A stretch of 63,295 bases of DNA, the filler included, from Sphacelaria rigidula (lineage: Eukaryota), in the NCBI GenBank assembly GCA_964200075.2. It is 4 parts of 4 records of this genome, joined end to end, with 100 filler letters (N's around TTAATTAATTAA, not from the genome) between each part and the next. Parts side by side here need not be neighbours in the genome. Positions count along the whole stretch, not along the records: positions 15,851 to 31,599 come from CAXNAA020001611.1; 3 more parts are not named here. One strand, given 5' to 3'. Both the position numbers and the translations under genes were made by a program. Positions 1-63,295 of the stretch are shown here, one piece after another. Under the pieces are notes generated by a model that saw only the letters and a program-made list of their open reading frames with translations, did no database searches and was not told the DNA's origin. Positions within the stretch are counted from its first letter, which is position 1. The number at the start of each line of letters is the position of its first letter.

Positions 1-72
1 TGACCCCGGCTGATGCACCCACATACACCGAAAGATGTAGACTGGTGCCCAGAATAAATGGGACGACAACAT

Positions 73-195
73 GGAAGAAACGTAATGAGCGCCGGAATGT
101 AGGAGGTGTCTTTACTAGGAGTAGGAACGGTGCTCCGTCTCGAAAGGGATGCGTGGTCAATGGTCGAACGACTAAGGCAAGCAACAAATGAGTAC
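73..195 (+). mobile_element. 3'-terminal fragment of a non-LTR retrotransposon (LINE) family
   Basis: The ~120 bp tail GGAAGAAACGTAATGAGCGCC...GGCAAGCAACAAATGAGTAC recurs at 15691-15750, 39447-39570 and 59851-59970; the last two copies end longer LINE-like remnants. Confidence 0.75.
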
Positions 196-1466
196 GACTC
201 CCGCACCGATCACGTAAGTACGCGATGATTATTCTGTTATAATATGTATATATACATGATACACAATTGTATTTGTCATCATCTTTTAAAAACGTTCTAC
301 GCTGCAGGAGAGTGTCCGTTGCAGACAAGAAAACAACCCGGATGGACAAAATGGATTCCATTTTCTTGAGAGACAAGCAAGGTGTCGAAATTATACCACC
401 CTGTTTTCTGCGGATTGCGTACAAACCTCAGAGCAGGAGCGAGATGACCCAACCTCAATCTCACAAGATTCGACTGACTCCCTCCATGTCAGCTGACCTG
501 CGTCATGAAACAGGCCACGTCATAAGGAGCATGTCATAGGTAATGGTGGGCAAACGGTTATCGGTAGGTACGTTGAAACATGAGGGTACCCGGTATAAAC
601 GCAAACCTGCTCCCAATATTGCAACGCCAAACGTCACCATCCGTCATTCCACCCTTTATTCCAAGCTTCTCCTTCACAACAACGTTCTCCGCATTCTGGA
701 GTTTTAACGAATTCCCGGAGAATCCCGCGCGTTTGTATTTACCCGAATTCATCCTGGAGTTTAGAACGCATATTCTACCCACAGGGATATCGTCTTTGAG
801 CTAGCCGAGCCGCTTTGTCGAAAGGTTTTTGTCCTGTCAATAGTGGGCTTTTATCGTGCAATTAGCAATTAGATATTGTCTCTTGGGTTTCGTTCCGATA
901 GTACGAAAATTAATACTACAGAGAACCTGGGACCGCCTAAAATCACCGTCGAAACAAACAGTGTCGGAAGCTGTTGCATGTTGACTTGACTCGCTCGAGG
1001 CAAGATACAAACTTAATTTCAGCGATGAAAGGTTGATTCTGATATGCAGGATGTCCATTTGACTATCTCTGCTGCTGCTGCTCGTGCGGCAAAAAACGGC
1101 GTTTGTGCTGGTGCGCTTCAGCGATGAACGTTCAAGTTGTGGAGATGGTTGAGGGTCATTTTCTGTTATTGTTTTTTGTTTGTCGTCTGGTGATTGGGCG
1201 TACCTGTTCCCCCTCGGAGCGCCCAATCGTGCGGGTGGCCGACCTTTTATTGGCCTGACTATTTTTCTGGTGTTCGTAATAATCGTTCTGATGAAAGACA
1301 GAATGCATACATAGAAAGAGGAGAGTCTGAGCCCGGCGAATCCTTGCCGCATGTATATACGTGTCATAGCTGCTATACTGCAGTCTAGGGTATAGAACAC
1401 CAATCTTCGCGGACACGGAGGGGGTGTGGATGCAGCCGTTGTACTGGTGGAACACTCGGCAAATAC

Positions 1467-1812
1467 AAACAACCGATCATCGAAATTGAGGATGAGAACC
1501 CGGAGGATGAAAATCTTTGTATCCACACCAAATCTTCGGAATATGGTCATTCCTTCACCTACCGGTAGTTATTGACAAGCACTACACGTCATCGGATCGC
1601 CGGAATTTCCCGGAATTGATTTTTCACGTAGGACCTCAACATTTCGGTTATCGGAATCATAACTTCTATAACGTGCAGCACTTGTCAACAGCTACCGGTA
1701 GGTGAAGGAATGACCATATTTCGAAGATTTGGTGTGGATACGAAGATTTTCATCCTCCAGATTCTCATCCTCAATGAAAAGCTCCATCCTCGATTTCGAT
1801 GATCAGCTGTTT
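1467..1812. repeat. Long inverted repeat / fold-back (core arms 1485-1592 and 1668-1775, 75-nt loop)
   Basis: The 108-bp arms are reverse complements with 10 mismatches by manual alignment; weaker pairing extends out to 1467 and 1812. Confidence 0.9.
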
Positions 1813-2492
1813 ACAGCTGCGAGTGCTATTTCAGGTGATACAAACGCCCCCCACAGCTTCGACCCGCCTGCTCAACCGTGAACATGGTCTGCTAAACTTG
1901 TCATACTCCATAAAAGTGTCATTTATGCACACTGTTGTCATATTCTAAATGATGAGAAGCCGCCGCGTCCCGGTGATCTGAATGAAAATTACACAACTGA
2001 CGCCATGAGGATGAATAGGACGCGGGTTGGATTCCTGCCAGATGCGTTCTTTTGTTCCGAGTATCTAATCCTTGTCGTTGAAGTTGTGAGGGCGTGAGAG
2101 GCGACAGTAGGTTTGTCAACTGAGTTCGTTTGACGAGAGTCGACGCCGCGCGGGAGTGCTCATCCAATCCGCGAGATCGAAATGCAAGGTATGTGCCGGG
2201 GAAGGATGGTTTGATCCCTTGAGATCACGGACTCGTCCTGAAGATGGGGAAGTGTGACTTAGAAACTAAATGTCATAATGTCGGAGGGACTGTCAGGTCG
2301 GATTCTTGGAGCAGAAAGACTTGGGCGCTCATTGAGTCAAAATCCGACCTCGGACTCAGTGTGGACCTTCGCCGCATCAAGACATCGTACACTTTTGTCT
2401 GCACTGTGCGTACCGTTTCTATCCCATATTTCAGTTTCCCTCGGCTATTTTTCTGAATAAAATGGCATGCGTGATACCGTGATGTGGTCATA

Positions 2493-3128
2493 CTTCCTCT
2501 GTCACATAAGTTAGGACCGAATTTTTCACAGACGTCCTTAACGGTCTCCGATGCTGTTTTCGTTTCTTTTATTGAATTCCTTGGCGTTTTTTAGTAAAAT
2601 GCAATGTTTGTTTTCAATTCGCATCACCCAACGTGGAGTAGCGGCCAGAAAAAAAGAAGTCGGCCCAAACAAGGGCGTTTTTTACCCCTTTTCCACGAAC
2701 GAAAAGTGCCGAAAAAAAAAACACGGGGAAAAAATAAATCGTTAATCATCCTCTCCATCACTCGTGCTTCATACCAGATAGTCCCAAGCCTTTGTGAAGG
2801 CCTCCTTGTCGTACTTTACTGTTCTTTCCAACGTTCCCGCCCTCTGCCGCGCGGATACCCCGGTGTGCTCTACACTAAAGTCTCGAAAAAATTCCAAAAC
2901 AAAATCTCAAAAACATTCTCGAATTATAGCCGAAATTGGCCAATTTTGGGGACTTTTTGGCCTATACTTTGAGATATAGTAAAATTGCAAATATATATAT
3001 ATATATATTTGCATCAGTTAGCTGTAAAAAATATCTTTCCGATGAAACTAATTATAGCATCGTAGGCGCCTCCGTTGAAAGATACGATCTGCGCCGAAAT
3101 TCGGTCCTAACTTATGTGAAAGAGGAAG
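2493..3128. mobile_element. Stowaway-like (Tc1/mariner-derived) MITE
   Basis: 32-bp terminal inverted repeats (CTTCCTCTGTCACATAAGTTAGGACCGAATTT ... AAATTCGGTCCTAACTTATGTGAAAGAGGAAG, 1 mismatch), TA on both sides (2491-2492, 3129-3130), AT-rich interior with no credible ORF. The TIR resembles the Stowaway CTCCCTCCGT type. Confidence 0.8.
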
Positions 3129-3593
3129 TATTGCATCTAACCATGCGCGTTTCACAGTATAGTACAGGTCGTCATGCAGGCCATTTCAAGGAAGATACAA
3201 AATGTATAATATTGTGCGTAGCACGACACTGCATGACATGATGTAACTGCTGTGCATACATACGTTACAGAAAATCCGGAGCACAGGGGATTACGCCTTT
3301 TGATCGCCCGGGTGAGTCATGTAGGTCCTACATTCCGTTTTCAAGTACAGAAAAGTGATTCCCAATCCACCTTTATAGCTCACCCTGGCGGTGAAGTTGT
3401 CAGCAAATACCGGGCATGCTGGACGAGACAAAAGCCTTTGTAAAAAGCGGTTGGACGATAGTTGCTTCCTGATTTCGGGGAGCTCTGTTACTATGTGATA
3501 TCAGGAGGCATTCGAATGGTGCTTTCCTCATGTTCTTTGTCGCTCTTCTGTTTCTTATTTCTGGAATACATATGTCGACCCGCCCGTGCGCAG

Positions 3594-6500
3594 GTGGGGG
3601 ACAATGAAAGCGTGGTACTTGCTTGCGCCGAGATCTCCCATTTCTTCTTCTCGGTGGGAATCATCTACTACCTTCTGGTGTTTTTTTCCATCCAGGTATG
3701 ACGGTGTGTGGGTGTCGTGATTCACCTCGGGTACAGCGAGCATTACACAGATCCCACAAAAAACAAACCGAGTCACTTTACTCTGTGGAACCCGGAACCT
3801 CTCAACATCGTGGAATGTTCTTCGAAGTCACGACGTGGCTCGTGTGTGCATGTGGCTCGGCTCATATTTCTCGCGATCTTTTTCCGCTTCATGACTCGTG
3901 TGAGTCGAGTCGGCCTCGTGAGCAGTTGATTGATTTTGATTGATTGTCGCATTTTAACTGACGCCCCAGAGATCCAGCCGTGGTCAAACGATTAACGTAC
4001 CCAAGATATAACAAAACTGAAACACTGGCTGAAAAATAAAAAACAAAAAAAATAGAACGGATGTGGAGACCATATATGTATGAGCGTAATGAGCACCAGA
4101 ATGCACATGGAGACCGGAAAAAATGTCACAGGAATGGGGTCCGCCAGTGACCTACATGAGCGACCTCCAAACGTTCAAACCTGTGGAACTGGATCTGCGG
4201 CAACTTAGGCAACGGGGTTTCCGATAGTAAAAGCTCGGAATAATAGAGCCACCGCATGAACCTTGGTTGATCGTTCGCCGTGTCACCGTACAGGCTCGGT
4301 CAGTTGTTCCTCTTGCCCATCATCGGTCACGGCCAAATCCTTGCCCAAGCGACAAGAGATAACATTACGCCTCGCTGTGGAGATCTTTCGGCAGCAGGGC
4401 ACGACAACGTTCTTCTTCGGAACCCGTAACTCTACTGCCTCACCCCTGGCGAAGCCTAGTTTACAGTGGCGTCGACGGTAGGAGAATAAGATGGTAGACT
4501 AAGACGTAAAAAAATAGTTTTGTAATGCTTTACCACGTCGGCCTTAGAAACCAAATCCGGATCTCCATACAGACTTGTACCTGGTGTTCACTCCACCCGA
4601 TTCCCCGGGGTAGAGGAGGGTACTTCTGTGCCGCGGCTCGCCGCAACGCGTTTTTTCTCCAATCGTGACCTCGGCAGACGGCGATGTGAGCAAAAACAAC
4701 GTACACTGGGGGCCTAACGGATTGAAATAGCCTCCCTTTGCTCGAGAGTTCGTGGTCTGCCTTCATTGGGGTTTGGGTTAACGTTCGCGTAAGCGTCAGA
4801 GTTAGCGTTCGAGATCGTACCTTCTACAAGGGATAAACGTGAAGGTACACGTTTTATGTGGCCTTCTCTCGGTGCCCCGTTCGTCTCCAACGTTTCTCAT
4901 TGCCCTTCCTGGCGGGCCATGGAAATACGGGAAAATGAAATTTCATTTTTCTTCATCTCAATCTCACTCTTTTCCACTTTTCAGCATTTCGCGCGAAAGC
5001 ATGCAGCGTATTTGCCGCATTATACTCAATACTGTCCAACCAGTTCGAACGTGGGGTCTCCGTGGTCATCCCAGGAACAGTCCTCGAACAAAAGTAGATT
5101 TTCCCAAGAGCGAAGTGTGTGTTTGTGTCTGTCTGTCTGTGCTGTCCGGCGTATGTCGGGTTGCCCATTATTTCTGTGTTTCTGCCGCCGCTGCCAGTAA
5201 TGACCGTCAGAGAGACAGTTGCGTCTTAACCGCTTGCTTGGATATTTCGTAGATTCTCACGCCATATACCTCACTGCTCCCCAATTTTTCCGTGTGTGTG
5301 TCTCTCTGCCTACATGTCCGTCCGTCCGTCTGTTTGTTTGTCTGTCTGTCTGTCTGTCGATCGGTCTGTCTGTTACAACGCTTTGCTGGTATGAATTCCC
5401 GACATGTGCCTGAACATTGCACCGGAACTACAACAGCAAAATTCTGCGGAGATTGTTGTTCATCCCAATGCCAGGCGCACCGTTGTCGACAGCAAGAACA
5501 GTGAAAACAAAGGTGAACCATCGCGGAAAAAGAACGTATTCTTTCCCGGATCGTTGCCGATCGAGTCTCAACTCCCGTTGCGCCGGGCGCCGAGAATCGG
5601 GACACCTCCTCCCGACGAGGCCGAACGCGACTTCGGCTGTCGCGGTAACGATCACTGTGACGGGATAAACGATGGCAGCATGGGGATGTCGGCCGGTGTC
5701 GTGTCTAGATGGGGCAGAATTCAAGCACCGATGATCATTCGCGCGAATGGACGCAGCGACATCGGAGACGAAACCAAAGGAGGCAGTGATGGTCGCGGAC
5801 ATGTCGGAACGCGTCGACATCGGCGGATGGAATCGCCCTCGTCGACGTTGGAAGAAGGGGGAAAAGGCAGAGAGGAATGGGAGGATAGCGGAGTCGAAAT
5901 TTCGCCAGCTCGAAGCCACGATGCAGGGTACAGTGCTCATGGGGACGTGAAGGCTTCCAGTGAGCAACATTTTGTGTCTGGTGGATCAGCGTGGCCAGCT
6001 CCTGTACCACTGCACTCCCCAGAGCAGCCATTAAATACAGGCGATGGCCCCGTCGACCCGGGATCCGCCACCTCGCCCTTGAGCGACCCTTCGCCCGAAA
6101 GGACATCGATTGCAATTTCCCAAGGTCCCATCACCGCCGCGTCCACCGCCGCGGCATCTACCGCCTCGACCGTGGGCTACCGCTCGTCCGGGAGGCCCTC
6201 GGTTGCTAATCACGGACGTCTTCCGCTTCAACGTAGGGTAGCTGCATCACCTGGAGCGGTTCAAGGGTGGTCCCGACGAGAAGAGTCCGACGACGTCGAG
6301 ACCGGGCGGACAGATAACAACAACAACGGCGGGTTCGCGAAGCGTGGTACTGTTTTTCCCGGAGGCAGTAGATCGCCGAGAGCCCTCGAAGGTGGGCGAT
6401 ACGATGGTGTGGACAACCCCAGTGGGAACGTCGAAGGAGCAAATACCACAGACAGCCATCATGCACTCCTTCCCGCGCAATCCCCAATGCCAAGTGGCCA

Positions 6501-7309
6501 GGAGCAGCAACCGCAGGCCGTGCTGAGCCCGGCGCTTCATCCAATTTATTTTCTGTTCATCGCGCCGCCATCGGCGGCTTCAATCTCGTGGTCGTCTATT
6601 TCGGGTAGTTTTGATCTTCTCGCGAGATCCCTGTATTTCGTGGCGGCGTGGCTATACGTATTCTTTGTATTCGGCAACTGGAACTTCCTGTGGACGGAGT
6701 CGTTCAGCGTGGCGTGGTGGGCCTACAGCTTCCCCTGTGAGTACTGTATGTGTTTCGTGTGTTTTTTCTGTCTGTGTGTGTCGTGCTGTTTGAAATTTGC
6801 ATGCATCATGTGCTGCTTCGCAACCGATCGCGACGTGCGCAACACAGCTGGGTGATCGGTTGTCGCACCTATTCAGAGATTCCCGAGAGCATGCAGCCAT
6901 CACAATAGCGGCGGGGCAGAAAGACGAGCGACTTCTCCGTACAGTATGCTATAGTACTACACGCGTACATTTCCCGCTGCAGCCCGATCGCGGACACTGT
7001 ACAATTGAAGTGTTGTGGCTCATGACCCTTCCCATCGTTTCATTCCCTCGTCTTTTGCCCCTCCCTCTCCCGTCCCGGAAAAAAACAATATATGCATTCG
7101 ATTCTGCTCATGGTACAGCGTCGACCTTTGCGCTAGCAACAATCATGTACGGCCAGGAGCTGGCCAGCGAGGGCGTCGCGCTGGGAGCGCTGGTTCTCGG
7201 GGTAGCTTCCACGACGACGGTGCTGTTCGTGCTTTGCATGACGATTAGAGCAGCGATTGAGGGCAAGCTCTTCGGCCCGGACCCCGTGCTGTCCGTTCGC
7301 TTGGTCTGA
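3594..7309 (+). CDS. SLAC1/SLAH (TehA/TDT family) anion channel, 5'-partial; exons 3594-3695, 5437-6736, 7119-7309
   Basis: Phase-compatible AG/GT junctions. The exons encode EISHFFFSVGIIYYLLVFFSIQ, LSPALHPIYFLFIAPPSAASISW, FSVAWWAYSFP|SSTFALATIMY and KLFGPD, matching the SLAC1/SLAH motifs LHPV.FLF.AAPS.AS.AW and FSL.WWAYTFP. Upstream exons were not found. Confidence 0.85.
5290..5372. repeat. Compound (GT)/(CCGT)/(GTCT)n microsatellite
   Basis: Direct reading; intronic. A smaller similar tract lies at ~5115-5140. Confidence 0.8.
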
Positions 7310-7741
7310 GGACGGCTGTTTGTCTCCCAGTGGACAAGTAGATACAGAAAGGCATCATCACGGCACCCTCTGACGAATCCTGCAGGGTCGGGGGGAAGAT
7401 TACTAATACATAGTATACCCCCCCGTTAATGGCACCCCTGGGTGACGATTCCTTGGCAATGTTTGGCACCGTGATGGTATCTAGAGTGCCCTACAGGGTT
7501 ACGTAGGAACTTCATCCCTTCTTCCGCCCCCCTCTCTCCCCCCCCCGACTCCGAAAAAGTTATCATCCGGAGCTTACGATCGTGCGGCAGTATGTCGACA
7601 ACCGCGATGTGAAAAACTCGTACATTCGGTGTTTGCCTGGGGACCTTCCAATGCATGCAGCACCTTTCGTAACGGTATCACCTCTACCGAGTTATGTATA
7701 ATTGTACAGAAGTCATGATGGACTGTTTTCTCCTTAGAGGC

Positions 7742-8195
7742 TGTAGCAACATACTGTGGGGATATGCGCTTTCTTCGTAGCAGCGAAGAGGGAGCCAGGG
7801 TGGCTCCTAACCCCTGTTACCAACCCTGCGCCCGACAGCAGTGTGTTTAGCTTAGGGGCGTGCGGCTTGATAGAGCCCTGCATGACTCCCGAGCTCTAGG
7901 CAAAGCCGGTAACTGTTTCGGAGGAGGAAAGTAGGATTGTCGTAAACCCATGAAAAGGCTATCTAAAGCTGAACCTAGCGCTAGCTCGGATCGGTGTCGT
8001 TGGCGAAAAGGGGGCTTTTGCGGAGGGGGGCTTATCGTTATCCATGGTTGCAAAGTACAATGTCAGGACTCATAGAGACAAACCTTAGAGCGGAGGGAAT
8101 TGGGGTGATTCGCAGCTGTTGACCTGGGTCTACTGGTCAACCTTGGAGTTAGTGAGACGACAGACCTTTCGGTAAGGTCAAATCTTCCGGTTACA
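7742..8195. mobile_element. Possible solo LTR
   Basis: Starts TGTAGC and ends GTTACA, with no credible ORF. The flanks GAGGC/AGGGC are only an imperfect target-site duplication, and there is no second copy in the window. Confidence 0.3.
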
Positions 8196-8584
8196 AGGGC
8201 GGCCGTTCGGGTTGGTAAGGCCGGCCTGTGGTATGATCAGGGACTGAAATCGCTGGTTGTTTATGAATACACAAGATGTGGCTGGCGGGTAGATATAGAT
8301 TATGGGTGATCGTGGACTCGTGTCTACAGTCGTTTACAGATAGCCGCCTCATAACTGTTATGGGCGTGCCTGAGCCCCCCAAATGAGCCAAAAAAAGTGT
8401 CAACGACCAAAAGCACGAACAGGCCGGAGATCCTGTTCATCCCCTGATTATGCACGCCGTGAAATCCCTCAAAGTACTTGTGATCTGAGTGGGATTTCCA
8501 CTCGACGTTGTCCCCCCTTTCGTCGTCCCGGACTACAAACCATGGCGTGCCTCGGCTACTCACCGGCGTGTATTTGTCCAAGCT

Positions 8585-8867
8585 TGTAGCCAAATGATAC
8601 CAAGCCGTAGGTTGCAGTATAACTGCATGCATGACTGGAGCAGTCGCAGGGGACAGGGGATGCTGGATTGATGGCCCTCATCTGTGTGGCCCCTTGCTGT
8701 CTGGCACTTGATTTGGTCTGTTGAGGATCACTCCGTGATAATAGCAAGGTAGAAGAAAGGACTTGTCGAGCACGAGGCCAGTGCTGCTGGAGGAATCCCT
8801 CGTGGATAGTCCTCTTGTCCAGATCGTCTGGCAGAGGCTACAATATCTAGATATTATTTTTCCGGCA
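8585..8867 (+). repeat. 5' LTR
   Basis: Direct repeat of 12806-13086 with TG...CA termini. Confidence 0.9.
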
Positions 8868-9032
8868 CTCTGGTAGAGGGAGTTTTGGCAGTTGGGCAGC
8901 AGCTTAGAGCCAGTTTAGCCCACAGACAGGAGGAGACCAGCTTGAAGTGCGCAACAGACGGGGACGCTCCGTGGGCTGGAGGACGCACAAGTCAGGCAAG
9001 AGTCTCTCCGAAGTGTTCGAAGCATAGACGAC

Positions 9033-10000
9033 ATGGCTCAAGCGGCGGCAGCGCCGCTGGTGTTCGGTGAGCCACTACAGCCGCCAAAGTATGGAGAAGT
9101 ATGGACAGAAGAGGCATTACGCGTTGTTTTCGCAAGATATCTTGAATACATACAGCGGTCGTGTCTAGCGAATTCAGAAGGAATTATACGGCATGAAAGA
9201 GTAAGCATAGAGCAACTCATTCCTGTCTATATTCACCGCTGCTTCGAAGACATGTACAAGGACGGTCGGGCTATGACCCTCGATGAGTTGCTTGATGCTG
9301 TGAAGCAGCATGCCGGGCATACTATAACCAGTGGAAAGCATGACGCTACGTGGGCTGCAGCAGACCTGCGTGGGGTACCTACGATGAAGCCAAATAGGGG
9401 GAAAACTGTATAGGATTGTGCTATGACGGTCAGCTCAGATATGGAACGGTTTTTTACAGAGAGCCTGATGGTGCAAGCCATGTACCGTGCGGAGGACAGG
9501 AGTTGGTTGCCTGGCCCGGCCGAGTCGGTTTCATAGCTTTGGTGGACGGGATTTCGCCCCCGGAATTCAAGGCGTATTTTAGAAGTGTACTAACGTATGT
9601 TGACGGCTGGAAAAAGAACCCGACGGTGGTGTTGAACATATTTGAGGCGGCCGACCGATGGAAGTTCATTGAAGCACATGGCCAGCGCGACTCTGCAACA
9701 AGTGCAGGTGGTATGCGCCGCAAACACCAACAGCAACAGAAACAGTAGCCGTCTTCGCGAGAGTCGTCCACTCGCGCGTGTTACAACTGCGGCGACAACA
9801 GATACCCGATCAAGGACTGCCCCGAGCCTCGCGCTCAAGGCGCGGCACAGGGCAATGCACGAGATTTTATCAGGATCTCGGGGCGGTTGTCACGGTGGAC
9901 GGGGCCGTGCCAACCAGGGACGTGGGCGCGGCGGCCGCGGTAGCAAGCAATCGGCGGCGGATGGTGGTACCTCCGCTGCTGCTTCTTCCACTACGTCATT
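9033..10000 (+). pseudogene. Gypsy gag remnant (stops and frameshifts)
   Basis: ORF pieces 9033-9413 and 9416-9748 resemble the gag at 61844 (KQHAGH vs KKHAGH; GWKKNP vs NWKADP). Degenerate zinc knuckle CYNCGDNRYPIKDC near 9778. Confidence 0.75.
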
Positions 10001-10219
10001 AGGTTGTGACTGTGGATCTTATGGTCCATCCGTAGCGGGGCGGACAGCGTACGTGGGAAATGCAAATACTTCGGTGGGGAGTGCTGGAGCGAATAGCTCG
10101 CAACCCCTTGGCCAGGCAGGATCCGTGTCGGTGAATTCCCTACTGCTGCGACGGCTGTAACAGCGCCGTCTGCATATTCGGCGACTTGGTCTGGGTGGAC
10201 CGATGATTCGCAGCTATCG

Positions 10220-12727
10220 ATGCCAAGTGCTGGAGGGCAGCCCTGGCGTCAGGTGACTCTTGGGACCGAACAGGGTTCTTCGGCAGGCGTGGTACCTGTC
10301 GATCGCAAAGCTGAATGCTTACGCGCAGATTTAGCCTTGCCTCGCTCTGTAGGTTCGTTCATGGCCCGCGTTATTCTGGATTCTGGGTCCGCGCTCACGT
10401 CGATCGGTGTGGGGTTGCTGGAATATATGTCTTCGCAGTTTGGCGGCACTCAGCTTAAGAATCCGTTCGAAAACGGACCGCAAACGGCGCAGACCGCCAC
10501 CGGTGCTCCCGTGACGGTTACACACAAAGCGGTGCCAATTACTGTTGGCGTGTGTACGCCGTGGGGGGCTGTGCAGTCGCAGCCCATTACATTCGCTGTC
10601 ATGTCCGGTAGGGACAACGTGGTTGTGTTTGGGATGGCGACAATGAAAGAGCGCTGTGTCGATCGGGGGTGGGAATGTTTCATTAACCCAGCAGAGGAGA
10701 GAGGTTCAAGAAAATATGCGCTCGAGGATAGTGTGCGGCAGACCGAGCAGAAGGGCCTGAGCGCCGATGACTCACATTGTCTGCACGATATTTTGCCTCG
10801 TCACGTTGATACATTTCGTCGTGCGCTGTGTGGTGATCCGCCAGCGCGCGTGGAGCCAATGAAGCAGGCTGTGAAGGCCAAGCCTCGCCGCTGCGATCCG
10901 ATGAAGACCGTGTGGCTTGCTTCATGCATCGCAGATTTGGTGGCATCCGTTTTGTTGGTTAGGAATCATCATGCTGTGTGGGCGAGTCCGGTGATGGCGG
11001 CGCCGAAGAGGGACACATTCCGTTTGGTCAGCGACTATCAGGGGTTGAACACGAAAGTGGGACAGTCTCCGGGGGTGATGTCAAGCCAAGGAGACATGCG
11101 GGAGTTGCTGGAAGCCCAACAACAATATCGGTATGTCAGTGAACACATTCCTGGAGAGCGCATTTTTTGGGGAGATTTGTTGTCTCGCTTGGTGAAGGTT
11201 CCTACCGTGCCTCTTCGTTCTGTTGCCGAGTGCAGCCCGTGTGATGCCGATGATTCGCTGCCCTCGTTGGATGTCATTCGTACCACGCAGCGCGAAACAG
11301 TCGGCGACGGTGTTCATTCTTTTCCAACGACTTTCGGTCAAGCTACTATGGCTGACGATGGTTTGTTTCTCGTGCGTGTTGGCAGTAGTGATGTTTTCCG
11401 GATTCCGTCGGGTGACAAGGCTCTACAAACTCGCTTGATGGTGTGCGCTCAAATGCGGTCGGCTGGTCACCGTTGTGTGGCGCCGACTCTGTTTCGTTTG
11501 AAAGAATACTGTGTGTGGCCTCACATGGATTCCCACGCTCGAGAGTTCGTTCGCCAGTGTTTGCATTCTGGAGACACTCGTGCTGGTGAGACTGTACCTC
11601 GCCCGTATGGCGATACTGTGCATGGTACTGCGCCAGGTGAAGTTGTTCACTTTGATTTTCTATACGTCGGAGTAGCGGACCTGAAAGTGCTAATGGTTTG
11701 CCTGAGGAGGATGGTTTTCGGTACGTTTTGGTTATCATGGATGAATTATCCAGTTTCGTTTGCTTGGAGCCGAGCGAGGCTTGCACCACCGAGGTTACGG
11801 CTAAGCACTTGCTCCTTTGGCGCAAGACTTTGGGGATACCGCGTGTTTGGGTTAGTGATACCGCCACGCACTTCAAGAATCGAGTGATCGCGCAGCTGAG
11901 CGATGCGCTCAAGGTACAACATCAATTTGCTGTTGCGTATACCCTTGGTCGAATGGTCCTTGTGAACGCATGGCAAAATAGGTTATTCGTGCGTTGCGGT
12001 CTATTTTGTCGGAACAGCGACGGCCGGTGTCTGAATGGGTTGATGTTTTGCCAGCCGCTCAGTGCGCGTTGGATACTTCTTTTCGTGAACGCTACCGCTA
12101 CACTCCGTATTGTGTGAGGTTTGGGCGTGCGCCGCGTACAGCGTGCGCCGCGCTGACTTATATTACTGGCGGCGAGTGGAACGTCGATTTCATTGACGCT
12201 GATTCGTTGCGTGACAAGGTTGAGGGCGTGGTTGACGAGCAAGTCCGGTTTTGTAACGAAGTGCAAGCTGCTGTCGCGATGTCTCGCGAAACCAAACGCA
12301 AGCTTACTCAGGGCCAGGCTGTGTTGCCCAAGTTTGCAGTTGGCGATTTCGTTTTGTATGGCCGTGTTCGGAGGCAAGGCGTGAGAACATTGTTTCTGGC
12401 GCCGTGCACTCGGCCCATGTCGCTCGTTTGCGTTTCTATGCTGACTCGCAGTTGCACATCACTGCGGAACTAAAATATGTATTTCAGCATTCGTATGCTC
12501 AAGGTGAATGTCGGGTGAATGCTTTGGTGCACGTCGCTGAGGGTGACAATGGTGATGCCATTGTTTTGGTCGATTGGGAAGGCCTTGGTGCTGAAGAACG
12601 TACGTGGGAGTCTCTTCGCAAGATTCATTCTTCTGCGCCTGAATTTGTTTTGAAGGAACTGGGTGAACTGCGGTCGACTCTGGCGCTGACCAGTAAATTA
12701 GCGTCGCAGTATGGTATTTCTTTGTGA
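10220..12727 (+). pseudogene. Gypsy pol remnant: aspartic protease, truncated RT/RNase H, integrase, chromodomain
   Basis: VILDSGS (protease); WASPVMAAPKRDTFRLVSDY (RT N-terminus) joined almost directly to YVSEHIPGERIFWGDLLSR (RNase H end); GHR...FVRQCLH (integrase Zn region); HFDFLY, YVLVIMDELS and VSDTATHFKN (integrase core, frameshifted); VLVDWEGLGAEERTWES (chromodomain). Confidence 0.9.
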
Positions 12728-12805
12728 TCTGGCGCATGCGGTGTCGCCTTGGTTTTTGTTGGTTGTCAAACTCGTTTGTTTGTCTTGAACTCGCTTTGGG
12801 GGTGC

Positions 12806-13086
12806 TGTAGGCAAATGATACCAAGCCGTAGGTTTCAGTATAATCGCATGCATGATTGGAGCAGTCGCAGGGGATAGGGGATGCTGGATTGATGACCCTT
12901 TTCTGTGTGGCCCCTTGCTGTCTGGCTCTTGATGTAGTCGGTTGAGGATCACTCCGTGATAATAACAAGTTAGAAGAAAGGACTTCTCGAGCACGAGGCC
13001 AGTGCTACTGGAGGCGTCCCTCGTGGATAGTCCTCTTGTTCAGATCGTCTGGCAGAGGCTATAATATCTAGATATTATTCTCAGCA
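12806..13086 (+). repeat. 3' LTR
   Basis: Direct repeat of 8585-8867. Confidence 0.9.
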
Positions 13087-15690
13087 TAAAGTCGTCGACC
13101 CACTTTCGCTGAAGCCTCATGGCACCCAAGCCTCATTCATGTCTTTCAGTGGACCCACCCGTCCTAAGACACGCGTCTGTTGTATCGGCACTGGTGGGTG
13201 ACGGACGACGATTTGTTTTCATTCCCTCTTGGAACACAACAATATCGTTTGAGTCTGGTTAGACCCTGGACCGCGAGGGCAGCCCATCTGGACCATGCAT
13301 ACTTTGTTCAAGTGAAAATTGATGCCGATTCAGCAGGTGACCAACCCTCGCGGTCATTGGGTTAAAATCATATTCATGAAATGAAAAGCAATGCCCACGG
13401 AACAACAAATACACTTGCACAAGGCGAGTTATAGTATTCATCCGACGAAATTTGTGGAACGATGGCATCCGATAAATAAAAAATCAATCTCCTCAAGACA
13501 TGACGAGGAAGTCGACCAACACCCACCCAGCCCACATCACAAAGCCGGTGACTGTACTTCACTCGTCTGTGTAAGGGCCGTCTTCGGTGAAGTTCATCAG
13601 TGCATATGGCTCTGTCGCATGTTGAGCACATTATATTGGCCACACTTCGATCCGCATCCCCCGCAAAAATGGTTCAGTCGCCTGCTTTCAGTTACCGGCG
13701 TTGGGCTTCAAATATGTTTATATCACTTGATTTGGGTGTGTACAACGAGAATCGGAATTTTAGTAGGGTTGACAGTCCCGTGTGCTCCTCGGGTGCGCAG
13801 AACGCGTTTTGTTGAAATCGGCGCCACAGGCGCCGATTTTGGTTCTACCAAGGCCTTGCTTTGTCCAGGTCATGTATGTACTGCCCTTACCCGAGGGTTC
13901 TCGGTGTGCGTTGGTTTGGATCAACCCAACTAGCCTCCTTGCATTCCTGTGTATCGCAAGCGCGGACGAAAAGCGATGCAGTGGCATGTAATAGATGAGG
14001 AACAGCAATGGAAATAACGGTAGGGTTCTGATTGCAGGATGCAGTCCACTTTTCTCGATATGAACTTTGGATCCATGCCGTTCTCTTCCGATGACGTAAG
14101 GCGCATTCTACCTCACAAGCCTGGCTGAGCTCCAGAAGTCGGTCTGTTCGTGTCGGTTCGTATTCTGGTGTGACATTTTTTTGGCTCATTTTGGGGGGTC
14201 AGGCGCGCCTATTTTTGAGCTACGTTTTGAAGTAATTAAGTACGTAGTCGAGTGACGTATTTCTCTACGTAACCATTGAGTTCGGTGACATAGTGACCAA
14301 TCATAGTAAAACTTGAGGGGTAGATTTTCCAATTTCACAAAGTGACTGTGGTTTCTGCCGCGGGCGAAAATTCGACTAACCGTTTTTTTGCGACTCCGTT
14401 TTTGCGATCCAGTTCTTGCGACCCGATTTCTGCGATAGTTTTTTACCAAACTTTCCACTCTAAAACCCTCATTGATCTCGTATTTTGGGGATAACTTCGT
14501 CAAACAGACACCAAACATATCTTGCTCCAAGCGGCACCTGGACACACGGCAGTTGCCGCTGCCTACCTAGTATCATCCTCCAAATCAAAGTCTTGAGTGA
14601 GAACGCCCAGTGTTTGGTGCCCATGTACAAGGAGGGATGATCTTCATCTAGTATCATGCTCCAAAACGTACACGACAAAGGGGCAACACCCACGTACAGA
14701 CAGTAGCAATACTAGCGCATCCTACGTTTTGACAGTCTGTGCCAGTCTGGCAGCCGGCAATGTGGTTATCGGAATGTCCTTTTAGCGATACCAACTTGCA
14801 GTACACGGGAGCAGAATTTGCAGGCGAATACTTCGGCAAGTGCCTCACCTGCAGTTCGCCCAGATCTTGCGGATTTTTCTCGATATCACGGAGTAACAGT
14901 ACATGTACAGGTGGAAACGTTCCAGACCCTGCGTTACACTATAAAACGAGATGTACCAGATCCTGCATTATATATGGAAATGCACCCAACCGTGGACAAA
15001 GATTCCTGCAGCCAGTACGAACACGATGTTGAAAGTGTACTGCGCAAAGTCAGTGTGTTGTGTGTGTTGTCGTTCCATCTATTCTGGACGCCGGTCTCTA
15101 CCTTTCGGTACATGTGGGCGCACCAGCCGCGTCTGTGTTACCGTACAGCTTCGCCCAAGATGCAGGCAGCCATTACAGCGGCGCAGGCGGCCTTTCACTC
15201 CTGCGTGCACCACCCGAGGTAAGCGCAGGCTGTAGCTGCGACACGGACAGCTTTACAACATGTGACGTGGTGATATAGCGCGTAGCGAGGGGTGATATCC
15301 TGCGTACACGTTGGCCGCAGGTACAAGCAGCTGCGTTCACGATGTGCCGAAGTGCATAGGACAACGCGAAATTAATGCAGGACAGGGATAGGCTAAGGAT
15401 GTGACGTCCTTCGGTGTGCTTTGTCACCCTGCACCCTCCCGCTGTGCAGTGAGCAGGTAGTACCGCCACAGGCGTCACGCTGCGGTTGGTGCACAGTGTC
15501 AAACGCCGTAGCAATCAGTATAATTCATGTAACGTAATTGTACGTAGATCTGTGCTCTGCAGATCGATGCGCACACACACAGCAACTACTATCGCCATTA
15601 TCCATCGATCAGGGGGGTACCCCCCCCTCCTCAAATAGGATACCCAGGGGTCCCCCCCCCTCCCCCCCCTTCCTCCCCTTAATGAGTTGC

Positions 15691-15750
15691 GGAAGAAACG
15701 TAATGAGCGCCGGAATGTTGGAGGTGTCTCTATTAGGAGTAGGAACGGTG
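15691..15750 (+). mobile_element. LINE 3'-end fragment, cut by the linker
   Basis: Near-identical to 73-132. Confidence 0.7.
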
Positions 15751-15850
15751 NNNNNNNNNNNNNNNNNNNNNNNNNNNNNNNNNNNNNNNNNNNNTTAATT
15801 AATTAANNNNNNNNNNNNNNNNNNNNNNNNNNNNNNNNNNNNNNNNNNNN
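15751..15850. other. Artificial linker/gap (N44-TTAATTAATTAA-N44)
   Basis: Identical 100-nt spacer at three evenly spaced positions, with stop codons in all six frames. Confidence 0.98.
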
Positions 15851-15979
15851 CACCGCCTACTGGAAGCCGGTAAGGTTTTCCAGGTATCTCACCACGAGAC
15901 CCCAACCTCCATGTGGAGACACTACGAGGGGGCGGCGAGCAAACACGGTGTGGTGGTGAAGAAGCGCGGGAAGTCGTGA
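15851..15979 (+). CDS. 3' end of a viral hypothetical protein (partial)
   Basis: Open frame from the segment edge (HRLLEAGKVFQVSHHETPTSMWRHYEGAASKHGVVVKKRGKS*) that stops just before the next ATG. Confidence 0.5.
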   Translation, partial: HRLLEAGKVFQVSHHETPTSMWRHYEGAASKHGVVVKKRGKS

Positions 15980-15988
15980 AAAATTTTA

Positions 15989-16312
15989 ATGTTTGTGAAA
16001 TCTCTTTTCGTCTGGTGCTGTCAAGTAGCCCTCGTCGGGGGCTATATCTCCCCGTTCAACCGTGCAAACTGTGCCAAGTACTCGCTAAACCCGACCCGCA
16101 AGGACGTCGCCGAAGACGTCCTAAAAAGAATCCCAAATGACGACCAAGGATTGGCCTTTTCGACGGCACGTTCGTGGTGCATGGAGCACAAATACGACTT
16201 CCTTGTCGACCTCGGATCTGTTTGTCGTGCTTCGGAGGGATTCCGAAACCAGGGGTGCAGCGGTAGGTACCCAATAGAGGCCTTCCTCGAGGACATATTC
16301 CTCAAAAATTAA
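15989..16312 (+). CDS. Small putatively secreted Cys-containing viral protein (107 aa)
   Basis: ATG after an AT-rich spacer; hydrophobic N-terminus MFVKSLFVWCCQVALVGG; fits the gene tiling. Confidence 0.65.
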   Translation: MFVKSLFVWCCQVALVGGYISPFNRANCAKYSLNPTRKDVAEDVLKRIPNDDQGLAFSTARSWCMEHKYDFLVDLGSVCRASEGFRNQGCSGRYPIEAFLEDIFLKN

Positions 16313-16326
16313 ATCGCAGTAATCCT

Positions 16327-17346
16327 TTAAAAATACACAGAAATTTTGGGCCAAACATTCACTTGCATTTCGCATTCATCATATTTACGTTCATCATTAT
16401 AGGTCCTTCGTCGTTCAGTCAATTCGGCGTTCACGCTGGCAGTAACTCTTACTCGAGGTGGGTCTTCTTCGGGGTCTTCTTTGTCTCCTGGGTCATGCAC
16501 GACCTTGATGTCCGTTAATGAATGCCGACCCGAGAGCAGGCGAGCAAGAAGATTGGCGGATGAGACGGCTTCTGGTACTCCAGAAAGTTGATACAGAGGT
16601 TTGTGTGTGTCTGGGACAGAAGCTTGTTCAATGTTCCCTTTGTTGAACACCACTTCGGCTGAACTGTGTGGACCTCTAATTTGAGTAATGGTTTCGACGA
16701 TTTGTGCAAGAAACCTGTGCAAAGTCACTCGGTGGAGGATGACCGGGACCAGATTTTTAGTCTGTATTTCAAGACGAGAATAGACCCGCTTCGAGTTGTG
16801 CATGAACGGGATGTCGTTATGGTTTCGTAGAACTTCGAGCAAGAAGTCGGAAACGTCCAGAGTCGAGCCGCCGGTGCCGAGTCCAACGTATTTCGTTCTC
16901 CCACCAAAATTGTCCGGGAAACGGAACACGTGGTGCCCGGTTGGGACACCCACTTTGAGACGGAAGGAGGAATCATGAGGGACCATCCTTAGAACGAATG
17001 CCCGAATCATATCGAACCTTTCGTCGTTGATTGCAATAGTAGCATTATCAGGAGTATGACCACCACCCCACAACATCGGAAGTCGCATAATCCAATTGAT
17101 GAAATCTGCAGAGAACGGAACGTTAACCATGCGTATGGGAGAATGCACAAAGACACTCCTCACAATGTGCAAAAATGCCATGTCCCTCGCTTGAGGATTC
17201 AACGTGCAGCATCCATGCGTGACATCGCTGGCATACTCTGGGCATCCCCCGTTGCTGTCGGGGTACTCTCTGTACACTCCCGTCGTGGACTCGCAGGCCG
17301 GCGGGAGGACTGCACGGACGCGATCTGGGTGGCTAGGCCTCACCAT
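16327..17346 (-). CDS. Viral hypothetical protein (339 aa)
   Basis: Long ATG-initiated ORF that tiles without overlap; no recognisable domain. Confidence 0.8.
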   Translation of the reverse strand: MVRPSHPDRVRAVLPPACESTTGVYREYPDSNGGCPEYASDVTHGCCTLNPQARDMAFLHIVRSVFVHSPIRMVNVPFSADFINWIMRLPMLWGGGHTPDNATIAINDERFDMIRAFVLRMVPHDSSFRLKVGVPTGHHVFRFPDNFGGRTKYVGLGTGGSTLDVSDFLLEVLRNHNDIPFMHNSKRVYSRLEIQTKNLVPVILHRVTLHRFLAQIVETITQIRGPHSSAEVVFNKGNIEQASVPDTHKPLYQLSGVPEAVSSANLLARLLSGRHSLTDIKVVHDPGDKEDPEEDPPRVRVTASVNAELTERRRTYNDERKYDECEMQVNVWPKISVYF

Positions 17347-17385
17347 CTGTGTAAATAATACTATCTACAAAACCCATATTATTAT

Positions 17386-17949
17386 TTACACAGACAGACA
17401 GTCGCTCTCGCACGCCTGGATGATGTCGTTCGTGATGTACTTCTCCCCGGCCTGGCCACTTGCCGTACGATCCGTGCAAATCTCCGTGAGACCATCGATT
17501 ATGGTGTCGAAGGCGTTCAGGACTTCATCCGGAACGTCGTCGGCCCTCTCGTTGGTGGGGTCGCGAAGGAGGTCAGAGATCATCGAGATGGCGTACAGCC
17601 TGCGGCTACAAGCGTCCTCGCCCACATGCTGGCAGTGTGCACAACCGTAGTCCCAGTCACCGAGAGACTTCAAGTATGGATCCACCTTGTTAAAGGTGAA
17701 GGGGACGGAAAACTCGTACTTCTTGTCTCCGATAGTGACGGCCGTCAGGTCTTCGCTCTCAAGCTCGAAGACGAGGTCGTCGTAGGCGACCTCAAAGCCG
17801 ATCCCAGGCAAGGGTCCGGAAGAAGCGTCGCGCCACTTCAGGGTGAAGGTGTCTCCCAGGCCTTTGACAGGGAGCTCATGGTTGTAGTAACAGGCACGGG
17901 CTCCGCCCAGCAGAAAAGGGAGAAAAGCTGTGGTCAGAAACTTCATCAT
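17386..17949 (-). CDS. Putatively secreted viral protein (187 aa)
   Basis: Probable start MMKFLTTAFLPFLLGGARA, which looks like a signal peptide with an A-x-A cleavage site; several Cys; divergent from the GT2 gene. Confidence 0.75.
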   Translation of the reverse strand: MMKFLTTAFLPFLLGGARACYYNHELPVKGLGDTFTLKWRDASSGPLPGIGFEVAYDDLVFELESEDLTAVTIGDKKYEFSVPFTFNKVDPYLKSLGDWDYGCAHCQHVGEDACSRRLYAISMISDLLRDPTNERADDVPDEVLNAFDTIIDGLTEICTDRTASGQAGEKYITNDIIQACESDCLSV

Positions 17950-18067
17950 TTCGTGCTTGGAGTTGCGATATTCTAGACAATCCACCTTTGTGTCTTGACA
18001 ATACATTTTTTGTTCACAAACATCCTGCAAAGTGTTACGTTGTTTGGTACTACTACTTTTACCTATT

Positions 18068-19666
18068 ATGGCCTACCCAGTACGCGGGATTTCAACATGC
18101 ACTTTCGTCACGGGGTATGTCGTGATGCTACTATTGATACTAGCTTGCTGCTTCCTCTACTCTCTGGGGACTTTCCGGAAGTTCTGGGGGATTTTTTACG
18201 TCACCGGGTACGGAGCTCTCTCTGTGTCCTACTACGTGGCAACAACCGTCTTCGCCTACCTCAACAGGAGATTCGCCAACACTAACGCCGAAAAGTGCAT
18301 GGAGGGCCACCTCGAAGAGAGTACTTTACCACCCGTGTCTGTCCACGTCGTCGGGTACAAAGAAGACCCAGACTACTTCCGGGCCTGCCTCGAGTCGGTG
18401 CTTGGACTTTCCTACAGGAACCTCAAACACGTTGTCGTTGTGGTAGATGGCAACGATGAAGACGACCGGTACATGGCAAACATAGCCAATGAAGTCTTTG
18501 GAGAAAACGTCATCTCCATCGATCTCGACTACATCCCAAGCGTCAAGGCACAGGAAGAGGCGTCAATGAGCCTTCCCTGCTGCAACTCCTTGGGAGTACA
18601 ACCGGGCCAGCCTTCGACGAGGTCCAGGTCGCCTCCCGTGTACGTCGTGACCCAACCCCACGCAGGCAAAAGGGAGGTCATCTACACGGCGTACCTCATC
18701 TCAAAAGCTTCGGAAGTAGAGTTCTTTGTCAACACCGACTCGGACACCATTCTGGACGAATACGCTGTGGACGAGCTCGTCTACATGGTGACTGACGAAG
18801 ACGTCAACGCCGTCGCCGGACGTCTGAAAATCTTCAACAAGAGCAACTGGCTCACGTACCTGACGGCGGCAAGGTATTTCATCGCTTTCAACATCGAGCG
18901 TGCTTCTCAGGGATACCACGGAGTCGTGGGGTGCATTAGTGGACCGTTAGGTCTCTATCGCATCGCGGCCGTGAGGCTTGTGGTGGGAGAATGGGTTTCC
19001 CAGACCTTCTGGGGGAAAAAGTGCACTTTTGGAGACGACCGCCACATGACCAACAAGCTTCTGTCCATCGGTGGCAGGATAATGTACACGCACAGGAGCT
19101 TCGCAGCGACTGAGACGCCCAGCAGCTACTCCAGGTTCGTCGCGCAGCAAACCAGGTGGTCCAAGAGCTACTGGCGCGAGCTCTACCTACAGAGTGGGTG
19201 GGCCACCAGGCACTGGTACCTCCTGATGGAGACAGTGTACGGGGTCCTTTTCCCCGTCCTGATCGTGGTAACTTTCCTCGCGGCTGTCTTCTCGCGGACG
19301 TGGTGGTCGCTGCTGGCGATCGCCGTCGTGACTTTTACCATGCCGCTACTGAGGTGTCTCGTACGTTACGCCATTTTCCATGTACTCAATAGGTGTCAAC
19401 AACCCTTGTCGGATGACGTCCCCTCCATCCATCGCTCTCCATGCGGCATCGTTTTCCTCGATTTCTCTGCACAACTCCATATCGCCCCCCATAAGACGAC
19501 AAAGTGTCTCTGCGGACTTCCTCCGAAAATCCCGCGAAGCCGACGTCGGGAGCACCCATCCAGAGACACACATCTCGTCTTACACCGTCGTCGAAAAGGA
19601 ACGAAGTTCTTGGTATTTTTCCGTGCCATGTTTCACATCCATCATCATCGTATACTCCGCTCTTGA
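18068..19666 (+). CDS. HAS: Class I hyaluronan-synthase-like GT2 glycosyltransferase; homology ends near 19360 (likely truncated)
   Basis: Motifs GYKEDPDYFRACLESV, VVDGNDEDDRYM, QPHAGKREVIYTA, DSDT, RYFIAFNIERASQ, CISGPLGLYR, CTFGDDRHMTN, TETP and QQTRWSKSYWRE, plus N-terminal TMs. The distal TMs and the WGT motif are missing. Confidence 0.85.
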   Translation: MAYPVRGISTCTFVTGYVVMLLLILACCFLYSLGTFRKFWGIFYVTGYGALSVSYYVATTVFAYLNRRFANTNAEKCMEGHLEESTLPPVSVHVVGYKEDPDYFRACLESVLGLSYRNLKHVVVVVDGNDEDDRYMANIANEVFGENVISIDLDYIPSVKAQEEASMSLPCCNSLGVQPGQPSTRSRSPPVYVVTQPHAGKREVIYTAYLISKASEVEFFVNTDSDTILDEYAVDELVYMVTDEDVNAVAGRLKIFNKSNWLTYLTAARYFIAFNIERASQGYHGVVGCISGPLGLYRIAAVRLVVGEWVSQTFWGKKCTFGDDRHMTNKLLSIGGRIMYTHRSFAATETPSSYSRFVAQQTRWSKSYWRELYLQSGWATRHWYLLMETVYGVLFPVLIVVTFLAAVFSRTWWSLLAIAVVTFTMPLLRCLVRYAIFHVLNRCQQPLSDDVPSIHRSPCGIVFLDFSAQLHIAPHKTTKCLCGLPPKIPRSRRREHPSRDTHLVLHRRRKGTKFLVFFRAMFHIHHHRILRS

Positions 19667-19715
19667 TTCTCTCTCGGATCCCATTTAGATCGTTCTCAGT
19701 GCACTCAAACCCCAT
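19346..19715 (-). pseudogene. Fragmented viral hypothetical gene colliding with the HAS 3' end
   Basis: Two overlapping minus-strand frames (MGFECTENDLNGIRERIK... and ...MELCREIEENDAAW...) read like one frameshifted protein. Confidence 0.35.
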
Positions 19716-19811
19716 ATAATTAGCCTTTGTTTCCGAGTATGAACCCAAGGAAACATTTTATGTTATACCATTTTGGCGCGGACGCACGCAGTCGTGTCGT
19801 GAAAGTACTGC

Positions 19812-20054
19812 TCAAATCTTGACAACCTTCGGTGCCACTACTTTGTCCATTTCTTGATGGTGGTGGCGCCCAGCATCCGGGCATCCGTGTTCGACCCTCT
19901 GTTTGTGCTTCATGCACACGTTCAACTTACAGGAACACAAATTGCGCTCAAATACCTTGAGAACCTTTCCGCAGACGACGCACTTGGTGCGCTGAGTGGG
20001 AGTCTTGAAAGGCTTGCAAGACTTCTTTTCGTCCGGCATTGTTGTTGCAATCAT
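19812..20054 (-). CDS. AN1-type zinc finger protein
   Basis: CVVC-x10-CSC-x4-CMKH-x5-HGC fits the zf-AN1 pattern, followed by a VVAPKVVKI tail typical of AN1 proteins. Confidence 0.85.
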   Translation of the reverse strand: MIATTMPDEKKSCKPFKTPTQRTKCVVCGKVLKVFERNLCSCKLNVCMKHKQRVEHGCPDAGRHHHQEMDKVVAPKVVKI

Positions 20055-20057
20055 ACT

Positions 20058-20817
20058 TTATATTTTGTCGAAGACTTCTTCACGAAAAAACCTGTAGAGG
20101 TTGATGGAATCGAGGATATCATCCAAAGCCCGGTGTGTGGCTGATGGTTTCGGTTTGTGTTCCAAAATGTCCGGTCTGAAACGTTTGGCGGTTTCCAAGA
20201 GCGTTGTGACGTCAACGTTCTTGTGGTTGAGGAACCTCTTGAGGGCTGGGAAATGCGTCACGAGGAATCCTCTGTCGAAATGAACGGTGGACCCCGCGAG
20301 CAAAACCAGTCTGTGCGGGGTTTTCGAAGAGTATGCCGTGTACGACACGTCGTAGTTGGTGAGGTTCAGACCGTTGGCTCCCGCCGTCTTGTCGAAGAAC
20401 TGCCTGTCGTGTTTCTCCGGGCGTCCTTTCCCGACTTCGTGCGAGGAGTAGTATTCGAAGAAGTTCCAAAGCATGAAGGTCGCGTCTTCGTGCGTAGTGT
20501 TGGAGAAGTGGCATTCGTCAAACAACCCGTTGCCGCCGTACGAGGTCGAGCAGAACTTTTTTTGCACCACGAGGAAGACTGAAGCATCAAGATATTCATG
20601 GGGTGGTGAATGACGACGTGCAGCGAATCCCAGGGTTCGAGGTTCGCGTCCGTCACGACGATGTTGACCTCGAGAACCTCTGCGACGCGGGATCCAGGCC
20701 GGACGTCTCCATGTCAATCCAGAACCATGGGTTGTACCTGTCGTAGTCCCTCGAGATCTGCTTGTTGGAAATTTTCGGTTGTCGGGGTTGAGACTCGTGA
20801 CTCTCCTCCGTAGCCAT
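20058..20817 (-). pseudogene. orn: Oligoribonuclease (Orn/REXO2, DEDDh) with two frameshifts
   Basis: WIDMETSGLDP, then VLEVNIVVTDANLE, then LAGSTVHFDRGFL, VDVTTL and HRALDDI are spread over three frames. Apparent 1-nt deletions lie near 20679 and in the A7 run at 20557-20563. Confidence 0.88.
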
Positions 20818-20917
20818 AGCTTTTTCACAACAACTCTCAAGCATGAAAATTCATGTGACCTGAACGCGAATAAATATGTTAAGTCATGATCAAATAAATT
20901 GTCGGAGCTCTTTCACC

Positions 20918-21715
20918 ATGACCTCCAAGAAATGGAGACCGAACAGCTCTGGGGAGAAGCCTTTGAGCGCCGCGTTCTGTGTGAGAAAGTCTAAGTTGCA
21001 CCCCAAGTATCGGAAGGTTTTTTCGGAGAATACTGTTTTAGTACTCCGGCAGAAAGCAAGGTCTGCGGGCACGAAGGGTTGGTATTCCCTTAGAAAGGGT
21101 CACTTGGCGAGCGCCATCATCATTCACGAAGCGGCGGTCACGGTCACCGGCCTGTTTCACAGGATCGTGGACGCGAAGAGAGCCGAGGTTTACGAGTCTC
21201 ACGTGAGGAACGGTTCCAGTTGCCCGATCAGCCTCACGCTCGTGGCTGAGCTGAAGAAAGACGACGTTTTCGTTCATGGTGGAATTGTCTTTTCAAAAGA
21301 ATCGTTGCTGGACTACATGGAAGCTTCCGTAGACTTCCGGAACCCTGTCACTCGCAACATGATGCACCTGTACGACATCGAGCGGCTGGGTTGTCCGTAC
21401 GTGCTGGATAAGTACAGGAACCGAGAGCGGTTGCGAATCATCAAGGTCAACTCCATTCGACAGTTTTCGTTCTTGGAAACCGAGCTGGAGAACATCCTCT
21501 TCACTCTCATACAACACTACTACAGCAACGACCACGACTTCTTCGCCGACACCATCAGAGCCTTTCAGCAGACGTGGAGAGAAAAGAGAACCACCGACCG
21601 CCACAGGACGATCTGCGTGCTCCGGTCTCTGAAACATCGCGTAAGGAGGTACCAGGGGAGACCTCGTATCTGGGCCAACAACATACTCAACAAGTACATC
21701 GGTAAAACCATCTAA
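20918..21715 (+). CDS. Viral protein with a U-box-like domain
   Basis: CPISL...GIVFSKESLLDYM...NPVTR is a U-box/RING-like pattern lacking metal ligands; basic N-terminus. Start could be 20876. Confidence 0.7.
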   Translation: MTSKKWRPNSSGEKPLSAAFCVRKSKLHPKYRKVFSENTVLVLRQKARSAGTKGWYSLRKGHLASAIIIHEAAVTVTGLFHRIVDAKRAEVYESHVRNGSSCPISLTLVAELKKDDVFVHGGIVFSKESLLDYMEASVDFRNPVTRNMMHLYDIERLGCPYVLDKYRNRERLRIIKVNSIRQFSFLETELENILFTLIQHYYSNDHDFFADTIRAFQQTWREKRTTDRHRTICVLRSLKHRVRRYQGRPRIWANNILNKYIGKTI

Positions 21716-21721
21716 AACCAT

Positions 21722-22258
21722 CTAAAACACCATCTTGAACTTCCCGCTGTACGTCTTGGTGTTGTACTTGGGGTTCTTCGCGCGACAATGCTTCCCCTTC
21801 TTGGAAGTCGACTCCGCGGCCTTCATGTGGTCCTCGACGACGCCCTTGTTCTCTTCGAGGAAGAAATTGACGCCGTTCTTCAAGAACCACCGGAAGAAGT
21901 TCAACTGTCCGACCGTCGAGCTGCGGACTTCTTTCCCGAGGATTGTGATGGAGATCTTGTTCTTTCGGGCAAACGGGTCCATGTTGCGCTTGTTGTACGC
22001 GGAGAGGTTCTTCTGGTAGTCCCTGTTGAGGTCGCGAGGGACGCCCCCCGTCTCCAGCACAACCGACTTCGTCTTGCTGTAGTTCGTCACCAACCAGTCG
22101 ATCACACGCAGACTCATCCCGTTCTTGCGTTTGACGATGGAAAGAAAAGCCTCGACCCTCACCATGTCCTCGTTGTACCACTCCAATACCGAGTCCAAGA
22201 GAACTTCGTCGGATTCGGAGAGACCTTCCGTCGACTTGCACCCGATGAAAGTAGACAT
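21722..22258 (-). CDS. Conserved uncharacterised Nucleocytoviricota protein (178 aa)
   Basis: Motifs SLRVIDWLVTNYSK, Y.K..MDPF.R and STVGQLNFFRW, which I recognise from a widespread giant-virus family. Confidence 0.85.
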   Translation of the reverse strand: MSTFIGCKSTEGLSESDEVLLDSVLEWYNEDMVRVEAFLSIVKRKNGMSLRVIDWLVTNYSKTKSVVLETGGVPRDLNRDYQKNLSAYNKRNMDPFARKNKISITILGKEVRSSTVGQLNFFRWFLKNGVNFFLEENKGVVEDHMKAAESTSKKGKHCRAKNPKYNTKTYSGKFKMVF

Positions 22259-22367
22259 TGACGAAGATCCGCTGAACTGAGATCCGGCGGAGTAATGGTA
22301 ACAACCAAAGTGTACGTTCTACTTTCAACCACAAAATATACCCGGAGCATTAAACGTGAAACGTCTT

Positions 22368-23348
22368 TTAGTCCTTCACGGGCGCTATGACAAACATCAG
22401 GGTTCCTATGGACAGCTCGTACCTCAGGATAAGAGGGTACTCGTTTTTTAGGAAGATCTCCACGTTTTGGTCGACCCCGACTCGACCGAACTTTTCGAGG
22501 TAGCGCACGATGAACTTCCCCTCGATGTTACCAATGTCTTCGCTGTGCTTCCAGTTGAGACCGGATGCCGTGGGGAGTATGGTGATGTGACTCGTGGCAA
22601 CTTCCCCATCAGCGATGAACTCTAAGGTCTTCCTCGTGCCCCTCACCGTGACGTACTTACTGATGAATACCATTTCTCGAACATGCTTGGCAAGCTCAGA
22701 GCTCGGCATGGAGCCGATCCTATCGTACTCCACGTGCGGGATGCTGATGTCCACCTCGTCTAGATCGAGGAGCTTGATCTTGTTCACCGTGTGCGTCCTG
22801 CGCTCGCTGTTGGAGAGTTGGATGTGCATTTCGTGTGGTTGATCCTCGTAGATTCTCCACTCCATGAGGTCGCCCGTGGTGAGACTCCGTATCAAGCGGT
22901 AGAGGAATCCAATCTTGATCCCCGCGATGACCGTCCCTAGCGAGTAGAAGTACTCGACGTGGTTGATGACGAGGTGTACCATCGCGACGTTTCCGGGGTC
23001 GATAGAAACCAGTCGGATACCCTTCCCTTCGATGAACTCCATGTTGACCTCTGTGAGGAGTTCTTTCAGGCACTCGAAGAGGCTCTTGAACGAGATGCAC
23101 TGAGAAGTCTTCATCAGCACCAGCAGCTTGCGTCCGTCGTGCAGCGGTTGTTGTTTTTTCTCCAGTTTTTCGTCGTCCCCGTCGCGCAAGGGTTGTTTCA
23201 TCTTCTTCAGTTGTTCTTCGTCTGCGTGTTCTTCGTCTGCGTGTTCTTCGTCTGCGTGTTCTTCGTCTGCGTGTTCTTCGTCTGCTGATTTGTTGTCAAC
23301 GTCGTCCATGTGGTGATCCACCACTCCATCATCGTGCACTCTACTCAT
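22368..23348 (-). CDS. PCNA: Viral PCNA (sliding clamp) with an acidic N-terminal extension
   Basis: FKSLFECLKELLTEVNMEF, GIRLVSIDPGNVAMVHL, KLLDLDEVDISIP, MPSSEL, RYLEKF and YPLILRY...LMFVIAP follow the PCNA pattern. Confidence 0.95.
   Translation of the reverse strand: MSRVHDDGVVDHHMDDVDNKSADEEHADEEHADEEHADEEHADEEQLKKMKQPLRDGDDEKLEKKQQPLHDGRKLLVLMKTSQCISFKSLFECLKELLTEVNMEFIEGKGIRLVSIDPGNVAMVHLVINHVEYFYSLGTVIAGIKIGFLYRLIRSLTTGDLMEWRIYEDQPHEMHIQLSNSERRTHTVNKIKLLDLDEVDISIPHVEYDRIGSMPSSELAKHVREMVFISKYVTVRGTRKTLEFIADGEVATSHITILPTASGLNWKHSEDIGNIEGKFIVRYLEKFGRVGVDQNVEIFLKNEYPLILRYELSIGTLMFVIAPVKD
23213..23285. repeat. 15-bp coding tandem repeat (ADEEH x4-5) in the PCNA leader
   Basis: GTTCTTCGTCTGCGT repeated. 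Confidence 0.9.
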
Positions 23349-23371
23349 CCCTGTTTATTTGTACTTTGGTG

Positions 23372-23428
23372 GTGTGCTGACGTTGTGTGCTGACGTTGTG
23401 TGCTGACGTTGTGTGCTGACGTTGTGTG
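23372..23428. repeat. 13-bp tandem repeat x4 just upstream of PCNA
   Basis: GTGTGCTGACGTT repeated four times. Confidence 0.9.
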
Positions 23429-23782
23429 GGTTTGGGCGGCAAAAGGTAATAGTTTATTTTAGTGTAAACCCCTATTGTTTGGTTCAAATCAGGCCAAACC
23501 AAAATCACTCTCATGTCGGTCACAAAAAATGAATCAACCCAAGCGCATGCACAGCACCTCGAGAGTGAGTCTCACGAGAGAGCGTTCGACTTCTTCCGAG
23601 GAAAAGAAGGCATCAGCGTCGACTGAGTCAAGCTCCAGGTATACGGAAAACATTGTGTGCCAGAGGAATTCCCAGGTGACGACACCATCAAAAACTTAGC
23701 GGCCATCTTTCGACGACTCCCCACAGGTGATATTCTTCGTCAATGTTGCCCGTGTTAAATTCTAACCTGTAATTAAACAATA

Positions 23783-24229
23783 ATGCCGACCCCATCCGTC
23801 GCCGTAGTCGACGACACCTGCAGAGCCGCCTGCAAGTCCATGAAGCTCTTGTCTAAACAATTGCTGATTCTCAGCTCGTCCTACGCAAAACTTCCGTTCG
23901 AAAGGTCTGGGGATGAGATAAACCAAGTTCTATCCGTCACCATGTCGTCTATACAAAAGATACAGGAAGCCCTCACCGAGGCAGCTTCAAAAATGAACCA
24001 AGACCTCAAACTAGAAGATCTCGTGCATCCGGAATTCCCCGAGACTGTTCTCGTCACCGTCAAAGAATACACTCTCCTCAACGCTGTTTTCCAAGAGTAT
24101 ACAGAGAACGTTGTGAGCTCGTCCAAGAGTTACTCGCTTTTTTGTCGAGACTATGATATATGCTCCGACGCTCGCGAGAAATCTTTGAAGCCATGCCAGG
24201 ACAACGGAGAGAAATCGAAAGAAAGCTAG
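23783..24229 (+). CDS. Viral hypothetical protein (148 aa; possibly the N-half of a frameshifted gene with 24160-24633)
   Basis: ATG after an AT-rich spacer; helical composition; 70-nt out-of-frame overlap with the next ORF. Confidence 0.6.
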   Translation: MPTPSVAVVDDTCRAACKSMKLLSKQLLILSSSYAKLPFERSGDEINQVLSVTMSSIQKIQEALTEAASKMNQDLKLEDLVHPEFPETVLVTVKEYTLLNAVFQEYTENVVSSSKSYSLFCRDYDICSDAREKSLKPCQDNGEKSKES

Positions 24230-24633
24230 AAAAACTTCCCGAATCCTTCACGGCGGAAGAGATCGAGAATATGTACAAAAAACTGGTCGCCGATATCGCC
24301 TTGTTGGAGCAGCAAGAAGTCCCTCAAAAAGTTGCCGAGGCTGAGCTACACAAGAGACACCAAACGTCGGCATACAGTTACCCGACAATCTTCTTCAAGG
24401 CGGTGAGGGGGGAGATGGACCAACATATCTTCGACACCCTCATTAAACTCAAGCGCAAATTCGATTCCGGTGAAATCGACGATAAGAGGGCCAAAGAGCT
24501 CGTGATCGACGGCGCCAAGCGACACGTCGAAGGGGAGGCTCCGAGGGCTCCTAAATCTGCACCCAAGCAGGGTGGTTCCGTGCAAGAGATAACTCTCAAG
24601 TGTCGCGTAGAAGACGAAGAATCAAAGCCCTAA
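24160..24633 (+). CDS. Viral hypothetical helical protein (157 aa)
   Basis: YPTIFFKAV...IFDTLIKLKRKFDSGEID...AKELV resembles a small conserved giant-virus family. Confidence 0.7.
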   Translation: MLRRSREIFEAMPGQRREIERKLEKLPESFTAEEIENMYKKLVADIALLEQQEVPQKVAEAELHKRHQTSAYSYPTIFFKAVRGEMDQHIFDTLIKLKRKFDSGEIDDKRAKELVIDGAKRHVEGEAPRAPKSAPKQGGSVQEITLKCRVEDEESKP

Positions 24634-25073
24634 GGCCTCTTAGGGTTAGGGTTCATCCACAGCGTCTCGCTCATCCCGATGGAAACAGCGGCATTCTTCT
24701 TCTTTATCATGTCGGAACCATCATCCTCTGAACATCTTGTGTTGAACCAGACTTCGTCCAAAAACTTCGCCACAATCGTCGCTCTCACGTACACCGGGAG
24801 TCCACGCGGGTATTCTCTTGTCTTGAACCTCATCAGATTCACGAGGTCTATCGGGTTTGCAACGCCAAACTTCTCCTTCAAGTGTTTCGCGAGCCTGCCA
24901 CCTATTCCCGGAACTCCCCTGGTGGTAAAGAAGCGGTCGATGGGTGTTCGTATAAATTTTTGCACCCTGGCTTGGTTGAACGTTCTGGGTTTCGCGCAGG
25001 CGAAGAAATGGACTTCGTCTTCGGAAACAAAGTTCCACTCCGGCACCCGCTTCAAAACCCGTTGAAATTGCAT
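24630..25073 (-). CDS. Helix-hairpin-helix DNA-binding protein, BAF (barrier-to-autointegration factor)-like
   Basis: QKFIRTPIDRFFTTRGVPGIGGRLAKHLKEKFGV aligns by eye to BAF [32 protein letters not shown]. The HhH call is solid; the BAF call is tentative. Confidence 0.6.
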   Translation of the reverse strand: MQFQRVLKRVPEWNFVSEDEVHFFACAKPRTFNQARVQKFIRTPIDRFFTTRGVPGIGGRLAKHLKEKFGVANPIDLVNLMRFKTREYPRGLPVYVRATIVAKFLDEVWFNTRCSEDDGSDMIKKKNAAVSIGMSETLWMNPNPKRP

Positions 25074-25162
25074 GTCAAAAGAGAGTGGGACGAGGGTGCA
25101 GGACGTCGTGACAAAATGCGTCGTATGTTACTGACAAATAATTTTTCAGTGTTGAAGCATTT

Positions 25163-25684
25163 TCAAACATTTTCACCATGTTCCGAGATTTCGGCTTGTA
25201 CAATAGACCACACCGGATCGTCACGAAACGGCATCTTTCGGGGAGGTTTTTCTTCGTTGGCATACGACGAGGAAACTACTCTACCGTTGTCGTGTAGGAC
25301 TCCGTGGCCGAGCATCTCTAGGGCGAGGGCAATTTTTAGGATGTCTTTCCTCGAGAAAAACGACAGTTTTAGAGTCACGATACCTAAGCGATCCTGGTAC
25401 ACCGTATTCGTTGAACCCGATTCGATTACAGAAATCGTGGGCCTCACTACCGCGCCGTTGCCTACCTCGATCACGCCTTTCTTGTCGATCCTCGACGGCC
25501 CCAGAAATCTCACGACGCTTGCGGAGAAGTCTGCGTGGTCCGCGGGGGAGTATTTTCCTTGCTTACCGATGAACTTGAGGTAGAATTGGACGACCGATTC
25601 GTCGCTCTCACACCAAGCCTTCTTCCACAGACGCCATTTTGACATCCACTCCACGTAGATCTCGTCGTTGAAGCCGGGATTCAT
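25163..25684 (-). CDS. Viral hypothetical protein (173 aa)
   Basis: ATG-initiated ORF that fits the minus-strand gene run. Confidence 0.7.
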   Translation of the reverse strand: MNPGFNDEIYVEWMSKWRLWKKAWCESDESVVQFYLKFIGKQGKYSPADHADFSASVVRFLGPSRIDKKGVIEVGNGAVVRPTISVIESGSTNTVYQDRLGIVTLKLSFFSRKDILKIALALEMLGHGVLHDNGRVVSSSYANEEKPPRKMPFRDDPVWSIVQAEISEHGENV

Positions 25685-25720
25685 CTTCTTGAGATATTTA
25701 CAGCAGACATATTATCTTCT

Positions 25721-26362
25721 TCAGATACTCTCCAACCGGTCAGCGAGTTCGCGCAGTTGCTTGACCACGTCTGCAATGTCTGCAATGTTAGATACTGATT
25801 CTTCTACTTCTTCCGCATCCTCCTCAAAATTGACTTTCTTGGATGCTTTCTTGAAAGCTTTCTTGGATGCTCTCTTGGATGCCTTCTTGGTTGTAGGACT
25901 ACTAAACACTGAAGATGTAGACGACAAGGCCGATCGGGAAGCCACGTGCGATGATGCTGTCGCCGTGGAATTCCGTGAAAGCTGCGAAAACTGCGAAAAC
26001 TGCGAAAACTGCGAAGACTGCGAAGACTGCGATGATACAGAATCTGAAGTGTCTGACAAACTTTGCTTACCGGACGGCTTCTTTTTCTTTCCCTTCTTCT
26101 TCTTCTCTCCGGGCTTCGATATGATTATTTCCTTGAAGTTCAGGAGCGTTTTGTTGCGACTGAGGAGTTTTTTTAGTATACGAACCTGTTCCGGAGTAAG
26201 ATCATCGTAGACGTAAACACATTCCATGTCCAAGTCTTCGTTTAGGGGAGCCGTCTTCTCCACAAAGTGGTCAGAAAACATCTTGAGGACTTTCGCGACT
26301 GATTTGTCGACATCGTCGCTCTTCTTGAAAATCGCATCGCACACTACGCGAACACAAGTCAT
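25721..26362 (-). CDS. Viral protein with Lys-rich, Ser/Gln-repeat and KKAS-repeat tracts (213 aa)
   Basis: KKKKGKKKKP; (SQF/SQS)n from a 9-bp repeat at 25982-26030; KKASKRASKKAFKKASKKVNF. Confidence 0.75.
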   Translation of the reverse strand: MTCVRVVCDAIFKKSDDVDKSVAKVLKMFSDHFVEKTAPLNEDLDMECVYVYDDLTPEQVRILKKLLSRNKTLLNFKEIIISKPGEKKKKGKKKKPSGKQSLSDTSDSVSSQSSQSSQFSQFSQFSQLSRNSTATASSHVASRSALSSTSSVFSSPTTKKASKRASKKAFKKASKKVNFEEDAEEVEESVSNIADIADVVKQLRELADRLESI

Positions 26363-26676
26363 CTCTCAGATTTAACATGAACAAACATATTTTTCGAAGC
26401 TCAGCGAACCATGCGTCCAGAAACCAAAATTCAAAATGTTTGGCACCAGACAAACAACGAGCTGATCTGTCGAGATGAGTTCTACTGATCTGTCCACCTC
26501 GGAACTGTGCGCGTTGATTTCAGGAGGATTTGTGGTCGCTGGGTCACAGTGCGTGGTCGCGATAGAGTGCGCAGGGAAAGCTGAGTGCGAAATGATTGCT
26601 GTCGAGTCTGTCACCTCAGAAGAGGAGCCCGAGAAACTCCTGGAAAAGCTTTCGAAGGCAGTGTCTGAACCATCCA

Positions 26677-26932
26677 GTGGTCTGACCGTCACCGTGTACG
26701 GCATATGCGGCGGGATTCATGGGAAGTCGCAGCACTCGTAGATGGTTCTAAATATTCTATTCGGCGTTGAGACGGCTGAAGAGTCCACGGTTCGGATTTG
26801 CGTCAAAAATCTGTGGTCTGACCGTCACCCTCCCCGGGCCAATCGGCGGGATTCGCAAGTCGCAGCACTGGTAGATGGTTCTAAATATTCTATTCGGCGT
26901 TGAGACGGCTGAAGAGTCCACGGTTCGGATTT
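26677..26932. repeat. ~120-bp direct tandem duplication (26677-26799, 26813-26932)
   Basis: The 3' ~60 bp (GTAGATGGTTCTAAATATTC...CACGGTTCGGATTT) are identical in both copies; the 5' halves have diverged. Confidence 0.9.
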
Positions 26933-27074
26933 TTTCTGTTCCAAAAACAAATTATTTGCTCTCATTAGCCTGAAAAATCCAGATCCACGAAAGTGTGAAA
27001 TTTGGTCGCTACTTTATTTCGTCACTCCTCCCCTTCCTGCTCTTACTTCCCCACCCATCACGGACCTCAACTCA

Positions 27075-27755
27075 TTGGCCGCTCAATGTAAAAATGAAGC
27101 GTTGACGGAACAATTGGTCGCCGCAAGTACTGAGGAAGGAGGAGGAGAAGAAGTCGTAGACGATGAGCAAGACGTGAACGCAGAAGTTGGACAAGGCGAA
27201 GAAGAAGACGAGGAGGAAGACGAAGAAGAGGAGAAAGACGAAGAAGACAAAGAGGAGGAAGACAAAGAATACGAGAAGGAAGAGGAAGACGAGAACCAGG
27301 GAGACCAAGCCGGCGAAGAAGACGAAGAAGATGAGCAAGAAATGGAAGGGCTTCTCGACCAGGATACCGTGGCTCAGGCGGCTTTTTCCGACTCGGATAA
27401 TGCGTCGTCTGCGTCGCCAAGATGTGGGGCCAACACAGCGCCGTCGCCAAGATGTGGGGCAACCACAGCGCCGTCTGCGAGAACGGTCCAGGTGCAGCGC
27501 GCCAGGAGCAGCGGCGGGAGGGTCGTTGTTTCAGTTTCTCCCGTGTACACAAGATGTGATGAAGACGAGATCAGCAGGAACCGAGCTTACGAGGCTGGTA
27601 AATGTGTCGACGTGGAGCGGAAGTTCCTCAGCGAGACCTCAAAGTCAAAGTCGCCTAAGCCGGCGACAAGCAACCCTTCTTCTCGGCCCTCCAAGAGGAA
27701 GAAGGCCCCTGAGTGTCATGGTGCTCGTTGGGACGATGACGATTCGTCTCCGTAG
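27075..27755 (+). CDS. Highly acidic (poly-E/D) viral protein with a basic C-terminal patch; ATG start apparently lost
   Basis: 226-codon frame with a long E/D tract and RPSKRKK. It begins at C-ATTG-GCC, one base away from ATG-GCC, and has an internal 30-bp duplication near 27412-27475. Confidence 0.6.
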   Translation: MAAQCKNEALTEQLVAASTEEGGGEEVVDDEQDVNAEVGQGEEEDEEEDEEEEKDEEDKEEEDKEYEKEEEDENQGDQAGEEDEEDEQEMEGLLDQDTVAQAAFSDSDNASSASPRCGANTAPSPRCGATTAPSARTVQVQRARSSGGRVVVSVSPVYTRCDEDEISRNRAYEAGKCVDVERKFLSETSKSKSPKPATSNPSSRPSKRKKAPECHGARWDDDDSSP

Positions 27756-27907
27756 GTAGTTTTTGTTGTTTCTATGTTGTATATCTTGTTCAGTTATTGT
27801 TTCGACTCCTAGCGGTCAGTTCGTTGTCGTGTTGTTTCTATGTTCGTCAGTTTTTATTGTGTTTTTTCTGTGTTACGGGTAGTTAAATTTCTTCACAAAT
27901 TATTTTG

Positions 27908-28429
27908 ATGTCGGATCCTCTCTCCGTACCATACCCTTCCATGCTTCACCAATCGAAGTCTTTCACTTCCGCGAGTTGCGGGAAGATTGTCCACAAGAAT
28001 GCAAACTATGTCGCACTCGGGCAGGAAGTATCGAACGCATCGTACGTCCACGATACCTCGACGAACACCTCGACTGAAATCGTTCGCGATCAAGTTGCGA
28101 TGGACCCGACTGGGGATTCCGCCTCGATGTCACTCGGTGTCTTGCACGAGTCGGCCTCGGGAGGAGTCAAAACAATTCAACCCATAATGACAACCACGTC
28201 GGATGCGACAACCGTCACTTCCCTCAACGCCGACTCGGTTTTCAACCTCACGTTAGACGGGAGCATCTCGTGGGACAGTGACGATGCTTGTCTTTACCTC
28301 TCCTCGAACAAAGCGTTTCGTTTCCACTACGTGGAGTCCGATGGAATCACGGCATCGCGACTCGTGTTGGAGGGTCTTGATGAATCCTCCGGGGCGTATA
28401 TGCCCAAGGTGGAGTTCTCCACCGACTGA
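27908..28429 (+). CDS. Viral Ser/Thr-rich, beta-strand-like hypothetical protein (possibly structural)
   Basis: ATG-initiated, 173 aa; C-terminal ISWDSDDACLYLSSNKAFRF...RLVLEG...KVEF. Confidence 0.75.
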   Translation: MSDPLSVPYPSMLHQSKSFTSASCGKIVHKNANYVALGQEVSNASYVHDTSTNTSTEIVRDQVAMDPTGDSASMSLGVLHESASGGVKTIQPIMTTTSDATTVTSLNADSVFNLTLDGSISWDSDDACLYLSSNKAFRFHYVESDGITASRLVLEGLDESSGAYMPKVEFSTD

Positions 28430-29043
28430 TAGGATTCCTCCGACCAAAACACAATGTACGTCTTGGCAACCTCGTACGCGAACGTCGCCTTGGCAACTTC
28501 GTTCTTCTTTAACTTAGCGTTCTTCTTCCTCGAGCAGCATTCCAAAACAAACTCAACATATTTGGCGTCAAACTCGTGCCACCCTGATATTCGTATCCCG
28601 AAGTCTTCCGAATCACACACCGTGGAGACGGCGCGGAAGACGTCGTCTTCCTGTATCGACGAAATCTTCAGGTGAACTGAAGACACCAGCGGAACCAACG
28701 ACTTGATGTTGACGGTCGCAGAGTCTGTGTCGACGGAGTACTCCACGTGAAAAAACTGGACGATACAGCCTATTGGAATCAACGAGTCATAAAGGTCTTT
28801 CACAGACGATTCCGCGTCGTGACAGATGATACGCGCCTCGTGGATGAAAGACCTGTATCGCCGCAAGTACTTCATTTTCGATACCGTCAGACAATTCGGC
28901 GGGTACGATAGAGACACCACGTGTACTTCGGGAACTTGTCGCGGTCTAGCACTTGGAACGTCCGGAACTTTCGGTATGGTTGTCCGAAAAGCGCGCGCCG
29001 TCTTCTTGAACTCATCGTCACACTCGGTCCGCTCAACCTCCAT
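28327..29043 (-). CDS. Viral hypothetical protein (238 aa)
   Basis: ATG-initiated ORF; its 3' end overlaps the convergent gene by ~100 nt, so the true stop may have been lost. Confidence 0.65.
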   Translation of the reverse strand: MEVERTECDDEFKKTARAFRTTIPKVPDVPSARPRQVPEVHVVSLSYPPNCLTVSKMKYLRRYRSFIHEARIICHDAESSVKDLYDSLIPIGCIVQFFHVEYSVDTDSATVNIKSLVPLVSSVHLKISSIQEDDVFRAVSTVCDSEDFGIRISGWHEFDAKYVEFVLECCSRKKNAKLKKNEVAKATFAYEVAKTYIVFWSEESYQSVENSTLGIYAPEDSSRPSNTSRDAVIPSDST

Positions 29044-29112
29044 TGCAAACAGCGTTGTGCAATTTGTGTAAGATTAAAAACCACCCCAACCCTGGCCAAG
29101 ACATGCTAAAAT

Positions 29113-29580
29113 TTAATCTTCTGAGCTAAACCGCAAGCGACGCTTGTCAACGTCAGCCTTAGAGATTCGATCAAGAGTCCGCTTCAGGATCCTCTTCCGT
29201 GAAAAGTGCCCTCTCCTGTTTGAGATCCGCTTCTGTTCACTGCCCAAAAACGAAACTGCCTTGTCGATGCACGTCTTTTTCAGCTCGTCCGAGACGGGTT
29301 CCCTCGTCAAAGGGTGAGAATTCGACTTGGTCATCCACGACAGCAAGTGTCGCGAGTCGAACGCCATCCCATCCACCACCACGAAAACCAAGCGTGGGAT
29401 ATGTGACACGGGCTGCAGCATGATACATTCGTCGTCCATTGCATTCGAGCAAGACTTCTCGTACCTACTCTTCAAGTACCGACGAAAACACCTCTGAATT
29501 CTTGATGCCGATCTTCGGTACGTGTCCTTCGAGTGCGCCCTTTGACTTCGCTTCATGCGTCGACGCCTAGGACCTCTCAT
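29113..29580 (-). CDS. IQ-motif plus U-box-like protein (155 aa)
   Basis: ASRIQRCFRRYLK (IQ-like) followed by ECIMLQPV...GMAFDSRHLLSWM...HPLTREPV (U-box-like). Confidence 0.75.
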   Translation of the reverse strand: MRGPRRRRMKRSQRAHSKDTYRRSASRIQRCFRRYLKSRYEKSCSNAMDDECIMLQPVSHIPRLVFVVVDGMAFDSRHLLSWMTKSNSHPLTREPVSDELKKTCIDKAVSFLGSEQKRISNRRGHFSRKRILKRTLDRISKADVDKRRLRFSSED

Positions 29581-29612
29581 TCTTAGGTTCTCTCATGAGT
29601 CAGCGCATCATT

Positions 29613-29975
29613 TTAAATCCCATCCCCGGTCCACGGATCCCTCGCCAACGAAGTCATCACCCCGAAAAAGACGTCCAACAACATGAGGTACGGGACGAAC
29701 TCGGATCGACCTGCAACCAAGCAGAAGACGATCTTCGAAGATAACACCAGGTGGAACTTCTGTGACCACCAGATCTCGTTTGAACTGTTCAGACCTAGGA
29801 TGTTGAGGTACACAGAAAGTAGAGATACGCTCAACACAATTCCTTGAACCCAAAGGAACGAATACGTACGATAAACCAAGTACGCCAAGAGGAGCCTCAG
29901 CGGAACACATACGCCGTAAAATAACTTTTTCCTCTGACTCGGAGTCGCCCCTGCACTTTCGACAACTCCAGGCAT
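29613..29975 (-). CDS. Small multi-pass membrane protein (120 aa)
   Basis: Probable ATG at 29975; three to four hydrophobic segments. Confidence 0.7.
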   Translation of the reverse strand: MPGVVESAGATPSQRKKLFYGVCVPLRLLLAYLVYRTYSFLWVQGIVLSVSLLSVYLNILGLNSSNEIWWSQKFHLVLSSKIVFCLVAGRSEFVPYLMLLDVFFGVMTSLARDPWTGDGI

Positions 29976-30012
29976 GGTTGAAACTTGGAATCTTCTGGTC
30001 TCAGCATAGATA

Positions 30013-31176
30013 TTATTCAAAGAAACTCTGCTCTGATTTTTTTGGGCAGAACTCGATCGTGTAAGACTTGGCCGAGCCACACGTTACAATTGATGTCATG
30101 TCCGAGTACGCGAACTCGTACGCAAGGGGGCAGCCTTTCTTGAGAAACTTTAGAAATGGAAGAGACTTCTCTTCCCAGTTCCGGTCGCTCGTCTCGCAGG
30201 GGGTGTGGGTAGGTGCATCTACACCCATCGACTCCCAATCCGGGCAACCGCATACCTTAGTGCCGGGAGGCTGGTTGTAGCCTGACAAGTGATAGTCACC
30301 CATGCAGGAAATCACGTCGCTGTTATCCTCACAAAAAAAAGGAGGACCGGTCGATCCCGACAAGCAGCTCGTATGAGCAGAAGCATACCCGTTGAAAGTA
30401 CCACACACCCCGTAGTCTGGAGGGGATTCGTTGAACGTGGCACCACACACTTGTCCTTGGACGCATTCGACGTCTTGGTCACACTGTGACCTGGGGGAAC
30501 CTGGGATTACTCGTGTCACGTACTTTTTAATGTCAGGTTCGGGGTGGAATTCCCAAGGACAACCTCCGGCGACACCGCACTTGTAGCGATCGTGCGGGTC
30601 GGCATTGACATCAGAAGGAAACATGGCAATAGGAATATTGGCTCCCTCAATAATGCTCACATCCCAGTAATCGATTCCTTTTTTGGAGAAAGTAAACTCG
30701 GCCTTCGTCACGGCGCCGCGAGCACCAACCCAAGGTGTGCAAAGCCCAGATGGGCAGGCGAATTCCATGAGTCCTTTCTTGACTCCCCACACGTTACCAG
30801 AGAAAACATGCTCGTCATCCGACTTCAGGTCGATTTCCCACCTCTCTCCGGTAGCCAGATTGGGTGGGAAGTTATGCAAGTGCCAAAAACAGCGACCCCG
30901 ACCGTTGTCTACCTGATTCACCGCACAGTCACCCTGTGTCGAAGGACCGGCATCACTACCGGTGACGCCCAACTGGACCTCGAAAGAACAGGAGTTCAAC
31001 ACAGACAAGCGCTTGCTGTCGGCGGCAGAGATATTGATCGTAGGGATAGTCTTGGTAGTAGTAGAGTGTTTACTGTTTTCCACATCTTCATCAATCTGCC
31101 TTACACGGCAATATCAGTTCCTCCCCTTCGCAGGTACAAATAGTATTAGCACGTACACGCTAAGCAGACGCATCAT
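30013..31176 (-). pseudogene. Thaumatin-like (PR-5) protein; signal-peptide leader cut off by an in-frame TGA
   Basis: VLNSCSFEV, KAEFTF, DYWDVSIIEGANIPI, FLKKGCPLAYEFAYSD...TC...YTIEFCP. The in-frame upstream leader MMRLLSVYVLILFVPAKGRN*YCRV has its stop at 31114-31116. Confidence 0.88.
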
Positions 31177-31266
31177 GTTTACAAAATCCGAAACAAAAAA
31201 AGGAAATCTCTTCGAACGCCAAAGGACAATATCAACGCACGAGTTGGGCTAGCACTTGTTAAGAGT

Positions 31267-31599
31267 ACGTTCTTGACAACGTTGCTAGAGGTCGAATGGC
31301 AACACCAGGAGAAGACAGCGTCAAGCTCCATCTGACCCGAAACTTTGGCGACAAGTCAAACAACGGGAATCCCTCGACTACGACTCTTAGCAACGACGCC
31401 AGAGCTCAAATGGCAACACCAGGACGTCAATCCAGATGCTCCACAACTCAGACGACAATGCAAAGAACAGGAATCCCCCAAGTACGACTCTTGGCAACGA
31501 CGCCAGAGCTCAAATGGCAACACCAGGAGAAGACAGCGTCAACATCCAGATGCTCCACAACTCAGGCGACAATGCAAAGAACAGGAATCCCATAAGTAC
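31267..31599. repeat. ~114-bp tandem repeat array (at least 3 copies, cut by the linker)
   Basis: Units start near 31267, 31380 and 31484 and share CAACGACGCCAGAGCTCAAATGGCAACACCAGGA...GGAATCCC; the outermost copy is the most diverged. Confidence 0.9.
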
Positions 31600-31699
31600 N
31601 NNNNNNNNNNNNNNNNNNNNNNNNNNNNNNNNNNNNNNNNNNNTTAATTAATTAANNNNNNNNNNNNNNNNNNNNNNNNNNNNNNNNNNNNNNNNNNNN
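31600..31699. other. Artificial linker/gap
   Basis: N44-TTAATTAATTAA-N44. Confidence 0.98.
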
Positions 31700-32204
31700 T
31701 GGGGAGCACAAAACCACCCTGAAGGGGATTTAGGATAAACGCCCCCGGTCACTTTTTTGGCCGGTTGGGGGGGGGGGGGGGACTATCTCGGCAGCAGTCT
31801 CAGTCGACTTTGTATGCGGGAAAACGCATAATAAGGTCCCAGTGTACCTTCTCAGCTAGGGGAGCTAGAGCGGTATCTAACAATTCGATATGTGGTTGCA
31901 GTGAGCCAGCGGTGCACTTGACTCGCATGTACACATGTTTAGTTCAGTACACGCCAAAATTGTGTACTGCGGGTTCGCCTTAAGTCTCAACGTCACACGC
32001 ACATTGCTTCTCCCAAGCCGGGATCACATGAACAGACTGATTAGGAAACTGCCTCATGAGATCCGTCAATGTTAACCCCGAAACGGTTGCACCGGAAGTT
32101 CTCAAAGGGCGCACCTTTTCTAGTTCAACATGCACGACGGTGTACCGTTTCTAGTCCATTCCCTCTAAGATGTCACGTTGCACGGGGGTGGATGGGATTC
32201 TCAG

Positions 32205-35200
32205 CTCTGGCTGGAGGCAGAAAAGAAGAGGGAAGAGGCGAGGGAAGAGGGCGAGCGGGAACGGATGGGAGCCCAGGACGAAGACGTTGGTGAGAAAGAA
32301 ATATGAGCCTGATACTTGGAGGAATGTCCTCGTTTTCACCTTAGCCGATGATTAGATGCTCATTCGTCGTGCCGGTGGTTAATGGTAGGTACTGCAGCTT
32401 TCACAATGTGCCCATTCCGTTGTCAACATGTTCCATTACTTTCCATGTCGCTCCCAAAGAGAAACATAGTAACGCCCGTCAGTTTTTCATGCATTCATGA
32501 TCGTATAACGGGTACTCCGGCAAGCCAGACAGGCGTATGACAACATCGTTCCGTTCACTAATTAGTGACCACCACGTAAAGTGCTTCGCTTGCAAGCACG
32601 TTCAACAGGGATTTTCCACGTTCTACTGTGCCGCTGATACGCACCCCTGTCTTCCGTCCTGATGGCCAAAAAAGCAGCGTGCATTATATTTGATTTTCCT
32701 GCGCTCGCTTGCCTCCATGTGCAGATGTCATAATCCAAGCCAATATTGCAATAGTTCGAGCGGCAGAACTCAAGGCGGAGCGGAAGAAGGCAGCACGCAA
32801 GGCAGCGGCGCTACAAGCAGTGGCAGACGAGGCCAGGCGCAACCTCGCTTGCCTGCTCATGGCAAAAGAGGTACCACAGGCGTCTCGATCACGTTGCGCA
32901 CCTGACATGTCTCCGCCTACCTATGAAAGACAAAAGCCATTGGTGTTTTTCTTTTTGAAATACTCACGCGCATTGCACAAAATGACGACAGCTCTCGAGG
33001 GAAATTATTCGCGTAATACCTGCACGTATTAACGCGAATTATCGTATCACAGGTTAGTGAACGTCTGATAGACAGAGGCCGGTGTTTTTTTCGAGATCCT
33101 TCCCTTGCTTCCTGATGCAGAAAGAGATCGAGAGGTTCGCTTGCGCCGTACATCTTCGTTTTTACTCTTGCTTGTCGAGGTCGATGTACAAGGCTAGACT
33201 TTTTCTTGCACGTTCACGAAGTATCAAGAATTCGCCAACATGTGGGGAACCACGAAGGGCCTGAACAAACGATGCAGCATTTCTCTGCCTACTTGTGTCG
33301 TGGATGTATGTCGAGAATGAGTAGACACGGGTCGTGCGTCGCACGATGATAAGCAAAATACGGTACTCAAGACTGAGGAGAATGGTAGAGCAGTTGTCGA
33401 TCCACGTTTGTCTGACTGCTGGTATCAACGTAGGAGTTGGAGGTGTAGCTGGGTTGTCTTCGTACACTCAACAAGACGTCGACACCATGATGAGTAGAGA
33501 AATGGGCACGTCAGGATTGCTGCTACGTGTCCTTGGAAAACGCCTCGCATTATTTTTTTTACAGGGAATTCGAGTTGCAGAAAATAAATGGTTTGATTGA
33601 GCGTAAGTCAACCCCCCTCTTCGTTGTTGTCGCGTCTCCTCTCCGACATGTCTCACCAATCTCCCTATGGTATATTGAAGCCGAGTCTGTTTTACACCAG
33701 GATGAACAATCGCGCGAGATTAACGCGGCATGGAGGGAAGTGGAAGCTGAGATAACCGCCAAAATGGTCGCGGTTGCACAGAAGGAGAAGCGAGGGCGAG
33801 TGCATGTGGTTATGGATGCCCGAGGAAACCCGATCGACATTAAACTGTGAGAAACACAAGAATAACCCCATGTAGTATATTCAGGGGCAGTCCAGTCGAC
33901 GAGGCATTACAATACCAGCAACGCTCGAGGAGAATCAGGTGCCCTATCGTGGGAGGCAAGCCTCGATCGACACAAACTGCGGGCAAACGCAAGATGAGCG
34001 GAGCGAACGTTGAAAAGTACCCTGTAGAATAAAAAGATAAAAATTATCTGCACTGTCTAATGTAGAGGATTCAAACCTACGAGTGAAACGACAACGAGTA
34101 TAGATACCACCGTGGAAACATATTTTTCAACCTAGTCATAGACTAACAGAAACTCGTTGATTTTGTGGAGGAGTCACGTCGCTTGCCGTACGCAGTTCCC
34201 TTGTGGCGCGACTGCTGCGTTAGCCTTCGAAATGGCATCGACTAGTATTGATCCATATGTGCCACAGCGATGCATTCGTCCACACTTCCAAACGTTCAGA
34301 GTTTTCTACATTGTCGTACTGGAAGCAAAATATGCCCCAACACCCTTCGACCAATATATTTCTGATCAGACAAAGACAACCTGCCAGTCAACGCACATGT
34401 AACGGTGTTTTCGTAAAATGAGAGTTGAAGGTATGATTGAGAGTGAAAAGCGGTCAATTAGTGAATAAGCCGTTTCAGTTCCGAAATGCACCTCCCCCAG
34501 GCCCGATATTCTCTGTAGTAGCTTGCCATTGAAGCCCTCGATACCCCTGAGTAGGATATCAACGTGTAGCTGTAAGCACATACCGGTGATGAGACGACGA
34601 AAAGCACACACGGGATGTAAATTTGGCCAAGTTGAAGCGAATGATCAAAGCCACTCTCAATCCGCACCCAACTCTCAATCTCATGAAAACTTTGTTATGT
34701 GTGATGTTTATCAGCTGCACTTCACGCTTCTATGCTATAAACACCGCCTGCAGATGGGAAATAGAGTGCACCGTGGAAACAGACAGTGAAGGACGCTTAC
34801 GGCATCGAGAAACGTACGGCCACACCGATGGTTACCAGTTCGATCCACGGGAGGTTTTCCAAGGGGACGGAGGCGGTATTGGAGGCCGGGGTGGGGCATT
34901 AGGGGATGGCACAATTCGCACGGAAGATGACAGGGAAGTATTGGAGCAAAACGGCAGCGATATCCTAGATCCCGAGGGGTTTTTCGAACGAGAAAAGAGG
35001 TTGGTGCAGTTGTAGATTGAGGCACGACAGTAGTGCACGTGCTAGGAACGGGACCGAACCGCCCAAACACGGGGCGACTGGGACTCGTAATATGCGACGA
35101 GCGTACTCCTCTGGCTACCTGTGAAGTATTGCATGTGATGAGCGTTTGCAATCAAAACAGTCTAACAACCTACTGCATCCTTGAGTCGACGCGGAACCCC

Positions 35201-38200
35201 CACGCTCGAGGACCGGATGTTACGGCCTACACGAAACGTCGTGGGTGTGGCCGTCCATTTGTGGGCAAGGACAGCTCCTTGGATCCCCGTCCATCCGAAG
35301 GTTGGACGAATCGTCACCGGTTCGAAACACCAAATCTACGATATTTGAGGCCTGATTACCCGAAGAGAGAAACAAAGATGACTGCGGGCAAAAACAAGTC
35401 TCCACATAAACTTTACGCTATTCCCCGTAGCTGGGGTCCAACGCTGAAAACAAAGCCCAACGATCGATCCGTACGGCACGAATCAGTTACACTAAATCAA
35501 GGAATGTTCAAGATAGATCCTCATTTGTACGACCCTGGTGTCCATGTTGATTTTTTTCTTGAGACAAGATGTACTATGTAAGCCCCCCTCCCCCCGCCCC
35601 CGCAAAACGCGGGCCTACTTTGTAGACACTGTTAACACCGTCCAATTAACCACCCCTAATTAGCGGCTGGAAGATCGATATCTCAGGTGACATGTGTTTC
35701 GGTTGGAGCGGTCTCAAACTACCAGACGGCAGGACTAGCGCTGACCCTTAACGTATATGTTTGGCGCGATATAGCTGTGATATGGTATGATGTATGAGTT
35801 GTGGGCACGATATGACAAACATGCTGAGTGATAACTAGCACATCAACCGCGCGCCATCACACATGGCAGTGGCGTTCGTCGCTATCCAACGGAACAAATG
35901 ATGTCAGACTTTTATCAACCACTCACCCGATTGCTGTGTCAGGTGGATCGAGGCTCTGTTCGCCGCCTCCCGGCCGGAGGACCTGAGCATGCTGTTCCGT
36001 GACAGATTTTCCCCGGAAGAATTTTTCCCGATGGTGCTGAATGAACGAGTAGCTTGGCCCAAGTTCATGGAGATGGCCCGCGATGCCCTGTTCGACCAAA
36101 CGGCGGCCGAGGGAAGCGGCAACACCAACACCAACGCCGGTAGCACTTTGATGGTCCACAGAGTAGGGCTTAAGAGTGGTGGCACTACGGCTGATCTCCT
36201 TCCCGTCACAACGGATTCCGGTCTACACACAAACATAAGTTACGCCGAGGACGCAGTCGGCGGGAACTCCAACGGGAACTTGGGCGATCATACGTCCGAC
36301 TCTGTTGCTTGTCCGAGACTGCCCTCGGGGGCGGGCGAGGCAGCGAGGATGAGGACGGCGACAGAGTGGGGCATTAATGCTAGAAGTGAACTGGCTCGCG
36401 GAAGTAGCGGCGAGGAGGGCGACGGCGGAAGCGGAAGCGGAAGTGTCAAGCGTTGTCGTGGGCGAGCGACGGATGCTTGTAGGGACGGTCGAAGCGCGGG
36501 AGCAAGAGCAGCAGCAGGAAGGGTAGAAGTACGCTGTAAACGCCGTCATGATAAAAGCGGCCGCGGGTGTGGTGCACCAGCCCGCACCGACAGCAGCTGT
36601 TCCAGTGCTGGATCGCACAGGAGCAAGCCGCGAGATGATTTCGTTCCGGAAATTAGCGCTCGCTTTGGCGGCGCCGGTGGAATTCGCACCGATATGATGT
36701 GGGAGTCGGCGGTGGCGGGGAGGACACGCGTCGACTTGTGCACGCCCACCACAGTCACGCTTCTGCGTGCGGGGCAATCGGTTCGGTGTGCCGGCGGATG
36801 TGATACGTGAGCTATGTGAAGATGTTCCTGCTGTTGTTGTTGATATTGTTGTTGTTCCGCTACTCCGCCGTTTGCCTCGATACCTTGCGTCTGTTCCCCG
36901 CCTGTTCGGCCGTTTGCTTGAAACACCGTCCTGCACATAAATCTTGGACCCGCTAGCACGGCTTCCCTTTGTTTTTTCCAAGCTTTTTGGGTTGAAGGCG
37001 GGGCACTAGTTGTTGGAAGCAAGAATTACACGGCTTCGCATCACTTGAATTTCATTCACAAACGTGTTGCGCATGAAGGAAGTGCCTTGCCATGCGCAGG
37101 CATCACGGTCTTGCATTATCGACCAACATTCGCGGTGCATACAGATATCGATCTGTCGCGCCCCGGTTGTCTGATGCTACAGCTGAGACCATTAGAGTGG
37201 AAAAGGACACAGGTTCGATTCTTGCCGTAAGTGTTCGGATTTATTCTTTATAAATATCTGAATTATATCGGTGAAAGGATGCAAACGTGCGTAGAGAGTA
37301 GCACCAAAATTCTGTGTAGAATTTGATTGGTGAGAGTTGACGCGGTGCGGGAATAGTGCGGACCCAGTCCGCGAGACCAAAAATGTCAGGCGCGTACCAA
37401 GGGATAAAATGGATTGATCTTATGATATCACAGACTCGCCTCGAGCAAGGGGAGGGGTCGAAACTATAACGAAAACGAAATTAAAACGCCGTACTCATTA
37501 TGAATATCGTCTACGGGTCACGGTGGGATAGGGCTAGTGTTAGTTTTAGTTATGCAGTGCGGATTAGCGTTAGCATTAGCGTCAGCGTCAGCGTTAGCGT
37601 TAGCGTTAGCGTCAGCGTCAGCGTTAGCGTTAGGAATAGGAATATCGACGTCCATGATGGATACCCATGACGGATGTTCATATCCCAGGTGGGTATCCCA
37701 GATGCATATCCACTATTGATATTCCATTCGGGTATCCATATCCACCATTCACATCCTTGACGGATATCCATTATGGATATCCGTATCCGTGATGATTATT
37801 CGTGAGGGATCTGACATCCATCATAAACGCCCACGATGGCTTTTCCATGTCCACCATGGATACTGCGCGATAATGCAAGGCTCCCAAATGCATGAGATCG
37901 ATACTGGTGGTACGCTCTGCTGCAATCTACGCCCGGTGTGCACGGCATGTTGCCCCCAAGAAACGACAACGTCAGACTATTCCTTGACTGTAGCAATTCC
38001 GCAGTCTACTGCTATCCAGGGACATAGCACAGTCTTTTCATATTGCGTTCCAGCGTGCTCCCCGCCCACCGCAAGCACGCTTCACGCCCTACAAAATGCC
38101 ATATGCCTGCATCCTGTGAACAGTCAATAGTAGTCGACAGAGGGAAACAACGAAGAGGTTATAACCCAGAGTTAACGTGGTACCACCGAGTATGTGTCGC

Positions 38201-41200
38201 TGAGAGCCGCAAATGGCAGAGGAGCCACGGTTGAGACGTCAACAATAACAGCGACCGGCGAATAAAAAAATAAGCTGAGCATGGCGGGGAGAGTAGCCTG
38301 CGTTGCTCCCGGCGAGGGTTGGGGAGGGGGGAAGAGAGGGTAACAGCGAAACTGTCACCCCTATCTCATCCTACCAGTTGTCGCCGTCTCTCCTTGGCTT
38401 GTAGCTTTAGCCCTGTTTCCTTGTTCGGTTTCTTGTTCAAACTTTTGTTTCTCTATGGTCCCTTTCCTTTCTGCTACTTGAGTAAGTCTACGATAGGGGG
38501 GGGGGGGGGGAAGGGGCTTGGGCCAATTGCTGCACGAAGGGCTACTTTGAGAGACGCGGCAAACAGAAATGTCCGCATGAGCTTTTGTAATCGATATCAA
38601 GTTCCTCTCCAAACCAATTGACACCCCTTCCATCCGTACAGAAGTTCATCACCAGTGTATGAGGTCGTGTAACACACCCATGACCCCATTTTTTCGTGCA
38701 ACCAAGCCCCTCTCCCACCCACGCCCCTCGTTGTAGGCGCGGTACTTGTATGTAACGAAGAAAAAAAATGGAAGTGGGAGAGGAGTAATCGCCGATCGTA
38801 GACAAGTATACATACCTCGACGTAGAAACCAGAAGAAGAAATCGTTCTTGGGATGCACACATAAAAAGGTAACAGAAACGAGTAAGGTACAGATAGGCAC
38901 GATGGACGTGATTCTCAGAGGCTCGCACCTAGACACTAGGATCAAGAGATGTATCCTGATGAACGTGATTGTACCAAAGCTGGAATACACAGGAGAAGTA
39001 TGGAAGGGGAACATGAGGTTGGTGAAGAAGTTGGAAAACAGTACAGGTGTCAGCAGCCACGAAAATACTTGGATGCTTGAAAACGGCGAGTAATACAGCA
39101 TTAAGAGCAGAAGTGGGAATGTCCCCACTTAAAACAGAGACAAGATGAAGTTGAAATGGCAACATAGCGTAAAGAAGATGCAAAGAACGAGATTGCCGGT
39201 CATGGTCGAGAGGGCCGTTTGGAAACAAATGATGAAAGGGCAGGCTGGAATAAGGTGGGATAGGGTAGCCGAGAAAATATGGAAAGGGATAGGAAGAAGC
39301 CTATACGAGACAATTTCCATAGGAGAATGTGGGTGGTACAAGACAAAAGTAAGAGACTTGGTATAAATAGGGGAAATAGAAAGGCTGAGACAGAAAGTAG
39401 ACGAGGAAGAGCTCCTGAAGATTTATGGTGGGTTGAGTGAGGGGACGGAAGAAACGTAATGAACGCCGAAATGTTGGAGATATCTCTTTTAGGGGTAGGA
39501 ACGGTGCTCCGGCTCGAAAAGGATGTGTGGTCAATGGTCAAACGACCAAGGCAAGCGACAAATGAGTACCCGTTCCCCCTCCCTCTCCCCCCTCTTGTAG
39601 GATTACTTCTACTCTCTTGTTTCCGTCTTTGCAGTCAGTACCCTCCATTTTATTCGTTCCTGCATTTTCCTCTATCTTTGATACCCTTTCCCTTTTTCTC
39701 TGAGCCTGCCGTATTGATGCCCACGCCTTCTTTCGGTGTAATTGGCAGTCGAAACTTCTTGCCCAACAGTGCGGTTTGACCTGCCTGAGCCATCATCTGC
39801 TCCCATGATGTTGCTTTCTCGAATGGTTTCCTCAAGCGAAGCCCTGCCCGGGAGTCTATCGGCGTTTATCCTGCAACCTGTCGTCTATACGCCCGGCGCC
39901 TATATCAGTTCATTTCGCCTACTATCTCCCGTTTTATTCCTGTTCATCCACCTCCTTGCTCAGGATTCTTCCATCGATTGCGTGCAGTCATTTTCCATAG
40001 GTACGTCTGTCTTTCGACCACGACTGAATTCATAGTGAATCAATTTGGGCGTGCGACGATCGACCAATCCCTGTTTTCCGACACGCTTTGACGGCGCCCG
40101 TACCTACAGGTGGCGAATGTTCCAGTTCGAGCTTCCGTCACTCGGTCCGGTTGTGACCGTTGTCCTGGACGCCATCGAGGGCGACCCCCAATTTTTCGTG
40201 TCTCGCGGAAGGACTCCCACGGGTGCGGGTGCCGGTTGCGGGGAATGGGAGGGCGGCGCGTCGTACAAATCTCTCCGAGTCCTCAAGATATTCCCGCACG
40301 ACCGCAAGTGAGGGAGTGGTTTGGTGCCTTGCCCTTCCCCCCCTATATTGTGCATTACTGAGGTCATTTTCGTCACAAGTAATCTGGTGTACGGGGGAAA
40401 TAATTCCAAAGTTTTACTGGTGGTTCTCCTCGCTGCTAGTCCCTTGCAGCTTTGGGAGCTACACGATTGTTTGCCCGATTCTCGGGTACCCGCAGATCAC
40501 CAATGGATGTCCACAGGGGCTCTTGGAGTCATCCGTGCACCCCGCGAGGATCTGTCGACGGCGATCCGCGGGCAACCGTGACCTTGTTTGAGGATAGCAA
40601 CGCGGGATATCGCGAACTGAGGATGGATTGTTTTTGAGAATGAACCTTGGTAACCCTCATAAGCATCAAAACATATTTTCGAAATGGAAAATCGAGTGTA
40701 CTCACTCTCTGGCAGTGATGCGTGACCTTTGTCTATCCTCAAAATTAATCCATCCGCAATGCGTAATATCCCGTGTTTATACCGAACAATTTCGACCCTT
40801 GTTGGCACGGGATTTTATAGATTGCTATTGATTTGACTCTTTAGGATAAGCGAGGTCACGCGTCGCGACCACATAGTGCATTTCCACTTTATTTTCGAGA
40901 GTATTCCGATGCTTATGAAGGTTTTCCGAGGTCCATCCTCAAGAAAAAACCCGTCCTAAAGTTGTAAAATCCCGTGTTTAACGTCCCCTAGTCATGGGCC
41001 ACTACGGGCGGTGGTGGTTATCCGTGGTCAGGATCTCGCAGGTGCCTTCCGGCGTTATCGTTGGTACTCATGGACTTCCATGAGGAAGTTTGTACGTCCG
41101 GTCACCCCCAGATTTTCGACCATAGACTTCCATCTGCGAATAAGAATCGAGCTGCCCGTGGGCCATAGTCAAAATGATCCATCCCGTGCGGCCGCTCAAG

Positions 41201-43429
41201 GTAGACGCTCTCTCGCTCGATCTATTTGGTCGATCGTGAAATCGAAACGTCTGCAAACTGCTCAAGGTAACGAACGACTGATTTCTGCAGATCCAGTGTA
41301 TACTGGTTGAATATTTAAATACGCTGCGTTTCTATTGGTTTCCATGGGTGTTATTGTCTTGAGTAGAAAGTGCATGCCGCTGACTATCGTCTCGCGCGTT
41401 TCTCTCCTTACTCCTGATGATATCCAACTACCTGTGCTGATTCCTTTGTCAGACGACTGAGATTAGACGCACGAGCATATTACTCTTGTCGGCCGGGCGC
41501 TCCTCGTGGAGCAGGATGATTGTTTGTTCAATGTGGATGATGCAATTCTTCCCCGCTACTTCCACCTCAACAGCTACCACACCACAAACACCGTCTCAAC
41601 TTTCGGTACTACTGCTTGTCGACCCCATTCGAGTGGTTTTGGCCCCAGTGGCAACGGACAGCTTGTCACCCAGGTTTTCTCACCACCGTACGTAAAAAGC
41701 AGATGCACGGGTAGCCGTTACCGACTATTAATCACGACTAAATATGCACCATTACTGTGCGAGGCATCGAAATATATATTCATTTACAGAGACGTGCGCT
41801 TTGTAAAACACCCCGCTGTGAGAACTAGCTGATGTCCTAGCATCGTAATGTCGCACAGACCTAGGAACTCGTGCACCGTTGCTTTCCCCTACAGAGCCGA
41901 GCGAGAGGTATATTCACTGTTGTCTATTGATACCGGGTGAGATGTGTGTCGTGGAGTGCCCGCGGTGCTCATTCCACCTGTGTGCACCCGTGCATCTCAC
42001 CCGATAAATATTGTGGAACGCATGGGGAATCTTGCGAACAACAAACTGCGCAATACCTTGGGCATAAACAACAGTTCTACGGTGGTGAGGGTGCACTTTT
42101 TAATCCAAACCTTTTCGGAGGCTGCACACCAAGGCCCAGATGTTTGTCATCCAGAGGCTCCGACAGTGCAGAGAGCATCAGAAAAAAAATGCGCACCCCT
42201 ACCGTGGAATCACCCCTAGTGATGTTCATAGATGAAGACGTCACCACACCGGTAATACAGTTGTTGGTGTGATGATGGCCAAGAACGTAATCAGTGCTGG
42301 TGTTCCCACACCAGGCACTGATACTACACAAAGACATGTTATCAAAATCAAACCCCGGCGCCATCGCGTGTTTCCTCGATAAACTGGCACAGCTACGCCA
42401 TCGGAGACTACTTCGTCGGAGTACTTTCGAGAGGTCAGGACTCGCGGTTCGTCCTTCGAGTCTCCACGGCCACTGCAGAGGATGAGGTGTCGACTCACAT
42501 GCGTGTGGCGGCGGCGATCGTGGACAACCTCGCCATCATGTCCAAGATGAACCCGCATGTACGTTACAAAGAGAGTGTATATCGCTCCACACGTATATTG
42601 ACCAAGATCAGAAAGGGTTGGTTCTTTGTGGGGTGAGGACCATTGCGTAGGTTGCTGCTGCCTTGACCCGGCGTGAAGTACTGTGAATTCAATGCACCCT
42701 GGACATTGAAACTCAGCCGTGGGGATATATCCTGTGTCTGCTCTCCAAGTGGATAATACAGGCAAGGTTGTAAGATTACGTTTGTCCTTGACGGTTAGTA
42801 ATTGAAGAAACGGGACTGACTCTGCTTCATTACCGTTCTCGTAATTGAGTGGGACGTGTATCCCATTGGAAAATCAGGTGCAGCAGAGTGTTGCCGCGAG
42901 TAAGAACTTCTATTTGGACGTGTATCCAGTTGGAGAATCAGGTGCAGCAGAGTGTTGCCGCGAGTAAGAACTTCTATTTGTTTTGTGGGTACGAAGACGG
43001 TCTAGTTCGTCTTTCGCGTCAAAACCGCTGAAGCATTGCTTGATTCCCTCGCCGAAGACTCAGTTGAACTACCATTGAAGCTGTATGAGCCAGTCATGTT
43101 ATGCTCAAATTACTACAAGCGAGATCATGAGGTGCCGGCGAACCCCGGGGTGCCCTAGCAATTGTGAAGAAAATGTAACGTCGCCAACAAAGGGGCATAG
43201 TCGCTCTGTGTTCTTCAAGCATTGCATATTCTCCATCGTTTTGCTTCTCACCAAGCCTACAACCCTACTGTGCTCCTGTCGCTCACCCACTTTTTCACCC
43301 ACGTCAGCGTCTGATAAAAGACTTCATAGGTGCGCAGCTAGAAGCCAAGGAAACCGGCCGCAAACAGAAAGAACACACAGAAGCCCCTTCTCGGGGCGTG
43401 GGGGTCGCCGACACTCCACGATGGATTCC

Positions 43430-43469
<40 letters not shown>

Positions 43470-45336
43470 CAACAACAACTACGGGACCTGAAATCGCAGC
43501 GGAATACGGCGACCCAACTTCCAGACGTACTTGCGTTACCAGTTGGTAGTAGGGATAGACTGACACGCGAAAATACAAACATCTACGCGACCAGCCCAGT
43601 GGAACCAATGCTTACGGGCGGAGGTGAACATCCAGAACGTTTCAGTTCCCACTTCGCCCCCGTTCTCGTGGAAGAGATCCTTGCGTTCTTCCCCGAACGA
43701 ACATCCCCCGACGCGGCCGGAGATGTGTCCTGTCGGGCGTCGGCAGTGCTCCGACAAGAAGACGATTACTTGCTTCCAGAAAATCCCGAAATACATCCTG
43801 TACAAAACGCAGGAGGAGCGGTAGTAGGCCCGGATGCTGCGTTCGCGGTGGATCCCTTTCCAGCGCTGTCGCGTCGGGAAGCAAAACTGTGTCACCCCAT
43901 AGCGATTCTAGACGACAGGATGGCGCGAGCGCGCCCCCTCGGTCCGACTGCGTTTTCAGTCTCCGCCGCGACCGCCGTTTCTACAGCTTCGCTGGACGAT
44001 CTACGGACCAATGGCGATGGCGACCCCGCTACCCCCGCCCCCGGTGGGGTAGTGAACAGTCGGGGAGGAGGAGAGAAGGGGAGTGCTGGCGGCGATTGGG
44101 GGCGTGGTGGTGAAATAAGTGGGCGTTCCGACGGTATCGAAACCATCCAGCCTTCCAGTCATGGAAGATCTCGTCGGAGGCTGTCAGTGCCTTATGTGCC
44201 GATTGAACCCGGTGAGGGGAAGAAATGGGGTGGGGAAGAGGGAGCGGGGAATAAAAGCGATTGCTTTGCAAAAAGGAGACGACCATGGACGACGCCGGAG
44301 TTTGGGGGCGGGCCGGGGCTGGGCCGAGAAATGGGGAGTAAAGGACAGGATATAGCGCCTGCTAGGTGAGGAGATCGATGAAGCATACCTGCTTGCGTAT
44401 GCGGCCTGATAAAAAACACTGAGATTCGCTCTGCAACTACTGTACTCTCTCTCGAATCGTTCGCGTTGCCCGACGCTCATGTATCATGTGATCTGCAGAC
44501 AACCAGGGGCTTTACGTGTAGCGATCACGCGTCCCTGCCGCCCCGATTTCCACCCTTCTTTTGCCATCCCGTTTCGTAGCTACGTCGTGACACAAGTCAG
44601 TAATTCGCTTCAGCGCAAGATGGCGTGTGGTGACCTTCGTGCGCGTCGACGATCCGCGGCGGACAGCGTAAATAGGTTGCTCCAAAAAAGCGGGATGAGC
44701 GGCACCGCGGCGGCGACCAGCATTGAAGCTGGAAATCTCGCACAGCGCTCGTCGATCTCCGGAAACAAGACACTTTCATCTAGCGCGCTGAGTCAGCATC
44801 ACGAGGGCGGCGTAGATCACGATACCACTGATGCTGAGAAGCCAGCAGTAAGGCGCCACCGTAGTAAACAGTCGCTGAAACCAGAAAGCTTTCGGCATAC
44901 ACAAACGCTATCGCCAGAGTGGAACAGGGACCGCGACCACCGCACCGGGCCATTTCAGTTCCGGGGCGAAGAAGGTACGGCGATCAGGCTTTCCCCGTCC
45001 CCTTCATTACGTCGCCCCTGGTCATCCAAGGCCTCTTTGACCACCACGGTTTCTCAGCTACCGTCGACGAGAGCATCCACTGTGTGTGATAGCGCTGCCA
45101 CCGGCGGAACACGCACAGGAGCAGTAGGTACCATATTGGCTGCGGCTCGGGCGGGAGCAGAATCCCGGCAAGCCTTGGCCCGGGCCAAACCTACCTTGTT
45201 CCCGGAGATTATCGCTGGAGAGGGCGGGAGGGGTGGCCTGGCCAGCAGGGGGGCAGTAGGATGGCAAAGCGAATTGTCTGGCGTTGGGTTGGAGCAGCAC
45301 CTCATGCGAAACCCCGGCCGTACGTATTCGTCTTAG
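32205..45336 (+). CDS. Multi-exon host gene of unknown function (coiled-coil, PPC-like beta domain, poly-Q), 5'-partial; exons 32205-32289, 32725-32870, 33701-33846, 34754-34999, 35943-36806, 40110-40307, 42393-42558, 43308-44365, 44580-45336
   Basis: All eight introns are GT-AG and phase-compatible, giving one open frame. WRMFQFELP...VTVVLDAIEGDPQFFVSRGRTPT...YAIGDYFVGV...FVLRV resembles a pre-peptidase C-terminal (PPC)-like fold. Confidence 0.8.
37564..37790. repeat. (TTAGCG/TCAGCG)n hexamer tract followed by ATATCC/ATGGAT low-complexity repeats
   Basis: Direct reading; intronic. Confidence 0.75.
38870..39570 (+). mobile_element. 5'-truncated, decayed LINE fragment (intronic)
   Basis: HLDTRIKRCILMNVIVPKLEYTGEVW looks like a post-RT region; homologous to 58980-59470; ends in the shared 3' tail. 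Confidence 0.8.
42852..42979. repeat. 64-bp tandem duplication
   Basis: GGACGTGTATCC...GTAAGAACTTCTATTT x2 with few mismatches. Confidence 0.9.
43431..43478 (+). repeat. (CAG)n(CAA)n coding microsatellite, 16 Gln
   Basis: In frame within exon 43308-44365. Confidence 0.9.
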
Positions 45337-47447
45337 ATCGTAGAGTGGTATATCTGATGTTTCGTTGTTTTCATAGGTGGGGACTCTGTCAGTGGAAATA
45401 GAGAGCTTCACTCATTTCGTTTCCTTGTGGGTTTCAGTCAGGGTGATTTTTAAGCAGAGATGTACGAGCGACTGCGGAAATTTTATCATCACACTTGATA
45501 TCACCGTGGGACCAAAAATTGCGGCTCACGCTCGGATATTTGTCCCTAATGCTTGATATCGAGCGCACGCGTGCAAGGCACTGTGCTAACCAATGCGAGT
45601 GCCAGTGCCTTGGAGTGCCTTGTGGTCACTATAGCAAAGATCTGGAAGCCAGGCGAGCGTCAAGGGTCTTTCTCGTACGCATGGTTTTTGGTGTATTCAT
45701 CCTTTATCAAGCAATGCGCAAACAGCCGTGCATGCAGGGTAAGGTATGTAGAGTATTTGTTCCGTCACTCACGAAGGTTGACCCAATCCCATGGGCGGAC
45801 AACCTGCCGACCAAGCGTAAATTACCAAAAAGCAGCGCAAATTTATAAAAACGGAGGAAGGAAAGACTTGTCCTAACCATGTTGCAGTCGTATGAGAGCA
45901 CATTGATTGCTGGTTTAGTACGGCCAAGCGGCATATATATTTTACCTAGGTTAAGCTCTTGAAACCATCCTCTTCCCCAATTTTTGCACGGGGTGTTTGG
46001 AAACGTGAGTGCCTTGTTTTTCTATAGCATTGCTCGTTTTTATTTTCAATTGGGAAAGTGGGCATGCTCGAACCTCAGCGCTGCGGGATGCTTCATGCCG
46101 TTTGGGACACGACCAGCCCAAGTACTCGTACTGCGCAAACCATGAATACGGTGCATATAGATTTGAATTTCCTGCTCTTGAGGGGGGGTGATCATGGTCC
46201 TGTTGGGCGCTCGTGCTGCTCGAATGACACGGTGTGATGGGCTGTGAAATGTTTACATGGACCTCGAACGGGTCACCATAGAACTATCGTACTTTTCGTT
46301 GTTACTCTCAGACAATGGAAAGGTAGATCGAAGGGTTCCAAATTTTGTTGTGTAATACACGATTTTTTGTGTACCCGGGGTATTCACCCGCATATTTCCC
46401 GCACCCGACAGGCTCTATGGGGTGTGTACGCTCATCATTCCCGTATGCGACAGTCCTGTGAGTTCTGTAAGTCTCTCATACCGGTACCCTACAGTTATGT
46501 TAGATCTGTAAAAAATATTTGCCCCTTACCCCGGGTACGGGTATACCCTTGCGGGAATACCCGGCTTCGGGCAAAGGAATATGAACAACCTGCATAATAC
46601 CACAACAGGCAGATTTCACGCGTTCTACGTGACTTTTATACCGGTACCCAGAAGGAATTATGTACGTTATGTGCGAAATCTCATAGCGTACTGAACATAC
46701 CCGCATCCTAGAGAACACAACCTTCGATTATGTCCCTCTTTCTTTCATCCGTCCTCAGGAAAATCCAACGGGGGAAATCACCACCAAAATCAAACCAAAA
46801 CCTAAGCATGTATGAACACCATAATGTACCAAGCATAGCTAAAAGATATGTTAAAATTGTGACTAATGACTAATGCCGAGATAACCCCCCCACAAAGAGT
46901 GAACCGCCGCCTTCCACCAAACCGGCTGCGATCCGTGTGGGCTCAAAGGTTCAACGATATATTTTTTTCCACGATTCCTGGATTGATTGATCTGTTTGAT
47001 TCCTCAGCTGAAAGATGTCACTTTGGAAACCGAAACAAAACTTATTAAAGGTTTATTTAAATTGGTTGATTCGGAATCACAAATTCCCAAGATTTGTAAA
47101 GTACAACAAAAGGGCAGTACAGAGGACAATGCAAGTGTACAAGACAGTACTACTGTAGGTTAGACGGGCGTGCGATGTGAGCGTACCGAGAAAAAGGTAG
47201 GGCGTGTTCCTCCATGTATGGCCGCAGGCCCGTAGTTTCGGTTCCGCAACTCCTTCTGCCCTAGATTGTCCCTGTGAAGGATCACCGGACAGCTCCTGGC
47301 ATGTATACACTTTACATGGGAACAGTACGTACAGTGGTTTTGCATCGCACGATTGTATCTGACGATCTCGACGTTTGCAGGAGTCATACTACGGTGGGGG
47401 GGTGGGATGTACTCATGATCATGCTTGCCATAGTCATAAGACCATTG

Positions 47448-47547
47448 NNNNNNNNNNNNNNNNNNNNNNNNNNNNNNNNNNNNNNNNNNNNTTAATTAAT
47501 TAANNNNNNNNNNNNNNNNNNNNNNNNNNNNNNNNNNNNNNNNNNNN
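47448..47547. other. Artificial linker/gap
   Basis: N44-TTAATTAATTAA-N44. Confidence 0.98.
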
Positions 47548-48035
47548 GCCCGGCCTGCCGTCGGGGGTCCGGGTGGGGTCCCTGTCCCAGAGGGAGGGGG
47601 GGGGGGGGGGGGGGGATTCACCTGCTCCTGGGGTGCGGAAGGAAAGACTCACCACTGTAAGATATTTATATTTAGGCCAATAATAGGCATGCTACACAAT
47701 CATGTGGGCTGTTTTAAATACTGCTAGGCATCCGTGCTAGATCTCATAACCAATGGCCGATGCTACCAATACTTTGGAGGAACACACAAAGTATCCTGAA
47801 AAAAGCTTGACGACATGTCTCTCTCAAGTTCCGAGCATTGTATCGGAATAGGATATTATCATAGAACGAACCAAGTCAGGCTTCCGATGAAAAAGGGTAT
47901 CACCTGGGCACACACAGCGAAGGAATCATCCTAGCTTATTGTGTACAGCGCACGTTGAGTGTTCATGAAGAATGGGATGCCCTCAAGGACAACTGCGTTA
48001 GTAACAACCGCAAGTGGTGGTGTAGCGGTGCTTGC

Positions 48036-51000
48036 CTGGTCTGCTACGTTTCCCTGGTAGGCCTCCATTTCTTCCTCGGTCTTCTGAGACCATAGTTTGG
48101 TGAGTGGAATAAGGTTCTGTTGCGTGATCGGAGCCTGGGATTTGACGTCTTTCCAAACACTCGCAGCATTCTCCAGTGGATCCAAAAGCCTGATGAGCGA
48201 TATCAAGCCAGTTGGAGAGGACGAGATACAGCAATACGTGCAAACCAAATGCAATACATGAAATACTCGTTATCACGAACAAAACGTTCTTAACTCCAAT
48301 CACGTGAGCTCAACTCCTCTTCATATGTGTGTACGCATGTCTATGTGCACCAATTGCAAGCACACGATGTAAACGCACCCAGTTTATCCGTGTTATCCCC
48401 GTGCAAGTTTAATCTTACCAAGCGTCAATCAAAAACCTGTTACACGCTGTGTTTTTCCCATGGCCCTCGAATGTTTCACGCTAACTACACTATGTGCTGG
48501 TCCACGGGTTGAAAAAACACTGGAATCATGCACCGGGCAACCTCCAACTACGTCCAGTCATACGAGTTGATTGCAGTGAATATTACGCAATCGCCTTGGC
48601 GCTGGGAGTAGTGCATGTGAACAAACGAGAACGCACCTATCCATGTTTTTTTCGCCATTTTTTCTCAGGACAGAGAGTGCCGCGCGATTTGAGTCAATCC
48701 TTAGGTCGAGCTCGCGTCGCCTAGCGTCAGTTTCCTTGAGGTACTCCTTACACTTGATCAATTCATGACGATCGTCCTTGGGGATCGCCTGACAATAACA
48801 TGAATCGAGATATATGCACGAGTCGAAGAGTATGTATACCCGCGTGTGAAGCGGTGCATGCCGTGTGGATGGAAACTGAAACCGATGTTTTAAGGTACCG
48901 TAAGACGGCGACGGAATGTGAATGTGCGCTTAGGTATTTCAACACATCGAAATAGATATTTTCCGAAGTCCATGTAGCGCCGAGTGAGAGAGTGATGATT
49001 CCCAATGCATTGCGCCTTCAACTCTGGTAGAGGGACACGACCTTGGGTTTGAGAGTACACGAAGGAATAACGTTGATTGTGCCCCTTTATTGTCATGTAC
49101 TGTATACGGTACCTTTTTCAAGCCCTTCAGAGTCTTGGTCGAGTACTCTTTGAGCTCTTTGGTGGAATCCCGAATGCTGGACATCAGCAGCGGACCGTTT
49201 ATGGTGTTGTTTTCAGGCTCCGCCCCTTCCACGCAAACAGAAGTGAACGGTGACCCACAGATGGGTCCAGCAATGCCCTACGGCGGCAGAGAGCACCAGA
49301 CACAGTCGATGGAGCGGTCACGCAATTGCTACACCATAGCCGGTACTTTCTCACTGAGACCTTCACAGTTATCGGAGTCAACGGCCGGAGTATGTTCTTC
49401 TGGTGGGTATCTGCTCACGTTTCAGCTCGGTCCCCTGAGAGGACACCAATCCCAAAAAAAACAGCTGCGATTCCGTTTGGTGGGTCCTAGGCGCTAATAC
49501 GTACAGGCTTAAGGTACGTGGACATAAACAGGATGACCCGCATTGCAGACACCTGAACTCACGCACCTACCTGGAATGTTCCGAGGAATTCCACCGTCAC
49601 CCTATACTCGCCAGGGGTAGAAGGCGTGTAGGTAACCGTGTAGGTTCCGTCCGAGTTGTCCTATGTATTGTTGTAGGACATCAATTAAAAGGGCCGGCGT
49701 TCCCCAGCATCTTCAAACAAGCTACAAAGAGGCAGACAACTCATATAGCTACAAGAGAATGCTCTGCTGACCTGGGGCGAGCTAGACAAGAGGATATACA
49801 AAAAATTGCGGCGCACTATCATGGCGTGTGCGCACGTGGTGTTAATTTCATGATCACCTTCTGAGGGAATTCGCACGAAGCATCTTCCAAGTATATTGTA
49901 GTGTATTGCTATAATCTAAGCACGGTTTGGCTCACGATAAAACATCAGATTCGTGAAGCAATCTACAACTATATAGTTTGTAGTATGCCAGAACCACCGA
50001 TAAAAGTACACTCGGTCATGTTCTGCTGCCATCATTTGTGTAGGGGGCATTGAAGATCCAACGTGTTCTAACCTGCGTTGCGCATGGAATGCCTGATGGA
50101 GGAGCTTCGCTAGCGACTTCGGCATCCTTGTCTTTTGCCGCCGCTGCCACCTTGGTCACCTCTTTCAGTCGCGCGGCCTCTTCTTCGACATTTACCACCT
50201 CCACACGAAACTCATCCATGCCACAAAACCGGTCGTGTCCTACCTGTTACAACGAAGTATTGAACGACGTGGACTTGCAAGATGGCTGAGGGACACGCGA
50301 GTACGACGCGATTAACCCGAGGAACAAGAACGTAGACTGGCCAATACTTCTTGTGACAGCCGATCGGCGTGGTTATAAGTATGTCCGCATGACCTTTGGC
50401 ATAACACGCGCGGAAGTACCGTTACAGCATATGAAACCAAGGACAGATGAGATGCATCGTTTAGTAATACCAGTCAGACAACTGAAGTGCACGAGCAATA
50501 CCTACGCATGCATGGCTGAACTCCACGGCTGCTGGGACAGCATCTTCTGAATCATGTGACTGTGAGAAATCCCAGTGGTAAAAAAGGACGATGCGATCAC
50601 CTTGTCGCGAGCCTGAATGATGAACTCCACTGGAACCCCGGCGGCGATTCCGCGCAAAAGTCCTGGTCCGAAAGCCACCGTGTTGGTGGCATCACCGACG
50701 CTGAAGTACTGAAAGTTCACCTTGGTATTCGTCAGCCCTCTTGTCCCGATCGACAAGCGACACTCCACCTGTCGTGCAGTACCCGAGCGATCGTGTCACC
50801 TTTTCTTACACCACCCCGACAAGGTCGGCTGCAAACTTCGCGCGGAACTTCAACGTCAATGCCACAATCCGCAGTAAGACGAAGGCTGCAGCAATAGCAC
50901 TGGTCGATGATGAAATTGAAACATCGGTGGAACGACTGCATCCCTCCTGTATAAGAACTTGCCTTCGCGAATTTGACTGCGTGTTAATGTTCTGATCCGC

Positions 51001-54000
51001 TGCTGAGTGCAGCATATGTTTCAACCATTGCGCAAGTGCAGGAAGCGTCACAGAGTCAGGGCAACAAAGAAAGACTGGAACCCAATCGTCGCACCTGCAT
51101 CGGGCCAAACTTCTCGAAGCTAGGGGTAAGAAACGACACCTCCGTATCGTTCACGACAGCTCCTTCTGCCTCCACGAAGCCCTTGGTGCATGCGAACCGA
51201 ATACTCACGCTTCCTGACACTGACGAGAACCCCATACCGGTAATCTTGAGTTGGGAACGACATCACGATGGGAAAAACCGAGACGGCAGGCAATTATCAT
51301 TCACATAAACATCAAGCGATCGTGGAGCGGTGAGCGTTTGCTGTTTCTGAATATCGTATGGTTTCAGCAGGTGCACATTTCAGCAGAGACCAACTAGGGA
51401 TGATTGACGGATACCGACATGCCGCACCGTCGTCTGAGTAGCACCGGTGATTGCCCCTGAACCAGGAGACACTGATTCCAGCGAGTATGGGGGACCAACC
51501 ACCTCTCCCACGGAGCAGACGTGCAGTTCTCCCCACCTGAGTGCCAAACGAGCACGGTGATTGCAAGGACAGCTTCTTCATGAGCCGAAAAAAATTGAAA
51601 GCCCTATCGTCATTTGCACAAAAAAGCACCAAAACACCATGGGCTTTACGAGAATCCAACGATTATACAGCGCTGCACGGATATCGCAGCGTCCGAAGCG
51701 ATGGCTGCCGGTACGTGCGTCGCAACACGCGCTGCATCGCACGGCGATTGAGAAGACAGGCGATTGGCAAGACAGGGAAAGTGCTCACCACTTGTTTGCC
51801 CAGCCTCCGAACAGCAAAAGTCGCGAGTTGGTGCCGTCATAGATCATCTGAAGGACGGATGCACCAAGCGCGACGTTGGGGCTGTCAGTGGCAAACTTTC
51901 GGGTGTTGGAATGGGGGGTGCACGGTCGCGACATTCGCGACGGGAATGGTATATTGCACACATACGTAGCGCAATAAATGCATGTGATTCCGCAGTATGC
52001 AACGCAACTTAGTGTCATATCAACTAGGTGGTGGGGCAAAAATGGGGCCTGTTTGACGTGTGCATGGAGCAAACACTGCAGGCCTCTGTCAGCGTTGATG
52101 ATTTCGCACCTGAGTATCAGAGCGAGGCTCTGGGAGTTCCCCTACGACAGTGGTCGCCGTCCACGTGTTGCTACCCGTGTTCAGCACGCACAGATCGTTG
52201 AGAAAATCGCCCTTTGACACACAGCAGAGAGCACGAGAGAAAGTAAGTGGGGGGATATCGTAATGTGTATGTATCGCAGACTGAACGCATTATACCAAAC
52301 CCATCAACTCTATTGTAAAATATGGGAAGTCAAACAGGATCGTTCTCTTTGTAGATGGCATGGGGAGTCTCGACGTGTTTGTCGACAAGCTGCCTCCGAG
52401 AAGAAGCAATCCAAATGTTCTCACCTGTGGATTTCCACCCTCTGCAAGGTTTCCGCTGTTGCCTCCGAATACGAACACCTTCCAGTGGGGTACGGCAAAC
52501 ACTCCCACAGCGGAATGATTCCACCTGTAAGGCGAGGGTGGAGAAATAAATGGGTACTACTTGAGACGTCGCTAACTACGACAGTCGTTTTCGAATACCT
52601 GGTATATGAGGGATACACGGGGTTACCAACGCAACGCTCTTCTCACAGCAACGATGAGAAGCAGTCCACAGGAAATGAAAGTAAAATTACTGATTGGAGT
52701 GCAGACAGAAGTAAAACGCCCGTGCACGTCTCGTCTGAAAAAGGGTATAGGGAAAACGTGGTAGCGCGTGGAAGCGAAAGAGTAGGTGGGTGACGGTGGC
52801 ACACACCTCGGCGGTCCCCATGTGTCTCCACTGCCTGTTTCAGCCTTGGTCCATATCCACGTTTTGGTGTCCAGGATGAAGAGGTCGTTAAATTGTTGCA
52901 CTGAATTCCACCCACCACACACGTACAGGGTGTCCTTCACTACCACCGTCTACAGAGAGTAGGTTAACAGACGAAAGAAGTTACGCGGGCGTGTGCATTT
53001 TTTAGTCAGTAGAATCTCGTTCGATAGGGTTGGAATCTTTTCCTGTGCTGTTTCTATCGACGTGGCACGGACAACACGTACCGACAAGTATGAACCCGCT
53101 CACAAAGGATAGGCACCCTTCCGCGGTAGCCTACATGCCCACGCCGAGAGCTAGGTCCGACAAACAACAACTACACGAGTAACTGCTGCGGGTATGGTTG
53201 AACCATATTTTAAACATTTGTTTTGGAGTCTCTTTACCTGATGTCCTGAGCGCGGTTCGGGTTGCTCGCCGGTCGCCTCGATCTCTACCCACTCCCACGT
53301 GCTCATGTCGAGTACATGTACATCGTTGAAATCTCGACGGCTGAAGCCCGGCCCCCCGTATCCCCCAAACACAATGAGGGAATTCCCAATCAGATTTCCA
53401 GAGTGGGACCCTCGTGGATCTGGGCAGCCCTTCCAAGACTTCTTGAAGGTGATCACTCCTGTTCATGACAGAACGGAGGGAAAGTGTTCTTCATACCTGT
53501 GATTTGTATATGCGATGTTTCTACTCCCAGGCGGGCACTTCATTGGAGCATTCAGTTGCTCGAAATTGTATCAAGGTATCATGTGGTAAAAGAATAGGCA
53601 ACTACAGGAAACACAACTCATGTCGCCGGCCGCCTTCACTGCACTCAGGTTTCATTGAATAGACAAGTGCGACCATGGCATTTATGTCCAAAAATATACA
53701 TCAACAGATTGGCACAGGTGATAGAGTTCCAGCTCAGCCTTCGCTCTCACCGTCTTCTGCCTCCTCGGTAATACCAGGTGGTGGTTGTGACCACTTGTCC
53801 CCTTTCGTATCTAAAAGCCACAGGTCGTTAAATCGAATGCTAGAGGACCGAAACCCCCCAAATAGCACAAGCGTAGTTGGACTCCGTACAGCCACTGCGT
53901 GATGCCACCGAGCTGCTGGGCACCTCCCGGGTGTCTTTACTTTTTGCCAATAGAACTCGCCAGCTGGGCGGTAACGAGGAAATTGAACACGTCCAGGCAC

Positions 54001-55145
54001 AAGACACAGAGAGCGGCGACAACGGAGAGCGGTACCTCGTTGAAAGGTCGCAAAAGCTGTATGGAATACGCTGCATCATGGGTCGACTGCCGTATCAACA
54101 GCTACGTAGGTGAGGCAATACTACGGCTCCACTGGTGAGTAGGTAGCGACATGATCCAATATGCCACCGTCCCCCAATTTACACTCGCTACCCCGTAGCA
54201 GGACGTAAAACGTTCTGGAGACGACTGCTGCCGAGATAGCCCCCCCCCCCCCGAACCGGCTAAAAACGTGCACGGAGGCGATGGTGATAAATGCCGTTAG
54301 AGCTGGTTTCTTGCTGCACGACGCGACTCATTTGGGCGCTTTAGCTGATTTCGGATTGCTACACGCCTTTCATCTGAGTGCAATTGCTGAAAACGAGCCC
54401 AATAGTAGGATCGCAGCCGGTTTGTTGGACGGCGGCGGTGCACTTTTTGTGGGGGGGGCTATCTCGGCATTAGTCAGACGTCCAAGGCACCCGTATAACT
54501 CTTACTATTGCCTGGTGTCACAGCCAAGCTACGCTAAGGAAACCGCAAATGCCGAGGCAGTAGTAGACTGTCCTGCGTGTCTTGGTAGACCCTGCCGTTT
54601 ACCGCGTCGGATTACTCCAAAGTTTACACATGTACCACTAGGGTACCTCCTCGAACTCACGATTACTCATGTCGAGCTTGAACATTTCGTTTGTCGGTCC
54701 AGGCGGTCGAGCTTGTGGTACCCCACCAAAGAGGTAGCCTGTACTGCCGACGATGGTGAACGAGTGCCCCGACCGTTTCCCAGGCACCTGAGATGGAAAC
54801 CCCGGCCCCGAAGGGAGGAGATGAACACTCTTTTCAGCTCAGCCTATAAATTCAACTGTATCGAGGCGCTCGCTACCTGAGGTGTGTGGATTGCAGTTCT
54901 TCATACAGTAAAAAAATACATTTATTTGTGGGATTCTGAACGCTGCTGTCGATACTCAAATTGTGCCGAGGGCGCACGACGGGCAATAAATCAATCGAGG
55001 CAGGAAGTCCAGAGACAAGACTGACATGATTGCCCAGAGAACCCCGAAGCAGTCCCCGTGTACATCACAGACGGAGGCACTCACTCCCACATTAAGCTTT
55101 AAAACCCACCTCTCCCATACACTTGGGCTTCTCCCATCGCATCAT
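48036..55145 (-). CDS. Outer-arm dynein heavy chain, alpha-type (Chlamydomonas ODA11-like), N-terminal part (Kelch propeller, IPT/TIG, filamin, helical tail), 3'-partial; exons 55145-55110, 54787-54661, 53963-53751, 53458-53238, 52949-52807, 52524-52425, 52211-52110, 51847-51789, 51536-51428, 51244-51095, 50768-50601, 50243-50073, 49660-49571, 49277-49113, 48788-48637, 48189-48036
   Basis: Sixteen phase-compatible exons. Six Kelch repeats (RSGHS..YLFGG, RWHH..LFGG, RGSH..VFGG, RSGH..VCGG, RWNH..VFGG, RSDT..LFGG), VVGPPY..SPGSGAITG..ITGMGF (IPT), AFGPGL..FIIQARD and DNSDGTYTVTYTP..GSPF (filamin). This order is characteristic of the alpha-type heavy chain; the motor domain is outside the segment. 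Confidence 0.88.
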
Positions 55146-58100
55146 CGGTTGCGGTTGCTTCGGTTGGACACGACGAGAATGGAGACACGCGAAGAAGGCG
55201 GGTGTTTTTTCAGGGCCACGAGTCGGTACTACGTGGCAATCGCAAGACGATCTGATGCACGACTCTGCCAGTACAACGTACAGTAAATGGATATAAAAAT
55301 TCAAGCACCAGCGTCTGATTGTCGAGTTCGCCGCCATTGGCTCCTCTGCTAGTAGAACAAACGCCCCGTGGAAGGCGTTGACACTGTACTACAGCGTACT
55401 AATAATAGTTTCATTACAATATACGTGGCTGTGGGTGGTGGCTGAATCCGAGTTCTGCCTGGAAGATTATGGATATTTCTCTGAGTGTGCTATCTCAGGC
55501 AACATGACTCAAACAGGATAAAATTTAAACGTTGTTTCGGCAGGGTGGGTAGAAGCTGTTGCACGGAGGCGATCCTTGTGTGGCTGTACAGCAAAGTCGT
55601 CAACTGTACTGTGATAATCTTGTAGTCTCGTACGAACACCTGTCCGAACGCACAGGGCTGGACTGTCAGTGCTTTGCTCGGAACGACTTTTCTTGTACTG
55701 TCCTAGTCATCCCTGCGCATGATTAGCATTACCGTTGCTGTAGTGAACTTCATGGCTCACCATGATTGCACTTGTACGTGCACAGCGCGGAGCGTGTGGA
55801 CATGCAGGGCGTCCAGTGCACGGCACAGCGCGTGTTGTACTCCGAAATGTGCAGTGCTTTTCACGTAACTGTAACGGTTTTCAGGTCTCCCAAATGCGGC
55901 GTAATTCAAAAAGTCAGTGTCATGTGTGTGTGAGAGTGATCTAACCACTGCCTGCAGCAGGAATACATATACACTAGAAGTGGTGCAGATCTCGTGTGAC
56001 CAGCTTCGCCTCTGGTTTCAGACGTAAGTCCACTTGTAGAGGTGGGCAAAGGAGGCTGCAGCCATGTCGGGTATCCTGCTCAGGTATGTGCGGCATAATT
56101 GTGTCGAAGAAGCTACAGTACTTCATACTGCATACAAATGGCCCGTACTCGTATACTGTTGAACGGCTACCACGGATTTCGTACCAGCATTCCACCCCCT
56201 TCTATCCTTTTCTCTTTTTCGCGATGGCGGGGTGAACCACACCTGATATACTGCTGCAAGAGTATTTTTCGCTGAATTATCCACTTGCTGGCCCTAATTT
56301 CAGACGACCCCAAACTTTAAACTTGAGTGGTTTGACCGATATGGGAGTAAATCAAGGGTTGACGTGGATTGGATATTGAACACCACCCCCTATACGAAGC
56401 CCTTTCGTATCGATTAAGAAGAACAACGGGTGCTTGTTTCCTCTGTGGATCATATGCCGCTACTGTAGGCCTTATTGGCCACGGGGTTTATTGAGAGGCA
56501 TCGGCTGAGTGTAGTCGTGCCAACATGTGTGTGCGACAAAACATACCAGAAGGCAACCAAGTCGGCCGGGGGAGGCAAACCCATCTGACCCGCGGTCGTT
56601 TTTGCAGAACATGATCGCCTGTTCGAAGGAAGCTACGTGGCCTTGGGGGTAACTTCTTCCTACCTTTTTTCAGCCTCGAATGCGCATTTAGCAAGCGTAT
56701 TTGACGGCAATGTAGAGACACTGAAGCGCTAACCGCTCCTGGAGAAGGTTGTGGTGCTATAACGCGAGATAGCGTTTTTGGGGCGCGGTCGCTGTGTCGT
56801 GTCACCGTTGTAGCCAACCAATGTTCGGGACTTTGGAGGCTTGGTTGAAATGGTTGCGCTGTTCCTCTAGTCTATGTTCAAACAGAAGCAGGACGCAATG
56901 CCACGACCCTATTGCACACGGTTCATCATGATCATAACCAATCAATGAATCACTGTGTCGAATACATGGGCGGCATCATTATTCCCTGGAGAAACCCTTG
57001 ACTACTTGCTCACCTTTCGCCCAATCCTCCCCTGCTTGTGAAGCACTTCCACGACGAACCGAACTATCACGTCTCTTTCCATGGCGGTGCGGGTATTGGT
57101 CATAATCTCAGACCATATGTGGCTTGCAGCTCAACTTCTATACCTTCTTAACATCAAGTTGCAAACTTAGCAGAATGTACCGTTGGTTACAGAGTGGACA
57201 CGCACATGCACACGCACACGCACACGTACACGCAGGCGCACACACCTTGATTGATTGGTTGATTAAGTGATTGATTGTCGTACATTGACCACTCCCGGAG
57301 GATGCCGTAGCACAAGATAGATGTACCCATGATCAACAGAGTAGAAACACTAAAAAAAGGGAACTCGAGAAAGGGAGAAGACGAAGAAACAAAGACAGAA
57401 CAAACGGGGTAAACTGGACAAAGACGAGAGGCAATTAAAGCAGGAGGGACGAGAAGGGAAGCGGAGGGTAGGGGAGGGTAGGGGAGGAGAACAAGAACAC
57501 GAATGACCCGTCCCGAAGAAACTAGTGAAACTCGATCGGTCGTCCGGAATCAACGGCGTCTCCCTGCCGATAAACCTTGGAAGAGACGTTTGGATCACCA
57601 CTAATCCCTTCACAGCTCAAACTGCAGAATGTATAATTGTCAGAATAAAGCCTCGCCCCCTGCCGTCGCCATTGAAAAAATGATATATCTACTGTTCCTG
57701 CGCTGAAAAGAGGTATTCATCACTCACTGCACTAAACCCAAATTATAATTACTCTCAACGCCAAAATCAAGATATCCTTGCATTTACATCAAAATCGAGT
57801 AACTATCATATTCCATAGATATCGAGTAGTTATAGGTGTGCCCCCCCGGTACCCCCCCGTCCCCTCTCCTTTTCTTTATATCACGGACGGTTTGGGGCGT
57901 GACCTTCCGTCGAAATGAAGGTGTGCCCTGTCGTGAGAAAACAGCGAAACGTGGGCAGACAACCACGTGGTGTTAGCCTGCCTTCGACACCAACGTCTTC
58001 GCTGTCCATATCTCCTGTTATATCAGGCGAGCGAAAACTGACGACATTCAGTTACCATCTGATACTAGCTAAAGCAATTGATCGATAACCTGCGAGGACG

Positions 58101-58589
58101 TTCTTTGTATTCCTCCCATCTCCACCGTCACAATAGCTGAGGGTGTACCCCATGAGACGCTTACCCTCTAATCTCCTACCCTCCTATCCCCACCCGCACA
58201 ATAGCTGAGGATGTACCCCATGAGACGCTCGCTTACCTCAACTTCCCAGTTTTTACATTGGGAGTCAGGATTCGGGATTATTTGGACGTAAAAAGAATGC
58301 CCAGATGAATATCCGGAGTGAAACATCGTCAACAACCTTACATCGACGGCAACTGTGGCGAGATATCGAGATATGGTGGGCTCTCTGCAGCCATTGGCTG
58401 ATGCTGAGTCGATAGCAAAAGCAGGCGAATGATGCGCGAACGACGCACCGTGAGCACTCACCCCCTCAACCACGACATCAAGCTGCTGCAAGTCTTTCGA
58501 CTAATATCGCTTGTGCTTGTTGAGAAAACCCCTCGAGCACCCACATTCAGCCGTCGTTCCTCCACACCTGCACCACGGGCCATTCGTTA

Positions 58590-59970
58590 GCGTACAGCTA
58601 GACGGTTGAACAGACGCCCACGCCCCCCTCCCCCGAGAAAAAGGAGATGATAGAGAAGAGAAGAAAGAAATATGGGAAGATGTGGCTGATGAAACGAATG
58701 AACCTTTTGATGGCGGGATGAAGCAAAGGTGGATAGGAACAAAGGGATATTGGGCGAACAGGCAGGAGAGGCAGACAAGGGAATAGCCACACTATGAGCA
58801 CAGAACGGCAAAATGGTTAGTAGCTCCAAGGGGAAGAGGAAATACTGGTAAAGCACTGCCGAAAACTAGGATCACCGACAACGAACAAGATGTTCGACGC
58901 GGAATTCGAGAGATAGATCAGCGCGTGGGCAGGGACAAATGTAGAGGTATCACAACGGAAAGATAGTGGCCCAAAAGAAGTATGGGAGGGCAACGCGAAG
59001 TTGGTGCGGCAGCTGGGAACAGTAGAAATGACGGCAGCGACGAAAATACTTGGATGCTCAAAAACGACAATAATATAGTATTGGGAGCAGAATTGGGAAT
59101 GTGCCCGCTGGAAAGAAATAGAGACATTGTAAGACTGAAATGGCAGTATAACGTAAGAAACATGCAAAAAAAAGACATTGCCAGCCGTAGTTGATAGGGC
59201 TGTATGTACTCATGATCTTGCATGCCGTAGTCATATGGCCATTGTATGAGAGGAAGTAACGAAAGAGCATGCTGGAATAAGGTGGGATATCGTGGGCGAG
59301 ATGGTTGGAAAGGCGTGGGAGGAAACCACCATGAGGTAATGTCTATATGTGAAAATGGGGGATACAAGGCAAAGGTAAGAGGCATTGCAGAAATGTGAGA
59401 GAAACAAGCGATACGACGGAATGTAGACAAGGAAGAGCACCTGAAGATATACGGGGGGTTGAGAGAAGGGATAAGGATGAAACTATATATTCACAGCCGA
59501 ATGGGTGACGCAAAAAAGTTGAAAAATGCGATTTCGTGTGGGGTACATGGACCTGCCAGAAAGACGAAGAAGGTATACCAGTAGTCGGGTGGAGGAGGAA
59601 GTAGATGCACAGCATTGCCCCTGTGGCGAAGCAACAGAGAGCATAAGTCATGTAGTGGCAGAATGCGAAGTATACAAGGAGGGACGGGACGTATTAGAGG
59701 GGGAAATATGGGAAGGAGACGGAGGTGACATGACATTGTTTAGAATATTCGACAGTATCGAGGAAACGATGGCGATACTAGGAGATAAATGGCGACACAC
59801 GGTGAATCAGGAAGGGGATAGGATGTGTAAAATGTTTTGTGTAATGTGTAGAAGAAACGCAATGAGCACCCTAATGTTAGCGGTGTCTCTAGTAGGAGAA
59901 GGAACGGGGCTCCGCTTCGAAAGGGTTACGTGGTCAATGATCGAATGACTAGGGCAAGCAACAAATGAGT
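58590..59970 (+). mobile_element. Decayed, internally deleted LINE fragment
   Basis: Homologous to 38870-39570; C-terminal Cys/His motif CPCGEATESISHVVAEC; shared 3' tail followed by a C-rich run. Confidence 0.8.
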
Positions 59971-60614
59971 GTGCCCCTCCCCCCCCCCTCGCCCCTCGTT
60001 TGCCCCCATCAAACTCGCGGAACTTTCAGCATTTAAGCAGCCGAATACTCTCAGCAAATAGTATGAGCGGTTGAATGGTCAAGAGGTTACTGGTGCGGAA
60101 TCGTTGTTGTCGCAGAAATCCTGTTGATTCATCAGGCGGAAGTGAAGCGCGACCACTGATACAGACGACAACAACACCAAGGGGTGCAATACTGTAGGGT
60201 TCGAAAAATGACGATTACAGCTGAGTCGTGTCAGGGGAAAGTTGGTGAGAACATATCTTCATTTACCGACTGCATATTTCTCGGATGTGACTGTCAAGGA
60301 GGTCATCGTCCCGCACTCCGATATGCTGAGGTCCTCTGAGACCAGAAATCGTATACGTGCTTCGAAAATCGGAGATATCGTCGGGGTGACTAGTCAAATA
60401 TTCGAAGCACACTTACGCTTTCCAGTGTCGGTTGTCATCAGTACATTGGGGTTCGGAAAGATGATCCTCACTTTGCAGCTATATGCGCGACATAGGGGAC
60501 TGGCAAGTGGTCATGTTCTTGAACAAATACTTGAGTACGCTTTGCTGGATGCTTTGCAGGGAATGGAGTATCCGAATCCTAATCGACCGTCACCTGCGCC
60601 CGTCTTCTGCATAG

Positions 60615-61204
60615 GTGGCTCAATGAAGACCTTTCACTGAAGCAAAGAGTGCTGAACGTGGAGCATGACTTCAGCAATGGGTATCTTCTCGGCGAAATCT
60701 TGTACATGCACAATCACCAGCAGAACTTCCATTGTTTCAGGGTAAGGACTGCTGCTGGGATCCGTAAACACAGTTTGAGCTTCGTTGTCGGCGTTAGAAG
60801 CGCATCGACACCTACGGTGGTACGTCGGAAGGACTGGACGAACCATATTGCCAAACGCACAATCCTTACTGCTTGCTGGCGATTGCGTTGTTGCAGTCGA
60901 GGTCACGTAGATAGATGCGCACAAGTGCACATAGGTTGTGTATAACTGCTTTCCCTCCTCAAGAATGAGTAATCGTGCTTCTCCATTTCGCCAATAATGT
61001 TGTACTGAGCATGCCACGAAACTTTGTTGGATGCTGTATCTTGTGCGAACGGAACGGCAGCAATCTTCGACATCGGAGTCTAAGGTGGACAACTTCATAT
61101 TATTGGAGCCCTCTCTTCGGCTCCTAGGGGTCAACTTCGATGCTCAAGTGGCATGCAACGTCATGCACGAGAAGCCGGGGGCTGCGAGTAAGCTATTATA
61201 CCAG
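60615..61204 (+). CDS. SPEF2: Sperm flagellar protein 2 / CPC1 (central-pair protein), N-terminal CH-like domain, partial; exons 60615-60741, 61061-61204
   Basis: WLNEDLSLKQRVLNVEHDFSNGYLLGEIL...|QSSTSESKVDNFILLEPSLRLLGVNFDAQVACNVMHEKPGAASKLLYQ matches the SPEF2 N-terminus; canonical splice sites. The short first exon was not located. Confidence 0.88.
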
Positions 61205-61352
61205 GTATGTCGCCGAACGCATTAATTCCCACAGCACAGCGATGGTTACACCGAAGATTACTCACTGCATGTTAATGTCAAAGTTGTAAACTGTGACGAA
61301 ACCACGCCGTCTCCTTGAGTATATAGTGGTGATTGGATGATGACTTGGGATC

Positions 61353-63295
61353 TGTAGTGATGATATGGATGATTACATGGGCACAGGGGTGATACCCAGA
61401 TGTGGTTTGCGGAGCCGCCTGGGAGTCACTCCGGGAAAATAAAAGGGATTGTGAAGGCTAACAACTGAGACCTGAGGCCAGTGGAACTGGGGAGTCCCTC
61501 AACAGCATTAGACGCTGCAGTACTAGCAACCTGCTGGTGTCACAACATCGATATTAGTGCTAGTCGTGCTAGTAGTGCTATCGTTGGTGACTGCTGGAAA
61601 TTTTCCAGTAGAGAGGAGTCTGGACAGCTTCGGACATATTGCTTCACGGACGCGTGAGGAGGGTTCAAGCTGAGGTAGCTCCAAAGGTGGCTGGCTCGTG
61701 ATTGATCCAGACTGGAGACTTGCTGGAGCTGCGTGCAGCGGGAGTTTATAGGACCCCACGGCTGTGTGGTGCGGCGACGAAGGTAGATGTGAAATGTGGA
61801 GTTTCGAGAAGGTTCAGAAGCTTTCGATTAGGTCCGCTCGGGAATGTCGACTACAGAGGTACCGGCAATAGAGCCAGCGGAGACGACTGTAACCCCAGTT
61901 GTTCGAAGAGAAGAGTTGCGGCCGCCCAGTTACGGGAATTCGTATTCTGAGTGTGCTTCTCGTTCGTTTTATACGAAATACGTGGAATACAAGAAGCGGG
62001 TGGAGCATGCGAATGCGGGGGGTGCGGTAAGGCATCAGGTGGTTTCCATGGCGCAACTCGTGCCTACCCCCCTCCAACGCGTCTTCGCGAGAAGATGCCA
62101 TGAGAAGCATACAATAACGCCGCTGATATTGGCAGCAGCGATCAAGAAACATGCAGGGCATGCGGCGGGCGCTGCGGTAGAGCTATCACAGGCGTCCGCG
62201 GCCGTGGCGAAGGCTGTCGCAATGAACCACAAGGGGAGGACCATGCGTGAGAGGGTGGAGCCCATAATTGGAAAGTTGGAGACACATTTCTCGGAAAATC
62301 CCAAGGTCGAGATGGTTTATCGTTCCTCCGGTGGGAAATTCCGTCCAGGGCCCGCTGCGACGATCACGAAAGCGGTGGTGGAGGGTCTGGCACCGGGGGA
62401 ATTCAAACAGGCCGCGCTTGTGCAATTACAGCACGAAACCAATTGGAAGGCAGACCCGTATCTAGTTATCGATACTCTGGTCGCTGAGGCTCAGGCATGG
62501 CAGAAGATTGAAGTATTCGGAAAATCATCCACTTCGTCGCCGCAGTCTTCGAGCTCGCGTAACCGTGGATCACAATCCGCAGGCGATGCCGCCGCCAACA
62601 TTACTTACTTTCAGTGTGGCCAGGTAGGCCGCTACGCACGGAAGTGCCCGACGCCTTCCGAGGAGGAGTCTGGGCAGACGAGTGCCACGCGCCCTCGCAA
62701 TCACAAAAGAGGGAAAAGTAATCAGGGTGGTGGCGGAGGCGGATCCCCCAGCGGTGGAGGTGTATAGTCGAGTTCCCAGCAGCGGCAGCAGCAGGGGCAG
62801 CGGCGTCAGCAGGGGTCCGGTTCTGGGTCCGGCTCAGCCGCAGGGGCTGCTGCTGCGCAACGCGCGGTGCAGGTGGGACCGACCACTCTTGTGTCGGGCT
62901 CGGTGCCGGCGCCGCCGGCAGCAGAGCAAGGCGAGACGCCTGCTGCTGAGCCGGGCGGATTTCAGCTGAAATTTGGATCCGCTACTGCGTCGGCCGGAGT
63001 ACCGCTGCAATTTGGTTCTGCGGGCGGAGCTTCGTACCCGCCGGCGGTGCCGGTGACCCCAGCGGGGGCGTCTATGCCTGCGCCGCACGCGCAGCCGTGG
63101 CGCCAAGTGGGAATCACGACAAATCAGTCGGCGGAGCAGGTGCCGCTCGAGGATCAAGAAAATTGTTTTCCTGCAGAGTTATATCTCCCCAATCATCGGG
63201 CGCGGGGAGCCATATCGGTCAACGAGCAATGCTACGGTAGGGGTGCACTTTTTTCGCGAAAATTTGTCTGGTTCAGGGGCTCCTAACGATTTTAG
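61353..63295 (+). mobile_element. Second Ty3/Gypsy LTR element (5' part) inside a SPEF2 intron
   Basis: TGTAG-initiated LTR-like block to ~61607, then GTAGAGAGGAG (similar to the PBS of the 8585 element), a gag ORF, and QPWRQV...CFPAELYLP, which is homologous to the pre-protease region at 10220. Confidence 0.8.
61844..62767 (+). CDS. Gypsy Gag-like protein (307 aa) with a degenerate zinc knuckle
   Basis: YFQCGQVGRYARKCP; similarity to the gag remnant at 9033-9750. Confidence 0.75.
   Translation: MSTTEVPAIEPAETTVTPVVRREELRPPSYGNSYSECASRSFYTKYVEYKKRVEHANAGGAVRHQVVSMAQLVPTPLQRVFARRCHEKHTITPLILAAAIKKHAGHAAGAAVELSQASAAVAKAVAMNHKGRTMRERVEPIIGKLETHFSENPKVEMVYRSSGGKFRPGPAATITKAVVEGLAPGEFKQAALVQLQHETNWKADPYLVIDTLVAEAQAWQKIEVFGKSSTSSPQSSSSRNRGSQSAGDAAANITYFQCGQVGRYARKCPTPSEEESGQTSATRPRNHKRGKSNQGGGGGGSPSGGGV

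Follow-up and report, generated by a model that had tools for sequence, protein, structure and literature searches.

Virus-encoded hyaluronan synthesis has been proved experimentally for the chloroviruses only, and what purpose it serves there is not yet clear (PMC10583209). Besides the catalytic motifs of their glycosyltransferase domain, hyaluronan synthases (HAS) carry a gating loop, WGTSGRK/R, described as the fifth canonical HAS motif. Synthesis was abolished by the W491A and R496A replacements in Xenopus HAS1 and by W454A/F and G455A in the chlorovirus enzyme (PMC11750622). Among the viruses of brown algae, the phaeovirus EsV-1 possesses a gene of the chitin synthase class, which adjoins a UDP-GlcNAc 6-dehydrogenase (PMC5122149; PMC9614988).

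The window analysed here, a stretch of 63,295 nucleotides from the assembly of Sphacelaria rigidula, consists of four concatenated contigs, the second of which bears a HAS-like ORF of 532 aa (18068..19666, plus strand, ATG to stop). Pfam places this ORF in GT2 families, and the eight motif strings listed in a preliminary description were all located in it: YKEDPDY, DGNDEDDRYM, GKRE, DSDT, AFNIERASQ, CISGPLGLYR, FGDDRHMTN, and QQTRWSKSYWRE. In a phmmer search of PDB sequences it matched Xenopus HAS1 (8smm; E 4e-69) and chlorovirus HAS (7sp7; E 1.1e-64), and all five distinct PDB sequences found at E<=0.001 were HAS. The GT-A catalytic motifs DSDT, FGDDRH, and QQTRW align to the same motifs in the solved enzymes and are invariant in 19 relatives. 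Judged from its sequence, the ORF is thus a real class I HAS-like GT2 gene. Two parts of the preliminary description went too far, however. Identity to vertebrate HAS is 35-40%, making the ORF a homologue and not a sequence "very close" to vertebrate HAS2, and the motif series termed full lacks the gating loop.

Intact relatives of 488-621 aa were located, and the homology of the ORF to them ends at nt 19378, after residue 437. Two of them (P0003 and P0004) matched the window by tblastn only at 18068-19378, and the gene model of the HAS contig (P0002, 438 aa) likewise stops at this break. The remnant (18068..19378, plus strand, codons 1-437) holds the N-terminal TM region, the GT-A domain with DSDT, GDDR, and QQTRW, IFH2, and TMH3-4. 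It is followed by a read-through tail of 95 codons plus stop (19379..19666, plus strand), devoid of a WGT motif and of any hydrophobic segment. When the last 85 residues of five relatives were compared with the three forward frames of 19330-19960, matches appeared only upstream of the break; together with the matches ending at nt 19378, these local alignments indicate that 19379-19666 is not HAS sequence. The tail is the antisense strand of a convergent viral ORF (19386..19757, minus strand), whose stop codon lies 8 nt past the break; the Feldmannia species virus (FsV) record contains a homologous ORF twice, with the two copies inverted relative to each other. A tail open for 95 codons would have a chance of about 1% in random sequence by our own estimate; that it lies antisense to a real gene may be explanation enough for its openness.

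The gating loop WGTSGRK/R (WGTRG in chloroviruses) is absent from the ORF and from all three downstream forward frames. Residue 441 of P0003 corresponds approximately to residue 468 of Xenopus HAS1, a position that precedes both the gating loop (485-503) and TMH5 of that enzyme (PMC11750622). From hydropathy and alignment, the window copy ends at about the same Xenopus residue, before the end of IFH3; it lacks the larger part of interface helix 3 together with the gating loop and the TM helix that follows the loop. Because the loop is lost and published mutagenesis shows it to be essential (PMC11750622), the window copy is very probably inactive. This argument is built on the loop and not on the helices, since NodC-type outgroup enzymes end at or soon after WGTR, and loss of helices alone is therefore no proof of inactivity. 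Nor can a working system be seen in this copy, with both the loop and the next helix gone. A full-length, active 532-aa protein whose C-terminus is peculiar to its lineage would fit the frame staying open beyond the break and a conserved part that is flawless; this is very improbable given a tail that lacks both loop and hydrophobic segment and is the antisense of an ORF that has counterparts in FsV, the retention of the loop in 18 of 19 relatives, and the dead gating-loop mutants (PMC11750622). None of the 122 family-invariant positions is altered in the retained 437 codons, where neither a stop nor a frameshift occurs; either the gene was truncated recently, or some constraint still acts on the remnant.

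Since the assembly is strongly fragmented, its contigs sorted by size and here about 15.7 kb long, the truncation could in principle be an artefact joining two loci. Such an error is extremely unlikely, as Logan contigs from two samples bridge the junction with 0 differences: one of 7,353 nt (run X1, possibly the source sample itself) spans 17300-20900, and one of 503 nt (X3, a second sample of the same organism) covers 18918-19420. The junction is real and not a product of assembly. No repeats were found flanking it, and neither the ORF at 19386..19757 (minus strand) nor its FsV homologues gave a Pfam nuclease match that would reveal a mobile nuclease replacing the HAS tail.

The preliminary description also spoke of a phaeovirus-like genome. 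This holds for the second contig, by its PCNA gene and its collinearity with FsV, but cannot be extended to the window, which comprises four unrelated contigs. The PCNA gene (22368..23348, minus strand) is 73% identical to that of FsV, and the adjacent DUF7197 gene (21722..22258, minus strand), part of the same collinear backbone, is 59% identical to its homologue. Collinearity covers window positions 20085-28426 and at least eight ORFs; FsV likewise contains a homologue of a thaumatin-like ORF (E 3.4e-117). Between the exonuclease described below and the convergent ORF lies an 80-aa ORF (19812..20054, minus strand), whose AN1-zinc-finger-like match is weak (E 0.004) and does not reach the Pfam cut-off. 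On gene content, the HAS contig is phaeovirus-like. Major capsid protein and polymerase genes were not found on it, nor was a host gene or an integration junction within its 15.7 kb, and scanning the window for tRNA genes and Rfam families gave no hits. An exonuclease (RNase T-like) pseudogene (20085..20769, minus strand) lies in the neighbourhood of the HAS-like ORF: the intact 250-aa FsV ORF maps across three window frames, implying two frameshifts, and X3 contigs cover both sites. This twice-frameshifted neighbour points to a decaying viral element, a state also suggested by the loss of a cysteine in the partner protein described below. The contig is regarded as decaying viral DNA, most likely from an endogenous viral element in the organism that was sequenced.

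Divergent from the HAS-like gene lies a gene for a small secreted cysteine-rich protein (17386..17949, minus strand). Its reading frame extends without a stop to 18006, but translation probably begins at a Met pair ahead of a hydrophobic signal, a start placed by alignment with relatives, which leaves a divergent intergenic region of about 118 bp (17950..18067). Nine of 20 homologues of this protein lie on contigs equal in length and source to the contig of a HAS relative, and the protein is thus a conserved companion of the HAS family. In the window copy, Gly replaces Cys at a column invariant in 20 other sequences. Searches of PDB (best 0.26, a lectin) and Pfam (best 0.017) gave nothing significant. 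Its N-terminal hydrophobic stretch looks like a cleaved signal peptide, being short and separated from an invariant Cys by small residues; for the same reason, the idea that it substitutes for TMH6 was dropped. The accessory block also contains a 339-aa ORF (16327..17346, minus strand) without a match in Pfam, PDB, FsV, or IMG/VR.

The composition of this block raises the question of whether it is viral at all. Neither the 339-aa ORF, nor the partner, nor HAS is present in the FsV record, none of the three has close relatives in IMG/VR, the sole named relative is annotated in the genome of the brown alga Sphacelaria rigidula, and the break coincides with the end of FsV synteny. These facts would suit a cellular brown-alga locus, with nt 19378 as the virus-host junction where a phaeovirus inserted into a host HAS-like gene. 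Brown-alga nuclear genes are intron-rich, however, whereas the block consists of three uninterrupted ORFs packed 40-120 bp apart, a viral-style density. The GC3 values of HAS (0.725) and partner (0.731) equal those of viral backbone genes (PCNA, 0.716), and the nearest identifiable relatives of the family occur in IMG/VR, on contigs of giant viruses where DNA polymerase B is found in the vicinity. Annotation in a host genome is no sign of cellular origin, because phaeovirus insertions are abundant in brown-alga genomes. A host origin is therefore improbable, and the accessory block is best regarded as part of the phaeovirus-like element.

With the window copy a remnant, statements on a working family depend on its intact relatives. 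In 18 of 19 of these, the gating loop WGTSSRK is followed by a tail of 36-50 residues with one hydrophobic segment; two such segments are present in chordate HAS and in the majority of the HAS-like proteins of fungi and giant viruses that were inspected. By hydropathy and alignment, the family thus lacks TMH6 and ends after TMH5. Residues 18-508 of P0003 align with residues 49-535 of Xenopus HAS1, gating loop included. In a tree of 43 rows, with a NodC-like outgroup and no eukaryotic or viral chitin synthase among the rows, the HAS-like ingroup was separated from the outgroup with support of 100/99. The relatives form one clade (100/98) inside the HAS-like enzymes and apart from chlorovirus HAS, and the window gene falls within the ingroup.

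The family was not found in the complete 154,641-bp FsV record, where positive controls worked, and its invariant motifs had no match in two phaeovirus-like IMG/VR records of 335,593 bp (which, from its length, we take to be EsV-1) and 199,675 bp. The expectation that HAS is not a standard phaeovirus gene was thereby borne out in these three records. IMG/VR yielded no close HAS relatives, an alignment search giving only 26-36% identity. JGI metagenome contigs had no match to one relative (P0018), and an alignment query of the same contigs kept 80 loci, all at <=42% identity. The contigs of intact relatives share no length with those of PCNA homologues, apart from one chance-like exception from different sources. 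In agreement with the earlier impression of novelty, no paper linking HAS to phaeoviruses or brown-alga genomes was found in the portion of the literature covered; the supplements of PMC11890097 and 10.1101/2024.02.19.579948 lay outside that scope. The family is apparently small and undescribed.

The product of the family has to be weighed between two polymers. Like the chitin synthases of chloroviruses and EsV-1, or like NodC, these enzymes might make chitin or chito-oligosaccharides from UDP-GlcNAc alone. The sole NCBIfam matches are NodC (160-171 bits) and PgaC; the NodC score is, however, well under the 550-bit cut-off. Pfam returned a Chitin_synth_2 match of 47.9 bits, covering residues 215-368 only (profile positions 200-374 of 527), and this model also matches HAS (PMC5122149). 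Among the ORFs scanned on the HAS contig, neither a UDP-glucose dehydrogenase nor a GFAT gene, the linked genes sought after the preliminary description, was found; such genes adjoin HAS in two of five giant-virus loci examined (L016 and L002). HAS are related to chitin synthases and can extend chitobiose (PMC12987647), and a phaeovirus, EsV-1, has a gene of the chitin synthase class (PMC5122149). In a published analysis rooted on HAS, however, that enzyme falls among the fungal chitin synthases (PMC5122149) and is thus a different gene. Against PDB, the family profile was significant for HAS only (1e-111 for Xenopus HAS1 and 3e-95 for chlorovirus HAS); no chitin synthase matched at E<=1, and a cellulose synthase reached E 0.08. 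This result and the position in the tree, relative to a NodC-like outgroup, favour the original assignment as HAS-like and not chitin-synthase-like. Residues described for UDP-GlcA and acceptor binding (PMC12987647; PMC11750622), namely the H and K of PHxGKRE, DSD, F-GDDR, QQTRW, the Arg after QQTRW, and the CISGP switch loop, show little or no variation within the family. They are not discriminating, because most are common to chitin synthases too. Hyaluronan is the most likely polymer, and synthesis of chitin-like chains is a less probable but serious alternative.

Taken together, it is highly probable that the window carries a truncated, inactive HAS-like gene in the accessory block of a decaying phaeovirus-like element, and the intact family would represent a polymer-extruding synthase. 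The ORF is the first 82% of a class I HAS-like glycosyltransferase gene, cut at about nt 19378, beside the point where a backbone gene converging on it has its 3' end; from there the frame continues by chance across 95 unrelated codons. The encoded protein may still bind the membrane and perhaps UDP-sugars, but would not polymerise them. An intact member would be a membrane synthase with one C-terminal helix fewer than vertebrate and chlorovirus HAS, expressed with the small secreted disulphide-rich protein from a shared divergent promoter. It is predicted to draw on host UDP-sugars and to extrude a polymer that contains GlcNAc from host cells in which virus is being produced. The stronger proposal, that giant viruses of brown algae possess a working module of five-helix HAS and unique secreted partner by which hyaluronan is made, and that the window copy was recently disabled, is put forward only tentatively.

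We know of no hyaluronan from stramenopiles. If the stronger proposal is true, virus-producing brown-alga cells would make hyaluronan, and the partner might bind, organise, or trim it; one would then ask whether the tissues of brown algae contain material resembling hyaluronan. With a second viral HAS lineage, placed independently of the first, the reasons for which giant viruses coat cells with polymers could be approached by comparison. Its setting would be that of latent, integrating viruses of multicellular hosts, and its traits a number of helices that differs and a secreted partner of its own. The window copy, truncated in decaying viral DNA, is therefore a marker of the family and not a working system.

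Several described enzymes can be compared with the family. Chlorovirus HAS (PBCV-1 A98R type; 7SP6-7SPA, 8SNC-E) is likewise borne by giant viruses and has the same class I fold and catalytic motifs, at 30-33% identity (E 1e-64 with the window ORF, 3e-95 with the family profile). The chlorovirus-type clade is nevertheless separate (100/99), joining the phaeovirus-like family in none of 200 bootstrap trees. Its loop has the sequence WGTRG, with about 105 residues after it, whereas the family has a vertebrate-type WGTSSRK and 36-50 residues; its HAS neighbour is GFAT and not a small secreted protein as in the window, and it is not truncated like the window copy. Prokaryotic NodC and NodC-like GT2 enzymes share the superfamily and motifs and provide the best NCBIfam model, but the cut-off of the NodC equivalog (TIGR04242) is not reached by the window ORF (160.1 bits) or by P0003 (170.7), and these outgroup sequences (100/99) end at or soon after WGTR without a further hydrophobic segment. 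The EsV-1 'ESV-class' chitin synthase is also a processive GT2 synthase carried by a phaeovirus, with integrated copies known (PMC5122149; PMC9614988). It is set apart by its description, in which it groups with fungal division-2 chitin synthases and HAS form the outgroup (PMC5122149), and no named EsV-1 protein appeared among the best 120 matches of the window ORF. Vertebrate HAS1-3 (Xenopus HAS1, 8SMM-8SMP) give the best sequence match (4e-69 with the window ORF, 1e-111 with the family profile) and share with the family a near-identical loop, WGTS-RKKIV, as well as GLYG-like, DSDT, GDDR, and QQTRW motifs. Unlike them, the family stops after TMH5, lacks TMH6, and occurs in a viral context, and the window copy has additionally lost the loop and TMH5.

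The open reading frame at 18068-19666(+) runs from ATG to stop and encodes 532 aa in the ORF listing, and every motif string that the preliminary description quoted for a class I hyaluronan synthase (HAS) was found in its translation. Pfam assigned it to the GT2 families Glyco_tranf_2_3 (6.6e-16) and, as a partial match, Chitin_synth_2 (1.1e-12). All five distinct PDB sequences recovered at E<=0.001 were hyaluronan synthases, including Xenopus HAS1 8smm (4e-69) and the chlorovirus HAS 7sp7 with its relatives (about 1e-64); the NodC model scored 160-171 bits with the window ORF and its relative P0003, where its cut-off is 550. Judged by its sequence, the window gene is real and HAS-like.

A large protein search recovered the contig's own 438-aa gene model and a tight family of relatives, in which P0003-P0020 share 58-83% identity with the window ORF and P0021 shares 47%; four family sequences are partial, at about 320 aa each. 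Beyond this family identity did not exceed 44%, with 329 proteins at E<=1e-10 in all. Alignment of the 19 relatives gave 130 invariant columns, among them a GYG in the N-terminal membrane region, G-Y-x-E-D-P, Q-P-x-x-G-K-R, T-D-S-D-T, the acceptor collar (R-Y, A-F-N, C-x-S-G-P), F-G-D-D-R and Q-Q-T-R-W-S-K-S-Y-W-R-E. The elements named by two HAS structural papers (PMC12987647, PMC11750622) are all conserved in the family. Against PDB, the family profile matched Xenopus HAS1 (1.1e-111) and chlorovirus HAS (3e-95), the runners-up being cellulose synthases (0.08-0.11), and no chitin synthase appeared at E<=1. In 18 of the 19 relatives the gating-loop motif WGTSSRK is followed by a 36-50-residue tail with one hydrophobic segment, whereas chordate, fungal and other giant-virus HAS-like proteins have 78-131 residues after the loop motif, mostly with two hydrophobic segments, and NodC-like proteins have none.

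A quick first tree contained 63 rows, with L004, L009, L011, L012, L015, L023 and L026 (near-duplicate or truncated) and seven of the 19 relatives omitted. The careful second tree contained 43 rows, comprising the window ORF, eight of the 19 relatives, 11 named chordate or fungal proteins, nine HAS-like ORFs from IMG/VR, five NodC-like ORFs and nine unnamed representatives; L006, L013, L014, L019, L025, four relatives, three named proteins and eight unnamed representatives were further omitted. In this tree, which holds no eukaryotic chitin synthase, the ingroup separated from the NodC-like outgroup with 100/99 support and the family formed a clade with 100/98. Its closest neighbours were three unnamed short-tailed proteins (99/91, 100/97), followed by a set of giant-virus contigs from IMG/VR (90/89). 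A chlorovirus-type clade (100/99) stood apart from the family, and the backbone among the chordate, fungal, chlorovirus-type and family clades lacked resolution.

The window copy is truncated. All near-full-length relatives cover only 76-82% of the query and carry about 72 further residues missing from the window. Matches of two of them (P0003 and P0004) in tblastn were confined to 18068-19378, and when the final 85 residues of five relatives were aligned locally with the three forward frames of 19330-19960, no HAS homology appeared after the break. Residues 18-508 of P0003 align to Xenopus HAS1 49-535, gating loop included, which places the end of the window homology near Xenopus residue 468. 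According to PMC11750622, the gating loop occupies residues 485-503, between interface helix 3 and transmembrane helix 5, and the W491A and R496A substitutions abolish synthesis, the equivalent chlorovirus mutants being dead. Since its homology ends before the loop, the window copy is without most of interface helix 3, the loop and transmembrane helix 5. No gating-loop motif or hydrophobic segment was found in the 95-codon tail of the ORF, which is the antisense strand of a convergent ORF at 19386-19757(-) whose stop codon lies 8 nt past the break.

The convergent ORF has homologues in the complete record of Feldmannia species virus (FsV), where two inverted copies lie about 200 bp apart (6973-7077 and 7292-7396). 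These paired copies hint that the gene at the site of HAS tail loss is repeated or mobile. An assembly error at the junction was ruled out by Logan contigs that cross the break with 0 differences: a 7,353-nt contig of sequencing run X1, possibly the source sample, bridges 17300-20900, and in a second sample from this organism a 503-nt contig extends over 18918-19420. None of the 122 family-invariant positions in the retained 437 codons is altered, which speaks against simple old decay, and the cut is probably recent. Another relative, P0020 (466 aa), diverges just upstream of the gating loop and looks like a frameshifted, damaged copy, so damaged copies recur in the family.

Divergent to the HAS gene lies a partner gene of about 187 aa (17386-17949(-)). 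Its protein has a short hydrophobic stretch at the N terminus, ahead of an invariant Cys, and conserves eight cysteines, among them those of a C-A-H-C-x-H stretch; the window copy has Gly at one otherwise invariant Cys. It matched nothing in Pfam or PDB, and just 20 homologues were found among 5.8 billion proteins. Nine of these 20 are on contigs equal in size and source to the contig of a HAS relative (61,625, 9,919, 9,767, 26,565, 7,062, 3,208, 121,042, 6,427 and 6,323 bp); the remaining 11, like 10 of the HAS relatives, sit mostly on contigs of 0.8-7.7 kb. Because one paired contig is only 3.2 kb, the two genes there must be adjacent. Partner and HAS pairwise identities were correlated over 10 pairs (Spearman 0.80, 45 non-independent comparisons). 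The partner was not found beside the other HAS-like genes examined, in IMG/VR or in FsV. A 19-nt AT-rich inverted repeat (17346-17394; 95% complementary, 11-nt loop) lies between the partner stop and the start of a 339-aa ORF.

The window consists of four size-sorted contigs (15,750, 15,749, 15,748 and 15,748 bp), and its spacers (15751-15850, 31600-31699 and 47448-47547) each read 44 N, TTAATTAATTAA and 44 N, so neighbouring pieces have no physical linkage. Of the phaeovirus-like genome proposed in the preliminary description, only piece 2 (15851-31599) is shown to be such, by its PCNA and FsV collinearity; the largest ORFs of pieces 1, 3 and 4 gave no FsV match (0/3). Piece 1 contains a 555-aa ORF (10220-11887(+)) with a retroelement-type integrase H2C2 zinc-binding domain, a hint that a eukaryote, rather than only a virus, was assembled.

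The piece 2 PCNA shares 73% identity with the protein that NCBI names as FsV PCNA and 64-66% with copies in Pylaiella and Ectocarpus genomes. Tandem repeats of 15 nt (23197-23316) and 13 nt (23360-23428) lie at or upstream of the 5' end of its ORF, and because of them the open frame reaches 326 aa, about 40-65 aa beyond its relatives (261-290 aa). The segment 20085-28426 is collinear with the 154,641-bp FsV record; one ORF in this block contains imperfect 9/12-nt GAAGAAGAC-type repeats (27138-27346) encoding an acidic Glu/Asp-rich stretch. A thaumatin-family ORF at the right end (30016-31113(-)) has an FsV homologue (53% identity, E 3.4e-117) at a distant position in that genome, which suggests that phaeoviruses carry a thaumatin-like gene. 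The RNase T-like exonuclease gene (20085-20769(-)) matches one intact 250-aa FsV ORF in three different window frames and thus has two frameshifts relative to it, both sites being covered by contigs of the second sample. None of the three left-block genes (339-aa ORF, partner and HAS) was found in the FsV record, where positive controls were found; HAS and partner have the same GC3 as the backbone genes. Piece 2 is read as a decaying phaeovirus-like element, presumably endogenous.

Brown algae possess UDP-sugars. No UDP-glucose dehydrogenase or GFAT was found in piece 2, and no precursor gene occurs among ORFs of at least 200 aa in the three loci nearest the family (L003, L005, L007). This differs from two loci used as a method check: the giant-virus contig L002, in which UDP-glucose dehydrogenase (4740-5876) directly adjoins the HAS-like gene, and the chlorovirus-type locus L016, in which GFAT (11668-13452) does so. 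An active family enzyme would depend on host UDP-sugars.

The known glycan genes of EsV-1 are a chitin-synthase-class GT2, a sugar-nucleotide dehydrogenase (PMC5122149; PMC9614988) and an alginate epimerase. Full-text literature on phaeoviruses, brown algae, Ectocarpus, Phaeophyceae and Phaeoexplorer, to the extent accessible, apparently does not describe HAS from phaeoviruses or from brown algae, and 'hyaluron' is absent from the main text of two recent brown-alga endogenous-virus or genome papers. The window gene is a genuine, truncated member of a phaeovirus-associated HAS-like family that, on this literature, is apparently undescribed. The family, whose polymer product is putative, differs from known HAS in lacking the last helix and in having a private secreted partner.
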